The translations under genes and the position numbers were made by a program. The notes below the pieces were generated by a model. It worked only from the letters and a program-made list of their open reading frames with translations. It was not told where the DNA came from and made no database searches. A stretch of DNA of 58,025 nt from an uncultured Bdellovibrionales bacterium (lineage in GTDB: Bacteria > Patescibacteriota > Minisyncoccia > Moranbacterales > JAKLHP01). Positions 1 to 58,025 of this stretch are shown here, one piece after another (the stretch's first letter is position 1; every line of letters begins with the position of its first letter). The stretch is from positions 1-58,025 of the forward strand of contig CAYTRS010000001.1 of the NCBI GenBank assembly GCA_964440305.1. The letters are read 5' to 3'.

Positions 1-161
1 TCAGCTATAAAAAACTACTGAAGCTTAGCCGAATTTCCCAGATTTACCTTAAAGCTAAGGGCTGGCAGGATAGGAATTACCGTTTTGATGCCGTTTCTGT
101 TTGGATAAGCACTGACTCAAAAAAAGCTAAAGTAAAACATATCCCCAGCATCTTTATCTAG
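1..161 (+). CDS. YraN-family (UPF0102) endonuclease-like protein, C-terminal fragment (5' end outside window)
   Basis: Frame open from window edge to TAG 159-161: ...SYKKLLKLSRISQIYLKAKGWQDRNYRFDAVSVWISTDSKKAKVKHIPSIFI*. The pattern K..L...A..YL....RFD-(V/A)-hydrophobic ... I.HI resembles the YraN C-terminus. Confidence 0.5.
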   Translation, partial: SYKKLLKLSRISQIYLKAKGWQDRNYRFDAVSVWISTDSKKAKVKHIPSIFI

Positions 162-218
162 ACAGAAAATGCCATCCTTGTTACTATATAAGCGTAATTC
201 TATCAGCTACAATAAAAT

Positions 219-575
219 ATGATTGACGAAAAAGCGAAAAAAGAGCTTAAAGGCATTTTGGAGAATCAAAAAATAAGAATGGAGAAAGAACTTAACAGGT
301 TTGCCCACCCCACCGAAAATCCTGAAAACTTTGAGACAAGATTCACGGATATTGGATCTTCTAGAGATGAAAACGCTACTGAAGTAGAGGGATATGTTGA
401 CGATTTGGCTCTAGAAAGCAATTTGGAAGGTCAGCTTAAGGAAGTTAATGATGCTTTAGAGAAAGTGGAAAAGGGGAACTATGGGATTTGTGAAAACTGT
501 GGGCAAGAAATAAGTATGGATAGGCTTAAGGCTTATCCGGCGGCTAAAGTTTGCATTAAATGCGGGAAAAAATAG
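219..575 (+). CDS. DksA/TraR-family C4 zinc-finger protein
   Basis: C-terminal CENCGQEISMDRLKAYPAAKVCIKCG (CxxC-17-CxxC with RL.A.P motif) preceded by a coiled-coil region. Confidence 0.75.
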   Translation: MIDEKAKKELKGILENQKIRMEKELNRFAHPTENPENFETRFTDIGSSRDENATEVEGYVDDLALESNLEGQLKEVNDALEKVEKGNYGICENCGQEISMDRLKAYPAAKVCIKCGKK

Positions 576-1006
576 CAAATAAGCACCTTTTCCTTTTATT
601 TTCTGTGCTGGTTGTAACAGATCAGGCAGTAAAGTTTTTAGTCCGCTTTCTTTTCAGGGAGAGCGGTTTTTATTTTTGCAATGAAAATCTTTCTTGGGGT
701 ATTTCTCTGAGTAATCTGTTTTTTTGGCCTTTATGGATCGGGGTCATCGCATTAATGTCCGTTTTTTATTTTTCAGAAAGAAAAAGAGATGTGAGCAGTC
801 CCGGATTATCCCTGGCTTTCGCACTGATCTACTCCGGGGCCTTTTCAAATATTTTGGACAGAATTTTTCTCGGATGCGTGGCTGATTTTATAAGCTTGGG
901 ATTTTTTCCAGCCTTTAATCTGGCGGATGTTTTTATAACTTTCGGCGCTTTAATGATGATTCATTCGTTCTTTACGAAGAAGAGGCAGGCATTGCTGGAA
1001 AAATAA
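560..1006 (+). CDS. lspA: Lipoprotein signal peptidase (signal peptidase II)
   Basis: 4 TM segments. Motifs NENLSWG, SNILDRIFLG and FNLADVFITFG match LspA conserved boxes. Confidence 0.8.
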   Translation: MREKIANKHLFLLFSVLVVTDQAVKFLVRFLFRESGFYFCNENLSWGISLSNLFFWPLWIGVIALMSVFYFSERKRDVSSPGLSLAFALIYSGAFSNILDRIFLGCVADFISLGFFPAFNLADVFITFGALMMIHSFFTKKRQALLEK

Positions 1007-1053
1007 CAAGAAATGTACTATTATTAAAGCAGGAAATTCAAACTTCTTGCAAT

Positions 1054-1713
1054 ATGCTTTCGGAAACAAAAATAAAATTTTTTACGCACAATCAGCTAAT
1101 CACTTTAATTGTGGCAGTAACATGCATCATTTTGTTCTTTTTCTTCCCTACCGCCAATGTTTTCCAAAATATGATCGCCATGTTTTCTTTTTTAGTTTTA
1201 ATTCCCGCTTTATGTGCTAAGATAGTATTGAAGCAGGATTTGTCAAAATGGGGATTGGCTAAAGGAAATTGGAAGCAGGGGATGAAATGGACGGGAATTT
1301 CTTTTATTGTAGCGCTTTCTTTGTTTTATCTAATTTTCTATTACACTCCGCTTTTTGAAAACTACGGAATTTCCCAAAACATTTCTTCCAGTTTTCGCTT
1401 CTTTCTGTTTTATGAAATAATCTTCATTGGGTTTTTTTTGGCAGCTTATGAGTTTTTTTTCCGCGGAGTGGTGATGCGGGGAATTTTCGGAGATTTTGGA
1501 AAGAGAAGAATTTTAATCCAATTCGTTTTGTTCTTCTTTTTTATTTTAGCGCGAAGAAATTTTAGCTGGTCAGCCGGAGAGTTTCTAATTATCAGTCCCT
1601 TTGCCGGATTAATTTCCCACAAGAGCAAGTCGCTGATTTATTCATTTTGGGCCAGCTGGCTGTTCATAATCATAGTCGACGCGGTTGCGATAGCTTCCGC
1701 TTCGGGGAAATGA
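1054..1713 (+). CDS. CPBP (CAAX/Abi-like) intramembrane protease family protein
   Basis: Polytopic membrane protein with YEFFFRGVVM (ExxxFRG motif 1) and a later LISH motif. Call is tentative. Confidence 0.5.
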   Translation: MLSETKIKFFTHNQLITLIVAVTCIILFFFFPTANVFQNMIAMFSFLVLIPALCAKIVLKQDLSKWGLAKGNWKQGMKWTGISFIVALSLFYLIFYYTPLFENYGISQNISSSFRFFLFYEIIFIGFFLAAYEFFFRGVVMRGIFGDFGKRRILIQFVLFFFFILARRNFSWSAGEFLIISPFAGLISHKSKSLIYSFWASWLFIIIVDAVAIASASGK

Positions 1714-1720
1714 TTTCTCT

Positions 1721-4462
1721 ATGAAAAAAAATAGAAATAAAATAAAAAAAATAATATTGGCAGCTTTCCTTGTTTTTGAAGTCGCTTTTTTTAATTTTGG
1801 AATAAACGGAGTCGCAGCCGACCTTGCCGATATGGATCCGGATGATGCAGCCGAAGAAGCGGCCGAAGAGCTTGAAGGGCGCTATAACATAAACTTAGAA
1901 AGCACTAGGGATATAATGCAACAGATGAATGTTACCGGGAACAAGGCTCCCGTTCCGGAAGTGATGGTGACTTTTGAACCTTCCGACCCGAAACCGGGAG
2001 AAAAAGTCACTGCTCATGCTTCACCCATGTATTTCAGCAATCCTTCTGAAGAGCTCTATTACACTTGGTATTTTAAGCCAGCAGGAAGCCCTAGTAATGA
2101 AAATTGTGACAAAAAAATAGTAGAGCTGTATAAGGTTAATGCAATGCGCATAGTTGCTAATGGAGGATTTGATTATGGGCAAGTTGATTATGATGATTTT
2201 AAGGATATACTTTCCGATGACGATGGATATATGGCAACTTTCGGGGGTCATAATAAGTATGAAGGAAGTAACGGCCATTGTTACATCCATGATTTTGAAA
2301 CGGGGGAAAATTACGAATTATTTAAATGGACGTATGATTATGTTAAAGATCCTATGGTGGGAATTTATTGCAATAATGAGGGAAAAAAAGGCGTTTGCGC
2401 AAAAAACATAGGTGAGATTGAAGAAGAGAAGTGCGAAATGTATTCAGGCAAACCTTGTGAGAAAAATCCATTTTGCATATCGGAAAGATATTTTTCAGCT
2501 CCACGTTGCCCAAGTGGCTGGGAACCTTATTGTATGGATAAATCCTTTAGGCGTGAACAAATTATTGAGGGATCTTGTGAGGATTTAAGCAGTGGTATTC
2601 CGCACAGTTTAAATGATTGGGAATTTGACTATGACGAGTTAGGATGCAATCATCTTTTTCCAAAATCCTATGGCGCTACTGGTACTGGAGACGGAAGCTT
2701 TACTCTTGAAGAAGAAGAATTTTGGCAAACTAATCCAGGAGATTCTGATACGGCAGATAATGGAAACTTGGATGAAGCTAATGTGGTGGGTTTGGGACAG
2801 AGCTCTTTTACATGGAATTATCAGGATGGAGATGAAATAGGCGTGGTGGTTGAGGGAACTTCCATGATTCCGACCAAATATGACGATAGTACCTATATGG
2901 TGATGTGGGCTTTCCCCAAGAATGAATGCAAGCCGAAAAATACAGACATTCTTCAATTAGAAGAAAGGGATGATGAAAGCTGGCAGGTTGAAATTCCTAC
3001 TGCCCGGATGGATCTCGATGAATGCTTATGCGACAACTTCATTGATCCCAAGGAAAAAAATTTTCAGAAGCTTGAAGTCACGCTTTCCTATTCTCCCGAC
3101 AATCCGATTAATGATCCCTCTGAAGGTAATTCCGGAGACACGCTCTCTGTACAATCCTCACTGGCTAGCGGAGAAGTGGATTTCTCTTCTCTCAATTATG
3201 ACTGGCAAGTTCAAATAGGAAATGGACCTGATTTTATCGGAGGATTTAAAACCATAACTGGTAAACTGATTGAGGCGGGGTTGATGGAAAGTAGTCAGGG
3301 GAACGGGCTGGATTCCCTTTCTGTTCAACTTAATTTAAACAGCACTAATATAGGAGAGAGCAATTATAAAAACTATCTTAGCGATGGAGAAGCTTACCTC
3401 AAGATAAAGCTAGAAGTGACTGATCCTATAACCGTCCGTAGCGGAAAAAGCGACGTAATTGTGAAGATCATCTCCACTGATGAAAAAATACAAGCGCATA
3501 AAGTTAAAGTAGGAGATGATGGAAAATTGTCATTTGATGATGATATTTGCACTGGCGAGGAAGAAGGAGAGGAAGGAGCTCTTGAAAGGCAAATATGTTT
3601 TGTCGCAAACAACGATATTATCGGGGTGGATTTTCCAGATGGTGATTATTCTAATTTCTCATGGACTTTAGACGGAAAACCGCTTGTCTGCGATGATTCG
3701 ATTTCTTCCGGCTGTTCAACTGCCAATTCAAATGCCAATTTCTTTCCGGTTTCCGGAGAAGCCGGAAAAACTTACACGGTTGGATTGACAGCTACTGAAG
3801 AAGGAGATGCAGATGAAGCAAAAAATACCATCCAGCTTAGCAGAATTTTCAAAATAGTTGAGCCTTACGTTGAAATTGTTTCAAATGACGAGGTTGATAA
3901 AGATTCTATCTGGCGTAGATATTTGGGAAAATACATAACCTTATCGGGAGAATCAAAGGATGATTTCAGTGAAAATGTCTTTGAGGCTTATTCTTACAGC
4001 AATATTGCTCTCAAAGCCAAATTCCATCCTTTCTGGGTGGAGGACAGCTATTCCAATATGAGTTGGTGGCTAAACGGAATAAAAGAAAAGGAGGGGGCAG
4101 AAGATCCTACGGCATTTAATTTTGAAGCTGCGGGGCTTCCCGGGGATTCTTTCAACGTTGCCTTTAATGCGTTTTATGATTATTCGGAAGAAAGGCAAAA
4201 AATCAGAAAAGCCCTGTATGACATTTGGAAAATTTCCAGCTTTGATTCCGCTTCGCAAGGAAATCTTTCTTCCGCAATTCAGATTGAGTTGGTGGAGCCG
4301 GAAAGGATTGCAAAGGCTAATCAGGCAAAGAAATGGGTGGCGGCCATCTTTTCCAATACTCCCAGCAACATATTTTTCATGATCAGGACGGTGCTGACAA
4401 TTTTTCTGGTTCTTGCCGGAAGCTTTCTTGTTTCATCATTAAGACCGGGTAATATTTTATGA
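1721..4462 (+). CDS. Large (913 aa) secreted Cys-rich protein with C-terminal membrane anchor, function unknown
   Basis: N-terminal signal/TM (ILAAFLVFEVAFF), many Cys, and repeated beta-sandwich-like segments ending in Y.W motifs. C-terminal TM (IFFMIRTVLTIFLVLAGSFLV). ATGA overlap with the next gene. Confidence 0.6.
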   Translation: MKKNRNKIKKIILAAFLVFEVAFFNFGINGVAADLADMDPDDAAEEAAEELEGRYNINLESTRDIMQQMNVTGNKAPVPEVMVTFEPSDPKPGEKVTAHASPMYFSNPSEELYYTWYFKPAGSPSNENCDKKIVELYKVNAMRIVANGGFDYGQVDYDDFKDILSDDDGYMATFGGHNKYEGSNGHCYIHDFETGENYELFKWTYDYVKDPMVGIYCNNEGKKGVCAKNIGEIEEEKCEMYSGKPCEKNPFCISERYFSAPRCPSGWEPYCMDKSFRREQIIEGSCEDLSSGIPHSLNDWEFDYDELGCNHLFPKSYGATGTGDGSFTLEEEEFWQTNPGDSDTADNGNLDEANVVGLGQSSFTWNYQDGDEIGVVVEGTSMIPTKYDDSTYMVMWAFPKNECKPKNTDILQLEERDDESWQVEIPTARMDLDECLCDNFIDPKEKNFQKLEVTLSYSPDNPINDPSEGNSGDTLSVQSSLASGEVDFSSLNYDWQVQIGNGPDFIGGFKTITGKLIEAGLMESSQGNGLDSLSVQLNLNSTNIGESNYKNYLSDGEAYLKIKLEVTDPITVRSGKSDVIVKIISTDEKIQAHKVKVGDDGKLSFDDDICTGEEEGEEGALERQICFVANNDIIGVDFPDGDYSNFSWTLDGKPLVCDDSISSGCSTANSNANFFPVSGEAGKTYTVGLTATEEGDADEAKNTIQLSRIFKIVEPYVEIVSNDEVDKDSIWRRYLGKYITLSGESKDDFSENVFEAYSYSNIALKAKFHPFWVEDSYSNMSWWLNGIKEKEGAEDPTAFNFEAAGLPGDSFNVAFNAFYDYSEERQKIRKALYDIWKISSFDSASQGNLSSAIQIELVEPERIAKANQAKKWVAAIFSNTPSNIFFMIRTVLTIFLVLAGSFLVSSLRPGNIL

Positions 4463-5451
4463 CGGGATACTACGTTAGAAAAATAAGGAAGAAGTTTTTT
4501 ATCTTTTTGGCTGTCTTTGCGGTACTCTCTTTTTTCCTGTTTGGATATTTTGAAGTTATGGCGCAAGGATATAATTATGAGCCGATGGAAAAAATTCCCG
4601 GTTTTGAATCGGATGAAGAAAAATATGACTTTCCAAGCTTCATTTTAAATTTATATAAATTCGGCATCTGGACTATCGGAATCGCAGCGCTCCTGATGAT
4701 TATCATTGGAGGATTCAATTATATTGCCAGCGTCAATATTGGAAACACTTCTAAAACCGATACTGCCAAGAAAATGATAATTGACGCCGTTTCCGGACTA
4801 ATTTTGGCGATGTTTGCCTATCTTCTGCTCTTTGTCATCAATCCGGATTTGGTGAAAATAAATTTGTCTATGTTTGAAATCGGAGAAAAAACGGGAGCGG
4901 AACTAAGAGGAGTTACAGCGCCCTCTTCGGTTGTTACGGTTACAATGCCGGCAGATTGTGAAAGCGATGAGTGGCAAAAGATATTCAATGATGCTTCCGG
5001 AGGGGACAAGATGCAAAAATGCATACTTCAGGCTACGGCAGCGAAAGAATCCAGTTGCCAGGAAAATGTCGGAAGGACCGGACCCGGTGCGGGAGATTGC
5101 AGCGTGATGCAGATAAGGGCAGAGGAACATTGCGGAACTACTTGCGAAAATTTGGAAAAAAATCCAGCAGAAGCAGTTAAATGTGCCAAGGGTTATATAA
5201 ACAATAAAATTATTGGTAGCGGAAAAGTGCGGGGAACCGAAGGAAGCGAGCAATGGGTGGAGGATGTTTACGCAGGGTATAATGGCGGACCAGGCGTTTT
5301 AAGCGCTTCGGATGATTGCGATGATTCTCATGAAAATGAATACGGCAATACTGTTGTGAAATATGATTGCCCCATTAATCAAGGCGGATATGTGTTTCTG
5401 GATCGGGTTCTTACGAAGAAATTCCTAAGCCTTTATGAACAGTGCATGTAA
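4459..5451 (+). CDS. Fusion protein: VirB2-like 'T4SS pilin' domain + SLT-type lytic transglycosylase (VirB1-like) domain
   Basis: The N-terminal half has the two-helix pilin pattern (IAALLMIIIGGFNYIASV...TAKKMIIDAVSGLILAMFAYLLLFVINP). The C-terminal half has SLT motifs KESS (catalytic E-S), VMQI and AGYNGGPG. Confidence 0.65.
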   Translation: MTGYYVRKIRKKFFIFLAVFAVLSFFLFGYFEVMAQGYNYEPMEKIPGFESDEEKYDFPSFILNLYKFGIWTIGIAALLMIIIGGFNYIASVNIGNTSKTDTAKKMIIDAVSGLILAMFAYLLLFVINPDLVKINLSMFEIGEKTGAELRGVTAPSSVVTVTMPADCESDEWQKIFNDASGGDKMQKCILQATAAKESSCQENVGRTGPGAGDCSVMQIRAEEHCGTTCENLEKNPAEAVKCAKGYINNKIIGSGKVRGTEGSEQWVEDVYAGYNGGPGVLSASDDCDDSHENEYGNTVVKYDCPINQGGYVFLDRVLTKKFLSLYEQCM

Positions 5452-5488
5452 GTGGCAAGGGAGTATTTTTTATTTTTTTACTCAAAAA

Positions 5489-6655
5489 ATGAACATAATT
5501 AAGCGAATTTTTATTATATCTTCCGTTTTGCTGGCGATGGTGCTTTTTTTTATGGGCATTTATAACCTTTCTTTTAAAAAAGAGGACAATTCTGAAAAAC
5601 AGGAGAAGTTGGGAAATGTTGCGGAGGAAATGGGAAAACCGGAAAAAGAGAACAATTTCTCGCAGAATATTTCCAAGGAAAAAATATACGCGCTGACAGA
5701 CGAAGAAGTGATTGCCCCGGTTTTTGACAAAGAATCGGACAAAGTCGTTTATTATTCCGCTTCCGATGGAAAGGTTTATTCCGTGGAATATTTTAGCGGA
5801 GAAAAAAAAATAATTTCAGGGGATTCACTGGATAGCTTGAAAGATGTTTCCTGGTCTCCAAATAGGAAAAAGGTTATTTCAAAGTTCAATGTTGACGGGA
5901 AGAACACTTTTTATTCATACGACCATGAGAAAAAAATCGGGAAAAAATTGAATGACGGAGTGGATATTGTTTCCTGGTCTAACCTCGGGGACAAGATAAT
6001 TTACAAATTTTACGACAGTGAAAAAAAAGAGCGGTCGCTCAGAACTTGCGATCCGGACGGAAGCAATGAAAACAAGCTGGCGGTTACTCCTTTTAAAATG
6101 CTTAATTTCACTCAAATACCACAGAAGACGGACATTGCTTTTTGGAATTATCCGGATGCGCTTTCAGAAACAAAACTTTCCAGAATAAGCATTGCCGGGG
6201 GAAAAGAAAGTGTTATCTTTTCCGGAAAATACGGAGCGGATTATCTTTGGTCGCCAAGCGGAGATAAAGCTTTGGTAAGTTCTCTGGAAAGCAAGGGAAG
6301 CTCAAAAATGATGCTGGGGCTGATCAATGAAAACGGCGGAGAATACCAAAACCTGGGAATACCCACTTTTGCATCCAAATGCGCATGGTCAAGGGACGGA
6401 AAAGTCGTTTATTATGCGCTTCCCGGATCGCTCTCGGAAGAAAACGTTCTTCCGAACGACTATCAGGATAAAAAAATAATAACCAAAGACACTTTCTGGA
6501 AATTAGATCTCGCTACCGGAAAAAAAGACAGGCTTATTGAACTTTCAGAAATAAAAGAAAGCTATGATGCCGATAAGATGTTCTTGTCAGCGTCGGAAGA
6601 CAGGCTATTTTTTGTAAATCGCCATGACGGAAAATTATACGCGATAAAAATCTAG
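5489..6655 (+). CDS. PD40/TolB-like beta-propeller repeat protein, membrane-anchored
   Basis: Signal anchor (IFIISSVLLAMVLFFMGIY). Repeated WSP(N/S)..K, WSNLGDKIIY, DPDGSNENKL and WSRDGKVVYY blocks typical of PD40 repeats. Start moved to the internal ATG at 5489, after the upstream stop. Confidence 0.6.
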   Translation: MNIIKRIFIISSVLLAMVLFFMGIYNLSFKKEDNSEKQEKLGNVAEEMGKPEKENNFSQNISKEKIYALTDEEVIAPVFDKESDKVVYYSASDGKVYSVEYFSGEKKIISGDSLDSLKDVSWSPNRKKVISKFNVDGKNTFYSYDHEKKIGKKLNDGVDIVSWSNLGDKIIYKFYDSEKKERSLRTCDPDGSNENKLAVTPFKMLNFTQIPQKTDIAFWNYPDALSETKLSRISIAGGKESVIFSGKYGADYLWSPSGDKALVSSLESKGSSKMMLGLINENGGEYQNLGIPTFASKCAWSRDGKVVYYALPGSLSEENVLPNDYQDKKIITKDTFWKLDLATGKKDRLIELSEIKESYDADKMFLSASEDRLFFVNRHDGKLYAIKI

Positions 6656-7867
6656 CTTTATTCCCAAGAAAACAATCGCGGAAAAAACGAGCGCCAGATC
6701 ATTTTTCCAAACAGGAGTGTCAAGCAATCCGACAATAAGAATATAGAGCATTATTCCCGCCAGGACAGCTTCCAATCCAAAAAAGCTGTTTTTTTGGCGT
6801 ATTTTTTTAAAAAGGCTTCCTAACCAAAAATAGGCTAAAAGCAGAAATCCAATCAGACCGAAAATACCGCCTTGGAGCCAAAAAGCGAGATATAAATTAT
6901 GCGGCTGGGTAACCGCCCATTCGAGATAGGGAGGAAAATATTTCTGGTAATCAAGATATTCTTTCTGAAAATTTCCCGGTCCGATGCCAAAGGCCGGATT
7001 ATCCCTGATTATTTTTGCCGATGAATTCCAGATCATTATTCTTGATCTAATTGATGAGCGGGGGCTTTCCAGCGCATTTTTGAATTTGTGGCTGTCAATT
7101 TGAGTCAAAAAAAGAGCGCAAAGAATCAAAATAAAAATCAGGCTTAATTTAAACTTGTCTTTACTCAGCTTGTTAGTTAGAAAAAAAATAAGAAAAAAGC
7201 TTAGTAAAACAGAAATCCAGCTGGAATAGGAATAAGTGAGAAATAAAGAAGCTAGAATGGCAACTAAAAATATCAATATAAAAAGGAATTTGGCAAAAAC
7301 TTCAATATCCGTAATTCCCAATTCATATTTTTCAATTTTTGATTTTATGAAATAAAAACCGATAAAAATTCCCGGGACAAGAAACATAGCCAGCTGATTG
7401 GGAGATTCATAGAAAGCGCGTAGCCTTAAGTCATAGGTCAATATTCCCGCCAAGAAATATAAGAGAGAAATTATTGCCGCAAAAGATATTGAAATATATA
7501 TCAGCTTCAAAGATTCCGAAATATCCTTTCGGCTTTTCGTCTGGCTTCCTAAGGCAAAAAGAAAAATAAGGGGGAAAATAAACCAGCTTTTTATTATTCC
7601 AAATCCCGTCCGTAAATTTCCGCTTAGCAACGCGGACTCTAAAAGCCCGATGAAAATAAGAAAAATTGAAAAAAGATACAGGCTGTTTTTTTTGGAATTA
7701 ATCTGAAAAATACCAAAGCCTTTTCTTGCAAAAGCGGTAAAAAAAGAAATCAATATCAAAAACTCCAATAAATTAAAAGGAAGCGCTCCCAAATTTATTT
7801 TTACGAGATATAGAGGAGAAAAAAGCAAGGGAGAAAGAATGATTATTTTTTCCAAGTGCCTATTCAT
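6635..7867 (-). CDS. O-antigen ligase-like (Wzy_C domain) polytopic membrane protein
   Basis: About 10 TM segments, with a periplasmic-loop motif QPHNLYLAFWLQGGIFGLIGFLLL typical of the Wzy_C/WaaL/PglL family. Confidence 0.7.
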   Translation of the reverse strand: MNRHLEKIIILSPLLFSPLYLVKINLGALPFNLLEFLILISFFTAFARKGFGIFQINSKKNSLYLFSIFLIFIGLLESALLSGNLRTGFGIIKSWFIFPLIFLFALGSQTKSRKDISESLKLIYISISFAAIISLLYFLAGILTYDLRLRAFYESPNQLAMFLVPGIFIGFYFIKSKIEKYELGITDIEVFAKFLFILIFLVAILASLFLTYSYSSWISVLLSFFLIFFLTNKLSKDKFKLSLIFILILCALFLTQIDSHKFKNALESPRSSIRSRIMIWNSSAKIIRDNPAFGIGPGNFQKEYLDYQKYFPPYLEWAVTQPHNLYLAFWLQGGIFGLIGFLLLAYFWLGSLFKKIRQKNSFFGLEAVLAGIMLYILIVGLLDTPVWKNDLALVFSAIVFLGIKLDFYRV

Positions 7868-9101
7868 TATTTTTGGCGCTTAACGAAATTAAAATCACAA
7901 AAAGCGGCAGGACATGGACGGAAAATAGCGGGGTTTCAAACAGGGAATGAGCGGAAAAAATAATCAGGCTGGCTATTCCGGCTTTCCAAAAAGGGGCTTC
8001 CATCGATTTTTTGTAATAGGAAAATAGGGAAGAGACTATAAGCAGAATAAAAAATAAAGCATTTGCAATTCCGGTTTCGGCGGCGATGTCCAGATATAAA
8101 TTGTGGGAATATATCGGCTCGCGGTAAGAAGCAGTGGGTTTTATTTCCAAAGGATAGTTTCCCAGTCCTACTCCTTCCGGATTTTCAATAATTACTTCAA
8201 CGGATTTTTTCCAAATGCCAATCCTCTCCTTATTGGAACCTTCTGATAAATCAAAGACGGAAGCGAATCTTTTTCCGGCGGGGCTTAAAAATAGCATAGT
8301 TAAGATTATTAGCGTCAAAATGGATAATTTCAGCCTATTTTTTGAGATTAGCAGATATGCCGAAAAAATTCCGGCCAGAAGCCCCACATATCCTCCGCGA
8401 GAAAAAGTGAGGAGGTCGGCAATGAGAATGACAAAAAAGATGGACAAAAACATCCCATCCTCTTTTTTATTATTTTTATCGGGAAAAAAATAAAGGGCGA
8501 ATGACCAGGGGAGAATCATTCCAAGAAAGAAAGAAAAAATATGGGGGTCCGGAAAAAACGCAATTCCCCGAAAATAAGTTTTTCCCGAAATATTAACCAG
8601 CCAGCTTGAATATTCAAAAACTTCTCGGGAAAAATTTTCTCCCAAAAAAGCGACGACAACTTCTTTCCATATCGTAATAGCATTGTCCAGTCCTACGATA
8701 AACTGAAGCAAGAATTGAAATATTGCCACTAAAGAAACAGCGCCGGCGCTTGTTACAATCCAGCGGATAATTTTTTTTCCGCTTAGCTCGGGATTGCTAC
8801 TGGAAAACACCAAATAAAGCGGGAAAAAAGAAAATAGAAAGAAGAGTTTCCTGATCGACCAATCAATATTTTGGGATGAAAGAAGAGAAAAAAGGTTCAA
8901 AAAAAGAAAAGAAAAAACAAGAATAGTCTGGATTTTATTCGGAATTTCAATCTTCTTGTTCTTGAGCGCGCTTAATATCCAAACGATGAAAATAAAGACG
9001 AAAAAAACCCTTATTGAGGCGAGATCAATTTTGGGAGCAGGGTTAAAGGCTATTTGAAAAGGAAGATAGGCGCAAAAAATTAGAGTCAGTTTATTTAGCA
9101 T
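7860..9101 (-). CDS. O-antigen ligase-like (Wzy_C domain) polytopic membrane protein (paralog)
   Basis: FSRGGYVGL and SHNLYLDIAAETGI motifs. Polytopic. 8-nt overlap with the downstream paralog. Confidence 0.7.
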   Translation of the reverse strand: MLNKLTLIFCAYLPFQIAFNPAPKIDLASIRVFFVFIFIVWILSALKNKKIEIPNKIQTILVFSFLFLNLFSLLSSQNIDWSIRKLFFLFSFFPLYLVFSSSNPELSGKKIIRWIVTSAGAVSLVAIFQFLLQFIVGLDNAITIWKEVVVAFLGENFSREVFEYSSWLVNISGKTYFRGIAFFPDPHIFSFFLGMILPWSFALYFFPDKNNKKEDGMFLSIFFVILIADLLTFSRGGYVGLLAGIFSAYLLISKNRLKLSILTLIILTMLFLSPAGKRFASVFDLSEGSNKERIGIWKKSVEVIIENPEGVGLGNYPLEIKPTASYREPIYSHNLYLDIAAETGIANALFFILLIVSSLFSYYKKSMEAPFWKAGIASLIIFSAHSLFETPLFSVHVLPLFVILISLSAKNNE

Positions 9102-9122
9102 TTTATTTATTATTCCTCCTCC

Positions 9123-9914
9123 TCAAGTAAAAATTTTTCTTAAAAGTCTTGTGATAAAAGCAGTTTTCCTGCCGAAATGTTTTTTGAAATAGTAATCCTG
9201 GGAGTTGTAAAAATATTTTTTTTGAAGTCCGTCTGCGCTCTTGGGAAAGCTTTTTCCTCCAAAGTGCCTTATTTCCACAGCCGGGAAATAAATTACTTCG
9301 GAGCCTATCTTTTTTGCCCTCCGGCAAAGGTCAATATCTTCATAATACATAAAGAAGTTTTCGTCAAATCCTCCCAATTTTTGGAACAATTCCCTCCGGA
9401 TGAACAGGGCTGCACCACTCACCCAATCGCACGGAATTTTTTCCTTGCTTTCCCATATTTTTTTGCTTCTCTGAAACCCTATATTGTTTCCGATTAAATC
9501 CCATAAAGTCACATCTTTTCCGGCTGACCACCGTTGGGCTTGATTTTTCTCGCTGATTATTTTCGGACCGATAATTCCAATCGTTCCATTTTTTTCAAAC
9601 TCATTTATTATAACGCTTATATTTTCTGAAACGAGAAGAGTATCCGGGTTAAGAAAACAGAAGTATTTTCCCACTGCCTCTCCCGATCCTATATTGACGC
9701 TTCTTCCAAAGCCCGCATTCTTATTAATATTGACGATTTTGATTTCCAAACTGCCAAAATCGCCAATATTCAAATTATCTTCGTCTTCATTTGCTATGAC
9801 AATTTCAAAGGAAAATCCCTTAACGTTACCTCTTAAAGATTGAAGGCATTTCTCGAGATAATTCCTGCTTCGGTAGTTTGCGATTATGAAAGACAGCTGT
9901 TTTTCTTTTCCCAT
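9123..9914 (-). CDS. Glycosyltransferase family 2
   Basis: SFIIANYRS...LNPD...GAALFIRRELFQKLGGFDENFFMYYEDIDLCRR, the classical GT2 (GT-A, DxD/ED) pattern. Confidence 0.8.
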   Translation of the reverse strand: MGKEKQLSFIIANYRSRNYLEKCLQSLRGNVKGFSFEIVIANEDEDNLNIGDFGSLEIKIVNINKNAGFGRSVNIGSGEAVGKYFCFLNPDTLLVSENISVIINEFEKNGTIGIIGPKIISEKNQAQRWSAGKDVTLWDLIGNNIGFQRSKKIWESKEKIPCDWVSGAALFIRRELFQKLGGFDENFFMYYEDIDLCRRAKKIGSEVIYFPAVEIRHFGGKSFPKSADGLQKKYFYNSQDYYFKKHFGRKTAFITRLLRKIFT

Positions 9915-10768
9915 ATTCTTAATTCCTTGTAGGCCCTTCTTACCTCTTGAGACGAAGGACTGAGATTAAAAATAGCGTCAATGAAATTTTTTATTCTCCG
10001 CAATATGAGGTAAAAGCTGATCCAAAGCTTTTTTGCTCCTTGGAAATTTTTTTTGAAAAATATAACGCCTGAAATGACAAGCCAATATGTCTTAAGCGGA
10101 TTATTCTGCTCGCTTTTTTCAAAATGTCTGATTTTTGTCTCCGGAAAAATATACGATTTAAAACCCTGCTTTCTCGCTCTTACGCAAAAATCCGCGTCTT
10201 CGTAATAAAGGAAAAATTTTTCATCCAGTAGCCCGATTTTCTGGAAAACCTCCTTTTTTATCAGCATAGCGCACCCGCAAACATAATCAGTTTCAAGGGA
10301 TTCTTTTTTTGGGGGAAGTTCAGTAAGATGAGTATTTTTCATTCGAAGCCAGTCTATTTTTCCTCCCGCAAACCAGATTTTTTCCGAATCGCCTTTGATT
10401 ATCAGCGGTCCTATTATCCCGCAACCCTTTTTTCTTTCTGCTTCTTTTGCCAAAATTGAAAGAGTGCTTTTTTCCAACGAGGCGTCATTGTTGAGAAGCA
10501 TCACATAATCCGCCATTTTTTCAAGGGCAAATCTTATTCCGATATTGTTTCCGGCGGAAAATCCGAAATTATCGTTGTTTTTAATGAAATAAGCCCGGGA
10601 AAATAATGTTTTTGCCAGTTCAAAAGATCCGTCAGTTGAATTGTTGTCAACCAATACGAGCTCGCGGTTCGGATAGTCAGAAGCAAAAAACGAACTCAGG
10701 CAGGATTTGATCGTTTCTTTGCCGTTGTAATTCAGAATAACAACAAAAATCTTGGGAAAATTGTTCAT
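9884..10768 (-). CDS. Glycosyltransferase family 2
   Basis: VVILNYNG...VDNNSTDGS...LLNNDA...GCAMLIKKEVFQKIGLLDEKFFLYYEDADFCVRA. Confidence 0.8.
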   Translation of the reverse strand: MNNFPKIFVVILNYNGKETIKSCLSSFFASDYPNRELVLVDNNSTDGSFELAKTLFSRAYFIKNNDNFGFSAGNNIGIRFALEKMADYVMLLNNDASLEKSTLSILAKEAERKKGCGIIGPLIIKGDSEKIWFAGGKIDWLRMKNTHLTELPPKKESLETDYVCGCAMLIKKEVFQKIGLLDEKFFLYYEDADFCVRARKQGFKSYIFPETKIRHFEKSEQNNPLKTYWLVISGVIFFKKNFQGAKKLWISFYLILRRIKNFIDAIFNLSPSSQEVRRAYKELRIWEKKNSCLS

Positions 10769-10775
10769 TGAGTCA

Positions 10776-12239
10776 TCAATTTATTATTTCTCCGGGAAAA
10801 GCCTTTTCCATTTCAGCTCCAGCCTCTTCTTTTTTGAAAATACTCCGAAGTTCTTTTCTGGAGACAGCCTTAGTGGCGACTAGGAAAAAAAGATAGATTA
10901 CGGCGCTCGAAAAAGCGCGAACGAAAAAATTGAGATCTGGGAAGAAAAACAAGAAAGAGGCCATTGCCATTCCGGAAAGAATGATGCATCCTGTTTTTTC
11001 TAAGGCGGGTTTATATTTCAGATATCTGGCACAAAGATAAGCAGTAAAAGCAACAACCAGCAATTCAGTTATGACCGAAGTTATCGCCGCTCCAATGTAG
11101 GAATAAATCGGAATCAGAAAAATATTAAGGCAGATGTTGATTGCCGCGCAGATGGCAAGGGAAACCATGAGCTTTTTTTGAAGATTTCCGGCCAGAAGAA
11201 TGTTATTGTAAAAATTTCCCAGAAATATGAAAGCCAGCGCAAAAACGAGGATTTGAAGGACTCGAGCAGAAGCAGAAAATTCCGCCCCTCCGATTACATT
11301 GATGATTCCATCCGCCAAGAAAAGCGATCCGATTAAAACCGGAACGATAAGGATCAGAAAAACCTTGAATGTCTTGTCGGAAATATAGCGGAATCTTTCC
11401 TTGTCCGTGAAAATAGAGTGGGAGATTAGAGGAAGCACAAGGCCCATTATCATGCCGGGGAAGAAGGTGATGTTTTCAATGACTTTGTAGGCAGCGTTAT
11501 ATATTCCCACATCGGAACTTTCCCTCATCACAGAAAGAAGAATCGTATCCGCTTTGAAATAGGCGAAAGTTATGATGGTAGAAATTCCCATCGGAAGCGA
11601 CTGCTGGAGAAATTTTTTCCAGTAGGAAAAATTTATCCTTATTTTGAATTTTATATATTTCTTGCTCCAGACAAAAACTACAACGAAATTAAACACCATG
11701 TAAAAAAGAAGTGAAGAAATGATTGCCGAGAATCCCCAGTCATTTTTAACCGCGAGAATAATGATAAGAAGCTGAAGGATTTTTCCGGCAAGCTCTGCGG
11801 TTGCAACCTTGTCCATCGCCAAATTCTTCTGGAAAACTCCATTGAGGACCATGTAAGAAGAAGAAAAGAAAAAAGCCGCCCCGGCAATGATTATTCCCGT
11901 TTTCAGGTTCTGGGAATAGGGAAGTAGCCATATGATAAGCGGAGAAACGGCAAGCACAAAAAAAGAGATAATCATCCGTAAAGAAAAGACGTTTCCCATA
12001 ATCTCTTCTTCGTTGGCATTCGGGCGGGAAATTTCGCGGGTGGCGACAGAATAAAGCCCCAAGTCTGCCAAAGCCGCAAAAAAAGAAAAAAACGCAAGCA
12101 CGGTTGCATATTCTCCGAAACCTCCCTTTCCCAAATAGCGGGTAATGAAGCCGATTGAAACAAGAGCCAAGACCGTGGAAATTACTTTCGCGCTTGCATT
12201 AAAAAAGACATTGTAAGCTATTTTTTTGGCAAGAGCCAT
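10776..12239 (-). CDS. Oligosaccharide flippase (Wzx/MOP superfamily)
   Basis: 487 aa with about 12-14 TM segments. The N-terminus NVFFNASAKVISTVLALVSIGFITRYLGKGGFGEY is typical of polysaccharide-biosynthesis (PST) flippases. Confidence 0.75.
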   Translation of the reverse strand: MALAKKIAYNVFFNASAKVISTVLALVSIGFITRYLGKGGFGEYATVLAFFSFFAALADLGLYSVATREISRPNANEEEIMGNVFSLRMIISFFVLAVSPLIIWLLPYSQNLKTGIIIAGAAFFFSSSYMVLNGVFQKNLAMDKVATAELAGKILQLLIIILAVKNDWGFSAIISSLLFYMVFNFVVVFVWSKKYIKFKIRINFSYWKKFLQQSLPMGISTIITFAYFKADTILLSVMRESSDVGIYNAAYKVIENITFFPGMIMGLVLPLISHSIFTDKERFRYISDKTFKVFLILIVPVLIGSLFLADGIINVIGGAEFSASARVLQILVFALAFIFLGNFYNNILLAGNLQKKLMVSLAICAAINICLNIFLIPIYSYIGAAITSVITELLVVAFTAYLCARYLKYKPALEKTGCIILSGMAMASFLFFFPDLNFFVRAFSSAVIYLFFLVATKAVSRKELRSIFKKEEAGAEMEKAFPGEIIN

Positions 12240-12245
12240 AATAAT

Positions 12246-12336
12246 AAAAGTTAAAAGTGCAAAGTTAAAAGTGAAAAATGTAGGTGTCCAAGGCGGACTT
12301 ACATTGATATATTCCTGTTATTCGCATCACTACATT
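12246..12336 (+). repeat. Composite intergenic element, copy A (A/T-word array + GGTGTCCAAGGCGGACTTACA core + degenerate CATTCG tail)
   Basis: aaaagttaaaagtgcaaagttaaaagtgaaaaatgtaGGTGTCCAAGGCGGACTTACAttgatatattcctgttattcgcatcactaca. Core at 12283-12303. Lies between the flippase start and the jag stop. Confidence 0.8.
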
Positions 12337-12812
12337 TTCATTGAAGAAGGCTTGATGACGACCTTCCTGTTTTCTTCCTCTCCCATGCTTTCGGTAACCA
12401 CTTTTTCGTTTTTGGAAAGTTCGATGTGGATCAGCCTTCTTTCATAGGCCGACATCGGGCGCAGAACTATCGTCCGGCCTTCGCTGATTGCTTCCTCGGC
12501 GGCGCTTCTTGCCATTTCAAGGAGAGACTCGTTTTTCTGCTGGCGATATGAATTTACGTCTATGGTGAATTTTAATTTTTCATCCGAAATCTTTTTTCTG
12601 GCAATAAGGCGCAGAATATGCTGAATCGGCTGAAGGTTGGCGCCGTATTGGCCGATGAGCAGATTGGAATCATCCCTTACCTTAATATTCACAATAAGAC
12701 ATTCCTCTTCTTCCTGGTCCGTTTTTATTGATTCTATTTCCGCGTCAAATCCCATTTTCAGGATAAAATCCTTAGTCAGTTCTTTTATCATTTCAATGTT
12801 TTTCTCTTCCAT
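12330..12812 (-). CDS. Jag/KhpB-like RNA-binding protein (KH + R3H domains)
   Basis: C-terminal R3H motif LRPMSAYERRLIHIELS, and the conserved position downstream of yidC. Confidence 0.8.
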   Translation of the reverse strand: MEEKNIEMIKELTKDFILKMGFDAEIESIKTDQEEEECLIVNIKVRDDSNLLIGQYGANLQPIQHILRLIARKKISDEKLKFTIDVNSYRQQKNESLLEMARSAAEEAISEGRTIVLRPMSAYERRLIHIELSKNEKVVTESMGEEENRKVVIKPSSMKM

Positions 12813-12829
12813 TTTGTTATATTAAATGC

Positions 12830-13570
12830 TTAATTATTTTCTTTTCTTCCGATGTATATCTGCTGAATAAGCGAAAACAGAGTGGAAACCAGCCAGTAAA
12901 GCGCCAGTCCTGCGGCAAATTTGAATCCGATAAACAAGGTTAAAACGGGACCGACATAAAGCATCTGCTTGTTCATCATTTGCGCCAAATCCGGCTCTCC
13001 TGGCTTCTCTTCTTTTTTTGGCTTTGCTTCTGCAAGATTCTTTTTTTTGTCCATCAGTGATTTGGTCTGGAAAAACTGGGCGGCGGCGGCAAGAATCGCC
13101 AAGACATAGCTGGGTTTTGCCAAATCCACCATTCCCAAAAACATAGGATTGACGCCTCCCGGATCCTTCACAAAAGAATAAAGATCGCCATTGGAAACCA
13201 CCAGCCCGGCCTCCGAAATATTGAAAAGAATGCGATAAATCGCAATGAGGAATATCAATTGGACAATCATCGGAAGACAGCCGGAAAAGGGATTGACCTT
13301 GTTATTTTTGTAGAAATTCATTATTTCTTTCGTCTGCTTTTCCTTGTCATTCTTGTATTTATTTTGAATTTCCTTTATTTTCGGCTGGATTTCCTGGAGC
13401 CTTTTTTGAGATTCAATCTGTTTTTTGGAAATCGGAATCAGGGCGCTTTTAATGATCAAAGTGATAACGACGATGGCAACGCCGAAATCGCCTCCGGGCA
13501 GGAAGTTGTATAGGAGTATCAATATATTATAAAGAGGCTGATAGACTATATTATCGAAAATTTCAATCAT
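12830..13570 (-). CDS. yidC: Membrane protein insertase YidC (short, monoderm type)
   Basis: QPKIKEIQNKYKNDKEKQTKEIMNFYKNNKVNPFSGCLPMIVQLIFLIAIY is the hallmark YidC/Oxa1 segment. Synteny with rnpA. Confidence 0.85.
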   Translation of the reverse strand: MIEIFDNIVYQPLYNILILLYNFLPGGDFGVAIVVITLIIKSALIPISKKQIESQKRLQEIQPKIKEIQNKYKNDKEKQTKEIMNFYKNNKVNPFSGCLPMIVQLIFLIAIYRILFNISEAGLVVSNGDLYSFVKDPGGVNPMFLGMVDLAKPSYVLAILAAAAQFFQTKSLMDKKKNLAEAKPKKEEKPGEPDLAQMMNKQMLYVGPVLTLFIGFKFAAGLALYWLVSTLFSLIQQIYIGRKENN

Positions 13571-13577
13571 TTTTTTG

Positions 13578-13913
13578 TTAAGTTAAGTTACTTTTCCTGA
13601 AAAGCTTTTCCATCTTATTCCTGATTTCATCAGATTCAATCTTTCCCTTTTTCCGGCAGAAAACAGCCACATCAAATCCTTTCCTTATCTTATTTAAATT
13701 CAAACGGACTGTTTCCCTCAAAATTCTTTTTGTCCTGTTCCGTTCCGTGGCGAGCTTGAAATATTTTTTCTCAATCGGAAATCCGAAGCGGGATTCGGAA
13801 AGATTATTTTTCACCAGCTTGAGCGAGACCTCCCCTTCAGAAAAAAACAAGCCCTGGCGGTAAACTTTGGCAAAATCTTCTTTTTTGGTAAGCCTGTTTT
13901 TTTGGGGCAACAT
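13578..13913 (-). CDS. rnpA: Ribonuclease P protein component
   Basis: 111 aa, basic. LTKKEDFAKVYRQG...RFGFPIEKKYFKLATERNRTKRILRE (RNR motif). Follows rpmH. Confidence 0.85.
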   Translation of the reverse strand: MLPQKNRLTKKEDFAKVYRQGLFFSEGEVSLKLVKNNLSESRFGFPIEKKYFKLATERNRTKRILRETVRLNLNKIRKGFDVAVFCRKKGKIESDEIRNKMEKLFRKSNLT

Positions 13914-13917
13914 GGCA

Positions 13918-13985
13918 GTAAGTTAAAAGTTCAAAGTTAAAAGTGAAAAGTTATGGTGTCCGAGGCGGAATTATATACATAATTT
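13918..13985 (+). repeat. Composite intergenic element, copy B (truncated: word array + core only)
   Basis: gtaagttaaaagttcaaagttaaaagtgaaaagttatGGTGTCCGAGGCGGAATTATatacat. Lies between the rnpA start and the rpmH stop. Confidence 0.75.
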
Positions 13986-14029
13986 TCCTTAGTAGTTTTT
14001 CTCTTTTAGCTTTAAGTTTTACGCTTTTA

Positions 14030-14164
14030 TTATGCCGACAGCTTCTTTCTTCCTTTTCTTCTCCGCGAGGCGATAACCTTCTTTCCGCCCTTGGTGCTCA
14101 TTCTTTTTTTGAATCCGTGCCTTCTTTTGCGTTTTATTTTCTTCGGCTGATATGTTCTTTTCAT
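14030..14164 (-). CDS. rpmH: 50S ribosomal protein L34
   Basis: Not in the ORF track (44 aa). The reverse complement translates to [44 protein letters not shown], a near-consensus L34. Confidence 0.9.
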
Positions 14165-14280
14165 TTTATCCTGCTAAATAAGATTTGAGACGCTTCTTTT
14201 ACGTCCAAACCTATCAAAATTAGTTGTTAATCTAGTTAAAAGTCTAACAGCAATGAAAGAAAAGGTCAACTTTTAGTGGA

Positions 14281-14390
14281 AATTATTCTAATTAGTCTAA
14301 TTGACCTAATTAATCTAAAGTATTGGTAATTAGCTATTGAGATTTTTTTAGAATAACTAGAGTAATTAAGAATAATTAGGTTAATTTACA
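14281..14390. repeat. TAATT-word array in the AT-rich rpmH-proximal spacer
   Basis: At least 7 copies of (C/G)TAATT(A/G) within 110 bp: tctaattag, tctaattga, cctaattaa, ggtaattag, gtaattaag, ataattagg, ttaatttac. Confidence 0.6.
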
Positions 14391-14463
14391 AGTAGTTTTT
14401 CCCTTATTTCTGCCGTTTTTGGAACAGTTTCCTTTATTTAAGCCAAAAAGAGACATTTTCAGG

Positions 14464-14492
14464 TTGACAAAACTGAAATTTTTTGCTAGAAT
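14464..14492 (+). promoter_or_regulatory. Near-consensus sigma70-type promoter (TTGACA-17-TGcTAGAAT)
   Basis: TTGACA at 14464-14469, a 17-nt spacer, and an extended -10 tgcTAGAAT at 14487-14492, about 80 nt upstream of the 14574 ORF. Confidence 0.6.
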
Positions 14493-14573
14493 GCAGTGTT
14501 CAGAAAGGATAGAAAGGAGCTGGGTGATTGGCTCTTTGAAAAATTATAAATTCTTTTAGGAAAGGAGTATGAA

Positions 14574-15275
14574 ATGGGCGTAAAAAGTTTCGTAATGGGA
14601 TTTGCTGGGGATATGGGCAAGGAGATTTTAGGAGAACTTTTTGGAGCCAATCTCCTCAAGAACATGATGGCAAAAGTCATGAAGGGGAAAAGTACAATAG
14701 GAGTAAAAGTTAATGAAGCGAAAGAATTACTTCCTGAGATGAAGCAATCGGACCTAGTTCACATGTCCGATGAGATTGCTTTTTTTAATCTAATTGGGAA
14801 GATGGAGCAGAATCCAGAACTAAAGGGTTCCGCGCTTAACACATCGGTTTTTATAAACAATTACCTGAAGGAAGCTTGGCAAAAACAAAACTTCAGGGTT
14901 GTAATGGGAGCCCTTGCTGGAATTGAATATGATGTTCATGGAGGAGAGACTCAAAGGGAGAAAATACCTCGTAAGGGGAAGTCTCCGATTGAAAGGGAAA
15001 AAATTACTCCTCCCAAAAAAGTAAATCTGGGCGTGCAGGTTATGAAGAGCTTTGCGGCTCTAAACTCAGATGAAGAAAGATTGGAGGTGTGCAAAGCTTC
15101 GGGAATTATGGAGCCTACGATAGGTATTAAAATCCGGGAAATCTTAAAGGAACACCCGGAGGTAGCAACAGAGGCGGTAAAGAAAATCAGAAGGGAAATC
15201 CAGAAAAAACCTTACAAAGGTTTTTGGAGAGAACTTCTAAGGTTGCCTGCCAAGAAAAATCAAACTAATGATTAG
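14574..15275 (+). CDS. Hypothetical soluble protein (233 aa), no recognisable family
   Basis: Long ORF with a strong SD (aaGGAGtatgaaATG). No TM segments and no motif I recognise. Its stop overlaps the SD of the next gene (gatTAGGAGGtcaaaATG). Confidence 0.6.
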   Translation: MGVKSFVMGFAGDMGKEILGELFGANLLKNMMAKVMKGKSTIGVKVNEAKELLPEMKQSDLVHMSDEIAFFNLIGKMEQNPELKGSALNTSVFINNYLKEAWQKQNFRVVMGALAGIEYDVHGGETQREKIPRKGKSPIEREKITPPKKVNLGVQVMKSFAALNSDEERLEVCKASGIMEPTIGIKIREILKEHPEVATEAVKKIRREIQKKPYKGFWRELLRLPAKKNQTND

Positions 15276-15284
15276 GAGGTCAAA

Positions 15285-16421
15285 ATGGATAATTTTCTAA
15301 ATTTGATTCTGGAAACGCTTGGATTGGCAGATGACTCTTTGGATGAAGCGCGTAGTTTTCATGCTAGAGTTATTGCAACTCTGATAATATTAGTAGGTAT
15401 CCTTGTGCTAATTGGATACTGTTTTCACCGGATAGGGTTCGGAAGTATAAACATTATAATCGGGCTTCTGTTGGATTTTGCTGCATTAATAGCTTTCCTC
15501 AGGCCGGAGCCTTTGCTTATCTTCTTGGGACTAGGAACTTTCCTAGGAATAATGAAGACTCCCGAAACAATAAGCCAAGAAACAAGAGATGTTTTTTCTT
15601 GGTATGCTAATGCGTGCGGAAATTTCCTGTTGATTTCGTCCATAATCTTCATGTTTTTGGGAACATGGCCGTGGGTAATAGGATTTGGGAATTTTCTTGT
15701 AATATGCTTAAGTCTTTTAACTCTTGTGTTGATGTCCACGTTGTGGAAAAAAAGCGGAAGGTTTGGGAAAACCTTTGCATATGCGTATACCATTTTAATT
15801 TTGGTTGTATTCGTGTTCTGGACATCAGCTCCAGATGCGGCGAAGGCAAAAATTTTCGGTCCTGATTTTCCGAGAGAATTTGTTTCTGAAGAGGAAATAG
15901 TTCTTGAGGAGATTAATGGGGAAAAAAGAGAGCTTGAAAAAAGAAAGACTGTCGAACAACTTGAAAAAATAAAGCATAAAGTTCAAGACGGTCAAAAGCT
16001 TTCAAGGGAAGAGGAAATTTTTCTTAAGAAAGCTCAGGAAAAGCAGGATAAGGAAACAATTCCGGCAAAGATTTCTTCCTTGATTCCAAAGTCAGGGGAG
16101 TCAAAAAATGAAGCTCCTTTACATTCAGAAAAAGAAATTATTATTTCTCAAAATTCTCGAGTCGGAACGTTAGAAATTGAGAATTTGGGTAAAATTAAGG
16201 TTTGGACAGAATTTCGGGGTGACGAGCTATTTATGAAAAGCATAGAACGTTCTGTATTTTTCTCTGCTAATCGTGAAAAAAGTGGATGCTTTTATGGAAA
16301 TTGGAAGGAAGAAGGTAGGGAAGGAGGCCTTTTTCATCTTCAGGGAGATCCTGAGGGAAAGGAAATGAAAGGAGGAATAAGAACCTCCAAGGGATATGTT
16401 TCTCTGAAACTAATTTTTTGA
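15285..16421 (+). CDS. Hypothetical membrane protein (378 aa): about 6 TM N-domain, charged coiled-coil linker, beta-rich C-domain
   Basis: TM segments within residues ~30-190, an EEEIVLEEINGEKRELEKRKTVEQLEKIKHK linker, and a C-terminal ~100-aa domain. Strong AGGAGG SD. Confidence 0.6.
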   Translation: MDNFLNLILETLGLADDSLDEARSFHARVIATLIILVGILVLIGYCFHRIGFGSINIIIGLLLDFAALIAFLRPEPLLIFLGLGTFLGIMKTPETISQETRDVFSWYANACGNFLLISSIIFMFLGTWPWVIGFGNFLVICLSLLTLVLMSTLWKKSGRFGKTFAYAYTILILVVFVFWTSAPDAAKAKIFGPDFPREFVSEEEIVLEEINGEKRELEKRKTVEQLEKIKHKVQDGQKLSREEEIFLKKAQEKQDKETIPAKISSLIPKSGESKNEAPLHSEKEIIISQNSRVGTLEIENLGKIKVWTEFRGDELFMKSIERSVFFSANREKSGCFYGNWKEEGREGGLFHLQGDPEGKEMKGGIRTSKGYVSLKLIF

Positions 16422-16436
16422 GAAAGGAGGAAAAGT

Positions 16437-16472
16437 AAGCCGGTTTAGTGAAAATTCACTAAGCCGGTTTTT
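16437..16472 (+). terminator. Rho-independent terminator of the 14574-16421 operon
   Basis: aagccggtttagtgaa/ttcactaagccggttt forms a ~16-bp stem (two G.U pairs) followed by a T-run. Confidence 0.6.
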
Positions 16473-16543
16473 CATACTTGCGTAATTCAACATCATTATT
16501 CATAATTCATATACAGAGACTTTGGCATTAGAAGAAATTAACA

Positions 16544-16630
16544 GGAAGAGTGGCCGAGTGGTTGAAGGCGCGGCTCTCGAAAAGCCGTAAGGCAGAAATG
16601 TCTTCGGGGGTTCAAATCCCTCCTCTTCCG
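16544..16630 (+). tRNA. tRNA-Ser (anticodon CGA)
   Basis: Acceptor GGAAGAG/CTCTTCC, anticodon stem CGGCT/AGCCG with loop CU-CGA-AA, a long variable arm (aaggcaGAAAtgtctt), T-loop GGGGGTTCAAATCCCTC, discriminator G. CCA is not encoded. Confidence 0.85.
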
Positions 16631-16794
16631 CAATTAAAATTTAGCATGTTCGAATCTTTACCCCATTGAATGACGGGGTTTCTGCCTCCGCCGATTTATT
16701 AGTAGATACTTTTAATTTAAATTCAATTGAATTATTAATTGATTGATTTTGTCATTTTTTGTTTTTGGTGTAAAATTATATAAACGACGCTAAT

Positions 16795-16881
16795 CCGCGA
16801 ATGTATGCGAATGACACGAATGGTATTTGATTTTAAATATTTGTGGCATTCATGTGTAATTCGTAGTTTCGTATCGCTATT
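16795..16881 (+). repeat. CATTCG-word hairpin module (copy E) abutting a start codon
   Basis: cgcgaatgtatgcgaatgacacgaatg ... cattcatgtgtaattcgtagtttcgtatcgctatt|ATG. Inverted CGAATG/CATTCG arms. Ends in the shared TCGCTAT(T) box immediately 5' of ATG 16882. Confidence 0.7.
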
Positions 16882-17421
16882 ATGAATTTAAACGCTAAAT
16901 TTTTGGATCCGGAATCTGTTTTGAAAGAGGTGGAAATAAAGTCGGGAATCTCGGTTGCCGATTTTGGTTGCGGTTCGGGATATTTTTCTTTGGCTCTGGC
17001 GCAAAAAGTCGGGCAAGACGGAAAAGTATTTGCTTTGGATGTTCTGCCGCAATCTTTGGAATCAGTGGAAAGCCGGGCGAAAATTCAAGGAACTACCAAT
17101 ATCATCACCAAAAGGGTGAATCTGGAAAATGAGGAGGGTTCCGATCTTCCCAGAGAGAGTTTGGATTTGGTGATAATAAAAGACGTTCTGTTTCAAAATG
17201 GGAACAAGAAGGCGATTTTAAAAGAAGCTTTTCGGGTTTTGAAGCCGGGAGGCCAGGCAGTGATTGTGGAATGGAATGACGGAGAATATTCCATCGGTCC
17301 GGACAAAAAACTCCGAATTTCAATGGAAGATCTTAAAAAAGAAGTTCAGGAGCAGAATTTTTTGATTGAAAAGACTTTTTCTGCCGGAGATTTCCACTAT
17401 GGAATCGTAGCGGGAAAATAA
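16882..17421 (+). CDS. Class I SAM-dependent methyltransferase
   Basis: Motif I VADFGCGSGYFS, post-I FALDV, and a Methyltransf_11-like layout. Confidence 0.75.
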   Translation: MNLNAKFLDPESVLKEVEIKSGISVADFGCGSGYFSLALAQKVGQDGKVFALDVLPQSLESVESRAKIQGTTNIITKRVNLENEEGSDLPRESLDLVIIKDVLFQNGNKKAILKEAFRVLKPGGQAVIVEWNDGEYSIGPDKKLRISMEDLKKEVQEQNFLIEKTFSAGDFHYGIVAGK

Positions 17422-17531
17422 AAAAGTTAAAAATTAAAAGTAAAAAGTTTAAAGTTTAGGTATCCGAGGCGGACTTACATTCATACATTCTGGTCATTCG
17501 CATGTAAATTCGTGTCATTCGGGTCGCTACC
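17422..17531 (+). repeat. Composite intergenic element, copy C (full length)
   Basis: aaaaagttaaaaattaaaagtaaaaagtttaaagtttaGGTATCCGAGGCGGACTTACAttcatacattctggtcattcgcatgtaaattcgtgtcattcgggtcgctacc|ATG. Core at 17459-17479. Confidence 0.8.
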
Positions 17532-18944
17532 ATGAAAATAAAAACCATATCAATAATTGTTATTGTGGCATTCTCCTCCTTTCTTTTTTCTGGATGCTTT
17601 AAAAGCAAGGATCAGGGATACAAGGTCAATTTGGAAATCTGGGGAGCTTTTGATGACAGCGGAACTTTTTCCGAAGCTATCAATGAGTATAGGAAAATAA
17701 ATCCGTATGTCGGTGAGATAAAATACAGGAAACTAACCGTTGATTCTTACAAGAAAGAAGTTATTGACACAATGGCTTCCGGCCAGGGTCCGGATATTTT
17801 TCTGATTCACAATACCTGGCTTCCTTCTTTCAAGGACAAGACAGAGCCTTCTCCTGACTGGATAACAACGGAGCAGGAATTCAGAAATAACTTTGTTGAC
17901 GTAGCGGCGGATGATTTTCTGGATGGAGGAAAAATTTATGCCGTTCCCTTAAGCGTAGATTCACTGGCGCTTTATTACAATAAGGATTTGTTTAATGCGG
18001 CAGGAATAGTCAATCCTCCGTCGACTTGGGAAGAGTTTAATGCCGCTTCCAAAGCGCTTACCAAAATAGGTCCCAATGGGCAAATTATTCAAGCGGGAGC
18101 GGCACTCGGAACTGCCTACAATATTAATCGCTCAACTGATGTTCTGGGCCTGCTGATGTTTCAGAACGGGGTGCAAATGGCAAACAGGGATAAGTTAGAA
18201 GCAACTTTTGACAAGGCTGTTTCCGGTGCGGAAAATTTGCAATATACAAGATCGGGAGAAAACGCCTTGAATTATTATACCCAATTTGCTTCTTCGGGAG
18301 CGATGTATTGCTGGAATCCGACGATGCATTATTCCATAGACGCTTTTTATGAAAATACAGTGGCAATGATGATTAACTATTCCTGGCACTACCAAACCAT
18401 CAAAGCGAAAAATTCCAAGCTAAATTTTGCGGTTGCTCCTGTTCCCCAGCTTTCCAAAGATAACCCGATAAATTATGCGAACTATTGGGGATTTGCGGTT
18501 TCCAAAAATAAAAGTGCAAGCTTGCAGGACGACAGAAAAGAAAAATCCGCCTATGACGAAGAAACCATGAGGAAAGTTCGAATTCATGAATCATGGCAGT
18601 TTTTGAAATTCCTCACGATGAAAAACGGGGGAAAAATAACTCTGCGCAACGGAATTACCGGAAATACGAAAGATTTTCCGATTTCCATAGATCCGGCAAA
18701 AAAATATTCCGAGGAAACCGGAAAGCCGGCAGGCAGACGTGATATAATAGCAGGGCAAAAAGACAGTCCCGTTTTGGGTCCGTTTGCTTATGGGAACCTG
18801 ATAGCCAAAAGCTGGTATCAAAAAGATCCGGAAGCGACGGAGGTAATTCTGGCAGATATGATTGATTCGGTGAATAGGGGAAGATTGAGCTCTTATGAAG
18901 CGCTGAAGCTTGCGGCAAACCGGGTGACGAATTTGATGAGGTAA
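17532..18944 (+). CDS. Extracellular solute-binding lipoprotein (ABC-type, sugar-binding family 1-like)
   Basis: Lipobox LFSGC. GPDIFLIHNTWLPSF, YAVPLSVDSLALYYNKDLF and WEEF are motifs typical of SBP_bac_1. No permease or ATPase genes adjacent. Confidence 0.75.
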   Translation: MKIKTISIIVIVAFSSFLFSGCFKSKDQGYKVNLEIWGAFDDSGTFSEAINEYRKINPYVGEIKYRKLTVDSYKKEVIDTMASGQGPDIFLIHNTWLPSFKDKTEPSPDWITTEQEFRNNFVDVAADDFLDGGKIYAVPLSVDSLALYYNKDLFNAAGIVNPPSTWEEFNAASKALTKIGPNGQIIQAGAALGTAYNINRSTDVLGLLMFQNGVQMANRDKLEATFDKAVSGAENLQYTRSGENALNYYTQFASSGAMYCWNPTMHYSIDAFYENTVAMMINYSWHYQTIKAKNSKLNFAVAPVPQLSKDNPINYANYWGFAVSKNKSASLQDDRKEKSAYDEETMRKVRIHESWQFLKFLTMKNGGKITLRNGITGNTKDFPISIDPAKKYSEETGKPAGRRDIIAGQKDSPVLGPFAYGNLIAKSWYQKDPEATEVILADMIDSVNRGRLSSYEALKLAANRVTNLMR

Positions 18945-18954
18945 ACAGCGACAC

Positions 18955-19030
18955 CAATCCACGAATGCATGCGAATGCTACGAATATTTCGTGTCATTCG
19001 TGTGTAATTCGTATTATTTGCATCGCTTAT
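18955..19030 (+). repeat. CATTCG-word hairpin module (copy F) abutting a start codon
   Basis: ccacgaatgcatgcgaatgctacgaatatttcgtgtcattcgtgtgtaattcgtattatttgcatcgcttat|ATG. Imperfect ~24-nt inverted arms. Confidence 0.7.
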
Positions 19031-20038
19031 ATGAAAATAAATATAAAAATCGGTTTAATAATTTTTCTGTTTTCCTTTTTTGGTTTTGTTGAAATCAACA
19101 AAGTCAATGCGGCTGCAGGATTGGGAGATGCATGCAGCGCTTTATCTGGAGGAGTTACTTGTGATTCAGGATTGACTTGTGTTGATTGCCCATATATGAA
19201 CTGCGCTTTTCCCAAATGGTGCCAGACAGTTGCGGGATGGCCGGATTATTTTCCTAAAGATAAAAATGGACTTAAGGAATGTTCAGTCGTTGCTGATTGT
19301 GTTAGCACTTTTGATTATTTGTTGTGTATGCCTTGTGAAAAAATGAGTGCATTCGCGTGTGCATCCGGAGGATTATGTGTGAGCAGTAGTATGCCTACAG
19401 CACTATTTAATGAATACATAGAAAGAGTTTCCGAATCCGATCCTTCTGTTGATGAGGAGGGTGACGACCCTTCTGTAGACGAAGAAGATGATAGTGACGG
19501 TGCCATCACCCCAACCGCTTTTACCAACCCTCTCGATTTCTCTACCGTAGAAGGTTTCCTTGCCAGCGTCCTCAATAGCCTTAGAACCATCATCGCCATC
19601 CTCGCCATCATATTTATGATTATCGGAGGAATCCTCTATATCACCTCCGTCGGAAACGAAAAGCAGATTACCACCGCCAAACACGCCATGACCTATGCCA
19701 TGGTCGGTCTGGCCATCGGAGTAGCCGCCCCCTCCTTCCTCAAAGAAATAGCTACTATCCTTGAATGGGGCGCTACCGATGAGGAATTGACGGGAGAATT
19801 GACAAAAGCCCTCACTCTTGCCGAAATCGGCCTTAACGTCCTCAACTTCCTCCTTTCCATCGTCGGAGTGCTGGCTCTCATTATGATGGTAGTCGGAGGA
19901 ATAATGTATTTTACCGCTGCCGCCGACGAAAAACAGGTGGAAACCGCCAAAAAGATATTCAAATACGCCATCTATGGAATCACCATTTCCCTAGCTTCAC
20001 TTCTAATTGTGAAACAAATTGGGAGTTTATTGGTGTAG
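19031..20038 (+). CDS. Cys-rich head + acidic linker + two tandem VirB2-like 'T4SS pilin' domains
   Basis: Signal peptide, ~95-aa region with ~14 Cys, and a 9-aa tandem repeat DPSVDEEGD/DPSVDEEDD. Two copies of the pilin pattern follow (IIGGILYITSVGNEKQITTAKHAMTYAMVGLAIG and VVGGIMYFTAAADEKQVETAKKIFKYAIYGITIS). Start set at ATG 19031, not 18965, because the upstream ORF part reads through repeat F. Confidence 0.65.
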   Translation: MKINIKIGLIIFLFSFFGFVEINKVNAAAGLGDACSALSGGVTCDSGLTCVDCPYMNCAFPKWCQTVAGWPDYFPKDKNGLKECSVVADCVSTFDYLLCMPCEKMSAFACASGGLCVSSSMPTALFNEYIERVSESDPSVDEEGDDPSVDEEDDSDGAITPTAFTNPLDFSTVEGFLASVLNSLRTIIAILAIIFMIIGGILYITSVGNEKQITTAKHAMTYAMVGLAIGVAAPSFLKEIATILEWGATDEELTGELTKALTLAEIGLNVLNFLLSIVGVLALIMMVVGGIMYFTAAADEKQVETAKKIFKYAIYGITISLASLLIVKQIGSLLV

Positions 20039-20094
20039 AATTATTAATTATAGTTTTGAAATTTGTAATTTGAGCTTTGAAATTTAATCTTATT

Positions 20095-20550
20095 ATGTTA
20101 TTTAATGTTCCCCAATATATTGACATAGAAGACAAGATTGTCGGTCCGCTGACTGCAAAGCAGCTTCTTTGGATGATTGGAATGGGAGGAACCCTCTTGG
20201 TTCTCTGGGCTATTTTGGAAAAAACTGCATTTTTTTTCTCCGCTATTCCGGTTATTTTAATTTTTGTCGCGCTGGCATTCTATCGGCCGCACAACCAGCC
20301 TCTGTCTAGATTTATCGGACTCGGGTTTGTTTATTTTCTGCATCCGAAAATATATTTTTGGAAAAGGGAAGCGGAAGAGCTGAAAAAGACTTCAGGAGAA
20401 GGAAAGAAAAAAGAAGCTCCGGGCGAGCAAGGCAAAAAAATATCCGCCGATGATCTGGAGGTTTTGGCAAGAACCTTGGACAGCGAAGGAAGGGAAAGGA
20501 GCGAAAGAGTGATGCAATTAATAAAAGAAAGAAGAAAAAAAAATAGTTAG
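20095..20550 (+). CDS. PrgI-family (VirB3-like) T4SS membrane protein
   Basis: N-terminus MLFNVPQYIDIEDKIVGPLTAKQLLWMIGMGG followed by two TM helices, which matches the PrgI-family signature. ATG 20095 preferred over TTG 20077. Confidence 0.7.
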   Translation: MLFNVPQYIDIEDKIVGPLTAKQLLWMIGMGGTLLVLWAILEKTAFFFSAIPVILIFVALAFYRPHNQPLSRFIGLGFVYFLHPKIYFWKREAEELKKTSGEGKKKEAPGEQGKKISADDLEVLARTLDSEGRERSERVMQLIKERRKKNS

Positions 20551-20627
20551 TCCACAATCATTAGCAAACATTTCACGGATAAAATTAGAAATACTGTGAA
20601 CTACTGACTGCGGACTAATAACTAAAT

Positions 20628-21323
20628 ATGGAATTTTTAAATCCGAAAAAAGCATCGGGAAAAAACGGAGGAGCCAGCACTCAAAAATATATTGATGTGG
20701 AAAAGGTGGAGGATGGAGCAATAGTGCTAAAAAACGGCGCCTTGCGGGCGGTCCTGCTTGTTTCCTCCATTAATTTTGATTTGAAGTCCACGGAAGAGCA
20801 GGACTCAATTATCGGCCAATATCAAGGGTTTTTGAACTCCCTGGACTTTCCGGTGGAGATTTTGATAAGCTCCAGAAAGCTTAATATTCAGCCGTACCTT
20901 GATTTTTTGGAAAGCAAAGAACGCCAGCAAACAAACGAGCTTTTGCGCCTTCAAATTTCCGAGTATCGGGGATTTATCAAAAATTTGACCGAGGTTTCGA
21001 ATATAATGTCAAAATCCTTTTATATCATCGTTCCTTTTTCTCCGATAGAAAGCAAAGAAGGGGGATTTTTTGAAAAGATTTCCTCGATTATGAATCCGAA
21101 GCAAGTGATTTCCCAAAAGAAAGAGCTCTTTGAAACCTACAAGAACCAGCTTTGGCAGAGAGTAGATCACATTTCCGAATCATTGAGCGGAATAGGGGTG
21201 AATATAGTTCCGCTTAAAACGGAAGAAGCAATAGAGCTGCTGTATAATTCATACAATCCGTCAACTTATACCAATTCAATAATCAAAAATATCCAAGACG
21301 TGGAATTAAAGAATAATTTTTAG
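20628..21323 (+). CDS. Hypothetical protein resembling the N-terminal domain of VirB4-type ATPases (no NTPase motifs)
   Basis: IDVEKVEDGAIVLKNGALRAVLLVSSINFDLKSTEEQDSIIGQYQGFLNSLDFPVEILI parallels IIAPSALRVSINHVQVGETVAKTFFVITYP...IINIDFPMNIAMFI in the next ORF. Alignment was done by eye only. Confidence 0.5.
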   Translation: MEFLNPKKASGKNGGASTQKYIDVEKVEDGAIVLKNGALRAVLLVSSINFDLKSTEEQDSIIGQYQGFLNSLDFPVEILISSRKLNIQPYLDFLESKERQQTNELLRLQISEYRGFIKNLTEVSNIMSKSFYIIVPFSPIESKEGGFFEKISSIMNPKQVISQKKELFETYKNQLWQRVDHISESLSGIGVNIVPLKTEEAIELLYNSYNPSTYTNSIIKNIQDVELKNNF

Positions 21324-21325
21324 TT

Positions 21326-23143
21326 ATGTTTAAATTCGGAAAAAAAGATAAAAAAGAGACGGCAGTAGAGCTTCTTGACAGCGAAAGACTGTATCAGGAA
21401 GGCCAAGCGACGGTGAAGGATATTATTGCTCCTTCCGCGTTGCGCGTGTCAATTAATCATGTTCAGGTTGGTGAAACAGTGGCAAAAACATTTTTCGTGA
21501 TAACCTATCCAAGGTATCTTCACTCCAATTGGTTCTCGCCGATTATTAATATTGATTTTCCGATGAACATTGCAATGTTCATCCATCCGATGGATAACGG
21601 AGAAATTCTCAAAAGCCTTCGCAAAAGCGCGACTCAAGTAGAATCGCGGATTCAAATGGAAGCGGAAAGCGGAAAAATCAGGGATCCTATTTTGGAAACC
21701 GCCATCAAAGACATTGAAGACCTTCGGGACAAATTGCAGCAGGGAACGGAAAGATTTTTCCATTTCGGGCTTTATATGACTGTTTATGGGCAGAGCTTGG
21801 AGGAAGTAAATAAGATAGGCCGACAAATTGAAGCGATACTTGAAGCCCAGTTGGTTTATGTGAAAGAATCAGTTTTGAAGTCCGAACAAGGCTTTGCTTC
21901 CACTCTTCCTTTAGCCAATGATCAGCTTAATATTGCCAATAATCTTAACACCTCTCCCTTGTCTACTACTTTTCCTTTCATTTCTTCCGATCTTTCTTCC
22001 AATGAAGGAATTCTTTATGGAATAAACAGGCACAATAACAGTTTGGTTCTTTTTGACCGGTTTAAAATGGAAAACGCCAATATGGTGGTTTTTGCCAAAT
22101 CCGGAGCCGGAAAAAGCTATACGGTAAAGCTGGAAGTCTTGCGCTCCATGATGATGGGAACAGAAGTCATCATCATTGATCCGGAAAATGAATATCGTTA
22201 TTTGGCGGAAACAGTCGGAGGAACATTTATTAAAGTTTCCCTAGATTCAAAATCGCACCTCAATCCGTTCGATCTTCCGAAAATTGGAGATGAGGAAAAC
22301 CCGGAAGATGTTATCCGTAACACCATTGCCGGTCTCATCGGACTGCTCCACTTGATGCTGGGATCGGTTACCCCTGAAGAAGATTCAATTTTGGACAGAG
22401 CAATTAGAGAGACATATAACCTTCGCGACATTACCCCAGAAAGCAATTTTAAAGCCTTTACTCCCAATTCTTTTCCGACAATGACGGATCTTTATGAAGT
22501 TTTGTCCAATATGGAGGGGGCGGAATCTCTCGCCCAAAGGCTGGAAAAATATACCGAAGGAATTTTTTCCGGATTTCTCAATCATCCATCCAATGTCAAA
22601 ATTGACAGTCAAATAGTTGTTTTTAATATCAGAGATCTGGAGGAGGAGCTTCGCCCAGTGGCGATGTATATCGTTCTTCAGTTTATTTGGAATGAAATGA
22701 GATCAGAAGTGAGAAAAAGGCTAGTGGTAGTGGATGAAGCCTGGGTGATGATGCAGAATGAAGATGCCGCCTCTTTCCTTTTCGGAATTGCCAAGAGATG
22801 CCGCAAATATTATACCGGACTCACGACAATCACTCAAGACATTGCTGATTTTATGGCATCCAGATATGGAAAGCCCATAGTTACCAACTCTTCTATGCAG
22901 CTCCTTTTGCGCCAATCCCCGGCGGCGATTGACACGATCGTGGAAACTTTTTACCTTACTGACCAGGAAAAATTTCTGCTTCTGGAAAGCAATGTCGGAG
23001 AGGGAATATTTTTTGCCGGTCCCAAACACGCAGCTATCAAAGTCATTGCTTCCTATAGCGAAGACCAGGTGATTACTTCCGATCCCAGGCAACTTATGGA
23101 AATAGAAGAGGCTAAAAAAGAATTCAATGAGGAAAATGGATAA
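21326..23143 (+). CDS. VirB4/TrsE/PrgJ-like T4SS ATPase
   Basis: Walker A VVFAKSGAGKSYTVK, Walker B RLVVVDEAWVMM, then TTITQDIADF and LLLRQ. The N-domain pattern 'I.P....V......VG......F.V..YP' is typical of the VirB4 family. Confidence 0.8.
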   Translation: MFKFGKKDKKETAVELLDSERLYQEGQATVKDIIAPSALRVSINHVQVGETVAKTFFVITYPRYLHSNWFSPIINIDFPMNIAMFIHPMDNGEILKSLRKSATQVESRIQMEAESGKIRDPILETAIKDIEDLRDKLQQGTERFFHFGLYMTVYGQSLEEVNKIGRQIEAILEAQLVYVKESVLKSEQGFASTLPLANDQLNIANNLNTSPLSTTFPFISSDLSSNEGILYGINRHNNSLVLFDRFKMENANMVVFAKSGAGKSYTVKLEVLRSMMMGTEVIIIDPENEYRYLAETVGGTFIKVSLDSKSHLNPFDLPKIGDEENPEDVIRNTIAGLIGLLHLMLGSVTPEEDSILDRAIRETYNLRDITPESNFKAFTPNSFPTMTDLYEVLSNMEGAESLAQRLEKYTEGIFSGFLNHPSNVKIDSQIVVFNIRDLEEELRPVAMYIVLQFIWNEMRSEVRKRLVVVDEAWVMMQNEDAASFLFGIAKRCRKYYTGLTTITQDIADFMASRYGKPIVTNSSMQLLLRQSPAAIDTIVETFYLTDQEKFLLLESNVGEGIFFAGPKHAAIKVIASYSEDQVITSDPRQLMEIEEAKKEFNEENG

Positions 23144-23148
23144 ACGGT

Positions 23149-23856
23149 ATGTATATTGATTCACCGGAAAAAATAAGAAAACAGAAACTAGAACTGGAAA
23201 GAAATAATCTTTCCAGTTTGTCTAATAGAAAAAAAAGAAAAGAAAATGCTGAAAGAAATAGGAATTTTGAAGCACTTGGCTTTAAGAGGAAAAAGGGAGA
23301 CTCGAAAGATTCCTATAAAGAAAATTTTCCTGAAAATCTTATTCTTAATTCCGCCAATAAAGAAAGATTGCGGATGGCAAGAGCAGAAGTGAAGCGCGGG
23401 GTTGATGAAGCGGAAAACAACTCCAATACTTACGGAGAAGCTTTAGGATCTTTGAGCAGAGCAAGCAGGGGTGGAATTGCAGCTCCGGTTGAAGCATTAA
23501 AATTGGCTCATAGCTTCCGTCAAAAAGTTAAAGATCACGATAATTCTCCATATATTGTTTTGATATTAGTTGCGGTTGCCGCCGACTTTGCCGATTTTCT
23601 ATGGATAGCGGGCGTGTTTGGAAAGCTGCTTCTTTTCTATTTTCTTTGGGGAAAAGGAACTCTTAAGGTTAAGATAATTTTGAGAGCCCTTTTATTTATT
23701 GATTGCATTCCCTTTGTTGGCTGGCTTCCATTAAGCACAATTTCCGTGCTTTATGCTTGGAGAAATTCACATAAAGAAGCGGAAGAGGCTAAAGAAAAAC
23801 TGGAAAAGATGAATAAAAAAGGAATTCCGGATGAAGAATATTCCGAAGCAGCATAG
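23149..23856 (+). CDS. Hypothetical membrane protein (basic N-terminal region, 3 C-terminal TM helices) in the T4SS-like cluster
   Basis: Starts 5 nt after the VirB4 stop. TM helices YIVLILVAVAADFADFLWIAGVF, KLLLFYFLW and LLFIDCIPFVGWLPLSTISVLYAW. Confidence 0.55.
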   Translation: MYIDSPEKIRKQKLELERNNLSSLSNRKKRKENAERNRNFEALGFKRKKGDSKDSYKENFPENLILNSANKERLRMARAEVKRGVDEAENNSNTYGEALGSLSRASRGGIAAPVEALKLAHSFRQKVKDHDNSPYIVLILVAVAADFADFLWIAGVFGKLLLFYFLWGKGTLKVKIILRALLFIDCIPFVGWLPLSTISVLYAWRNSHKEAEEAKEKLEKMNKKGIPDEEYSEAA

Positions 23857-23987
23857 GCAGGCATAAAGTATTATGCGAAATATAAAGGGTGCTTTATTGA
23901 ATTTAACTGGACTATACACTATACTTTATACATAATCCCTGCCCGCAATGCTTCGCTTAGCGATACAGCGGGATTGACATACAATTT

Positions 23988-25516
23988 ATGCCTTCTAAAG
24001 TATTTTCCGCGGCGACAATCGGCCTTCAAAGTGAACTTGTGGAAGTAGAGGTGGATGTTTTGGGCCAAGGACTTCATAACTTTACCATAGTCGGACTTCC
24101 CGACACTTCTATAAAAGAATCGCGCGACAGGGTTTCTTCCGCTCTCAAGAATAGCGGATTCAAGCCTCCGCATCAGTGCGGGCGAATTACGGTCAACTTG
24201 GCTCCGGCCGATCTTCCCAAATTAAGCCCGATTTATGATCTTCCTATCGCGCTGGGCTTTCTTTTGGCAACCGGACAGCTCAATTTTGACCATAAAAAAA
24301 GATGTTTCTCGGAGAACTGGCGCTGGACGGAAGAGCCCGCCCGGTGCAGGGAGTTCTGCCTATCACTCTTTTTGCCAAAAGCAAGGGCTTTGAAGAAGTT
24401 TATGTTCCTCAAGAAAATGCGGCGGAAGCCAGTGTTGTTAGGGGAATAAAAGTAATTCCTGTAAAAAATCTTTACTTTTTAGTTGGGCATTTGGCAGGAA
24501 ACCAGCCGATTGATGTTTTTCCTCCGATTGACCACGAAAGCATATTTAAAAGTGGTGGAGATAATTTGATGGATATGGGATATATCAAGGGGCAGGAACA
24601 GGCGAAAAGAGCGCTGGAAATCGCAGCAGCGGGCGGGCACAATGTAATTTTCAACGGTCCTCCGGGGTCGGGAAAAACGCTTCTGGCAAAAACTATGCCT
24701 TCAATCCTGCCGCGCCTTAATCTTGATGAAAGCCTGGAAATAACCAAAATTTTTTCCATTTCCGGAAGGCTTCCTAAGGAAAAGCCTTTGGTAGTAAACC
24801 GTCCGTTCCGGTCGCCTCATCATAGTGCTAGTTCCGTATCATTGGTTGGAGGAGGAACTTATCCAAAGCCGGGGGAAATAAGTTTGGCGCACCGCGGAGT
24901 TTTGTTTTTGGATGAATTTGCAGAATTTCCAAGACCTGTTTTGGAGAATCTCCGCCAGCCGCTGGAAGACGGGGTAATCACAGTTTCGCGTGCGAAAGGT
25001 TCCCTTGAATTTCCGGCAAGATTCATTTTGGTGGCGGCGATGAATCCGTGTCCCTGTGGAAACGCGACTGATCCGGAAAAAGTCTGCTCCTGCACCCCAT
25101 CGCAGATAATAAAATACCAGAGAAAAATTTCCGGTCCGATTCTGGATCGGATCGATCTCCATGTGGAAGTGCCTAGGCTCAAATTTGAAAAACTGGAAAA
25201 AACAAAATCTGGAGAAGGGAGCGCTGATATTCGCGAAAGAGTAGAAAGAGCCAGGGAAATTCAGTCTAAAAGGCTTATAGATCTTCCAATTATGACCAAT
25301 AGTGAAATGGGTTCGGAACACATTGAAAAGCTTTGCCCCTTGGGAAAAGAAAGCATGGAACTCCTGCGGAGCGCCGTTTCCAGCCTGCGCTTGAGCGCGC
25401 GTGCCTATTTCCGGCTGATAAAAGTCGCCAGAACTATCGCGGATTTGGAAGAGGCAGAAAATATTCTGCCGGCTCATATTGCTGAAGCAGTGCAGTATAG
25501 ATTCAAAACCGAGTAA
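23988..25516 (+). pseudogene. comM: ComM/YifB Mg-chelatase-like AAA+ protein, interrupted by a frameshift at an A7 tract (24294-24300)
   Basis: ORF 23988-24449 encodes the N-domain (...LPIALGFLLATGQLNFDHKK). ORF 24302-25516 continues with MFLGELALDGRARPVQGVLP, Walker A GPPGSGKT, Walker B LFLDEF and a CPCG zinc motif. One extra A would give a continuous ...FDHKKKMFLGELALDG. Confidence 0.8.
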
Positions 25517-25622
25517 ATTAAAAATTCAAAATGCAAAGTTAAAAATCAAGGTGTCCAAGGCGGACTTACAAATTTATATTCGTGTCATTCGTATGCAAAT
25601 TCGTGTCATTCGTATCGCTATT
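25517..25622 (+). repeat. Composite intergenic element, copy D (full length, archetype)
   Basis: attaaaaattcaaaatgcaaagttaaaaatcaaGGTGTCCAAGGCGGACTTACAaatttatattcgtgtcattcgtatgcaaattcgtgtcattcgtatcgctatt. Core at 25550-25570. Confidence 0.8.
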
Positions 25623-26543
25623 TTACTTCTTATTTTTTTGTCTTGTGGAAATCCCACTCTCGCTTTTTGGAATGGGGATGAAGAATTGGATTTTGAATCG
25701 GGAAATAAAAAAGTGACTGTTTGCGACGAAGGAATATGTGGAGAAATTGCGAATAAGGATTCTGGGACAGTCGAGGAGTTTTTGGAAAAAGAAAAAATAG
25801 ATCTGGGCGAAAAAGACATTATTTTTCCGGCAAAGGGAGAAAAGCTGTATTCCGGAGGAAAAATAATAATTGAAAGGGCAAAAAAAGTAAGCATTCTTTC
25901 TGACGGAAAAAAAACTGAAAAATATGTTTTCGGAAGGGTTGTAAGGGAGGCGCTAATGGAAAGCGAGATAGCTTTAGGAGAAGATGATATATCCCATCCT
26001 TCCCTAGAATCTCCGATTTACGGAGAGACTAAAATTGAAGTTATTCGGGTAGATATAAGGGAGGAAATGGTAAATAGGGACATAGCCTTTAATAAAATAG
26101 TGACGCAGGACGACAAGATGAGCTGGCGGGAGAAAAAAATCAAGCAGAAGGGAGTAAAAGGAATAGAAGAAATAAAATACAAGGTTGTTTCGCACAATGG
26201 AAAAGAAATTTCCCGTAAAGTTATGACAAAGAGAATTGCCAAAGATCCGGTGGAAGAAATTTCAGTGGAAGGAACCTATGTAAAAGTCGGAAAGACACAC
26301 AAGGGTCTGGGAACTTGGTATGCTTTCAAAGGCGGGCTGTTTGCGGCTAATCCTTGGCTTCCGATGGGAAGCTATGTTAGAGTTACCAACAAAGAAAATG
26401 GAAAATCGGTAATTGTCCAAATCAACGACCGCGGACCATTCGGTCCGGGGAGAATAATAGACTTGGATAAAGTCGCTTTTGAAAAAATTGCCAGCATTGG
26501 CGCGGGAGTGATTGACGTTAAGATGGAAGAAATACTTAATTAG
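25593..26543 (+). CDS. YabE/RpfB-like cell-wall protein: 2x DUF348-like + G5 + RlpA-like double-psi beta-barrel domain
   Basis: G5-like segment (KKIKQKGVKGIEEIKYKVVSHNGKEISRKV) and C-terminal GLGTWYAF...MGSYVRVTNKENGKSVIVQINDRGPFGPGRIIDLDKVAFEKIA (RlpA/3D-type DPBB). The start is uncertain. ATG 25593 lies inside repeat D. The 25479 start overlaps comM and was rejected. Confidence 0.65.
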   Translation: MQIRVIRIAILLLIFLSCGNPTLAFWNGDEELDFESGNKKVTVCDEGICGEIANKDSGTVEEFLEKEKIDLGEKDIIFPAKGEKLYSGGKIIIERAKKVSILSDGKKTEKYVFGRVVREALMESEIALGEDDISHPSLESPIYGETKIEVIRVDIREEMVNRDIAFNKIVTQDDKMSWREKKIKQKGVKGIEEIKYKVVSHNGKEISRKVMTKRIAKDPVEEISVEGTYVKVGKTHKGLGTWYAFKGGLFAANPWLPMGSYVRVTNKENGKSVIVQINDRGPFGPGRIIDLDKVAFEKIASIGAGVIDVKMEEILN

Positions 26544-26628
26544 CTCGTGGCTTGTAGTTTTTAGCTTGTAGATTAAATTATCTGTTAATCTAAGAAGCTA
26601 ACCAGCTACAAGCTAATAAGCTAAAAAT
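26544..26628. repeat. Nested inverted/direct repeats built from the words GCTTGTAG / AGCTA
   Basis: 11-bp perfect IR ttagcttgtag (26561-26571) / ctacaagctaa (26606-26616). Inner 8-bp IR tagattaa (26569-26576) / ttaatcta (26585-26592). AGCTA occurs 4 times on the 3' side. Confidence 0.7.
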
Positions 26629-27474
26629 ATGAGAATAAAGAAATCTTTAGGGCAAAATTTCCTGAAAGATTTTCAAGTAGTCAAAAAAATTATTGAAGCG
26701 GCGGATTTGAATTCTTCTGATATTGTTTTAGAAATTGGTCCGGGAACGGGGGTTTTGACCGAAGAACTCGCAAAAAAAGCGGGAAGAGTTATTGCGGTTG
26801 AAATTGACGAGAACCTAGCTAACCTTCTCAGGGATAAATTTAAGAATTCAAGCAATATTGATATAGTAAACGAAAATATTTTGGATTTGCAAATCCAAAG
26901 TTCAAATTTCAAATTCCAAACCAAATCCAAAGCTCAAAATCCAAAAAATATACATAATAGCTGCTACACTATACCTGATACTAAATATAAAATTGTGGCA
27001 AATCTGCCATATTATATCACTTCTCCGATTATTCGGATGTTTTTGGAAAGCGAAAATCCGCCAAGCGAAATGATTCTTATGGTGCAGAAAGAAGTGGCGG
27101 AAAGAATTGTGGCAAATCCTGGAAAAATGAGCATTTTGGCTGTTTCGGTGCAATATTACGCAAAGCCCGAACTTCTTTTTACTGTCAGCAGGAAGTATTT
27201 TTATCCGATTCCGGAAGTGGATAGTGCGGTTATTAGAATTGTGACAAGCGAACCGAAATACGTGACAGGTGATGAGGGGAAGAAATTTTTCAGAGTTGTG
27301 CGGGCGGGATTTTGCGCCAAAAGAAAAACGCTGGCGAACAATTTGTCCAATAGTTTTCATTTGGAAAAAAAAGAAGTTGAGAAAATATTGGAAGGAGCGG
27401 GGTTTTCAAGGAACGTCAGAGCTCAGGAGCTATGCGTAGAAGATTGGAAAAAATTATATAATTGCTTTAATTAA
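26629..27474 (+). CDS. rsmA: 16S rRNA (adenine1518/1519-N6)-dimethyltransferase
   Basis: KKSLGQNFL, EIGPGTGVLTEEL, VEID and ANLPYYITSPI motifs. Contains an in-frame low-complexity insertion (~26884-26990). Confidence 0.85.
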   Translation: MRIKKSLGQNFLKDFQVVKKIIEAADLNSSDIVLEIGPGTGVLTEELAKKAGRVIAVEIDENLANLLRDKFKNSSNIDIVNENILDLQIQSSNFKFQTKSKAQNPKNIHNSCYTIPDTKYKIVANLPYYITSPIIRMFLESENPPSEMILMVQKEVAERIVANPGKMSILAVSVQYYAKPELLFTVSRKYFYPIPEVDSAVIRIVTSEPKYVTGDEGKKFFRVVRAGFCAKRKTLANNLSNSFHLEKKEVEKILEGAGFSRNVRAQELCVEDWKKLYNCFN

Positions 27475-29142
27475 TATAATCCCGTAAATTGACACTATTC
27501 CCAATATCCACCAGATAATATTGCGATAATGAATCCGGCTTTTTGCCGGATTTTTTTTTCCGCCAGAGGCGGATCCGTCTTGGGCGGACATATTATTGAC
27601 CAGGAAAAAAGAAATTCCTCCAAAGATAATCGCCCACCAAAAAAGGCCAGGCTCATTGAAAACAAGAACGCTTAAAACAAAAGAAAGGAATATTCCCCCT
27701 CCAGTGATTATTTTTCCCCAGCTTTCTCCAAAAAACACCGGAACAGTATAAACCCCGTCTGATCTGTCTCCCTCAATATCTTTGAAATCCTTGAGGGGAA
27801 GAGAAAAAGTGAAGGCGAAAATCAAGAGCGCGATTATCTTCCAGGGAAGCGCGGAAATGTCCTGGGAAGGATGTACTAGAATAAATCCGGAAAACAATAT
27901 AATAGACGAGGCTAAGGCACTTACGAAAGTTGATATTATGGCAAATCTTTTAAGGCGTAGGGGGAAAGACGAATAGATCCAAGCTATGGCCTGATAAGCG
28001 ACAAGAAACAGGGCGATTTTGAAGTTGACGATGGCGGAAAAAAATATTGCGGATAAAAATAGAATGACTCCTATTGTTTTATATTCCGATTCGTTGAAAA
28101 CATTTCGGGGAAGAGGACGCCAAGAATTTGTCTTTTCGTCTATTTTTTTGTCTTCCAGATCATTGGGGACAACTGAAGCGAGCCAGGAAAACCCGATTGA
28201 TTCCAAGAGTATTATTATTGAAATTATATTAAAAAAAGTTAGCTGGCTGATAATCAACGCTTCTAAGTTTCCGCCTTTTTGTAAAAGAAATCCTAAGCCG
28301 ATTCCCACGAAAAAAAGCCCGCCGTGATAAACAAGCTGCGGAGGACGGGAATTCTTAAGAAATCCAATCAGCTTTTCCTTGAAATAAAAATAAAGGGCAA
28401 GAAAAATTATAATAGAAACGACTAGAGAATAAACTAGGCTCATTTTAACATTTAGTGAGCTCGGAATATCCAAAATTCCCCGATAAAATATTGAAGTGGG
28501 AGAAAGGAACATTTGCGCTACATCAACTTCAGAAATACCGAAAAATCCCTTTTCAAGTCCCTTCGCGAGAATGGTCACATAGGAAGGGAAAGTACCTAAA
28601 ATAAAAAGAACAAAATATGACAACACTGCAACAAATACGGAATTTATAAATTTGTTGCTTTTAGCTAGAACATAAATAAAAATCAGCATTATTACCAAGG
28701 CTACTTCTATCCTTACTCCGTAAGTGATTCCGATTTCTGGCGTGCTTCCGAAAAAAGTGAGGAATCTTTGAAAAAGCCCGGCTAATCCGTCAAACTCATA
28801 AAAACTCCAAAAGCCTTCCCCTTTTGAAATAATATGGTCAAAAATCGGGGGAGTGAGGATTATGAGATATCCCCAAAGAAGGACATTGGAGATTTTTCCA
28901 AAGTTCTCCCCGGTAAATTTTCTTATAATTCCCAGAAAAAGCAAATAAGCGATTAGAAAAAAAAGAAAAGTATGTGAAAACTCATAAAAAATGAAAATTC
29001 CCGGGCGATTTTTGAAATCACCCAGCCAATTTTCAATCAGGATTCGAAAAATAATAATAGCCAAAAAGGAAGTCACCCAGATTTTGAAGTTAATCGGCTC
29101 GTTTTCGATGCCATTTATAGCCCTTTTGATCAGCTTAACCAT
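27454..29142 (-). CDS. UbiA-family prenyltransferase domain fused to a ~300-aa polytopic N-terminal extension
   Basis: C-terminal half carries NDLEDKKIDE (NDxxDxxxD) and DFKDIEGDRSDG (DxxDxxxD) motifs. The whole protein is polytopic. Confidence 0.65.
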   Translation of the reverse strand: MVKLIKRAINGIENEPINFKIWVTSFLAIIIFRILIENWLGDFKNRPGIFIFYEFSHTFLFFLIAYLLFLGIIRKFTGENFGKISNVLLWGYLIILTPPIFDHIISKGEGFWSFYEFDGLAGLFQRFLTFFGSTPEIGITYGVRIEVALVIMLIFIYVLAKSNKFINSVFVAVLSYFVLFILGTFPSYVTILAKGLEKGFFGISEVDVAQMFLSPTSIFYRGILDIPSSLNVKMSLVYSLVVSIIIFLALYFYFKEKLIGFLKNSRPPQLVYHGGLFFVGIGLGFLLQKGGNLEALIISQLTFFNIISIIILLESIGFSWLASVVPNDLEDKKIDEKTNSWRPLPRNVFNESEYKTIGVILFLSAIFFSAIVNFKIALFLVAYQAIAWIYSSFPLRLKRFAIISTFVSALASSIILFSGFILVHPSQDISALPWKIIALLIFAFTFSLPLKDFKDIEGDRSDGVYTVPVFFGESWGKIITGGGIFLSFVLSVLVFNEPGLFWWAIIFGGISFFLVNNMSAQDGSASGGKKNPAKSRIHYRNIIWWILGIVSIYGIILIKAII

Positions 29143-29231
29143 ATTTTAAATGTAGCATAATTGCCGTTTTTGGGAAGTTTAGTCCCGATTCCTGAATTAT
29201 GCTAAAATAAGAAAGTTAAACAAGAACGGAT

Positions 29232-29293
29232 AAAAATTTTCTTTTTTTCTTGTCTGCGCTAGGGCTTCGAAGCCCGAAAAAAAGAAAATTTTT
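29232..29293. repeat. 62-nt compound palindrome in a divergent intergenic region
   Basis: 18-bp perfect inverted repeat aaaaattttctttttttc (29232-29249) / gaaaaaaagaaaattttt (29276-29293). It encloses a 14-nt perfect palindrome gggcttcgaagccc (29262-29275). Confidence 0.75.
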
Positions 29294-29326
29294 TATACAA
29301 TTAAGCTAAATTTTATCAAAATTCAA

Positions 29327-31504
29327 ATGTCTGAAATTTTAACTCACCTGAATCCAAAACAAAGAGAGGCCGTGGAAGCAATAGAAGGTCCGCTTTTGAT
29401 TATTGCTGGCGCGGGAAGCGGAAAAACCCGTACGCTGACCCACCGAGTGGCTTACCTCATAAGAGAAAAGGGAATTAATCCTTTGAATATTTTGGCAGTC
29501 ACCTTTACCAACAAGGCGGCCGGAGAAATGAAAGAAAGAGTAGAAAAACTGTTGCAGGAAGGGGAAAAAATATCCCGTAATATTCCGCTAGTGGGAACCT
29601 TCCACAGTATCTGCGCAAGAATTCTGCGCAGAGAAATAGAAATTTTGGGCTATGGAAAATCCTTCAATATAATAGACGACCGCGACCAGGCAGTGCTGAT
29701 GAAGAAAATAATCAAGAAGTTAGAACTTAATCCGGACCAGTTCCATCCCAATGCATTCATAAATTCAATCGGCAAGGCCAAAAACGAACTCAAGAGCCCA
29801 GAAGATTATGTGAGGGAATCCGGGGGATTTTATGAGGATATAACTGCGAAAGTATATTTTGCTTATCAAAAGGAGCTGAAAGACAGCAATTCTTTGGATT
29901 TTGACGATCTCATCTGCCTGACTGTGAAAATTTTCCGAGATTTTCCCGAAATTTTAGAAAAATACCAGAATCGTTTCCGCTATATCCTGGTTGACGAATA
30001 TCAGGACACGAATCATTCCCAATATGTTTTCATAAATCTCTTGGCAAAAAAGCACCGTAATTTGTGCGTTGTGGGGGACGACTGGCAGTCGATATACGGC
30101 TGGCGACAGGCGGATATTCGCAACATTTTGAATTTTGAAAAAGATTATCCGGAAGCGAAAGTGATTGCATTGGAACAGAACTACCGATCCACCCAGATAA
30201 TCCTTGATGCGGCTTACTCGGTGATATCCAAGAACGTCTACCGTAAAGACAAGAAGCTATGGACGGAAAACAAAGAAGAGCACCTGATTTCTTCCTATGA
30301 AGCGGACGATGAGATTGATGAAGCGGAATTCGTGGCGAATGAAATCCAAAAATTAATTCAGGAAGAGAAAAGGTTTTCTTACCGAGATTTTGTAGTGCTT
30401 TACCGCACTAATGCCCAATCTAGAGTTTTGGAAGAAATTTTTCTGAAGCATTCCCTTCCATATCGAATTATTGGGGGAACAAAATTCTACCAAAGAAAAG
30501 AAGTGAAGGATATGGTCGCATATCTTCGTATTATACAGAACCCGAACGATTGCTTGGCGCTGGAAAGGATAATGAATGAACAAAAAAAAGGAATCGGAGA
30601 AAAAACCGTTGCTAGCTGGATCTTCTTCGCTAAAGAAAAAAATACTGACCTTATTTCTGCCGGTATCAAGCTTAGTCAGGAAAAAATTCTCAAAGGAAAA
30701 TCGGAGAGTATTGCCAAATTCTGCGATTTCATCCAAAGGATGAACGAGGCAAAAGAAAGAATCAAACTTTCCGATTTTATTGAGAAAGTGTTCCGTGAAA
30801 GCGGATATGAAAAAGAGCTCTTGGACGGCTCGACCGAAGGTGAAATGCGCTGGGAAAATGTTCGGGAGCTTATTACTGTCGCCCAAAAATATGACATTGA
30901 CGAGGAAACAGCTATAGCCAAAGCGCTTGATTTGTTTCTGGAAGAGGTGGCACTGGCTTCGGACACGGACAAAATCAGCCAAGACAAGAACTCAGTGCAT
31001 CTTATGACGCTGCACAGTGCTAAGGGGCTGGAATTTCCGGTAGTTTTCATAGTTGGATTGGAAGAAGGGCTTTTCCCGCACTCCAGAAGTGTGATGGACG
31101 CTTTGGAAATGGAGGAAGAAAGGCGGCTGATGTATGTAGGCGTAACCAGATCGAAGGAAAAAGTCTATTTAGTTTTCGCCAACCAGCGCAATATTTTCGG
31201 ATCCACCCAGGTCAATGCCCCTTCAAGGTTTTTGGACGATATTCCAACGCATCTGATGGTAAAAAGTGAGAAGCCAGAAATAAAAAGTAAAATGTATGGA
31301 AGTTTTAATAAATACAAAAAAGGAACACCGGATACAAAATACATAATACATAATACTAATTTTAAGGACGGCGATCGAGTAAAACACGAAGTTTTCGGGG
31401 AGGGGATTGTAGTTTCAGTCGCGGGCGATGTGGTGGTCGTCGCTTTCCGGGGAAAGGGCATCAAGAAATTTTCCTTGGATTTCGCGCCAATTAAAAAAAT
31501 CTAG
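29327..31504 (+). CDS. pcrA: ATP-dependent DNA helicase PcrA/UvrD
   Basis: LNPKQREAV, AGAGSGKTRTLTHR, ILAVTFTNKAAGEM, ILVDEYQDTN, LEQNYRST, VMTLHSAKGLEF and YVGVTRSK, the full set of SF1 UvrD motifs. Confidence 0.88.
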   Translation: MSEILTHLNPKQREAVEAIEGPLLIIAGAGSGKTRTLTHRVAYLIREKGINPLNILAVTFTNKAAGEMKERVEKLLQEGEKISRNIPLVGTFHSICARILRREIEILGYGKSFNIIDDRDQAVLMKKIIKKLELNPDQFHPNAFINSIGKAKNELKSPEDYVRESGGFYEDITAKVYFAYQKELKDSNSLDFDDLICLTVKIFRDFPEILEKYQNRFRYILVDEYQDTNHSQYVFINLLAKKHRNLCVVGDDWQSIYGWRQADIRNILNFEKDYPEAKVIALEQNYRSTQIILDAAYSVISKNVYRKDKKLWTENKEEHLISSYEADDEIDEAEFVANEIQKLIQEEKRFSYRDFVVLYRTNAQSRVLEEIFLKHSLPYRIIGGTKFYQRKEVKDMVAYLRIIQNPNDCLALERIMNEQKKGIGEKTVASWIFFAKEKNTDLISAGIKLSQEKILKGKSESIAKFCDFIQRMNEAKERIKLSDFIEKVFRESGYEKELLDGSTEGEMRWENVRELITVAQKYDIDEETAIAKALDLFLEEVALASDTDKISQDKNSVHLMTLHSAKGLEFPVVFIVGLEEGLFPHSRSVMDALEMEEERRLMYVGVTRSKEKVYLVFANQRNIFGSTQVNAPSRFLDDIPTHLMVKSEKPEIKSKMYGSFNKYKKGTPDTKYIIHNTNFKDGDRVKHEVFGEGIVVSVAGDVVVVAFRGKGIKKFSLDFAPIKKI

Positions 31505-31659
31505 TCTTTATATGCGGCAAACAATTTTTCTCCAAATCAGACCGCGTATCAGTAAAGAGGTTTCCTTACTAAACCATGATAATCTAAGTTAAAGGGTATA
31601 AAGCTTAGTGCTGGCTACGAGATTTCTCAAAAAATTTTTTACTGCGTAATTTAATTCAG

Positions 31660-32493
31660 GTGGATACATTTCTTTATTTATATCAAAACCTTCCCCGATA
31701 TATTGATCCGGTCGCTTTCAACATGGGTCCGTTTCCGATACGCTGGTATTCTTTGATGTATATCATCGCGTTTTTAGCGGTTTATCTTCTGATTTTATAT
31801 CGGATCCGAAAAAAAGAAGGAACTTATGCGAAGGATTTTTTAGAGAATATTTTTTTAGTTTCTTTTATGGGGCTGTTGATCGGGGCCAGACTTGGATACG
31901 TGTTTTTTTATGATCCGGATTATTTTCTCAAAAATCCGCTGGCTGTCGTTTACCCTTTTAATCCGGAAAACGGGGAATTTTCAGGAATTTTCGGAATGAG
32001 CTATCATGGGGGGCTCATTGGGGTTGTTTTGACTTCTTGGATTTATACTCGACTTCAGGGCGTTAGTTTCCTGAAACTTGCCAATTTTATTGCGCCGGCA
32101 GTTCCAGCCGGATATTTTTTCGGAAGAATAGGGAATTTCTTGAATGGCGAGCTGTTCGGAAAAATTACCGAGAGCCCTTGGGGAATGCATTTCGGATCGG
32201 ATAAGTTTCTTCGCTACCCTAATCAGCTCTGCGAGGCTTTTTTTGAAGGCATTATCCTTTTTGTTTTACTCTGGAGATTGCGGAATCATTCAAAGTTTAA
32301 GGATAAAATGCTTTTCAGCTACCTTCTGGGGTATGGCATCTTCCGCTTTTTGCTTGATTTCGGAAGGGAAGGCCCTGAAAAGTCACTTCTCGGATTTTTG
32401 GAAATAAGCCAGCTGCTGTCATTTGGCATGGCAATTATTGGGCTATTTTTCCTGCTTTTCTCGAGGTTTGTGATAAGTAGAAAAATGAGCTAG
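31660..32493 (+). CDS. lgt: Prolipoprotein diacylglyceryl transferase
   Basis: IRWYSLMYIIAF, HGGLIGV and the GRIGNFLNGELFG signature. GTG start. Confidence 0.85.
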   Translation: MDTFLYLYQNLPRYIDPVAFNMGPFPIRWYSLMYIIAFLAVYLLILYRIRKKEGTYAKDFLENIFLVSFMGLLIGARLGYVFFYDPDYFLKNPLAVVYPFNPENGEFSGIFGMSYHGGLIGVVLTSWIYTRLQGVSFLKLANFIAPAVPAGYFFGRIGNFLNGELFGKITESPWGMHFGSDKFLRYPNQLCEAFFEGIILFVLLWRLRNHSKFKDKMLFSYLLGYGIFRFLLDFGREGPEKSLLGFLEISQLLSFGMAIIGLFFLLFSRFVISRKMS

Positions 32494-32526
32494 AATAGTT
32501 AATAGTAAAAGTAAAGTTTTTGGCAA

Positions 32527-33678
32527 ATGGGTATGACTAACAATAAAAAAGAAATTTCACCGAATATCTTCAAGGGACTCTTAATCGGGCCTTCAAAGCA
32601 TTCAAAGAGATCCCTGTCTCTGCTTAAAGAGTCCTTTTTTATCAAGGAACAAGAGAAGACTCAAAAAATTATCGGCCAGGAAATCGCTAGAGTTAAAAAA
32701 CTTTCCTATCTCAAAAAAAATCCCATACTTTTTTTTCGAGGCGGGAAAACGGATAAATTCTTTACCGAAGATTCAAAATTATATATCACTCCCAAAGAGC
32801 AGGAGCTACTTGAAAGAGGAACGGCTCTAAACAGGAATTTCGGTTTTGACAGCTTAAGCGCGAAAATAATAAGGAGTTATGTTGCCCATCGTTCTCAAAG
32901 CAAAGCAGATTTCCTATTGGATAGCCTTGAAGAAAAATTTTTCCGATTGCAAAAGCTGACAAGGAAAAAGTCAAAGAATTTTACCGAAAGCATTACCCTT
33001 GCAAAAGCCTGGAATTTTTCCATTGTCGGTGCGATTCTTCTGGGAATGTTTTCCATGGCGCTTATTTATCGTTATTTGGGAACTGGGGCTTCCGCGACAG
33101 ATCAGCAGTTGTCAGCCAGCCATCACAAGCAGGAACTGATGCGGGAAGGTAAGGTTTTAGGAGCGGAAACGGAGAAAAGCAAAAAGGAGGCGACGGACGA
33201 AGAAAATCTGGCATATCTCGAAGCAATGGTCAGGGCGATGGAAAAAGAAAACAGCAGTGAAAAAATAGAAAAAGAAATCAGAGAAATGGTTAAAGGTTAT
33301 CCAATTGAAAAAATGATTCCGGATATTGCTGAAAAGGATAAGGTTGTGGCAGCTTTTCTCATCAGTATCGCCAAAAAGGAAAGCAATTGGGGCAAGCGGG
33401 TTCCGGTCTTAGACGGCAAAGATTGCTATAATTATTGGGGATATAAGGGAATACGCGAAAAAATGGGAACGGGCGGGCATACCTGCTTTAATAGCCGGAA
33501 GGATGCGGTAGATACGGTAGCCAAGCGCTTAGAAACCCTTATTAAAAAGGAAAAATTGGACACGCCAGCGGAGCTTATTGTCTGGAAGTGCGGCTCGTCC
33601 TGCGCGGGTCACAGTAGATATGATGTTCAAAAGTGGATTAGCGACGTAAATCTCTATTTTAAAGAATTGAATAACTGA
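32527..33678 (+). CDS. Membrane-anchored protein with C-terminal 4-Cys 'KKESNWG/CYNYWGY/WKCG' domain (paralog 1)
   Basis: ~165-aa cytoplasmic N-region, one TM (FSIVGAILLGMFSMALIY), and a conserved ~125-aa C-domain shared with 33797-34561 and 56772-57350. Confidence 0.6.
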   Translation: MGMTNNKKEISPNIFKGLLIGPSKHSKRSLSLLKESFFIKEQEKTQKIIGQEIARVKKLSYLKKNPILFFRGGKTDKFFTEDSKLYITPKEQELLERGTALNRNFGFDSLSAKIIRSYVAHRSQSKADFLLDSLEEKFFRLQKLTRKKSKNFTESITLAKAWNFSIVGAILLGMFSMALIYRYLGTGASATDQQLSASHHKQELMREGKVLGAETEKSKKEATDEENLAYLEAMVRAMEKENSSEKIEKEIREMVKGYPIEKMIPDIAEKDKVVAAFLISIAKKESNWGKRVPVLDGKDCYNYWGYKGIREKMGTGGHTCFNSRKDAVDTVAKRLETLIKKEKLDTPAELIVWKCGSSCAGHSRYDVQKWISDVNLYFKELNN

Positions 33679-33692
33679 TATATCCTTTATAT

Positions 33693-33723
33693 AAGCCAAA
33701 ATATGATTTATTTCGGCTTTTTT
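33693..33723 (+). terminator. Putative rho-independent terminator
   Basis: aagccaaaatatgatttatttcggctt hairpin (one mismatch) followed by TTTTT. Confidence 0.45.
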
Positions 33724-33725
33724 AG

Positions 33726-33754
33726 TTGACTAAAATTGTAAAATATGCTATCCT
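33726..33754 (+). promoter_or_regulatory. Putative promoter TTGACT-17-TGcTATCCT
   Basis: Same architecture (TTGACn, 17-nt spacer ending in TGC, TA...T hexamer) as the promoter at 14464. Lies 40 nt upstream of ATG 33797. Confidence 0.45.
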
Positions 33755-33796
33755 GTTCTGTTTGGCTAGGATGAGGTAAATTTTTAAGGATAAAAT

Positions 33797-34561
33797 ATGA
33801 GTAGATATGCATTCTTGAGGAAAACGAAGAATTTACTAAGAAACTGGATAAAAAGCCTAAAAAAGTCAAAAATTAACAAAAAACATGCAAAAATAACCCT
33901 GATAATTATTCTGGGCTGTTTTTTTTGCGGGCAGATTTTGAGTCTGAATAATGAATCTTACCGCCAAGATTATCAGCTGGTGAAGCCGAAAGTCTTTGAT
34001 CAAGCAGAAATTGAGGATATTAAGATTAAGCTGGCTATGAGCGGGGATATTTCTGAAAGCAATATCGCTTTTTCCGAAATTATTCCGGAGGAAAGTCAAA
34101 GAGATAATGTAGAAAAGGGACTCTATGAACTTGTTGGAGACTATCCTATCAAGGAAATGATTCCGGAAATACGCAAATATGATCGGGAAACTGCTGCTTT
34201 CATCATCGGGATTGCCAAGAAGGAAAGTAACTGGGGAAAAAGGTCTCCGTCCAAAAACGGACTGGATTGCTACAATTATTGGGGATATAAGGGTGCCGGA
34301 AGCCGAGGAATAGCTATGGGGCACGGATGCTTCGGTAGCCCGGAAGAAGGAGTACAGATGGTCGGAAATAGGATTTCAAATCTTTTGGATCAGAATTTGA
34401 ATACCCCGGCAAAGCTTATCGTCTGGAAATGCGGAAGAAGCTGTGCCGGACATGATCCAGCTTCGGTCACAAAATGGATCAGTGACGTGAACTTGTATTA
34501 CAACAAGGTTAAAAGCATCCATTCAGAAAAAACAATTTCCTATAACTTTCAAAATAAATAA
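33797..34561 (+). CDS. Membrane-anchored protein with 4-Cys 'KKESNWG/CYNYWGY/WKCG' domain (paralog 2)
   Basis: N-terminal anchor ITLIIILGCFFCGQILSL. C-domain GDYPIKEMIPEI...IAKKESNWGKRSPSKNGLDCYNYWGYKG...GCF...LIVWKCGRSCAGH...KWISDVNLYY. Confidence 0.6.
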   Translation: MSRYAFLRKTKNLLRNWIKSLKKSKINKKHAKITLIIILGCFFCGQILSLNNESYRQDYQLVKPKVFDQAEIEDIKIKLAMSGDISESNIAFSEIIPEESQRDNVEKGLYELVGDYPIKEMIPEIRKYDRETAAFIIGIAKKESNWGKRSPSKNGLDCYNYWGYKGAGSRGIAMGHGCFGSPEEGVQMVGNRISNLLDQNLNTPAKLIVWKCGRSCAGHDPASVTKWISDVNLYYNKVKSIHSEKTISYNFQNK

Positions 34562-34580
34562 AGTTAAATAGCTTTCAAAA

Positions 34581-34612
34581 AAGGCGATGTGGAAGAATGC
34601 ATCGCCTTTTAT
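34581..34612 (+). terminator. Rho-independent terminator
   Basis: 9-bp perfect stem aaggcgatg / catcgcctt, a 10-nt loop, and a T-rich tail. Confidence 0.6.
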
Positions 34613-34658
34613 TATTAAGCGGTTTTTGTTGGGGAGAGTTTTGGTGTAAAATGAAACT

Positions 34659-35861
34659 ATGACAGAAGAAGACAAAAAATTTCCAAAAGATTTCTTGTGG
34701 GGAACTGCAACTTCTTCCTATCAAATAGAGGGGAATAATTTCAATTCCGATTGGTGGAAGTGGGAAGAAGAGGGAAAGACTAAAGAAAAATCCGGAAAAG
34801 CTTGCGATTATTGGAATAAATATCAAAAATACCATGACTATCTTTCAGAACTTGGAGTGAAATCTTTCCGTTTGTCTTTGGAGTGGTCGCGGATTGAGCC
34901 GAGAGAAGGAGAATTTTCGCAAGATTCAGTAAGGCATTACAGGGAAATTTTAGAGGACCTTAAAAAAAGAAATATTAAAGTTATTTTGACTCTTTGGCAC
35001 TGGACCAGTCCGATTTGGTTTTCAGAAAAATATGGATTTCACAAAAAAGAATCTGTTGAGATTTTCAAAAAATATGTGGAATTTTCTGTCAAAAAATTAG
35101 GCGACTTGGTGGATGTTTATGTGGTTCTCAATGAGCCGATGGTTCCATTGGGAATGGGTTATCTTACTGGAAAGTTTCCTCCGGGATATAAAAACATTTT
35201 TAAATTCTGGAAAGCGCTTTCTAATTTGGCGGAGGCTTATCGCGAATCTTATAGGGTAATACATGCCGTTAAAAAAGATTCAGTTGTTGGAATAAGTTAT
35301 TTATACAATTGGTATGATGCTGAAGGATTGGGTTTTTTCTTGAAAATTGCCGATGGAGTTTCAAGATGGTTCAGGATAACCGCTTTTGGAAATAAAATAA
35401 AAGGATGTGAGGATTACTATGGAGTTGATTACTATCGTCTCGGAAAAATAAAATTTGATCCTAAAAATTCAATGTATTTGGGGTTCAGGATTGAGGAAGA
35501 TGAAAACAATGTGATGAAATGGGTGTCCTATCCCGAAGGAATCTACAAGACATTGAAAGAGGCTTGGAAGAGGACAAAACTCCCAATTTATATTATGGAA
35601 AACGGAATGCCGGATGATTTGAAGTTGGATGATCCGGAAAGGGTGAAGTTTTTGCGTGCTCATCTTTTTCAGGTTCAAAAAGCCATTTCTGAAGGGGTGG
35701 ATGTAAAAGGATACAATTACTGGTCTCTTATGGATAATTATGAGTGGGGAACTTTTCATTTTCGCTTCGGGCTTTTACAAATGGATTATGATAAAATTGA
35801 AGCAACTCCAAGGAGAAGCTTTTATGAATATCAAAAAATAATCAAGCAAAACTCTCTATGA
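34659..35861 (+). CDS. Glycoside hydrolase family 1 (beta-glucosidase-like)
   Basis: N-terminal GH1 signature FPKDFLWGTATSSYQIEG, acid/base LNEP, and nucleophile YIMENG. Confidence 0.85.
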   Translation: MTEEDKKFPKDFLWGTATSSYQIEGNNFNSDWWKWEEEGKTKEKSGKACDYWNKYQKYHDYLSELGVKSFRLSLEWSRIEPREGEFSQDSVRHYREILEDLKKRNIKVILTLWHWTSPIWFSEKYGFHKKESVEIFKKYVEFSVKKLGDLVDVYVVLNEPMVPLGMGYLTGKFPPGYKNIFKFWKALSNLAEAYRESYRVIHAVKKDSVVGISYLYNWYDAEGLGFFLKIADGVSRWFRITAFGNKIKGCEDYYGVDYYRLGKIKFDPKNSMYLGFRIEEDENNVMKWVSYPEGIYKTLKEAWKRTKLPIYIMENGMPDDLKLDDPERVKFLRAHLFQVQKAISEGVDVKGYNYWSLMDNYEWGTFHFRFGLLQMDYDKIEATPRRSFYEYQKIIKQNSL

Positions 35862-36796
35862 ATTGGATTTCTATTTCCGTGTTTTCCTATTTTTTAGTCG
35901 CAATTGCGGTTGTTTTGGATAAGTTCCTTTTAAGCTCCGGAAGAATTTCCAAGCCGCATGTCTATTCATTTTATATTGGAGTTCTGGGCCTGGGCTCTCT
36001 GATTCTGCTGCCTTTCGGGTTCTATATCCCTTCAAAATTCCAGATATTTACTAGCCTTATCTCAGGAATATTTTTCACATTGGGGATCCTAGTGCTTTAT
36101 TTCGCTATTAGGAAATCTAGGATTAGCCAAGTGGCTCCTTTGGCAGGAGCGGTTATCCCCGTTTTCAGCTATCTTTTTTCTTTCGCTTTGGTCAGAGAAT
36201 ATTTTGGATTCCGGGAAATTTCGGGCATTGTTATTCTGATTTTGGGAGGACTGCTTATCTCTTTTGATCTGCCCTTTAAGATGAACAAAAGAAAATTCTT
36301 TTCCGGTTTTTATCAGACTATTTTTTCCAGTATTTTATTGGCACTGGCTTATTCGATTTTCAAATACGTTTATGAAGAGCAAACTTTCATCAACGGATTC
36401 ATTTGGACCAGATTCGGAATGGCTATTTGCATTTGCAGTTTTTTCCTGATTCCGCAGTGGCGAAAAGACATCATTGAAAGCCTTAAGAGATTTAAAAATC
36501 CTGAGAAAATAAAATATCAGACTGGGATTCTTTTTTTAGGAAACAAAATAATTGCCGGAACCGGTTCGTTGCTTATCAATTATGCGATTTCCTTGGGAAG
36601 CGTCACGCTGGTCAGTTCTTTGGCATCTATCCAATATGCTTTTGTGATTTTCCTTTCCATTCTCGCTTCCGGAAAATACCCTTCCATTTTCAATGAAAGG
36701 ATTTTATTCTGGGATTGGATGCAAAAATTCGGAGCGATTCTTGTAATCGCGGCCGGAATTTACCTGGTGTCGGGAAGTATAATATATCAATACTAG
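35858..36796 (+). CDS. DMT/EamA-like transporter family membrane protein
   Basis: ~10 TM helices arranged as two 5-TM halves. ATGA-type overlap with the GH1 gene. Confidence 0.6.
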   Translation: MNWISISVFSYFLVAIAVVLDKFLLSSGRISKPHVYSFYIGVLGLGSLILLPFGFYIPSKFQIFTSLISGIFFTLGILVLYFAIRKSRISQVAPLAGAVIPVFSYLFSFALVREYFGFREISGIVILILGGLLISFDLPFKMNKRKFFSGFYQTIFSSILLALAYSIFKYVYEEQTFINGFIWTRFGMAICICSFFLIPQWRKDIIESLKRFKNPEKIKYQTGILFLGNKIIAGTGSLLINYAISLGSVTLVSSLASIQYAFVIFLSILASGKYPSIFNERILFWDWMQKFGAILVIAAGIYLVSGSIIYQY

Positions 36797-36933
36797 AAAA
36801 GTGAAAAGTTACCTTAGAATTTCGAATTTAGTATCTGGAACCCGGAATATTCATTCTCATTCTATATCCTAAATGCCATATTCTAAATCCTAATCAGCTT
36901 TACGTTTTTTGCTTTAAGCCCTCATTTTGCATT

Positions 36934-37941
36934 ATGCTTAAGTTTGTCCTAAAAAAAACATTCAAAATACTGCAGATTGCCGTTTTGCTGATAGTCGGTT
37001 TTTTTGTTTATTTTAATCTTCCCGTGAAAACTCCGGAAAATGATTTTGATTTGGGAGTAACCTTTTCTTCGCGCTACGCGCAGGACATCGGACTTGATTG
37101 GCAAGAAGCGTATCTGGCTATTCTTGACGATCTGGGGGTAAGGAAGATAAGAGTCGTTGCTTATTGGGATTTAATAGAAAGGGAAGAAGGAAAATATGAT
37201 TTTTCTGATGTTGATTTCCAGCTTCAGGAAGCGCAAAAAAGGAATGCAGAAATTGTTCTGGCGATAGGGCAAAAAGTTCCCCGTTGGCCGGAATGCCATA
37301 TTCCGCAATGGGCAAAAGAGGATGATGGGAAAAGAAAGGAAGGGCTGATTGAATTTGTTGAAACCGCGGTGGACAGATATAAAGGCAATAAGACAATCAA
37401 ATATTGGCAGGTAGAAAACGAACCTTTTTTGAATTTCGGAATCTGTCCCGTACTTGATGTGGAGCTGCTAGACAAGGAAATAGCAACGGTTAAAAGCAAA
37501 GACAGTCGTCCGGTTATTATTACCGACAGCGGAGAATTGAGCCTCTGGGTGCAGTCGGCGAGAAGGGCGGACGTTTTTGGAACTACGCTTTATCGAGAAG
37601 TTTACAGCCAAAAGGCTGGAGGCTATTGGAAATATCCAATCGGCCCGAACTTCTTTAAATTCAAGCAATGGATAATAAAAAAGTTTGCCAAGCAGGAAAA
37701 CATCATTATAGTCGAGCTTCAAGGCGAACCTTGGATAGGAGGATGGACAGTTGACTTTCCATTGGAAAAGCAATTTGAATCGATGAATGAGGAAAAACTT
37801 GAAGGAAGTGTCAAGTTTGCCAGAAAAACCGGATTTGAGGAAGCGTACCTTTGGGGAGCCGAGTGGTGGTATTGGCTCAAAATAAAAGAAGACAATCCGC
37901 AGCTTTGGGAAAAATCCAAGGCGCTATTTTCCGAATACTAA
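36934..37941 (+). CDS. Membrane-anchored clan GH-A (TIM-barrel; GH5/GH42-like) glycoside hydrolase
   Basis: N-terminal TM. IKYWQVENEPF (acid/base NEP motif) and later VELQGEPW (candidate nucleophile E). Family assignment is tentative. Confidence 0.55.
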   Translation: MLKFVLKKTFKILQIAVLLIVGFFVYFNLPVKTPENDFDLGVTFSSRYAQDIGLDWQEAYLAILDDLGVRKIRVVAYWDLIEREEGKYDFSDVDFQLQEAQKRNAEIVLAIGQKVPRWPECHIPQWAKEDDGKRKEGLIEFVETAVDRYKGNKTIKYWQVENEPFLNFGICPVLDVELLDKEIATVKSKDSRPVIITDSGELSLWVQSARRADVFGTTLYREVYSQKAGGYWKYPIGPNFFKFKQWIIKKFAKQENIIIVELQGEPWIGGWTVDFPLEKQFESMNEEKLEGSVKFARKTGFEEAYLWGAEWWYWLKIKEDNPQLWEKSKALFSEY

Positions 37942-37988
37942 AATAATAGTATGATATAATAAATTAGAAGTTAAAGATCCTTTAGTTT

Positions 37989-39134
37989 ATGTTCCAAAAC
38001 AAAAAACACAAAACAATAATCAAAATATTGATAGGAATAAGTTTATTTTTTCTGCTTCTTACAATTTTTTCCGCGCTGATTTATTTTTATCCGAAATTTT
38101 TTAGATCGGAAGCAACGTTGTCGCTTGAACATGTCATAGATCCCCAGGAGCCGGTGGAAATCAAATTTTCAAGACCCATGATTTCCTGGGCAGCCTCAGG
38201 AAAGATTGAAATAAGCCCCGGAGAAGAAGTGGATTTTTTATGGGAAGATTTCAATAGAAAGCTCTATCTTTATCCGAAGGGCCACTGGGACCTTGAAAAA
38301 AAATATAGCATCAAAATTAACGGCTTGAGAAATGTGATTTTCCTAAGGACTGATGCCAGATTTTCTTTTGAAACTAAAAAATATCCCCAGATGACCGATC
38401 TTTATCCGAAAAACGAGGCAAAAGATGTCATGATCGGCATGGAAGACCCCATTTTGATCACTTTTGACAAACCCATTGACGACTTCAAAATAAAGTTCAC
38501 TATTAATCCTTCAGTGGAAATGGTTTATCAGGTGGACCCTAAAATTAAAAGAGTGAGACTTTTGCCGAAAGAGGAACTGAAAAAAGGCGAGAAATACGTT
38601 CTTAAAATATATATTCGCCATAAGGTAGAGCCGGAGGAAAGCTTTCAGCTTATTTCCCAAACCAGTTTTGAAACGAACGCTCCCAAGCCCTTAGATCCAA
38701 AAACGAATGTAACTGTTCGGTTGGAACAGGCAAGGAAAGGCACTACTCCCCAGATAAAAGAAGGAAAATATATTGATATTAATCTCAAAGCTCAGATAAT
38801 GGTAATATTTGAAAACGGAAAAGCCCTGGATTCATTTCTTGTCTCTTCGGGTAAAAGAGGGATGGAAACTCCGCAGGGATCGTTTCAGGTTTATAACAAG
38901 CATTCCCGGACTTGGTCTAGCAAGTACAAACTTTATATGCCGTACTGGATGGCATTTGTAAGTTCGGGAAAATTTGGAATTCATGAACTTCCCGAATGGC
39001 CCGGAGGATACAAAGAAGGAGCGAATCATTTGGGAATTCCGGTTTCCCATGGATGCGTCCGGCTCGGAGTCGGACCTGCGGAAAAAGTTTACAACTGGGC
39101 GGAGATCGGAACCCCGGTTGTAATACACACGTAA
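37989..39134 (+). CDS. L,D-transpeptidase (YkuD domain) with N-terminal Ig-like domains
   Basis: The C-terminus FGIHELPEW...GIPVSHGCVRLGVGPAEKVYNW contains the YkuD catalytic H...SHGC(V/I)R motif. Confidence 0.8.
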   Translation: MFQNKKHKTIIKILIGISLFFLLLTIFSALIYFYPKFFRSEATLSLEHVIDPQEPVEIKFSRPMISWAASGKIEISPGEEVDFLWEDFNRKLYLYPKGHWDLEKKYSIKINGLRNVIFLRTDARFSFETKKYPQMTDLYPKNEAKDVMIGMEDPILITFDKPIDDFKIKFTINPSVEMVYQVDPKIKRVRLLPKEELKKGEKYVLKIYIRHKVEPEESFQLISQTSFETNAPKPLDPKTNVTVRLEQARKGTTPQIKEGKYIDINLKAQIMVIFENGKALDSFLVSSGKRGMETPQGSFQVYNKHSRTWSSKYKLYMPYWMAFVSSGKFGIHELPEWPGGYKEGANHLGIPVSHGCVRLGVGPAEKVYNWAEIGTPVVIHT

Positions 39135-39150
39135 TTTTTATATTAAAAAT

Positions 39151-40113
39151 ATGCAAGAAAAATTACCTAGCTATGCTTTGAAAAAAGCAAGTGTAATAAT
39201 CGGCATTGTGGCGATTCTGGCTGTTTTGCTAGGATTGCTGCTTTTCGCCCTTCGGGGTAGCGAGGATGAATGGATTTGCCAGAATGGGAAATGGATAAAA
39301 CACGGAAACCCTGGAAATCCCAAGCCGACTTCCGGATGTGAAAAAGAGGAAGTTTTAAACGGTAAGGAAAAAAATGCCGATTCGGAGAATGGACAAACGC
39401 ACTTTAATATGATAAGAATAGATGAACCAAAAGATGGAGCAGAAGTTTCCAGCCCTTTGGAAATTATCGGAGAAGCGCGGGGAACTTGGTTTTTCGAAGG
39501 AGATTTTCCGATTGAAATTATTGATGAAAAAGGGAAGTCAATTGCCATTGCTCCCGCTGGGGCGCTTGGAGAATGGATGAAAGAAGACTTTGTTCCGTTT
39601 CGGGCAGTGCTTGATTTTTCTAAAACCTCAGGAAGCGGAAAAATAATTATAAGAGAAGATAATCCTGCCGGTGAAACGGAAGAAGATCTGAGAAGGGTTG
39701 AAATTCCAGTAAAATTTACTGCGCCTAAAAATCAGATAGTCAGAGTTTATTTCTCTAATTCATACTACAATTCTGGAACAAACAGTTGTAGCGGGGTTTA
39801 TGAGGTGAAAAGAATAATTCCTAAAACACAGGCTCCCGCCAGAGCGGCTCTTGAAGAACTGCTTTCTGGACCGACGAAACTTGAGGAAAAGGGAAAATTT
39901 TCCACTAATATTAATTCAGGAGTCGAAATTCAAAATTTAAAAATAGAAAACGGAATAGCTAAAGTTGATTTTAGCGATCAACTTCAAAAAGCGGTGGGAG
40001 GATCTTGCCGCGTTACGGCGATTCGTGCTCAGATAACAGAAACCCTGAAGCAATTTTCTAGCGTAAAAGAAGTCATCATTTCTATTAATGGAAAAACAGA
40101 AGAAATCTTTTAG
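39151..40113 (+). CDS. Gmad2 Ig-like + GerMN domain lipoprotein-like protein
   Basis: SSPLEIIGEARGTWFFEGDFPIEIIDEKG (Gmad2-like), then VRVYFSN...C..VYEVKRIIPKTQAPARAALEELLSGPT (GerMN-like). Confidence 0.6.
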   Translation: MQEKLPSYALKKASVIIGIVAILAVLLGLLLFALRGSEDEWICQNGKWIKHGNPGNPKPTSGCEKEEVLNGKEKNADSENGQTHFNMIRIDEPKDGAEVSSPLEIIGEARGTWFFEGDFPIEIIDEKGKSIAIAPAGALGEWMKEDFVPFRAVLDFSKTSGSGKIIIREDNPAGETEEDLRRVEIPVKFTAPKNQIVRVYFSNSYYNSGTNSCSGVYEVKRIIPKTQAPARAALEELLSGPTKLEEKGKFSTNINSGVEIQNLKIENGIAKVDFSDQLQKAVGGSCRVTAIRAQITETLKQFSSVKEVIISINGKTEEIF

Positions 40114-40232
40114 CCCTAAATTGCACGTTCTCCAAAGTGAAATTTTTTGCCTTTTTCTTTGGTATTACGGAGTATTGTGGCAATGTAAGCCTTTCGTCAA
40201 AAAAGGGTAATATTTTTTTAAAGCTTCAATAA

Positions 40233-42068
40233 ATGGATTCGGTTTTGGAAGAAATACGCTCCAGGATAAACATAGTCGATCTTATAAGCGAATATATCAG
40301 AGTTCAAAAAGCAGGCGCTAGTTGGAAAGCGCTTTGTCCTTTTCATCATGAAAAAACTCCTTCTTTTATAATTAGCGAAGAAAAGCAAATTTGGCATTGC
40401 TTCGGTTGCGGAAAAGGAGGGGATATTTTTGGTTTTTTGATGGAGATGGAAAGCCTGGAATTCAAAGAAGCGCTCAAAATTCTGGCTGGGAAGGCAGGGG
40501 TCATACTTTCCAAGAACAAATTTGATAACTCAGAAAACAAAACCAAGATTTTGGAAATTTTGGAGCTAGCTACCAAGTTTTATGAAAAGCAGCTATGGGA
40601 AGGAATGGGAAGAAAAAAAATCCTGCCCTATTTTGAAAAAAGGGGACTCAAGGAAGGAATAATCCGTGAGTTTAGAGTGGGCTATGCCCCTTTAGGATGG
40701 AGGAATTTACTGGAATTTTTAACCGGAAGAGGTTATTCAGTACAAGATATCTTCAAATCCGGTCTATTGGTGAATAAATCAAGTCAGATACTTGATACAA
40801 GCCATGAGTTATCTAACTCGCTGATTCAAGGCGGGCAAGCCACAAACTACTACGATCGTTTCCGTGACCGGATTATGTTTCCAATTGCAGACATTATGGG
40901 GCACATAATCGGATTTTCTGGAAGAGTTTCTCCCGGAGGAGACGAATCGAGCGCCAAATACGTAAATACCCCGGAAACCTCGGTTTACCATAAAAGTAGT
41001 GTCCTTTATGGCATAGATAAAGCAAAAAAGGAAATAAAAGACAAGAAGTTCACCCTGCTTGTTGAAGGTAATATTGACGTAATCGCTTCGCATCAGGCAG
41101 GAATAAGGAATACGGTGGCAGTTTCTGGAACAGCTTTAACGCCGTCACAGTTAGATATAATCAAAAGGTATGCCGGCAAAATAAAAATGCTTTATGACAT
41201 GGACAGCGCCGGGCAAGAAGCTTCCCTGAGGGGAGCCTTTCTTTGTTTCCAAAGAGGAATGGATGTTGATATTGTGAAACTTTCAGGAGGAAAAGATGCC
41301 TCGGAAGCGGTAGAAAAAAATCCCCAGTCTCTCATAGATTCCGTGAATAGCTCCATTCCAGCCATGGAACACTTAATCGGAACAATTCTTGAAAAACATG
41401 GCAAAGAAAAAGCAGAAAACAAAAAAGTCATTGTTTCCGAATTCCTGGACATTATCCAAAATTTTAGCAATCCGGTTGAGAAGGAATACTGGATAAAAGA
41501 TTTTTCCCAAAAAACGGGAATTGAAGAAAAAAATATAATAGACTTGGCCAATACCTCGGAGTTCAAAAAAGGGAAAAGTACGGCTTCCGAAGAATCGGAG
41601 GTGGAAGAAAGTAATACGCCCAAAGAAAGCAAGAAAGAGGCGATCAAAAGAAAAATAGCCGGACTGATTATTGCTAGCCCGATCCTATGGAAAAAAATAA
41701 TTGCCGATTTCCCAGAAAGTAGTATTCTAGAAAGTGAGGCAATCAGGATGATTTTAGCAAAAGGAAAAGAATCAGGCTTTGAATTCCAAAAATTCCTATT
41801 GGAATTGGGAGAACCCAAGCTTAAGGATTATTTTCAGAAAACTTATTTTGATGCCAAATATCAAAAGCAAAACAACGGAAAAATTTCAGAGAGGGAAGAG
41901 GATGAAATAAAATTCCTGTTTGAAACTTATTTTCAGGAACTCAAAAAGGAAATACGCAAGGAAAAAATGGTAACTATTCTGCAAGACATGCGGAAAGCGG
42001 AAGCAAGCGGAGACAGCGATAGCCTAAAAATGTTAATTGAAGAATTTTCAAAAATCTCCAAAGAATAA
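40233..42068 (+). CDS. dnaG: DNA primase
   Basis: Zinc-binding CPFHHEKTPSFIISEEKQIWHCFGCGKGGDIFGFLM, the RNAP domain, and Toprim LVEGNIDVIA...DMDSAGQEA. Confidence 0.88.
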   Translation: MDSVLEEIRSRINIVDLISEYIRVQKAGASWKALCPFHHEKTPSFIISEEKQIWHCFGCGKGGDIFGFLMEMESLEFKEALKILAGKAGVILSKNKFDNSENKTKILEILELATKFYEKQLWEGMGRKKILPYFEKRGLKEGIIREFRVGYAPLGWRNLLEFLTGRGYSVQDIFKSGLLVNKSSQILDTSHELSNSLIQGGQATNYYDRFRDRIMFPIADIMGHIIGFSGRVSPGGDESSAKYVNTPETSVYHKSSVLYGIDKAKKEIKDKKFTLLVEGNIDVIASHQAGIRNTVAVSGTALTPSQLDIIKRYAGKIKMLYDMDSAGQEASLRGAFLCFQRGMDVDIVKLSGGKDASEAVEKNPQSLIDSVNSSIPAMEHLIGTILEKHGKEKAENKKVIVSEFLDIIQNFSNPVEKEYWIKDFSQKTGIEEKNIIDLANTSEFKKGKSTASEESEVEESNTPKESKKEAIKRKIAGLIIASPILWKKIIADFPESSILESEAIRMILAKGKESGFEFQKFLLELGEPKLKDYFQKTYFDAKYQKQNNGKISEREEDEIKFLFETYFQELKKEIRKEKMVTILQDMRKAEASGDSDSLKMLIEEFSKISKE

Positions 42069-42311
42069 TAAAAATTAACCAAAAGCTGCTGGAAGCTGAA
42101 TTTGAGCTTGGGGCAGTTTGAATTTATGAAGAAAGGAAAAAAGAAAAATCGAAATTGGAAACTTTCAAGGGGAAAGAAAGAAAAAAATAACAAAAGAAAT
42201 TCCAAAAAAAATGTTTTCAGGCATGAAAAAAAGAAAAAGAAAAAAATAACAAAAGAAAAAAAATCAATAAGGAGAAAGGGAAGGCAGGAAAATCTGGAAA
42301 AAAGGGAGGGA

Positions 42312-43427
42312 ATGGAAGAAAAAGAAATTGACGGAGCTGTTTTGATAGAAGAATTGATTGCAAGAGGAAAACAAAGGGGATTTATTACGGAAGACGAGAT
42401 TATTCATGTTATGCCGGACATGGAAAGGGAACTGGAGGACCTCGAGAATCTTTATGAAAGACTGGAAACTTCGGGAATTAAAATTGTCAGCTCTGAAGGA
42501 ATGCTCGATATAGATTCCAAAAAAGAATCGGAAGAATATGAAAAAAAGAAAAAGCGCGGAAAGGGAAGCATTATTCTGGATGAAGAAATTCCCAGTGATT
42601 CTTATGATCTAGTCCAGATATACCTCCGGGAAATTGGAAGAGTTCCTCTTTTGAGCGCTGAGGAAGAAATAAAACTGGCCAAGGCGATTGAAAAGGGGGA
42701 TTTAGCGGCAAGAAAAAGACTGACGGAATCAAATTTGCGGCTAGTGGTGAGTATTGCCAAGAAATATGTTGGGCGCTCCCACAATCTTTCACTTTTGGAC
42801 CTGGTTCAAGAGGGAAATATCGGGCTTTTCCGAGCAGTGGAAAAATTCGATTATCATAAGGGTTATAAATTTTCTACCTATGCCACCTGGTGGATTAGGC
42901 AGGCGATAACCCGAGCATTGGCAGACCAGTCAAGAACTATCAGAATTCCTGTCCACATGGTGGAAACGATCAATAAATATACTCAAATTACCAGAAGACT
43001 CGTCCAAGAACTGGGAAGGGAGCCGCTTCCTGAAGAAATTGCGGCAGAAATGAACATAGATGTTGATAAAATAAGGCACATCCAAAAAATTTCCCAAGAA
43101 ACAGTTCCCCTGGAGACTCCTGTTGGAGGCAATGATGATGACAGCGTACTGGGGGATTTCATAGAAGATACGGAAACTGTGATGCCTTACCAATCTGCCT
43201 CTCGAAAGCTGCTCAAGAATCATATAACGGAAGTGCTGGATGAACTTACTCCAAGGGAGCAAAAAATTCTAAAAATCCGCTTCGGACTGGAAGACGGCAT
43301 CACTAGAACACTAGAAGAAGTTGGCCTGGAGTTCGGAGTTACCCGCGAACGCATCCGCCAAATTGAAGCCAAGGCGCTGGAAAAAATTCGGGCGCACCAG
43401 GCGATAAGAAAATTGAGGGACTACTAA
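42312..43427 (+). CDS. rpoD: RNA polymerase sigma-70 factor
   Basis: Regions 2-4: [60 protein letters not shown] and [24 protein letters not shown]. Start placed at ATG 42312 (preceded by GGGAGGG). The track ORF from 42102 adds a Lys-rich, repeat-derived extension that is probably untranslated. Confidence 0.8.
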
Positions 43428-43447
43428 ATTTGTGTTAATATTGGAAT

Positions 43448-45847
43448 ATGGGAAGAAAGAAAAAACAAAATTCAGAAAAGAGAGATTTGAGTTATAAAGA
43501 AAAATTAAAAAGGGAAGCAAGATTGTCGATCCCGGGAGATGCCAAAAGGAATATACTGGCTATATTTTTGTTTTCTTTGGCCATACTTTTTATACTGGGT
43601 TTTTTTGAAAAAGCCGGAACTTTAGGAAACTATTTTGAAAAAATAGGGAGTTTTCTTTTTGGCTGGGGAAAATGGATTTTTCCCCTGTTTTTGATTTTGA
43701 GCGGAATAGTGCTTCTTTTCAGAAAAAGGTTTTCTTTTTATGTTTTCAAGATTTTCGGAGTAGTTCTGATATTTTTTAGCTTTCTGGGATTTTTCCACGT
43801 TTATCTTAATACAGAAGAAATGCTGGAAATCGCTGCTTCCGGAGGCGGAGGAGGATATGTGGGATATGCCATTGCCATTGCACTTGTCAAAACAACTGGA
43901 GTTTTTGCTGGAACGGTTATTTTGATTGCGATTTTTTTAATGGGAGTAGTTATGGCTTTTAACTTTTCTTTTGCTTGGCTGGCAAGTAAGGTCAGTTTGC
44001 TTAAAAACTTGTTCAAGAAAGAAGAAATAATGGAGGAAAATGAACAAGAAAAAAATAAGTCCGAAGAACCTATCGCCAAAGAGCCCGAAAAAGAATTGGA
44101 AAAAGAGCCTGTCGTAGATATGGAAACGATTGTGGCGGAAAATAATATTAAAAATATAAAGTTTCCTGAAAAAACAAAATTGAATCCTCAGCTTAAAGAA
44201 TCTGGTAAAAATGAAAATCCGGAAATGGATTATGCTCACTTTATTGAAGAAAAAAAACCAATCAAAGGATCGGAAACAAATAAATCAAAATGGATTTTTC
44301 CTCCGCTTAGTCTTTTAAAATATTCATCAAAAAAGCCTGAGGGGGGGAATGTTGATGAAAAAGCTGAAATAATAAAAAAAACACTTGAACAATTCGGTAT
44401 TAAGGTGGAAGATATTGAAAATAAAGTCGGTCCAACTGTAACGCAATACAGTTTTCGCCCCGCTTTTGGAGTAAAATTAAACAGAATTACGGCTCTTAAC
44501 AGTAACTTGGCCCTGGCTTTGGCCGCCAAATCAATAAGAATAGAAGCTCCCATACCGGGAAAATCGCTAGTAGGAATAGAAGTTCCTAATGAAATAGTTG
44601 CTGAAATCAGACTTAGGGAAATTCTGGAGAGCGAACTCTGGCGAAAAGAAAGCAAATCGAACTTAACCATAGCTCTGGGAAAAGACGTTAATGGAGACTA
44701 CATTACCGCCGACCTTGATAAAATGCCCCACCTTATGATCGCAGGAGCCACAAATACCGGAAAAAGTGTTTGTATTAATTCTGTTATTCTTTCTCTACTT
44801 TACCGTAATTCTCCGGAAGATTTGAAATTCATATTGATTGACCCAAAAAGAGTAGAGCTTTCTCTTTATGATAAAATACCCCACCTTATAACAGGGGTTA
44901 TTGTTGAAAACGGAAAAGTTGTTAATGTGCTAAAGTGGGCAATTGGGGAAATGGACAAAAGGTATCAGCTTCTTCAGGACTCAGGTTCAAAGGATATTGC
45001 TTCATACAATCAAAAAGCTCGTTCCGGAACAGTTATAAAATTCACTGATCCGGAAACAAAAAAGCAAGGGGAGAAAAAACTAGGAAAACTCCCATACATT
45101 GTGATAGTAATTGATGAACTTGCCGATCTTATGCTTTCGCACGGAAAAGATGTAGAAGCCGCGATAATCAGAATCGCCCAAATGGCAAGGGCAGTTGGGA
45201 TTCATTTGATTGTTTCCACTCAAAAACCAATAGTAACTGTAGTTACCGGGCTTATCAAATCTAACATTACCACTCGCATAGCCTTTAAAGTTGCATCTCT
45301 TATGGATTCCCGAACCATTTTGGATTATAGCGGAGCAGAAAAGCTCTTGGGCAATGGGGACATGCTATATTTAACATCAAATTTTTCAAGCCCGAAAAGA
45401 ATTCAAGGTGCCCTTGTTTCAGAATCGGAAGTTAAGCAAGTGGTAGATTTTATAAAAAATCAAAAAGTAGGAGAGGATGAAAAAGAAGAAAAAGAAGATA
45501 TTTTAAATTCAGATGGTAACCTTCAGGAAAACTTCAATTTCAGTCCTATAAATATTGATGCCGAAAATTTTGATGAAGACCGATTATACGAAGAAGCTAA
45601 AAAAATAATTATTGAAGCGAAAAAAGCCTCTGCTTCACTTCTGCAGCGCCGTTTAAGGATAGGCTATTCTAGGGCAGCAAGAATGCTGGATTCTCTTGAG
45701 AAAAAGGGGATAATTGGTCCGGCCGATGGATCAAAGCCAAGAGAGATTCTCGTTTTGGAGAATAATTCCTCTGGTTTTAATAAGGAGCTTGAGTATAACA
45801 ATCCTTCAGAAGATCAGGAAATCAGGGATAATAAATGGCAGACGTAA
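43448..45847 (+). CDS. ftsK: DNA translocase FtsK
   Basis: 4-5 N-terminal TM helices, a linker, motor domain HLMIAGATNTGKSV (Walker A) and VIVIDELADL (Walker B), and a C-terminal gamma winged-helix ASASLLQRRLRIGYSRAARMLDSLEKKGIIGP. Confidence 0.88.
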   Translation: MGRKKKQNSEKRDLSYKEKLKREARLSIPGDAKRNILAIFLFSLAILFILGFFEKAGTLGNYFEKIGSFLFGWGKWIFPLFLILSGIVLLFRKRFSFYVFKIFGVVLIFFSFLGFFHVYLNTEEMLEIAASGGGGGYVGYAIAIALVKTTGVFAGTVILIAIFLMGVVMAFNFSFAWLASKVSLLKNLFKKEEIMEENEQEKNKSEEPIAKEPEKELEKEPVVDMETIVAENNIKNIKFPEKTKLNPQLKESGKNENPEMDYAHFIEEKKPIKGSETNKSKWIFPPLSLLKYSSKKPEGGNVDEKAEIIKKTLEQFGIKVEDIENKVGPTVTQYSFRPAFGVKLNRITALNSNLALALAAKSIRIEAPIPGKSLVGIEVPNEIVAEIRLREILESELWRKESKSNLTIALGKDVNGDYITADLDKMPHLMIAGATNTGKSVCINSVILSLLYRNSPEDLKFILIDPKRVELSLYDKIPHLITGVIVENGKVVNVLKWAIGEMDKRYQLLQDSGSKDIASYNQKARSGTVIKFTDPETKKQGEKKLGKLPYIVIVIDELADLMLSHGKDVEAAIIRIAQMARAVGIHLIVSTQKPIVTVVTGLIKSNITTRIAFKVASLMDSRTILDYSGAEKLLGNGDMLYLTSNFSSPKRIQGALVSESEVKQVVDFIKNQKVGEDEKEEKEDILNSDGNLQENFNFSPINIDAENFDEDRLYEEAKKIIIEAKKASASLLQRRLRIGYSRAARMLDSLEKKGIIGPADGSKPREILVLENNSSGFNKELEYNNPSEDQEIRDNKWQT

Positions 45848-45897
45848 AATACGGCAAGTTAATTGATTTTTTAGTCCAAAATTGGTAGCATAAAATT

Positions 45898-46884
45898 ATG
45901 GCGAAAAGCGAATTTGTCAGAAAAAGCATCGGCACATTGACGTTGGGGGAAAAGCTGAGAAAAGTCAGGAGTGAAAAAAGAATTACCCTAAATGAAGTTT
46001 CAAAAAATACTAAAATTCAAAATAAATACCTGGAATTTTTGGAAAACGGAGAATATGACAAATTGCCCAGCGATGTTTATGTTAAAGGATTTTTAAGAAG
46101 CTATGCTTATTATCTGGGGATAGAAGAAAGTATTTTGATAAAGCTTTATGAGAGGGAAAAAAACATAAACAAGGTAATTAAAAAAGGAAACGACCGAGAA
46201 AAGCCGGCGAAACCAATAAAGCTTTCCACCTTTGCCATAACTCCGAGAATGATTTTTCTTCTTGCGGTTTCCTTGCTTGTTTTTTTAGGATTTTCCTATC
46301 TTTACAGAGAAGCCAATTTGTTTTTTTCCAGTCCCCGGCTTATTATTTTAGAGCCGGAGGATAATTCTGAAGTCAATGAAGACCTGGTAAAGATAGAAGG
46401 AATTTCAGAGAAAGACTCAGAAGTCTCGATAAACGGCCAGAATGTCTTGGTGGACGAAGATGGAAAATTTTCCGGAACCTTGAGCCTCCAAAGCGGAATA
46501 AATAGCATTGTTATTAGGTCAAAAAACAGATTTGACAAGGAATCCGCCAAAACAATTTCAATTAACAATAGCCGAAAAATAGAAGCCGAAAATAGCGCTG
46601 AAGAGGGAATAAATGAATCCGGAGTAAATGCGGAACCAAATAGCAAGCTTATGCTTGAAGTTCTTGTTTCTTCCGATCCAACTTGGATTTCCATTGAAGC
46701 GGACGGCAATCTGGTTTTTAGCGGGACACTTGCCCCTGATATTGTGAAAAAATTCGAAGCCAAAGAAGAATTTTCCATATCTTCCGGAAAAGGAAAAAGT
46801 ACTCACATAAAAGTAAACGGGGAAGACAGGGGAGTAATCAGTGAAAGTGCGGGATCGGTGGAAAAAGTAATTATAAAAAAGTAA
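45898..46884 (+). CDS. RodZ-like protein (HTH + TM + C-terminal beta domain)
   Basis: LGEKLRKVRSEKRITLNEVSKNTKIQNKYLEFLENGEYDKLPSDVYVKGFLRSYAYYLG is the typical RodZ N-terminus. A single TM follows. Confidence 0.65.
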   Translation: MAKSEFVRKSIGTLTLGEKLRKVRSEKRITLNEVSKNTKIQNKYLEFLENGEYDKLPSDVYVKGFLRSYAYYLGIEESILIKLYEREKNINKVIKKGNDREKPAKPIKLSTFAITPRMIFLLAVSLLVFLGFSYLYREANLFFSSPRLIILEPEDNSEVNEDLVKIEGISEKDSEVSINGQNVLVDEDGKFSGTLSLQSGINSIVIRSKNRFDKESAKTISINNSRKIEAENSAEEGINESGVNAEPNSKLMLEVLVSSDPTWISIEADGNLVFSGTLAPDIVKKFEAKEEFSISSGKGKSTHIKVNGEDRGVISESAGSVEKVIIKK

Positions 46885-46910
46885 TCAATAAATTTTTTTA
46901 AGTTAATCTT

Positions 46911-47915
46911 ATGGCCAAAAGCTCTACAGAAAAAAACAAGGGAGAAATAAGCGATGTTGACAAAGTAGTTGAAGAAATTAAAGATAAATTTGGAGAAGGA
47001 ATGATCATGAAACTGGGGGATGTTCGGAAAGTGGATGTGGAGGCGATCCCGACCGGATCCATCTCATTGGATATCGCCTTGGGAATAGGCGGAGTGCCGA
47101 GGGGAAGAGTTGTTGAAATTTATGGTCCTGAATCTTCCGGAAAAACCACGCTTGCTCTTCATGTCATTGCTAATGCCCAGAAAACCGGAGGGACAGCAGC
47201 TTTTGTAGATGCAGAACATGCGCTTGACCCGGAATATGCCAAAAAAATAGGGGTTAAAATAAACGACCTTCTTATTTCCCAGCCGGATACTGGAGAACAG
47301 GCATTGGATATTGTCGAAACACTGGTTCGTTCCGGAGCGGTGGACATCATTGTTGTTGATTCGGTAGCGGCGCTTGTTCCCAGGGCGGAAATTGAAGGGG
47401 ATATGGGCGATCAGCATATCGGAAGGCAAGCGAGATTAATGTCCCAAGCTCTGCGCAAACTCACGGCAATAATCGCAAAATCAAGAACTATCGTGATTTT
47501 CATCAATCAAATCAGGATGAAAATAGGCATAATGTTTGGAAATCCGGAAACTACGACCGGCGGGCAGGCTTTGAAATTTTATTCTTCTGTAAGAATTGAA
47601 GTGCGCCGAAGCGCCCAGATTAAGAAAGGAGAAGAAGTAGTGGGAAACAGAACTAAGGCAAAAATAGTTAAAAATAAAGTAGCTCCCCCGTTCAAGACGG
47701 CGGAATTTGATATTATGTATAACGAGGGAATTTCTTGGAGCGGAGATCTTTTAGACTGTGCGGTGAAATATGAAGTGATTTTAAAATCTGGAAATTCCTA
47801 TGCTTTTGAAGGAGAAAAACTCGGAACCGGAAGGGAAAACGCCAGAGTTTACCTCAAAGACAATCCAAAAACTGCTTCAAAAATAGTGCATAAAATAAAG
47901 GAAAAGATAAAATAG
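46911..47915 (+). CDS. recA: Recombinase A
   Basis: [41 protein letters not shown] and [22 protein letters not shown]. Confidence 0.95.
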
Positions 47916-47923
47916 CAAAAAAT

Positions 47924-48409
47924 ATGTTTAACAGAACGGCAAAAGTAGCCTTCTTGCTGATTTTTCTGGGAATAATTTTATTTCCGCGGGTTTCTCTAGG
48001 TCAAATTTGTATTGAAGGGGAAGAAGGGGTTGTTCCTTGCGGACGGAGTTGTGATGTAGAATCTACTCCGGGAGATGAAACTGCTCCTTGTACGCTTTGC
48101 CATCTAATTGTAGGAATAAAGGCTTTAATTGACTTCGGGATGAAAATTTTGGTTTACGCGGCAATTTTGGTAATTGTCATAGCAGGCATATTTTATATTG
48201 TTTCAACAGGAAATACGGAAATGATGGCCAAGGCGAAAAAAACTCTTTGGAACGTGCTTACCGGCTTTGCTTTAGTCTTGGGCGCGTGGCTTATTGTGAA
48301 TGTTGTTTTAGTTTGGCTTTTGCCTACCCGGGAAGACTTTGGAATAGAAAGGACTTCCTGGAGTGATATTGAATGTTCCACGGAAAGTTCGGTGGTCTTG
48401 CCAGAATAA
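47924..48409 (+). CDS. VirB2-like 'T4SS pilin' family protein with Cys-rich head
   Basis: Signal peptide, a 6-Cys head (CIEGEEGVVPCGRSCDVESTPGDETAPCTLC), then VIAGIFYIVSTGNTEMMAKAKKTLWNVLTGFALVLGAWLIV. Same pattern as 4459 and 19031. Confidence 0.65.
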   Translation: MFNRTAKVAFLLIFLGIILFPRVSLGQICIEGEEGVVPCGRSCDVESTPGDETAPCTLCHLIVGIKALIDFGMKILVYAAILVIVIAGIFYIVSTGNTEMMAKAKKTLWNVLTGFALVLGAWLIVNVVLVWLLPTREDFGIERTSWSDIECSTESSVVLPE

Positions 48410-48495
48410 AAGTTTCATAGTACTATTAAGTATAATAAAATACGAGAAAGTCCCGATTTATCTCGCCCTCTGAAGAGGAAGGATAGGATAAAGGC

Positions 48496-48533
48496 AATCC
48501 GCTGGATAAGGGCTTTCTTGGCGGATTTTTTTA
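48496..48533 (+). terminator. Possible terminator or attenuator hairpin upstream of rpsF
   Basis: aatccgc...gcggatt stem with a long loop, followed by T7. Confidence 0.4.
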
Positions 48534-48555
48534 ATTTATTTAAGCTGTGAAAATT

Positions 48556-49014
48556 ATGCAATACGAAATCTGTTTTCTAACGGGAGAATCCAAAGAAGCG
48601 GAGCTTTCTAAAATCAAGGGAGAAATAAGGGAAATAATTGAAAAAGAAGGAGGAAAAATTTCCGATGCTGAATTTTTCGAAAAAAGAAAGATGGCCTATA
48701 GGGTAAAGGGAGAGGTAAGAGGAACTTATACCGCTTGGCGTTTTGATTTTGAAAAAAATGAAGATTCGGAGAAAGATCAGGATGCGATAGAAAGCATTAC
48801 CAGGAAAATAAACCTGAATTCAAATATTCTGCGCTTTATAATCGTGAAAGCTGAAGAGTTTTCTCAGATGATTCTGGAAGAAAAGAAGGGAAGCAAAGAA
48901 AAGAAAATTCCAAAAGAAGAAGTTAAAAAAACTGTTTCTCCTGATGAGAAAAAAACGGAAAAAGCTTCAGAGGACAGCATCGACAAAAAATTGGAAGAAA
49001 TACTTAACATATAA
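48556..49014 (+). CDS. rpsF: 30S ribosomal protein S6 with Lys/Glu-rich C-terminal tail
   Basis: MQYEICFL...KRKMAYRVKGEVRGTYTAWRFDF matches the S6 core. Synteny rpsF-ssb-rpsR. Confidence 0.8.
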   Translation: MQYEICFLTGESKEAELSKIKGEIREIIEKEGGKISDAEFFEKRKMAYRVKGEVRGTYTAWRFDFEKNEDSEKDQDAIESITRKINLNSNILRFIIVKAEEFSQMILEEKKGSKEKKIPKEEVKKTVSPDEKKTEKASEDSIDKKLEEILNI

Positions 49015-49074
49015 TTTCCTAAGCAGGCTCTCAAGCAGAGTGTCGTGTTGCGAAACTCAAGAGCCAAGAAAAAT

Positions 49075-49557
49075 ATGAATGTTAATAAAGCTATTTTAGT
49101 GGGAAATGTTACCCGCGATCCGGAAATCCGCACCACGCAATCCGGACAAACTGTGGCGGCTTTCGGGCTTGCCACCAACCGCTATTGGACCGGAAAAGAC
49201 GGCCAAAAGCAGGAGCAAGTTGAATTTCACAATGTTGTTCTATGGGGAAGGCTTGCGGAAATCGCCGGACAATATTTGACTAAAGGACAGTCGGTTTATA
49301 TAGAGGGAAGGATTCAGACTAGAACCTATACCGCCAAAGACGGAACAGAAAAAAGGATAACGGAAATAGTCGGAGAAAATATGCAGCTAGGAAGCAGACG
49401 TCAGGGGGGATATTCCTCTCCTGGTTCTCAACAACCTGCCCAATCCGCAAAATCTTTTAATAAAGACCAAAACCAAGAAACTGCCAAAGAAGAAATTCCC
49501 ACTATTAATCTGGAAGATGAGAGAGAAGAAGTGAAAATCAGCGATGTCCCATTTTAA
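49075..49557 (+). CDS. ssb: Single-stranded DNA-binding protein
   Basis: MNVNKAILVGNVTRDPEIRTTQSGQTVAAFGLATNR...EFHNVVLWGRLAEIAGQYLTKGQSVYIEGRIQTR, a Gly/Gln-rich linker, and an acidic tail ending in DVPF. Confidence 0.88.
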   Translation: MNVNKAILVGNVTRDPEIRTTQSGQTVAAFGLATNRYWTGKDGQKQEQVEFHNVVLWGRLAEIAGQYLTKGQSVYIEGRIQTRTYTAKDGTEKRITEIVGENMQLGSRRQGGYSSPGSQQPAQSAKSFNKDQNQETAKEEIPTINLEDEREEVKISDVPF

Positions 49558-49586
49558 CAATTAATCAATAATAAATTATTATTTTT

Positions 49587-49793
49587 ATGGAAAGGAAAAT
49601 TTGCCAGTTTTGCGACCAAAAAATCAAAGCTATTGATTATAAAGACGCTTATTTTTTGCGCCGTTTCATGAATTCTCAGGGAAAGATTTATCCCCCGAAA
49701 AAGTTTGGAATATGCACTAAGCATCAAAGACTTCTAGCTCAAGCGATAAAAAGAGCCCGTGTTATGGCGCTGGTGCCTTTTGTGATAAAGTAG
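49587..49793 (+). CDS. rpsR: 30S ribosomal protein S18
   Basis: CQFC...IDYKD...LRRFMNSQGKIYPPKKFGICTKHQRLLAQAIKRARVMALVPF. Confidence 0.88.
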   Translation: MERKICQFCDQKIKAIDYKDAYFLRRFMNSQGKIYPPKKFGICTKHQRLLAQAIKRARVMALVPFVIK

Positions 49794-49926
49794 CGGCACG
49801 AATTCCGCAAATTCATACGGAATGAAACAAATGTATGTTTATTATTTTCGCTACGCAAGCACTTTAATTCAGCCACCGCCTATGGCGGGGAATTTGAAAT
49901 TTAGATTCTAGAATTCAACTAAGTTT

Positions 49927-50484
49927 ATGCTAGGAATAAATGAAATAAAAACAGGAAAAAATGTAATTTTAAACGGTGATCCCTATGCCGTACTTTATCA
50001 GGAGCATTCCAAAATGGGACGCGCGGGAGCAGTGCTTAGGACGAAGCTTAAAAATTTGACAAATGGATCGGTATTGGAAAAAACTTTTCAAGGAGCGGAA
50101 AAAGTGGAAGAAGCGGAAATAGCAAAATCAAAAGCTCAGTACCTTTATCGGGAAGGAGAAAATTTCTTTTTTATGGATACGGAAAACTATGACCAATTTT
50201 CTTTGCCGGAGAAAGTTTTGGGAAGCGCGACGCTTTACTTGATTGAAGGAACGGAAATGGAAGTGCTGAATTTTAATGGCAATCCAATCAATGTAGAGCT
50301 TCCAATAAAAATGAAGCTTAGGATAAAAGAAGCTCCCCCGGGAATCAAGGGTGATACGGCTTCCAGCGGGGGAAAGGTAGTGATTCTTGAAACCGGACTT
50401 AAAATCAATACCCCTCTTTTTCTAAAAGAAGGAGATGAGGTAATTGTTAATACCGAACGAGGAGAATATGTTTCCAGAGCGTAG
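49927..50484 (+). CDS. efp: Elongation factor P (Arg at the modified loop tip)
   Basis: INEIKTGKNVILNGDPYAVLYQEHSKMGRAGAVLRTKLKNLTNG... with the typical three-domain length (185 aa). Confidence 0.9.
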   Translation: MLGINEIKTGKNVILNGDPYAVLYQEHSKMGRAGAVLRTKLKNLTNGSVLEKTFQGAEKVEEAEIAKSKAQYLYREGENFFFMDTENYDQFSLPEKVLGSATLYLIEGTEMEVLNFNGNPINVELPIKMKLRIKEAPPGIKGDTASSGGKVVILETGLKINTPLFLKEGDEVIVNTERGEYVSRA

Positions 50485-50560
50485 GGGAGCAGTTGATAGT
50501 TACTGTCATGGATTATAAAACAAATCTCTGTGCTATAAATTTTATAGCCCGGGGATAAAT

Positions 50561-50590
50561 AAAAAATTCCGATAAATCGGAATTTTTTAT
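50561..50590. terminator. Bidirectional rho-independent terminator
   Basis: aaaaaattccga-taaa-tcggaatttttt: a 12-bp perfect stem flanked by an A-run and a T-run. Confidence 0.65.
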
Positions 50591-50626
50591 TTGGAAGAAT
50601 TTTTGAGCAGATGGCAGCTAGTTTGT

Positions 50627-50782
50627 CTAAAAAAGATTCATGTTATTAAATAGCGTTACCACCAGGAGAGGTATTGTGGATAAAAGAATTGCAAATTGCA
50701 TTTCTTCTTCCGCAGCCTCTTTTATTGCTCTTTCCTGGCAATGCGGGCAGTCAGGACCCTTGCATTGTTTTTCTGTTTCCAT
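50627..50782 (-). CDS. Possible small (51 aa) Cys-motif membrane protein
   Basis: Not in the ORF track. The reverse strand gives METEKQCKGPDCPHCQERAIKEAAEEEMQFAILLSTIPLLVVTLFNNMNLF*: CxxxxCxxC, an amphipathic helix and one TM. Followed by the 50561 terminator. Support is weak. Confidence 0.3.
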   Translation of the reverse strand: METEKQCKGPDCPHCQERAIKEAAEEEMQFAILLSTIPLLVVTLFNNMNLF

Positions 50783-50812
50783 ACTTTTATTTTTGTTAAT
50801 AATTAGCTAATT

Positions 50813-50841
50813 AAAAGAAAAAAACGGGAGACCACCCGTTT
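50813..50841 (-). terminator. Minus-strand-oriented rho-independent terminator with no annotated gene upstream of it
   Basis: On the minus strand: aaacggg-tggtct-cccgttt followed by TTTTTTTCTTTT. Confidence 0.5.
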
Positions 50842-50892
50842 CTTTATATTACTATTATAGCAGATCTGAAGGGGAAAGTCAAATGTAAAATA

Positions 50893-50958
50893 GTTTATAA
50901 AGTTCTTAAAGTTATAAGGTTATAAAGTTTTCCTAATGTGCTTTATAACTTTATAAAC
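50893..50958. repeat. TATAAAGTT-word direct/inverted repeat array
   Basis: gtttataaagttcttaaagttataaggttataaagtt ... ctttataactttataaac. The right arm is the reverse complement of the left-arm words. Confidence 0.65.
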
Positions 50959-51026
50959 ATGATAAACTTTTTAGCTGTTTAATATTCTAGACATCTAACC
51001 TTACAAGCTGTATCATGGAATGTGGT

Positions 51027-52991
51027 ATGAAATTTGAACTCAACTCAAAATTTAAGCCGGCAGGAGACCAAAAGCAGGCGATTGAGAAACTTACAAAAGG
51101 AATTGAAACCGGAAAGAAGTTCCAGACGCTTTTGGGCGTGACTGGATCTGGAAAAACCTTTACCGTTGCAAATGTCATACAGAAAATACAGAAGCCGGCT
51201 TTGGTTATCGCTCCGAACAAAACTCTCGCGGCGCAGCTTGCTCAAGAATTCCGGATTTTCTTTCCAAAAAACGCGGTGGAATATTTTGTTTCTTACTATG
51301 ATTACTACCAGCCGGAAGCCTACATTTATTCAACTGACACCTACATTGAGAAGGAAGCACAGATAAATGATGAGATAGACCGTTTGCGCCACAGCGCGAC
51401 TGCCTCGCTTCTCTCCAGAAACGATGTAATTATCGCAGCAAGCGTTTCCTGTATCTATGGCCTGGGAAGCCCGGAATATTACCGTGATATCTCTTTGATG
51501 ATAAAAAGGGGAGAAAAAATTTTCCGTGAAGATTTGATTAGGAAACTTGTGGAAATGCACTACATTCGCACGGATATTCTTTCGCGGGGAAAATTCCGAG
51601 CCACTGGAAATACTATTGAAATAATGTCTCCAGCGCGGGAAATAGTAAATAGGCTTGAGCTTCAAGAAGACAAAATAAAAAAAATTTCCCAATTCGATTT
51701 TCTGACCGGAGAAAATCTTGGAACGCTTGATTCAATTCTCGTTTATCCCGCCAAGCATTTCGTCGTTCCGGAGCCGGTGATGGAAAGCGCAATTCAAAGA
51801 ATAGAAAAAGAATTGACAGAGAGACTCAGTTATTTCAGAAAAAATAATTTGCTTCTGGAAGCGGAGAGGCTGGAGCGGAGAACAAAGCAGGATATTGAAA
51901 TGATGCGGGAGATTGGATATTGCAACGGAATTGAAAATTACTCGCTTTATCTTACTGAAAGGAATTCGGGAGAGCCGCCATATACCTTAGTTGACTACTT
52001 TCCGAAAGACTTTTTGCTGGTAATTGACGAATCTCATGTAACAGTGCCTCAGCTTAACGGAATGTATAATGGGGACTATTCCCGCAAAAAAGCATTGGTT
52101 GACAACGGCTTCCGGCTTCCGAGCGCGTTTGACAATCGTCCTTTGAAGTTTCCAGAGTTTCAGGAAAAAATAAACAAGGTAATTTTCACTTCGGCAACTC
52201 CCGCAAAATATGAGGCGGAAAAATCCGGAAAAGATGGCTTTGCGGAGCAAATTATTAGGCCTACGGGACTTATTGATCCGGAATTGGAAGTCAAATCTGC
52301 CAAGGGGCAGGTAAAAGACGTGCTTTTGGAAATTAAGAAAGTTGCGGAAAGGGAAGAAAGAATTTTGATTACCACCCTTACCAAGAAAATGGCGGAAGAT
52401 CTTTCTGATTATTTCAAGGAAAATAAAATAAAATCTGAATATTTGCATTCCAACGTTGATACCCTAGACAGAATTAGAATTTTGGAAAATTTACGCAGGG
52501 GGAAGTTTGATGTTCTTGTTGGAGTTAACCTTTTACGTGAAGGGCTGGATCTTCCCGAAGTTTCCTTGGTTGCGATTCTGGATGCCGATAAAGAGGGTTT
52601 TTTGCGGAGCGAAACCTCGCTTATCCAGACCATCGGTCGCGCGGCAAGAAATATCAATGGGAAAGTGATTCTTTATGCTGACAGAGTTACTGGTTCAATG
52701 AAAAGGGCTATTTCGGAAACCAATCGCAGGAGAAAACTTCAAATGGAATATAATAAAGTGCACGGTATAACCCCGCAAACAATCAAAAAGAAGATTGAGT
52801 CTATTGTTGATCATGAAATAAATCCAGAACCGATTGCGGATTTCACCCAACTTGAAAAATTGGAAAACATTTCTGGATATTTAAAGCAAAGGGAAAAAGA
52901 GATGAAGGATGCTGCCCGTAATTTGGAATTTGAACGTGCGGCAATTATCAGGGATGAAATAGGGCAACTGCGCAAATTGCAGTTGAAATAA
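51027..52991 (+). CDS. uvrB: Excinuclease ABC subunit B
   Basis: FKPAGDQKQAIEKL, LLGVTGSGKTFT, VSYYDYYQPEAY, DESHVT, helicase C motifs, and the C-terminal UVR domain LEFERAAIIRDEI. Confidence 0.92.
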   Translation: MKFELNSKFKPAGDQKQAIEKLTKGIETGKKFQTLLGVTGSGKTFTVANVIQKIQKPALVIAPNKTLAAQLAQEFRIFFPKNAVEYFVSYYDYYQPEAYIYSTDTYIEKEAQINDEIDRLRHSATASLLSRNDVIIAASVSCIYGLGSPEYYRDISLMIKRGEKIFREDLIRKLVEMHYIRTDILSRGKFRATGNTIEIMSPAREIVNRLELQEDKIKKISQFDFLTGENLGTLDSILVYPAKHFVVPEPVMESAIQRIEKELTERLSYFRKNNLLLEAERLERRTKQDIEMMREIGYCNGIENYSLYLTERNSGEPPYTLVDYFPKDFLLVIDESHVTVPQLNGMYNGDYSRKKALVDNGFRLPSAFDNRPLKFPEFQEKINKVIFTSATPAKYEAEKSGKDGFAEQIIRPTGLIDPELEVKSAKGQVKDVLLEIKKVAEREERILITTLTKKMAEDLSDYFKENKIKSEYLHSNVDTLDRIRILENLRRGKFDVLVGVNLLREGLDLPEVSLVAILDADKEGFLRSETSLIQTIGRAARNINGKVILYADRVTGSMKRAISETNRRRKLQMEYNKVHGITPQTIKKKIESIVDHEINPEPIADFTQLEKLENISGYLKQREKEMKDAARNLEFERAAIIRDEIGQLRKLQLK

Positions 52992-53200
52992 AATAATCCA
53001 ACGGGTATTATATATAGAAGTACCCGTAAAAGGGGAAGTTTTTGGCATTCTGTTAAAATTATTAATTTTTGAATTTTTAATTTTATAAATAAATTTAGAT
53101 TCTTAAATTTTTAAACATTAGGAAATTATTTTCCACCAAAGGCGAATCAGCCGAAGAGGCTGAAAAAATTATAAAATTGGAAATTTAAAATTTTCTTCAT

Positions 53201-56053
53201 ATGCTTGATAAAATAATCATCAGAGGAGCAAGGGAGCACAACCTCAAAAGTATAAATTTAGACCTTCCGAAGAACAAATTCATTGTTTTTACTGGAGTTT
53301 CGGGATCCGGCAAATCCACGCTGGCTTTTGATACTATTTTTGCCGAAGGCCAGAGAAGGTATTTGGAAAGCCTTTCTGCCTATGCCCGGCAGTTTTTGGG
53401 GCAGATGGAAAAGCCGGATGTGGATCATATTGAAGGATTGAGTCCCGCAATTTCAATCAGTCAGAAGTCGGCATCGCACAATCCTCGTTCCACAGTCGGA
53501 ACAGTTACGGAGATCCATGATTATTTGAGGCTTATTTACGCAAAAATAGGAATACCGCATTGCCCGGTCTGCAGCAGAGAAATTTCTAAAATGTCGACTG
53601 ATGAAATTGTGGAAAGAATGTTTGATGTTGGAGAAGACAAAGAAATTGAAATTTTAAGTCCTGCTATCCGTGACCGCAAGGGAGAATATGCCACTCTTCT
53701 TTTTGATTTATACAAAAGAGGGTTTTCTGGAGCTTATGTCGATGGAAAAAAATACGAACTTGATCCTAAAATTAAAATTAAGCTGGAAAGATATAAAAAA
53801 CATTCCATAGATGTGATAGTTGATGAACTTAAGGCAAATGATGGCAATCTTACCCGTATTTTTGAAAGCGTGGAGAAAGCGCTGAAGCTGTCGGGAGGAT
53901 TTGTAAAGCTAAGAGAGAAAAGCGTAAAGTCTAAAACCAAGAAAGATTATGTTTTTAACCAAAACATATCTTGTCCAGTTCATGAAGAAGTGAGCTTTCC
54001 GGAACTTGAACCCAGACTTTTTTCATTTAACAGCCCGTACGGAGCCTGTCCTTCTTGCGAGGGATTGGGAGTAAAAAAAGAAATTGATCCAAACCTTGTC
54101 GCACCGGACAGAAACAAGACTATTGCCGAAGGCGCAATAATGCCCTGGAGCTACAAGCGGAATAATTATCAAGGAACGATTTTGCGGGCAGTTACTAATT
54201 TTTATCATATTCCGGACAATGTGCGCTTGAGAGATTTATCCGAAGAAGATCTTAAAATTATTATAGAGGGAGAAGAAATTCCGGACGATATTCCGGTGGC
54301 TTTTCATACCAAGTCCGGGAGAACGTGGAAATTCAATGTCAATTGGAAGGGAATAGTCGGTTTTTTGCAGGATCGCTATTTCAAAACCGAATCGGAAGCG
54401 GTGAGGGAAGACATTGAAAAATATATGTCAAACACCCCTTGCTCTTTCTGCAAAGGAACAAGGTATAAAAAGGAAGTTTTGTTTGTGAAAATCGGAGGAA
54501 AAAATATTGCTGAAGTTTCCAATTTGAGCATCGCAGAAGCTCTTGATTATTTCAATAATCTTTCTTTGAATGAAAGGGAAAAGGCGATTGCGCAAAGAAT
54601 TTTGGAGGAAGTGAAAAACAGACTGAGCTTTTTAGTCGGAGTCGGACTGGATTATCTGACCTTGGGGAGATCGGCCAGTTCGCTGGCCGGAGGGGAAACT
54701 CAGAGAATCAGGCTGGCTTCACAGATCGGATCAAAGCTTACCGGAGTGCTTTATGTTTTGGATGAGCCTTCCATCGGACTTCATAGCCGGGATAATGAAA
54801 AACTTCTCAACACCCTGGAATTTTTGAGGGATTTGGGCAATACCCTGATAGTAATAGAACATGATGAAGAAACAATGAAAAGAAGTGATTTTCTAGTAGA
54901 TATCGGTCCTGGTGCAGGTAAATTGGGAGGGGAAATAGTGGCACAGGGGACTCCGGAAGAATTGATAAAGAGCGAAAACTCCCTTACGGCGAAATATCTG
55001 CGGGGGGATTTGGAGATTCCAATTCCGAAAAGCAGGCGCCCGGTGAAAAACAAAAAATCAATTATTGTCCGAGGAGCCGGAGAACACAATCTTAAAAATA
55101 TTTCCGTGGAATTTCCTTTGAAAGTGCTGACCTGTGTTACCGGAGTTTCGGGATCCGGGAAATCCACCTTAGTGGAAGAAATTCTCTACCGGGCTCTTTC
55201 CGCCAAGATTATGCGCTCCATCCAAAATCCTGGCAGGCACAAAGAAATTGTAGGCGAACAAAATGTTGACAAGGTGATTTTAATTGATCAGTCGCCGATC
55301 GGCCGCACTCCGCGTTCCAATCCGGCGACTTATACAGGGCTTTTTACTCCAATTAGGGATCTTTTTGAAAAAACTTCGGAAGCGCGAGTCCGCGGATATT
55401 CCGCTTCGCGCTTTTCCTTCAATTTGTCCGGCGGAAGGTGCGACAATTGCAAAGGAGAGGGATTTTTAAAAGTAGAAATGCAATTTATGCCGGATCTTTA
55501 TCTTCCTTGTGATGTCTGCAAGGGAAAAAGATATAACAGCGAAACGCTGAAAGTTTTATATAAAGGCAAAAATATTTCCGATGTTTTGAAAATGACTGTT
55601 TCGGAGGCAGAAGATTTTTTCAGGAACCTGCCTGAGGTTCATGGGAAGCTGAAGGTGCTGGAAGAAGTCGGACTCGGATATATCCAGTTGGGACAGAGCG
55701 CAACTACTCTTTCCGGGGGAGAAGCGCAAAGGATCAAATTGGCTTCTGAGCTTTCCCGGCGGGGAACCGGAAATACTATTTATATTTTAGATGAGCCGAC
55801 GACTGGACTGCATTTCGATGACATCAATAAACTTTTGCATATTCTTAATAGGCTAGTTGATGCGGGAAATACGGTAATTGTCATTGAGCACAATATGGAT
55901 GTAATCAAAACTGCGGACTGGATCATCGACCTAGGCCCGGAAGGCGGAGAAAGAGGGGGAAAAGTGATAGTGACTGGTCCGCCGGAGGAAGTGGCGAAAT
56001 ATGCCAAAGAAAGCTATACAGCAAAGTTTTTAAAAAAAGCGCTTAAAAAATAA
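53201..56053 (+). CDS. uvrA: Excinuclease ABC subunit A
   Basis: GAREHNLK (twice), two Walker A sites GVSGSGKST, zinc modules CPVC/CPSC..C.G and CxxCxG, LSGGE signatures, and YILDEPTTGLH. Confidence 0.95.
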   Translation: MLDKIIIRGAREHNLKSINLDLPKNKFIVFTGVSGSGKSTLAFDTIFAEGQRRYLESLSAYARQFLGQMEKPDVDHIEGLSPAISISQKSASHNPRSTVGTVTEIHDYLRLIYAKIGIPHCPVCSREISKMSTDEIVERMFDVGEDKEIEILSPAIRDRKGEYATLLFDLYKRGFSGAYVDGKKYELDPKIKIKLERYKKHSIDVIVDELKANDGNLTRIFESVEKALKLSGGFVKLREKSVKSKTKKDYVFNQNISCPVHEEVSFPELEPRLFSFNSPYGACPSCEGLGVKKEIDPNLVAPDRNKTIAEGAIMPWSYKRNNYQGTILRAVTNFYHIPDNVRLRDLSEEDLKIIIEGEEIPDDIPVAFHTKSGRTWKFNVNWKGIVGFLQDRYFKTESEAVREDIEKYMSNTPCSFCKGTRYKKEVLFVKIGGKNIAEVSNLSIAEALDYFNNLSLNEREKAIAQRILEEVKNRLSFLVGVGLDYLTLGRSASSLAGGETQRIRLASQIGSKLTGVLYVLDEPSIGLHSRDNEKLLNTLEFLRDLGNTLIVIEHDEETMKRSDFLVDIGPGAGKLGGEIVAQGTPEELIKSENSLTAKYLRGDLEIPIPKSRRPVKNKKSIIVRGAGEHNLKNISVEFPLKVLTCVTGVSGSGKSTLVEEILYRALSAKIMRSIQNPGRHKEIVGEQNVDKVILIDQSPIGRTPRSNPATYTGLFTPIRDLFEKTSEARVRGYSASRFSFNLSGGRCDNCKGEGFLKVEMQFMPDLYLPCDVCKGKRYNSETLKVLYKGKNISDVLKMTVSEAEDFFRNLPEVHGKLKVLEEVGLGYIQLGQSATTLSGGEAQRIKLASELSRRGTGNTIYILDEPTTGLHFDDINKLLHILNRLVDAGNTVIVIEHNMDVIKTADWIIDLGPEGGERGGKVIVTGPPEEVAKYAKESYTAKFLKKALKK

Positions 56054-56745
56054 TGCCATATTTTACGAGCCGAAAGGTATTAATTTACATGGGAAAAATA
56101 ATATTATCAGTCGTAGCCATAACTATTATTGTTTTATTTTTTTGGAGGAATTTTGATCGGCAAAGCAATCCTGAATCTTTTTTGAGCTTTCAAGTTGAAA
56201 AAAAATTTGAAAATCCGACAGAAAAAATTGAAAAAAACAAAGAATTCAAAAGCCCTCTTTCTAGAATGAGCGAAAGAGTAATAAAAAAAGGATTTGGAAT
56301 TTTTGTTTCTCCTTCAAATTCTCCCGTTAGTCCGGAAAAATTTCGCGGATATCATACCGCAATTGACGCAGAGGTTTTTCCTGAAGAACTCGACAAAGAA
56401 GTGCAAATTTACGCTGTTTGTGCGGGAGAGATAGTTTCAAAAAGGTCAGCCAGTGGATACGGAGGAATAATAATTGAAAAATGCGATTTGGAAGGAACTC
56501 CCATAACAGTTGTCTATGGTCACCTGAAGCTTTCAAGCGTTTCCGCGAAAGCAGGCGAAAGCATAAACGCAGGAGATGTTCTGGGATTTTTGGGGGAAGA
56601 GTATAGTGCAGAAACCGGGGGAGAGCGCAAGCACCTGCATCTGGGATTCCATAAGGGAGAAGAGATTGATATCAGAGGCTATGTTAGTTTTCCGATGGAA
56701 CTTCAAAGATGGATAGATCCATGTCTTTATGTCTGCCAGGACTAA
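56053..56745 (+). CDS. M23-family (LytM-type) metallopeptidase, membrane-anchored
   Basis: HxxxD (YHTAIDA) and HLHLGFHKG motifs with an N-terminal TM. TAATG overlap with the uvrA stop. An alternative start is at M13. Confidence 0.75.
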   Translation: MPYFTSRKVLIYMGKIILSVVAITIIVLFFWRNFDRQSNPESFLSFQVEKKFENPTEKIEKNKEFKSPLSRMSERVIKKGFGIFVSPSNSPVSPEKFRGYHTAIDAEVFPEELDKEVQIYAVCAGEIVSKRSASGYGGIIIEKCDLEGTPITVVYGHLKLSSVSAKAGESINAGDVLGFLGEEYSAETGGERKHLHLGFHKGEEIDIRGYVSFPMELQRWIDPCLYVCQD

Positions 56746-56771
56746 TCGTGCTATAATGGAAAAAACAGTCA

Positions 56772-57350
56772 ATGGGAAAAAGTAAAAAAATATACTCTTA
56801 CAAAAAAGTAAAGTTACCATCGGTAAAAAACACGCTGCTTGTTTTTTTGTTTTTGTTTTTAGCGATTTTCGGGATCATTATTTTTATTTTGGGAGAAAGA
56901 ATAAAAAATGAAAAACCGCCTGAAAATTTACCTACAGTGATGGAAATAAAAATTAAAGCGATGGTTTCAGGCCACCCGATTGAAAAAATGGTTCCGACCA
57001 TTGCAAGCCAGCAGTCAAATGTTGCCGCGTTTTTGGTGGCCATTGCCAAAAAGGAAAGTAACTGGGGAAAAAACTCTCCCCAGAAAGACGGAAAAGAGTG
57101 TTATAACTACTGGGGTTATCGCGGAGAATATAACCAAACAGATTCCGGGTATAGCTGCTTTGATTCTCCGGAGCAGGCTGTTTCTGAGGTGGGTGGAAGA
57201 ATTAGGGAGCTGGTGATGCAAAAAGTGGATACTCCCAGGGAAATGGTTTATCCCTGGAAATGCGGTTGGGACTGTTCCGGCCATAGCCCGGAAAGCGTCA
57301 GCAAGTGGGTGCGTGATGTAGCATATTATTACGGAAAGCTCAAAAAATAA
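56772..57350 (+). CDS. Membrane-anchored protein with 4-Cys 'KKESNWG/CYNYWGY/WKCG' domain (paralog 3)
   Basis: TM LLVFLFLFLAIFGIIIFILG. C-domain SGHPIEKMVPTI...IAKKESNWGKNSPQKDGKECYNYWGYRG...SCF...WKCGWDCSGH...KWVRDVAYYY. Confidence 0.6.
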   Translation: MGKSKKIYSYKKVKLPSVKNTLLVFLFLFLAIFGIIIFILGERIKNEKPPENLPTVMEIKIKAMVSGHPIEKMVPTIASQQSNVAAFLVAIAKKESNWGKNSPQKDGKECYNYWGYRGEYNQTDSGYSCFDSPEQAVSEVGGRIRELVMQKVDTPREMVYPWKCGWDCSGHSPESVSKWVRDVAYYYGKLKK

Positions 57351-57482
57351 GCTTGAATTAGCTTCAAAAAAATCGTTGACAATAAAAAGTACTAAATTTT
57401 TAAGTTGGCTTCTTGAGTATTATTCAAATCTTCAACGAACTATTCTATTCTCAATATCGTTTTTGAAAAGCTTGTGTTTTAC

Positions 57483-57519
57483 AAAAACAAGGCTCTATTA
57501 GGAGCCCTGTTTATTTTTT
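57483..57519. terminator. Putative bidirectional terminator between convergent genes
   Basis: aaaaacaaggctc-tattag-gagccctgttt (one mismatch), flanked by an A-run and a T-run. Confidence 0.45.
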
Positions 57520-58025
57520 AAGGGTGCCAAGGCCTTTTAGGTTCCATAATGTAATGCCACATCATTTGATACCATAGTTTGTATCCCTCGCTGCTGGGAT
57601 GAATTTTATCCGAAGCAAAGTACCTTTTTGGCTGTTTCCGGAAAGGATCAAATTTTTCTTCGGTAAAAAGATCTATATAAACAATACCCTTTTCTTTTGC
57701 TGTAGAAACAAAAACTTTTCGGATAGTTTCCGCCCGTCTTCGCAAAAACAAACGTAGGAGAAGAGGAAAAAATGGTGCTGAGCCCATATTTCGATAGAGG
57801 AGTAGGAGGACATGGTCATTAGACATTTCCTTGGCAATGTCAATAATTTTTTCAAGGTCCGAGCGCAGTTTTGCAGTAAAGCTCAAGTGCCAGACATCAT
57901 TACCTCCGATGCTTATAATAATCAAATCATAACGCTTGTTTCTAATCTTGTTGATAATAGGAATAAGATTTCTAGTGCGATAACCATCTTGAGCTAGATT
58001 TTCTATTGCTACAAAAGGGAGATCT
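57518..58025 (-). CDS. SGNH/GDSL-family hydrolase (5' end outside window)
   Basis: Frame stays open to the window edge: ...NLAQDGYRTRNL (block II), IIISIGGNDV (block III GxND), and DKIHPSSEGY (block V DxxH). Confidence 0.7.
   Translation of the reverse strand, partial: DLPFVAIENLAQDGYRTRNLIPIINKIRNKRYDLIIISIGGNDVWHLSFTAKLRSDLEKIIDIAKEMSNDHVLLLLYRNMGSAPFFPLLLRLFLRRRAETIRKVFVSTAKEKGIVYIDLFTEEKFDPFRKQPKRYFASDKIHPSSEGYKLWYQMMWHYIMEPKRPWHP

What the first reader, a model, noticed from the sequence alone, without database searches (positions are those of the whole stretch)
14464..16472. Self-contained orphan two-gene operon with atypical expression signals, wedged between rpmH and tRNA-Ser
This unit has complete expression signals:
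- A near-consensus promoter, TTGACA-17-TGcTAGAAT.
- A ~80-nt leader containing a possible SD-preceded 11-codon uORF (GTG 14524 to TAG 14559, MIGSLKNYKFF).
- Two ORFs with strong canonical SDs: AAGGAG, and TAGGAGG overlapping the first stop, which implies translational coupling.
- A strong 16-bp terminator.

Almost every other gene in the window lacks any SD (see the upstreams of recA, uvrA, efp, pcrA, dnaG and ftsK), so these signals stand out.

The products are a 233-aa soluble protein with no recognisable motif, and a 378-aa protein with ~6 TM helices, a charged coiled coil and a beta-rich C-domain. Both are unknown to me.

The location beside a tRNA gene and the foreign-looking signals suggest a horizontally acquired two-component membrane-associated system. 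It could be a defence, toxin/immunity or host-interaction module, but function is entirely open.
Basis: partly seen in the sequence, partly recalled or inferred. Interest (0 to 1): 0.65.

Follow-up and report, generated by a model that had tools for sequence, protein, structure and literature searches.

The report
Variable surface-protein operon beside secretion pilins
The two "orphan" genes are this genome's copy of an undescribed, strongly expressed and fast-changing gene pair that one order of ultra-small (Moranbacteria) bacteria keeps next to the pilin genes of its type IV secretion system. It is therefore a likely cell-surface or host-contact module, not a foreign toxin or defence cassette.

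Summary
There are two coupled ORFs: A (14574-15275) and B (15285-16421). They have a near-consensus extended -10 promoter, strong Shine-Dalgarno (SD) sites that are rare in this genome (28 of 760 genes), and a strong terminator. The proposed uORF is not conserved.

The pair is not an orphan. Profiles find A in 59 and B in 45 of 318 Moranbacterales species, but B in almost no other Patescibacteria. B has 433 clusters in a global protein library. In most genomes the pair lies convergent to an array of VirB2-like T4SS_pilin genes. Here it sits 2.5 kb upstream of a pilin-PrgI-TrsD-VirB4 cluster.

The promoter, a 5' hairpin, a leader motif and both SDs are conserved in orthologues, so they are ancestral, not foreign.

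A is a cytoplasmic protein, often tail-anchored. B has about six TM helices, a coiled coil and a variable beta-barrel that probably faces outward. Sister genomes pair A with unrelated membrane partners or have an empty slot. A co-occurring strain shares the flanks but not the A-B body.

Best reading: a polymorphic surface module working with the T4SS pilins. The function is inferred, not shown.

The parts
14464..14492 (+). Sigma-70 type promoter TTGACA-N17-TGcTAGAAT (extended -10)
   Evidence: It scores 11 of 12 with TG. The same TTGAC(a/t)-N17-TGnTAnnAT lies upstream of 16 of 19 orthologous A genes.
14497..14573 (+). 5' leader of about 75 nt. It holds a weak 5'-proximal hairpin, a second hairpin (about 14514-14538), the conserved motif GGCTCTTTGAAAAATT (14530-14545) and then the SD.
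   Evidence: Invariant motif columns appear in the alignment of 10 leaders. A 5'-terminal hairpin is predicted in 14 of 15 leaders. There is no Rfam match. The TSS is not mapped.
14524..14559 (+).
   Evidence: Its start codon and reading frame are not conserved in orthologous leaders, whereas the nucleotide motif is.
14562..14567 (+). Shine-Dalgarno AAGGAG of gene A
   Evidence: Nine of the 10 A orthologues checked show an SD; the tenth locus was too short to show its upstream region.
14574..15275 (+). Gene A: a 233-aa soluble protein with no signal peptide and an undescribed family. Conserved motifs are L-s-DE-x-F, ERNRFR and a C-terminal PYkGFW. Many orthologues end in a TM anchor.
   Evidence: hhalign to the G003 orthologue gives 98.6% probability. 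The AlphaFold2 core 63-190 is confident. There is no fold match in PDB or BFVD.
15274..15279 (+). Shine-Dalgarno AGGAGG of gene B, overlapping the stop codon of A (translational coupling)
   Evidence: Ten of the 11 B orthologues checked are SD-led; the exception is L015 at the start codon used.
15285..16421 (+). Gene B: a 378-aa membrane protein of an undescribed family. Its parts are a TM bundle (aa 16-191, nt 15330-15857), a charged coiled coil (aa 202-258, nt 15888-16058), a low-confidence linker (aa 259-289) and an 8-strand beta-barrel (aa 290-378, nt 16152-16418).
   Evidence: An outward-facing C-part is inferred from a relative carrying PG_binding_1 straight after the coil and from Pro/Ala/Thr-rich linkers in relatives.
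16437..16477 (+). Intrinsic terminator: 16-nt arms followed by UUUUU
16544..16631 (+). tRNA-Ser(cga), the right border of the cassette slot. This segment is inverted in a co-occurring sister strain and in G002 and G003.
16882..23143 (+). Downstream context: methyltransferase (16882-17421), solute-binding protein (17532-18944), tandem T4SS_pilin (18965-20038), PrgI/VirB3-like (20077-20550), 231-aa ORF (20628-21323) and VirB4-like ATPase (21326-23143).
   Evidence: The same MTase-SBP-pilin block lies next to the A-B pair in G017 and next to A-type cassettes in G002 and G003.

Best explanation
**Shown**
- A-B is a lineage-restricted operon of Candidatus Moranbacteria (order level).
- It belongs to a polymorphic module built from a conserved cytoplasmic protein (A, often tail-anchored) and an exchangeable membrane protein with a beta-rich C-terminal domain. 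The B type seen here has a TM bundle, a coiled-coil stalk and a beta-barrel.
- The module is physically tied to the VirB2-like pilin genes of the Patescibacteria type IV secretion system.
- It is present, absent or replaced between close relatives.
- It carries a conserved high-expression signal set: a consensus extended -10 promoter, a 5' hairpin, a leader motif and two strong SDs in an otherwise SD-poor genome.

**Inferred**
- B is anchored in the cell membrane and displays its variable C-terminal domain outside the cell, on a coiled-coil stalk.
- A binds the cytoplasmic face of B or the membrane, and assembles, regulates or couples B.
- Together they act with the pilin/T4SS apparatus in cell-envelope or host-cell contact. 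The variable head would set strain or partner specificity.
- The 5' hairpin plus strong SDs would give a stable, efficiently translated mRNA.
For: **Family size and range**
- B profile: 45 of 318 genomes of the order, one copy each.
- B profile: only one partial extra hit in 400 genomes across the phylum.
- B profile: 433 protein clusters worldwide at E<=1e-3.
- A profile: 59 of 318 genomes.
- From the handle lists I counted 26 genomes with both A and B, against about 8 expected if independent.

**Link to pilins**
- In 22 of 30 loci a pilin-motif ORF lies convergent and directly after B, and never upstream.
- The neighbours are PF18895 T4SS_pilin.
- Unrelated metagenome contigs show the same A->B-> <-pilin layout.
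- In the window the pair lies upstream of pilin-PrgI-VirB4.

**Conserved signals**
-.

**Outward-facing C-part**
- One relative has PG_binding_1 directly after the coil, with no TM segment between.
- The loop before TM6 is the most positively charged short loop in the family.

**Polymorphism**
- G002 and G003 have A followed by non-homologous membrane partners (hhalign below 1% to B).
- G004 has an empty slot at the tRNA-Ser position.
- G001-G004 and the genome's own contig C4 have pilin|nusA with no cassette.
- A sister strain has flanks 94-99% identical, while the roughly 2.1-kb A-B body cannot be aligned even at 80%.

**Native composition**
-.
Against: - There is no experimental or transcript evidence; only DNA runs hold the locus.
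- The link to the T4SS is by neighbourhood only.
- About 80-85% of Moranbacterales species lack a detectable A or B although all those examined have pilins. The module is therefore accessory.
- B topology is not settled. The charge counts leave the N-terminal orientation ambiguous, and the outward C-part rests on one domain fusion.
- The AlphaFold2 models are only moderate (pLDDT 61-65).
- In this window the pair is co-directional with the pilin gene and 2.5 kb away from it, unlike the usual convergent layout.
- The adjacency could reflect a recombination hot spot rather than shared function.
Confidence: 0.55

Rival explanations
1. Anti-phage defence or toxin-immunity cassette in a variable island. 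B would be a membrane-disrupting effector whose beta-barrel senses a signal, as in the CBASS effector Cap15. A would be its regulator or antidote.
For: - The locus is hypervariable and shows presence/absence at a fixed slot.
- It has self-contained strong expression signals.
- The B C-domain's best PDB match is the Cap15 beta-barrel (7n34, E = 4.6e-3, TM-score 0.52 on the target).
Against: - PADLOC gave no hit for A or B.
- No cyclase, nuclease or other sensor gene is adjacent.
- The barrel match is generic: de novo barrels, FABPs and GrlR score alike.
- The barrel is absent or replaced in many family members.
- The C-part is probably extracellular, whereas Cap15's sensor barrel is cytoplasmic.
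- The pair is consistently tied to pilin genes.
Confidence: 0.1
2. Entry (surface) exclusion or self/non-self recognition system of the T4SS. A variable membrane protein would stop sibling cells from targeting each other, like TraS/TraT or Eex proteins of conjugative systems.
For: - The pair is encoded beside pilin/T4SS genes.
- It diverges strongly between close strains.
- It is membrane-located with an exposed variable domain.
Against: - There is no sequence or fold similarity to known exclusion proteins.
- Most genomes with pilins and a T4SS lack the module.
- Known exclusion proteins are small and single-gene.
Confidence: 0.12
3. General cell-envelope protein pair (wall anchoring, membrane organisation) unrelated to the T4SS. 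It lies next to pilin genes only because that region is a recombination-prone slot for accessory genes.
For: - The slot holds non-homologous cargo in different genomes.
- The tRNA-Ser segment is inverted between strains.
- The cassette sits at two different positions relative to the pilins: the window versus G017.
- One relative has a peptidoglycan-binding domain.
Against: - The A->B-> <-pilin layout recurs across at least five families of the order and in unrelated metagenome contigs.
- When the cassette moved, it stayed beside a pilin/T4SS block.
Confidence: 0.18
4. B is a divergent VirB6/TrbL-type platform on which the neighbouring pilins assemble.
For: - B is polytopic, with at least five TM helices plus a C-proximal hydrophilic domain, like 'extended VirB6' proteins (PMC12857230).
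- It is adjacent to pilins.
Against: - B has no PF04610 match.
- hhalign of the B family against the order's own TrbL homologues gives 0.8% probability.
- The genome already encodes a TrbL homologue, on C4 at about nt 14-1880, next to its other pilin array.
- G017 has both a TrbL homologue and B.
Confidence: 0.05

Closest known systems
[quoted passage not shown] 2025, PMC12102498; Wang et al. 2023 as cited there and in PMC12857230)
   Same: - The same genomic neighbourhood: T4SS_pilin, PrgI, a TrsD-like ORF and VirB4 near rpmH/rnpA.
- Pilin arrays are sequence-variable, and are essential in the one species tested.
   Different: A and B are not among the components listed in the parts of those papers I read. 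They match no T4SS profile and occur in only about 15-20% of Moranbacterales species.
Replacement (flexible) genomic islands: hypervariable envelope or surface loci at fixed chromosomal slots
   Same: - A fixed slot between conserved genes.
- Alleles that cannot be aligned between strains with near-identical flanks.
- Non-homologous cargo or an empty site in relatives.
   Different: One component (A) and the whole regulatory region are conserved while the membrane partner is exchanged. The cargo is a two-gene protein module, not glycosylation genes.
Extended VirB6 / PrgH / TcpH-type polytopic T4SS membrane proteins
   Same: A multi-TM N-terminal bundle plus a large hydrophilic C-proximal part, encoded beside T4SS genes.
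   Different: No detectable homology (hhalign 0.8%), and a separate TrbL homologue is present in the genome.
5' stem-loop plus strong SD mRNA-stabilising leaders of Gram-positive bacteria (for example B. subtilis aprE and the cryIIIA STAB-SD; from my own knowledge)
   Same: A predicted hairpin at the very 5' end of the transcript combined with a near-perfect SD.
   Different: Not tested here and the TSS is unmapped. There is also an extra conserved single-stranded motif, yTTGAAAAyTT, with no known counterpart.
Cap15 (CBASS TM effector with a minimal beta-barrel)
   Same: TM segments followed by a small 8-strand beta-barrel; best PDB fold hit for the B C-domain.
   Different: The match is weak and generic. 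There are no CBASS genes, the barrel is probably extracellular, and the barrel is not conserved across the family.

Membership tests
VirB6/TrbL (PF04610) | Sequence or profile similarity to TrbL/VirB6 | tested here: not met
   No Pfam hit. hhalign of the B family against 11 Moranbacterales TrbL homologues gives 0.8% probability.
VirB6/TrbL (PF04610) | Polytopic membrane protein with at least five TM helices | tested here: met
   The AlphaFold2 model shows six hydrophobic helices between aa 16 and 191. The hydrophobicity profile of 81 relatives agrees.
VirB6/TrbL (PF04610) | It is the genome's VirB6 (no other candidate exists) | tested here: not met
   The genome's own contig C4 (about nt 14-1880) encodes a protein 37-39% identical to TrbL-positive proteins of relatives.
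Known anti-phage defence systems (PADLOC-DB) | Match of either protein to a defence-system model | tested here: not met
   No hits at E<=1.
Cap15-type CBASS effector | TM segments plus a nucleotide-binding beta-barrel, encoded next to a CD-NTase | tested here: not met
   The fold hit is weak (E = 4.6e-3). No cyclase is in the neighbourhood. The barrel is missing in many relatives.
Replacement / flexible genomic island | Same slot between conserved flanking genes in relatives | tested here: met
   tRNA-Ser/MTase/SBP/pilin flanks in G002, G003, G004 and the window. A pilin|nusA slot in G017, G030 and others.
Replacement / flexible genomic island | Non-homologous or missing cargo between close relatives; alleles that cannot be aligned between strains | tested here: met
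   B versus B2 partners. The slot is empty in G004.
Patescibacteria T4SS accessory component | Conserved gene neighbourhood with T4SS_pilin / VirB4 genes | tested here: met
   22 of 30 loci have a convergent pilin. Metagenome contigs show the same. Window context.
Patescibacteria T4SS accessory component | Physical or functional interaction with pilins or the T4SS | not testable with these tools
   This needs co-purification, localisation or genetics. No RNA or protein data are available.
5' stem-loop / STAB-SD type stabilising leader | Hairpin at the extreme 5' end of the transcript plus a strong SD | tested here: inconclusive
   Hairpins start within 1-2 nt of the inferred 5' end in 14 of 15 leaders, but the TSS is inferred from the -10 box only and single-sequence z-scores are modest (-1.1 to -2.6).

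The most novel reading that the evidence does not exclude
A plus exchangeable-partner modules could be the strain-specific partner-recognition determinants of the Moranbacteria T4SS-pilus apparatus. A variable, wall- or host-binding head would be displayed on a coiled-coil stalk. The conserved cytoplasmic A protein would couple it to the secretion machinery. The module would be expressed through a separate, SD-dependent translation regime with a private leader RNA motif that marks a small class of accessory genes in an otherwise SD-independent genome.
Probability: 0.2. Interest if true: 0.8.

Novelty: new variant of a known kind. Interest (0 to 1): 0.55.

Why it matters
In the one Patescibacterium that can be manipulated genetically, the T4SS and its pilin array are essential for growth on the host. 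How these cells recognise and hold a host is still unknown.

An abundant, strongly expressed and rapidly diversifying membrane module tied to the pilin genes is a concrete candidate for that step. It also defines two protein families with no annotation at all.

The locus also offers a clean case of a wider puzzle. In a genome where more than 90% of genes lack a Shine-Dalgarno site although the anti-SD is intact, a small class of accessory genes keeps consensus promoters, a shared leader motif and perfect SDs across genera. This suggests two translation-initiation regimes in one cell.

Tried and rejected
**Database and fold searches without useful hits**
- Pfam, NCBIfam, PADLOC and PHROGs for A and B gave nothing significant.
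- Pfam on 81 B relatives gave one PG_binding_1 hit and one weak fvmX2 hit.
- Pfam on the B2 partners gave nothing, so my impression of an SH3-like domain is unsupported.
- Word-indexed homology searches found only near-identical proteins.
- Foldseek of A against PDB and BFVD gave no match.
- Foldseek of B gave only generic small beta-barrels.
- Rfam on the leader region gave nothing relevant.

**Hypotheses tested and rejected**
- B as VirB6.
- Recent HGT judged by composition.
- Leader motif as a second promoter or a sigma-54 site: rejected by reading the spacing.
- Leader motif as a CsrA-type GGA site: GGA repeats occur in the window's leader but not in the orthologues.
- A conserved uORF peptide: the reading frame is not conserved.

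**Technical dead ends**
- The search for related loci failed with the 12-sequence alignment. With 3 sequences it returned only 2 loci, which did give the organism names.
- The MAG contains no 16S rRNA, so the anti-SD was read from relatives.
- No RNA-seq runs hold the locus.
- No inverted repeats flank the tRNA-Ser segment that could explain its inversion.
Full report
**What is in the sequence**

The window comes from an 812-kb, 63-contig genome of a Candidatus Moranbacteria (Patescibacteria/CPR) organism. The closest loci with titles are Moranbacteria MAGs. The finding's anatomy is real:
- ORF A at 14574-15275 (233 aa) and ORF B at 15285-16421 (378 aa).
- tRNA-Ser(cga) at 16544-16631.
- An L34-like ORF at 14030-14164 on the other strand.
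- A promoter, TTGACA-17-TAGAAT with a TG extension, at 14464-14492. It scores 11 of 12.
- AAGGAG six nt before the ATG of A, and AGGAGG overlapping A's stop codon nine nt before the ATG of B.
- A hairpin with 16-nt arms plus a U-run after B: -24.4 kcal/mol, z = -5.7.

**The signals really are unusual for this genome**

- Only 6 of 50 genes in the window and 66 of 760 ORFs in the genome have even a 4-mer SD, which is about the chance level.
- Only 28 of 760 have AGGAG or GGAGG.
- The ribosome could still use an SD. Four Moranbacterales 16S genes end in GGATCACCTCCTTTCT. The MAG itself has no 16S.

**The pair is not an orphan**

- Curated libraries give nothing, and word-indexed searches find only near-identical proteins.
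- A six-frame search of relatives found a 35%-identical B in G017, preceded by an A-like ORF.
- A 12-sequence B profile finds one copy in 45 of 318 species genomes of the order, in 22 of 106 genera.
- The same profile finds only one partial extra hit in 400 genomes sampled across the phylum.
- It finds 433 clusters at 50% identity (243 at E<=1e-10) among 1.84 billion representative proteins.
- A 19-sequence A profile finds 59 of 318 genomes.
- Comparing the handle lists, I counted 26 genomes with both A and B, against about 8 expected by chance. Where both occur they are adjacent.

**Context**

- The small neighbouring genes are PF18895 T4SS_pilin.
- In 22 of 30 B loci a pilin-motif ORF lies convergent and directly after B, and never upstream.
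- Unrelated metagenome contigs show the same A->B-> <-pilin array.
- In the window the order is A, B, tRNA-Ser, methyltransferase, solute-binding protein, tandem pilin, PrgI (VirB3-like), a 231-aa ORF and a VirB4-like ATPase.
- G017 has methyltransferase, SBP and five pilins, then B and A convergent, then nusA. The gene set is the same but arranged differently.
- This T4SS core and its position near rpmH/rnpA are published (PMC12102498; PMC12857230). A and B are not among the components listed in the parts I read.

**Conserved expression signals**

- Nine of the 10 A orthologues and 10 of the 11 B orthologues checked carry a strong SD. Their housekeeping neighbours (clpP, tig, nusA, PPase, MTase, SBP) do not.
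- Sixteen of 19 orthologous upstream regions have TTGAC(a/t)-N17-TGnTAnnAT, typically 75-118 nt before the ATG.
- Fourteen of 15 leaders fold with a hairpin starting at the inferred 5' end.
- A second hairpin is followed by the nearly invariant GGCnCyTTGAAAAyT. Rfam has nothing like it.
- The 'foreign' signals are therefore an inherited property of the operon. I read them as a device for high expression and a stable mRNA. That is inference, because the TSS is unmapped and no RNA data exist.

**The proteins**

Protein A:
- It has no signal peptide.
- Its AlphaFold2 core (aa 63-190) is confident, but it matches nothing in PDB or BFVD.
- Many orthologues end in a single TM segment. This places the bulk of A in the cytoplasm at the membrane.

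Protein B:
- It has six hydrophobic helices, a 55-residue charged helix, a disordered linker and an 8-strand barrel.
- The barrel's PDB matches are generic small barrels. Cap15 is first, at E = 4.6e-3.
- The C-terminal part varies greatly or is missing in relatives.
- One relative has PG_binding_1 directly after the coil, with no TM segment between. Several others have Pro/Ala/Thr-rich linkers.
- The loop before TM6 is the most positive short loop.
- Together these points suggest an outward-facing stalk and head, but this is not proven.

B is not VirB6:
- The B family scores 0.8% hhalign probability against the order's own TrbL homologues.
- The genome already has its own TrbL homologue on contig C4.

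**Polymorphism**

- In the sister genus, G002 and G003 carry an A-family gene at the same tRNA-Ser/MTase position (hhalign 98.6%).
- There the downstream membrane partner is unrelated to B (below 1%). It has TM helices followed by beta-rich domains.
- G004 has nothing between tRNA-Ser and tRNA-Pro.
- Other A-only genomes show the same pattern of an SD-led A plus a different SD-led membrane protein, in two of the loci (L122, L130) beside a convergent pilin-like ORF.
- At the alternative slot (pilin array|nusA), G001-G004 and the window's own genome (C4) have no cassette.
- In public metagenomes a co-occurring sister strain shares several flanks:
  - rnpA at 99.5% identity.
  - The leader (14483-14552) at 94%.
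  - The MTase at 96%.
Its tRNA-Ser segment is also inverted.
- Another strain has A at about 96% and part of B at about 87%.
- GC content and codon usage of A and B are ordinary for the window.

**Reading**

- The unit is a member of a polymorphic, order-restricted module: a conserved cytoplasmic A plus an exchangeable membrane-anchored surface protein.
- It is kept beside the T4SS pilin genes and strongly expressed.
- The most likely role is in the cell surface or host-contact function of that apparatus, with the variable head as a specificity element.
- The rivals (defence or toxin cassette, entry exclusion, or an unrelated envelope pair in a recombination hot spot) are not excluded, but each fits fewer observations.
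- Earlier notes of this scan describe analogous SD-led, hypervariable membrane cassettes beside pilin arrays in other CPR classes. They are unverified AI notes and were not used as evidence, but they suggest the pattern is general.

Noticed in passing
own genome, all contigs (for example C10 minus strand near 6110, C36:63, C12:1680, C3:35394, C26:3310): The roughly 4% of genes with a strong SD form a class. They are mostly small hypothetical, secreted or membrane proteins. They are enriched for a consensus TTGAC(a/t) -35 box (14 of 36 versus 57 of 695, p = 1e-6) and for GTTCTT, part of gTTCTTTGAAAAtt, 12-75 nt before the start (7 of 36 versus 9 of 695, p = 3e-6). This leader motif is shared with the A-B operon.
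   Followed up: partly
window 14530-14545 and orthologous leaders (L052-L064, L079): A nearly invariant single-stranded motif, GGCnCyTTGAAAAyT, directly follows a short GC hairpin whose arms change in a compensatory way between genomes. It has no Rfam family and its function is unknown. It could be an attenuator, a protein-binding site or a processing site.
   Followed up: partly
window 16544-16745 and 16778-16878: In a co-occurring sister strain (metagenome contigs, 17-39x) the tRNA-Ser segment is inverted and 101 nt upstream of the methyltransferase gene are missing. G002 and G003 also have tRNA-Ser on the strand opposite to the methyltransferase gene. No flanking inverted repeat explains this.
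   Followed up: partly
window 14196-14429: The same sister-strain contigs skip 234 nt of the AT-rich spacer between rpmH and the A promoter. Most of that spacer is therefore dispensable or variable between strains. This bears on another note that proposes it as a replication origin.
   Followed up: no
own genome contig C4:14-6862: This is a second T4SS-related locus. It holds a TrbL/VirB6 homologue (618 aa), a 425-aa ORF, a 129-aa four-helix-bundle-like ORF and four pilin genes. nusA follows directly, which is the 'empty' version of the slot that holds A-B in other families.
   Followed up: partly
L102 (G002:C38) 3008-3730: G002 carries a third SD-led gene (240 aa) between the B2-type partner and tRNA-Ser. 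It has an A-like 'LEDESIF' motif and may be a second, divergent A paralogue.
   Followed up: no
window 14649-14663 and 15900-15914: A perfect 15-nt inverted repeat (AATCTCCTCAAGAAC / GTTCTTGAGGAGATT) links the start of A with the start of B's coiled-coil region, 1.2 kb apart. By my rough estimate it is unlikely by chance in 2.9 kb, and its meaning is unknown.
   Followed up: no
L082 (G671:C36:790-1170): The only hit to the B profile outside the order matches just the C-terminal beta-barrel (profile positions 270-408), within a 331-aa open frame of a distant Patescibacteria family. The head domain therefore circulates independently of the membrane base.
   Followed up: no

Follow-up and report, generated by a model that had tools for sequence, protein, structure and literature searches.

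The five co-directional genes at 19031-23856 of a Candidatus Moranbacteria (Paceibacteria) genome very likely form a genuine, intact core operon, the cytoplasmic-membrane part, of a chromosomal Patescibacteria-type T4SS. The system is thus the known Patescibacteria T4SS, published between 2023 and 2025 and carried by nearly all ultra-small Patescibacteria, and not a new minimal machine; its lineage is nested within the monoderm MPF-FATA class. A repertoire of VirB4, TrsD, PrgI and VirB2 pilins, free of relaxase and encoded near rnpA, rpmH and ksgA, has been described previously (Wang 2023, PMC10633639; Quinonero-Coronel 2025, PMC12102498), and a survey of 2,407 assemblies reports exactly this repertoire and context (PMC12102498). 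In the stretch of DNA analyzed here (58,025 nucleotides, referred to as the window), the core comprises:

g1, 19031..20038, + strand: secreted or membrane tandem VirB2-like pilin
g2, 20077..20550, + strand: PrgI/VirB3-like 2-TM protein
g3, 20628..21323, + strand: TrsD-like soluble protein corresponding to a detached VirB4 N-terminal domain
g4, 21326..23143, + strand: VirB4 ATPase of the Gram-positive CD1110/MPF-FATA type, N-terminally short
g5, 23149..23856, + strand: rapidly evolving membrane protein whose N-terminal half is charged and whose C-terminal part has 3-4 hydrophobic helices

As the first-pass annotation of the sequence had noted, the genes are separated by no more than 80 nt (38 nt for g1-g2, 77 for g2-g3, 2 for g3-g4 and 5 for g4-g5). 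The window contains the core-chromosome markers rpmH-rnpA-yidC-jag, ksgA, uvrD and recA, and its GC content is even along its length and host-like at the cluster.

The assignment of g1 as a Cys-rich tandem VirB2-like pilin is upheld by PF18895, which matches twice along the protein (E 1.5e-16). The ORF is open from 18965; the start at 19031, which yields a signal-peptide-like N-terminus, is that called in the locus L001. The protein consists of a signal peptide, an ectodomain with 12 Cys (residues 35-116), an acidic repeat linker and two T4SS_pilin domains, each predicted to form two TM helices. The pilin domains are an internal duplication, with 28 of 66 positions identical and an alignment score of 154, as compared with 33 +/- 7 for shuffled sequences. 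A match to the Mbov_0395 pilin-like family (NF045849; E 1e-7) lies under the family cut-off. The additional pilin gene reported straight after recA is likewise found:

pilin161, 47924..48409, + strand: Cys-bearing T4SS pilin paralogue directly 3' of recA

It scores 32.1 bits against PF18895 (cut-off 26.6), and its homologue in the nearest relatives is located just upstream of g1, the order in L006-L009 being pilin161-like, g1-like, PrgI.

The g2 protein matches PF12666 with 39.8 bits (cut-off 27), in agreement with its annotation as PrgI/VirB3-like, and is the presumed membrane anchor for VirB4; public gene calls use an alternative ATG at 20095 that gives 151 aa. The resemblance of the 231-aa g3 to a VirB4 N-domain is substantiated by NCBIfam VirB4-N and TrsD matches. 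It aligns with N-terminal stretches of the VirB4 models Mbov_0397 (positions 90-233, E 3e-10) and CD1110 (positions 2-120) and with TrsD/TraD (E 8e-7), and its precomputed Pfam family is TraC-like (PF26593). Judging from an AF2 model with a pLDDT of 66.7, g3 is predicted to fold like the VirB4 N-domain, the top 14 Foldseek matches in the PDB being all TrwK/VirB4 with a probability of 1.0 and including the TrwK N-domain. A total of 3554 homologues were found, and TrsD is 64-76% identical across many species.

The g4 protein scores 375.8 bits against the NCBIfam CD1110-family VirB4 (NF045971, cut-off 325), aligning to positions 178-729 of the 752 in the profile, of which the first ~177 are missing. 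Its translation contains the Walker A (FAKSGAGKS) and Walker B (VVVDEAW) motifs on which its identification as a VirB4 ATPase had been based. In the PDB, the VirB4 structure 4AG5 matches best (2.6e-50), and the search returned neither HerA nor FtsK, the families whose kinship with g4 would have spoken against that identification. More than 8000 VirB4 homologues exist, the best of which are 75-81% identical and named Moranbacteria. Across the VirB4 and TrsD alignments, the Walker motifs are preserved and invariant columns number in the hundreds.

For g5, neither Pfam nor NCBIfam gave a family, sequence searches retrieved only 10 homologues and AF2 yielded a poor model with a pLDDT of 54. Its description as a 3-TM protein stands as far as membrane location is concerned, with the helix count being 3-4. 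The protein carries the conserved motifs A-x-x-K/x-D and (N)F/L-LP. Its family, as defined by an iterative profile, directly follows VirB4 (position +1) in 46 loci. On this positional basis, g5 appears to be a conserved partner of VirB4.

A synteny survey of 84 loci from 80 related species reveals a cluster of about 12 genes with the order VirB6-like, X, PrgI, TrsD, VirB4, g5, CPBP protease, giant surface protein, pilin(-SLT) and TM beta-propeller. TrsD is present in 83 loci, in 81 of them at position -1 of VirB4, PrgI adjoins TrsD-VirB4 in 69, and a VirB6-like gene is conserved in 57. The order is kept across classes in a core chromosomal setting. The last four genes of this order lie at 1054-6655 of the window, and the cluster is therefore split in this organism:

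p219, 1054..1713, + strand: 6-TM homologue of CPBP/Rce1-like intramembrane proteases
p913, 1721..4462, + strand: surface protein of 913 aa and 18 Cys, starting with a signal/anchor and bearing a TM helix at the C-terminus
p330, 4459..5451, + strand: signal peptide followed by a T4SS pilin domain, with a VirB1-like SLT lytic transglycosylase at the C-terminus
p406, 5435..6655, + strand: N-terminal TM helix and predicted extracellular beta-propeller

The four families occur downstream of VirB4 in 26-47 loci. With its relatives' clusters this large and these four genes present in the window, the proposed description of the module as minimal is wrong. The p219 family directly follows VirB4-g5 in other Moranbacteria (position +2 in 20 loci). 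PF02517 matches 8 of 14 orthologues (best E 5e-8); the window copy, in which the Glu of the first motif is replaced by Tyr, has no significant match to it. The p913 protein, whose family is found in 47 loci, has no match in the Pfam scan and is a candidate adhesin or cell-wall-spanning component. The pilin-VirB1 fusion recognized earlier at 4459 is confirmed in p330: its pilin domain falls below the PF18895 cut-off (E 6e-4), with the pilin motif kept in the family alignment, and the SLT domain (PF01464) is matched in four of five aligned sequences, comprising the window copy (E 0.0077) and three of four orthologues (best 2.6e-10), with the motifs ES...MQ...AGYN present. The p406 protein has a weak beta-propeller match in Pfam (E 1e-4); its family occurs in 42 loci, three to five genes 3' of VirB4, as the last conserved gene of the relatives' cluster.

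Pfam and NCBIfam scans covered 50 window ORFs of at least 100 aa, that is, every such ORF other than those lying antisense within a longer one and a 135-aa ORF at 57518-57925. Neither in these ORFs nor in the 10 kb past each end of the window was a relaxase, VirD4 or VirB6/8/9/10/11 found, which bears out the reported absence of these components and reveals no conjugative set within those flanks. A single FtsK-like protein is encoded (43448); as it combines the 4TM, alpha and gamma domains of FtsK, it is the chromosomal FtsK. No oriT or mobile-element context was found. The VirB6-like gene, absent from these 78 kb, may be located elsewhere or lost, and the machine may be incomplete or its parts scattered.

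A working scheme can be drawn from homologous T4SSs. The g2 protein would anchor the motor in the membrane, and the motor would be a split VirB4 composed of the TrsD-like N-domain (g3) and the ATPase body (g4). It would pull the VirB2-type pilins (g1, p330 and pilin161) from the membrane into a polymerized pilus or contact tube; g5, as a guess from its position, could be a lineage-specific membrane subunit of the motor complex. The module at 1054-6655, presumably parted from the core through rearrangement, would contribute to the same machine the CPBP protease, the Cys-rich surface protein, the wall-cutting pilin-SLT enzyme and the TM beta-propeller. The machine would serve an epibiotic lifestyle through host contact and the transfer of macromolecules across the interface. 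Because the system is chromosomal and vertically conserved, it is not expected to function in conjugation, and a use in host contact or transfer is very probable instead. In Ca. Southlakia epibionticum ML1, the single species in which this has been tested, the T4SS (SEML1_0006-0019) is essential (Wang et al. 2023, PMC10633639); together with the pilin array it is required for epibiotic growth, for which comEC is dispensable (PMC10633639, PMC12857230). Tubular structures, possibly T4SS pili, have been described between host and parasite in a Minisyncoccota association (bioRxiv 10.64898/2026.06.21.733656).

The same core machinery could instead export protein effectors or toxins into a host bacterium, with no need of a coupling protein or by way of a distant T4CP (compare Ptl, Brucella VirB and bacteria-killing T4SSs), a possibility that we consider somewhat unlikely. 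Effector delivery has been speculated upon (PMC11665869, PMC10633639), T4CP homologues are common in Patescibacteria and usually far from virB4 (PMC12102498), and the cluster includes a wall-cutting SLT enzyme and surface proteins. However, T4CP is absent within 78 kb, the Southlakia T4CP is non-essential whereas the T4SS is essential (PMC12102498), and no candidate effector-immunity pairs were recognized beside the genes. The present results do not discriminate export from import; we lean slightly toward the uptake of host material. Import of DNA or macromolecules by the Patescibacteria T4SS is an already published hypothesis (PMC12102498, section 15; PMC11665869).

A more specific form of import, in which pilus and VirB4 take up host or environmental DNA and ComM aids its recombination, as in a ComB- or Ced-like machine, is improbable. 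It draws on the neighboring gene:

comM, 23988..25516, + strand: neighbor of the operon; ChlI, Mg_chelatase and Mg_chelatase_C over two ORFs

This is indeed the next downstream gene on the same strand, 131 nt from g5, and a pilin gene follows recA. The reading is in line with the absence of a nearby T4CP and relaxase, a feature shared with the importers ComB of H. pylori and Ced of archaea. However, comM directly follows g5 in one subclade only, made up of the window organism and the six species-level relatives closest to it. In other Moranbacteria it is located 6-9 kb upstream, in the housekeeping block comM-rlpA-ksgA-ubiA-uvrD, and none of the 47 non-Moranbacteria loci contains it. A poly-A tract (24294-24300) reads A7 in this assembly and shifts the frame of comM, splitting the gene, as opposed to A8 and an intact 509-aa protein in L001; comM is frameshifted in three of the four assemblies of the window organism. 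The ComM protein is a recombination helicase of the cytoplasm, acting once DNA has entered in a ComEC-dependent manner. The juxtaposition of comM seems incidental, reflecting local gene rearrangement and not a conserved partnership, and the proposed pilin-PrgI-VirB4-comM link is weak. In ABY1-class genomes, T4SS loci do co-localize with comF, recG and radA (PMC12102498, section 14), but Southlakia transformation requires comEC, of which the essentiality of the T4SS is independent (PMC12857230, PMC10633639). ComB shares with the window the order pilin, VirB3, VirB4 and the lack of relaxase, VirD4 and VirB11, and neither is conjugative. By contrast, ComB is a diderm MPF-T system that feeds ComEC and includes ComB6-10 (VirB6-10), for which the window yielded no equivalents, and g4 scores just 31-134 bits against VirB4/CagE-type (ComB4) models. 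Like the window, the crenarchaeal Ced DNA-import system (CedA, CedA1, CedA2, CedB) combines a VirB4-family ATPase with a conjugative-type pilin, free of T4CP, and it sets an example of a T4SS-like machine that works as an importer in a monoderm-like envelope; however, g4 reaches only 52.9 bits against CedB over a short stretch (cut-off 700), and CedA-like proteins were not identified in the window. Of the apparatus first envisaged, dispersed, T4SS-like and acting in DNA uptake or host contact in a monoderm envelope, the module devoid of relaxase and T4CP, the extra pilins, the pilin-SLT fusion and the role in host contact or transfer are retained, whereas the minimal and ComB-like character and the comM link are not.

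That the genes are a decaying, functionless ICE remnant of Gram-positive origin, deprived of relaxase, coupling protein and VirB6, is highly implausible: g4 is of the ICE/plasmid CD1110 type, the cluster is in two pieces without a VirB6-like gene and the adjacent comM is frameshifted, but all nine cluster ORFs are intact, VirB4 and TrsD are strongly conserved across many species, gene order and core chromosomal setting are maintained with host-like GC, Pfam scans of the window showed no ICE-typical integrase or repeats, and the homologous Southlakia genes are essential (PMC10633639).

The window system resembles MPF-FATA conjugation systems (TrsC-TrsD-TrsE of pGO1/pSK41, C. difficile CTn2 with CD1110, and the Mycoplasma ICE with Mbov_0395 and the Mbov_0397 VirB4) in the order VirB3, TrsD, VirB4 and in the family matches of g4, g3 and, below cut-off, g1; it differs in that relaxase, T4CP, oriT and mobile-element context were not found. 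The order that had been likened to comB2-comB3-comB4 is generic, and its closest counterpart is the Bacillota arrangement of pilin, VirB6, PrgI, TrsD and VirB4. Uncharacterized clusters of this kind are carried by megaplasmids of Pontibacillus sp. ALD_SL1 (NZ_CP062975.1) and Geobacillus subterraneus (pGspE55-1), both typed non-mobilizable. The former encodes two pilins, a VirB6-like protein, PrgI, a TrsD-like protein, a short CD1110 VirB4 and a large PG hydrolase, and is matched by the window-family profiles (pilin 6e-21, VirB6-like 2e-20, PrgI 5e-15, TrsD 2e-48). In the latter, one weak pilin-like gene precedes PrgI, and a weak VirB6-like candidate lies downstream of VirB4. In these clusters the PG hydrolase is an M23 enzyme and not a pilin-SLT fusion, and homologues of g5, p219, p913 and p406 are absent.

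Compared with other Patescibacteria T4SSs, the window is distinguished by two modules ~12 kb apart, by the lack of a VirB6-like gene within 78 kb, by comM having moved beside the operon in its subclade, and by a lead pilin that joins a Cys-rich head and two pilin domains in one ORF instead of an array of single-domain genes. It shares with the Patescibacteria and Southlakia T4SS the VirB4 with adjacent TrsD, PrgI/VirB3, VirB2-like pilins including several divergent paralogues, the lack of relaxase and nearby T4CP, and a place on the chromosome close to rnpA, rpmH and ksgA. All of the nearest homologues of the window system come from Patescibacteria.

The five co-directional genes that the first-pass annotation had placed at 19031–23856 are all present as translatable open reading frames, separated by gaps of 38 (g1–g2), 77 (g2–g3), 2 (g3–g4) and 5 nt (g4–g5).

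Core type IV secretion system (T4SS) genes of the window
19031–20038, plus strand: g1, signal-peptide-like start, 12-Cys domain, acidic repeat and two T4SS pilin domains
20077–20550, plus strand: g2, PrgI/VirB3 protein with two transmembrane (TM) helices (PF12666, 39.8 bits against a cut-off of 27)
20628–21323, plus strand: g3, 231 aa, TrsD-like, VirB4 N-domain (NCBIfam and fold match)
21326–23143, plus strand: g4, 605 aa, VirB4 ATPase of the CD1110 family
23149–23856, plus strand: g5, charged N-terminal half and three to four C-terminal hydrophobic helices

In g1, the signal-peptide-like segment is followed by 12 cysteines (residues 35–116), the acidic repeat SDPSVDEEGDDPSVDEEDD and the two pilin domains, each of which contains two TM helices. 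The Pfam family T4SS_pilin (PF18895) matches the protein twice above its cut-off (E 1.5e-16), and the two domains are identical to each other at 28 of 66 positions, with an alignment score of 154 versus 33 ± 7 for shuffles. The g3 protein has no match in the local Pfam copy, its precomputed Pfam family being PF26593 ('TraC-like'); in NCBIfam it aligns with the N-terminal portions of two VirB4 models and with TrsD/TraD. A PDB search with its sequence returned no match, and the fold comparison alone was informative: the top 14 PDB fold matches of the AF2 model (pLDDT 66.7) are all TrwK/VirB4 of plasmid R388, with a probability of 1.0 and a TM-score of up to 0.54, the next match having a probability of 0.18.

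The best NCBIfam family of g4 is the CD1110 VirB4 (375.8 bits against a curated cut-off of 325), to which the alignment begins only at position 178, and the protein carries the Walker A motif GAGKS and the Walker B motif VVVDEAW. Together, g3 and g4 sum to a normal VirB4 length (TrwK has 823 aa). A sequencing frameshift is ruled out as the origin of this split, because 83 of 84 loci keep it, as do Bacillota. A HerA/FtsK-type ATPase is likewise ruled out: the PDB sequence matches are VirB4 proteins only (4AG5 at 2.6e-50, then TrwK), and HerA scores 15.7 bits, in agreement with the initial VirB4 assignment. The g5 protein was assigned to no described family in Pfam or NCBIfam, and its AF2 model, built from an 11-sequence alignment, was too poor for a fold search (pLDDT 54, pTM 0.22). 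A promoter and terminator scan of 18800–24100 gave counts not above those of shuffles and therefore says nothing on operon boundaries.

Homologues of the VirB4 protein g4 number more than 8000, the best being 75–81% identical and coming from MAGs named Candidatus Moranbacteria, Moraniibacteriota, Parcubacteria or Patescibacteria; 3554 homologues were found for g3. A scan of GTDB species representatives yielded 80 loci with 10 kb flanks, which were compared by tblastn with the window proteins and by iterative profiles on called ORFs; family counts are given per 84 loci. The recurrent gene order is (TSP3-repeat surface protein)–u372–VirB6-like–u353–PrgI–TrsD–VirB4, continued after VirB4 by g5–p219–p913–pilin(–SLT)–p406, and past p406 by minus-strand Wzy, flippase, jag, yidC and rnpA genes.

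Occurrence of the gene families in the 84 loci
TrsD: 83, at position −1 to VirB4 in 81
PrgI: 69
u353 (without a Pfam family): 60
VirB6-like: 57
g5: 49, at position +1 to VirB4 in 46
p913: 47
p330: 47
p406: 42
p219: 26, all Moranbacteria-type

The counterparts of p219, p913, p330 and p406, which lie directly downstream of VirB4–g5 in most relatives, are found in the window 12.4 kb upstream of g1, beyond polysaccharide genes and the rnpA–yidC–jag block.

T4SS-associated genes of the window outside the core
1054–6655, plus strand, four genes:
p219, 6-TM protein, of the CPBP/Rce1-like protease family via its orthologues
p913, 913 aa, N-terminal anchor, C-terminal TM helix and 18 Cys
p330, signal peptide, well-conserved pilin domain and C-terminal SLT domain
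p406, TM helix and beta-propeller
47924–48409, plus strand: pilin161, Cys-bearing T4SS pilin paralogue

With four further cluster genes at 1054–6655, the window carries, as gene order shows, two pieces of one T4SS cluster that were split by rearrangement, and the notion of a minimal five-gene machine has therefore to be abandoned. The cluster evidently tolerates splitting. The proposed fusion of a pilin to a VirB1-like domain at 4459 (p330) is supported by the ES...MQ...AGYN motifs of family-1 lytic transglycosylases in its C-terminal domain and by Pfam SLT matches (E 0.0077 in the window protein, 2.6e-10 in orthologues). A PDB sequence search with p330 gave nothing meaningful, and a profile search with the C-terminal alignment returned mainly spurious polyubiquitin repeats, with EmtA and lysozyme only at E ~0.1; the SLT call rests on the orthologue matches and the motifs for this reason. 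The pilin paralogue reported after recA is also present and passes the pilin cut-off. It starts 8 nt past recA, an arrangement repeated in another strain, and its homologue in the nearest relatives is located just upstream of g1.

In the relatives, u372, the VirB6-like gene and u353 precede PrgI, 2–5 kb upstream (L011–L084; for example, 4537–8760 of locus L017). The VirB6-like protein is polytopic (667–890 aa) and gives weak Pfam matches to TrbL/VirB6 (E 5e-5 to 4e-3). Profile searches, in which the VirB6-like profile was derived from 57 loci, found these three families neither in the window nor within 10 kb of its ends; in many Patescibacteria genomes, VirB6 is absent or escapes detection (PMC12102498). 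A role of p219 as a VirB6 analogue is ruled out, because relatives carry p219 together with a VirB6-like gene and p219 orthologues match the CPBP/Rce1-like family (8 of 14, best E 5e-8). The window copy itself has no significant CPBP match, a Tyr replacing the first motif Glu.

Pfam scans covered 50 window ORFs of at least 100 aa, leaving out ORFs nested antisense in longer ORFs and a 135-aa ORF at 57518–57925. No relaxase, VirD4-type coupling protein (T4CP) or VirB6/8/9/10/11 was found among these 50 ORFs, as the first-pass annotation had stated, and the only FtsK-family protein (43448), with 4TM, alpha and gamma domains, is the chromosomal FtsK. The scans also located the following block.

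Origin-proximal block
12330–14164, minus strand: rpmH–rnpA–yidC–jag

The other genes are ordinary chromosomal ones, comprising Wzy, glycosyltransferase and flippase genes and the housekeeping genes ksgA, uvrD, lgt, dnaG, rpoD, ftsK, recA, rpsF, ssb, efp, uvrB and uvrA, and the GC content is even along the window. The T4SS context is thus chromosomal and origin-proximal (rnpA, rpmH, ksgA), with no relaxase close by. Two Logan contigs from the window's own organism each reach 10 kb past a window end. The left flank contains rpoC, a beta-propeller protein, PNPase and a NERD protein, and the right flank GDSL lipases, a MacB-type ABC system and acyl-carrier genes; neither contains T4SS genes, a relaxase or a coupling protein. 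The window is therefore not flanked, within 10 kb on each side, by the complete conjugative set that would have spoken against the first reading. Although rpmH–rnpA–yidC–jag is present, no dnaA is found divergent from rpmH (14030–14164, minus strand). Its place (14165–16421) is occupied by two genes unique to the window organism, unk233 and unk378, the latter with five TM helices and a hydrophilic tail, which are followed by tRNA-Ser(CGA) at 16544–16631.

The comM gene, whose proximity had been taken as a link between the T4SS and transformation, lies 131 nt downstream of g5. A survey of neighbourhoods revealed direct adjacency only in the window organism and six close species (L005–L010, VirB4 76–80% identical). 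Other Moranbacteria (e.g., L022) have a comM–rlpA–ksgA–ubiA–uvrD block 6–9 kb upstream of PrgI, and none of the 47 loci from outside the Moranbacteria yielded a comM match. Because the adjacency is limited to one subclade and comM is undetected in those 47 loci, the juxtaposition is a lineage-specific rearrangement in the origin-proximal region and not a conserved linkage. In the window, comM (23988–25516) is split at a poly-A tract (24294–24300) into ORFs of 153 and 404 aa. The window shares an A7 tract with two other assemblies (SRR12983662 and SRR13007709); a fourth, SRR12983659, has A8 and encodes an intact 509-aa ComM in otherwise identical surrounding DNA; related species encode the spot with interrupted codons. 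The difference may reflect either an assembly error in the homopolymer or on/off variation by strand slippage. That host nucleic acid enters through the T4SS pilus, and that ComM, switched on and off by the lineage-specific A7/A8 tract, couples import to recombination in a phase-variable way (feeding as opposed to gene acquisition), seems to us highly improbable. The gene after comM (25479–26543) encodes a DUF348–G5–DPBB wall protein, with the architecture of RlpA-like lytic transglycosylases or Rpf-type proteins; in Moranbacteria this gene, comM and ksgA move as one unit.

VirB4 is present in 2,417 of 3,035 Patescibacteria assemblies, where it forms a monophyletic clade within MPF-FATA with TrsD as its most frequent partner (Quinonero-Coronel et al. 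2025, PMC12102498). The same study found PrgI/VirB3, VirB6 and VirB2-like pilins, including arrays, reported that relaxases are almost absent and that virB4 is close to dnaA, rnpA, rpmH and ksgA, and proposed that the system takes up DNA or other macromolecules from its hosts. The window shares with this system the VirB4 type, the adjacent TrsD-like gene, PrgI/VirB3 and the VirB2-like pilin, and differs in that no VirB6 homologue was found in it or its 10-kb flanks. Judging by its nearest neighbours and the published tree, g4 would fall in the Patescibacteria clade nested in MPF-FATA. The window system thus belongs to the Patescibacteria T4SS, and both the object and the DNA-uptake or host-contact hypothesis put forward for it are already in the literature: the initial observation is confirmed, and its interpretation is only partly supported.

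In Ca. Southlakia epibionticum, Tn-seq showed that epibiotic growth requires both the T4SS and its pilin array (Wang et al. 2023, PMC10633639). Reviews report that comEC is needed for transformation and dispensable for growth, call the role of the T4SS 'completely unknown', and already invoke the Helicobacter pylori ComB precedent (PMC12857230, PMC11665869); a 2026 preprint describes tubular structures, possibly T4SS pili, linking a Minisyncoccota parasite and its host. The Patescibacteria T4SS is important, being nearly universal in a phylum with a large share of bacterial diversity and essential for epibiotic growth in the one species tested. The window locus adds no new kind of system, would be known at once to a specialist, and leaves the functional question no more testable. 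Five partners keep their position relative to VirB4 in Paceibacteria and related classes, and are candidate T4SS subunits: g5, a CPBP protease, a giant surface protein, a pilin–SLT fusion and a TM beta-propeller.

The sequence and model data establish how the parts are related and folded, how they are conserved and in what order they stand. By analogy with R388, pKM101 and Gram-positive T4SSs, VirB3 would tether the VirB4 hexamer to the membrane via the VirB4 N-domain, here a separate polypeptide, and VirB4 would provide the energy for extracting and polymerising VirB2-type pilins. The SLT domain would open the cell wall, and the large Cys-rich surface protein and the beta-propeller may provide an extracellular structure or adhesion. 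The lack of a nearby T4CP is compatible alike with import, as by ComB and Ced, and with export that needs no T4CP, as by Ptl and Brucella VirB.

Unlike conjugative MPF-FATA systems, the 50 scanned window ORFs and the flanks have no MPF-associated relaxase or coupling protein (VirD4/TcpA). The Ced import system comprises CedB with CedA, CedA1 and CedA2, and g4 aligns only partially to the CedB model NF041017 (52.9 bits against a cut-off of 700). H. pylori ComB includes ComB6–ComB10 (VirB6, 7, 8, 9 and 10), whereas the window has no Pfam or NCBIfam matches to VirB6/8/9/10; ComB4 is of the MPF-T type, and g4 scores 31–134 bits with VirB4/CagE-type models compared to 375.8 with CD1110. In Southlakia, transformation is argued to be ComEC/T4P-dependent (PMC12857230).

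With g3 as the query, tblastn against plasmids revealed TrsD-like genes that stand alone on megaplasmids of Bacillota and on plasmids of haloarchaea. The cluster of a Pontibacillus megaplasmid (NZ_CP062975.1, 351801–361354) begins with a pilin-like gene (Mbov_0395 family), a pilin and a 779-aa 8-TM VirB6-like protein, and continues with PrgI-like and TrsD-like genes, a short CD1110 VirB4 (621 aa) and a large M23 hydrolase; the window-family profiles match it at 6e-21 (pilin), 2e-20 (VirB6-like), 5e-15 (PrgI) and 2e-48 (TrsD). Geobacillus pGspE55-1 is a looser counterpart, with one weak pilin-like gene, PrgI, a TrsD-like gene and VirB4, followed by a weak VirB6-like candidate and an M23 hydrolase. 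Both megaplasmids are typed as non-mobilizable. As such Bacillota clusters have a related order, the VirB2–VirB3–VirB4 succession first read as a mirror of ComB is no ComB signature. The closest relatives in architecture are monoderm systems, and the comparison suggests that, among monoderm T4SSs, Patescibacteria are not alone in having pilin-like genes and a VirB4 in two parts. These pilin-bearing, relaxase-less clusters share the core gene content, and that of the Pontibacillus megaplasmid the gene order as well, which bears on whether the monoderm system had a pilin ancestrally.
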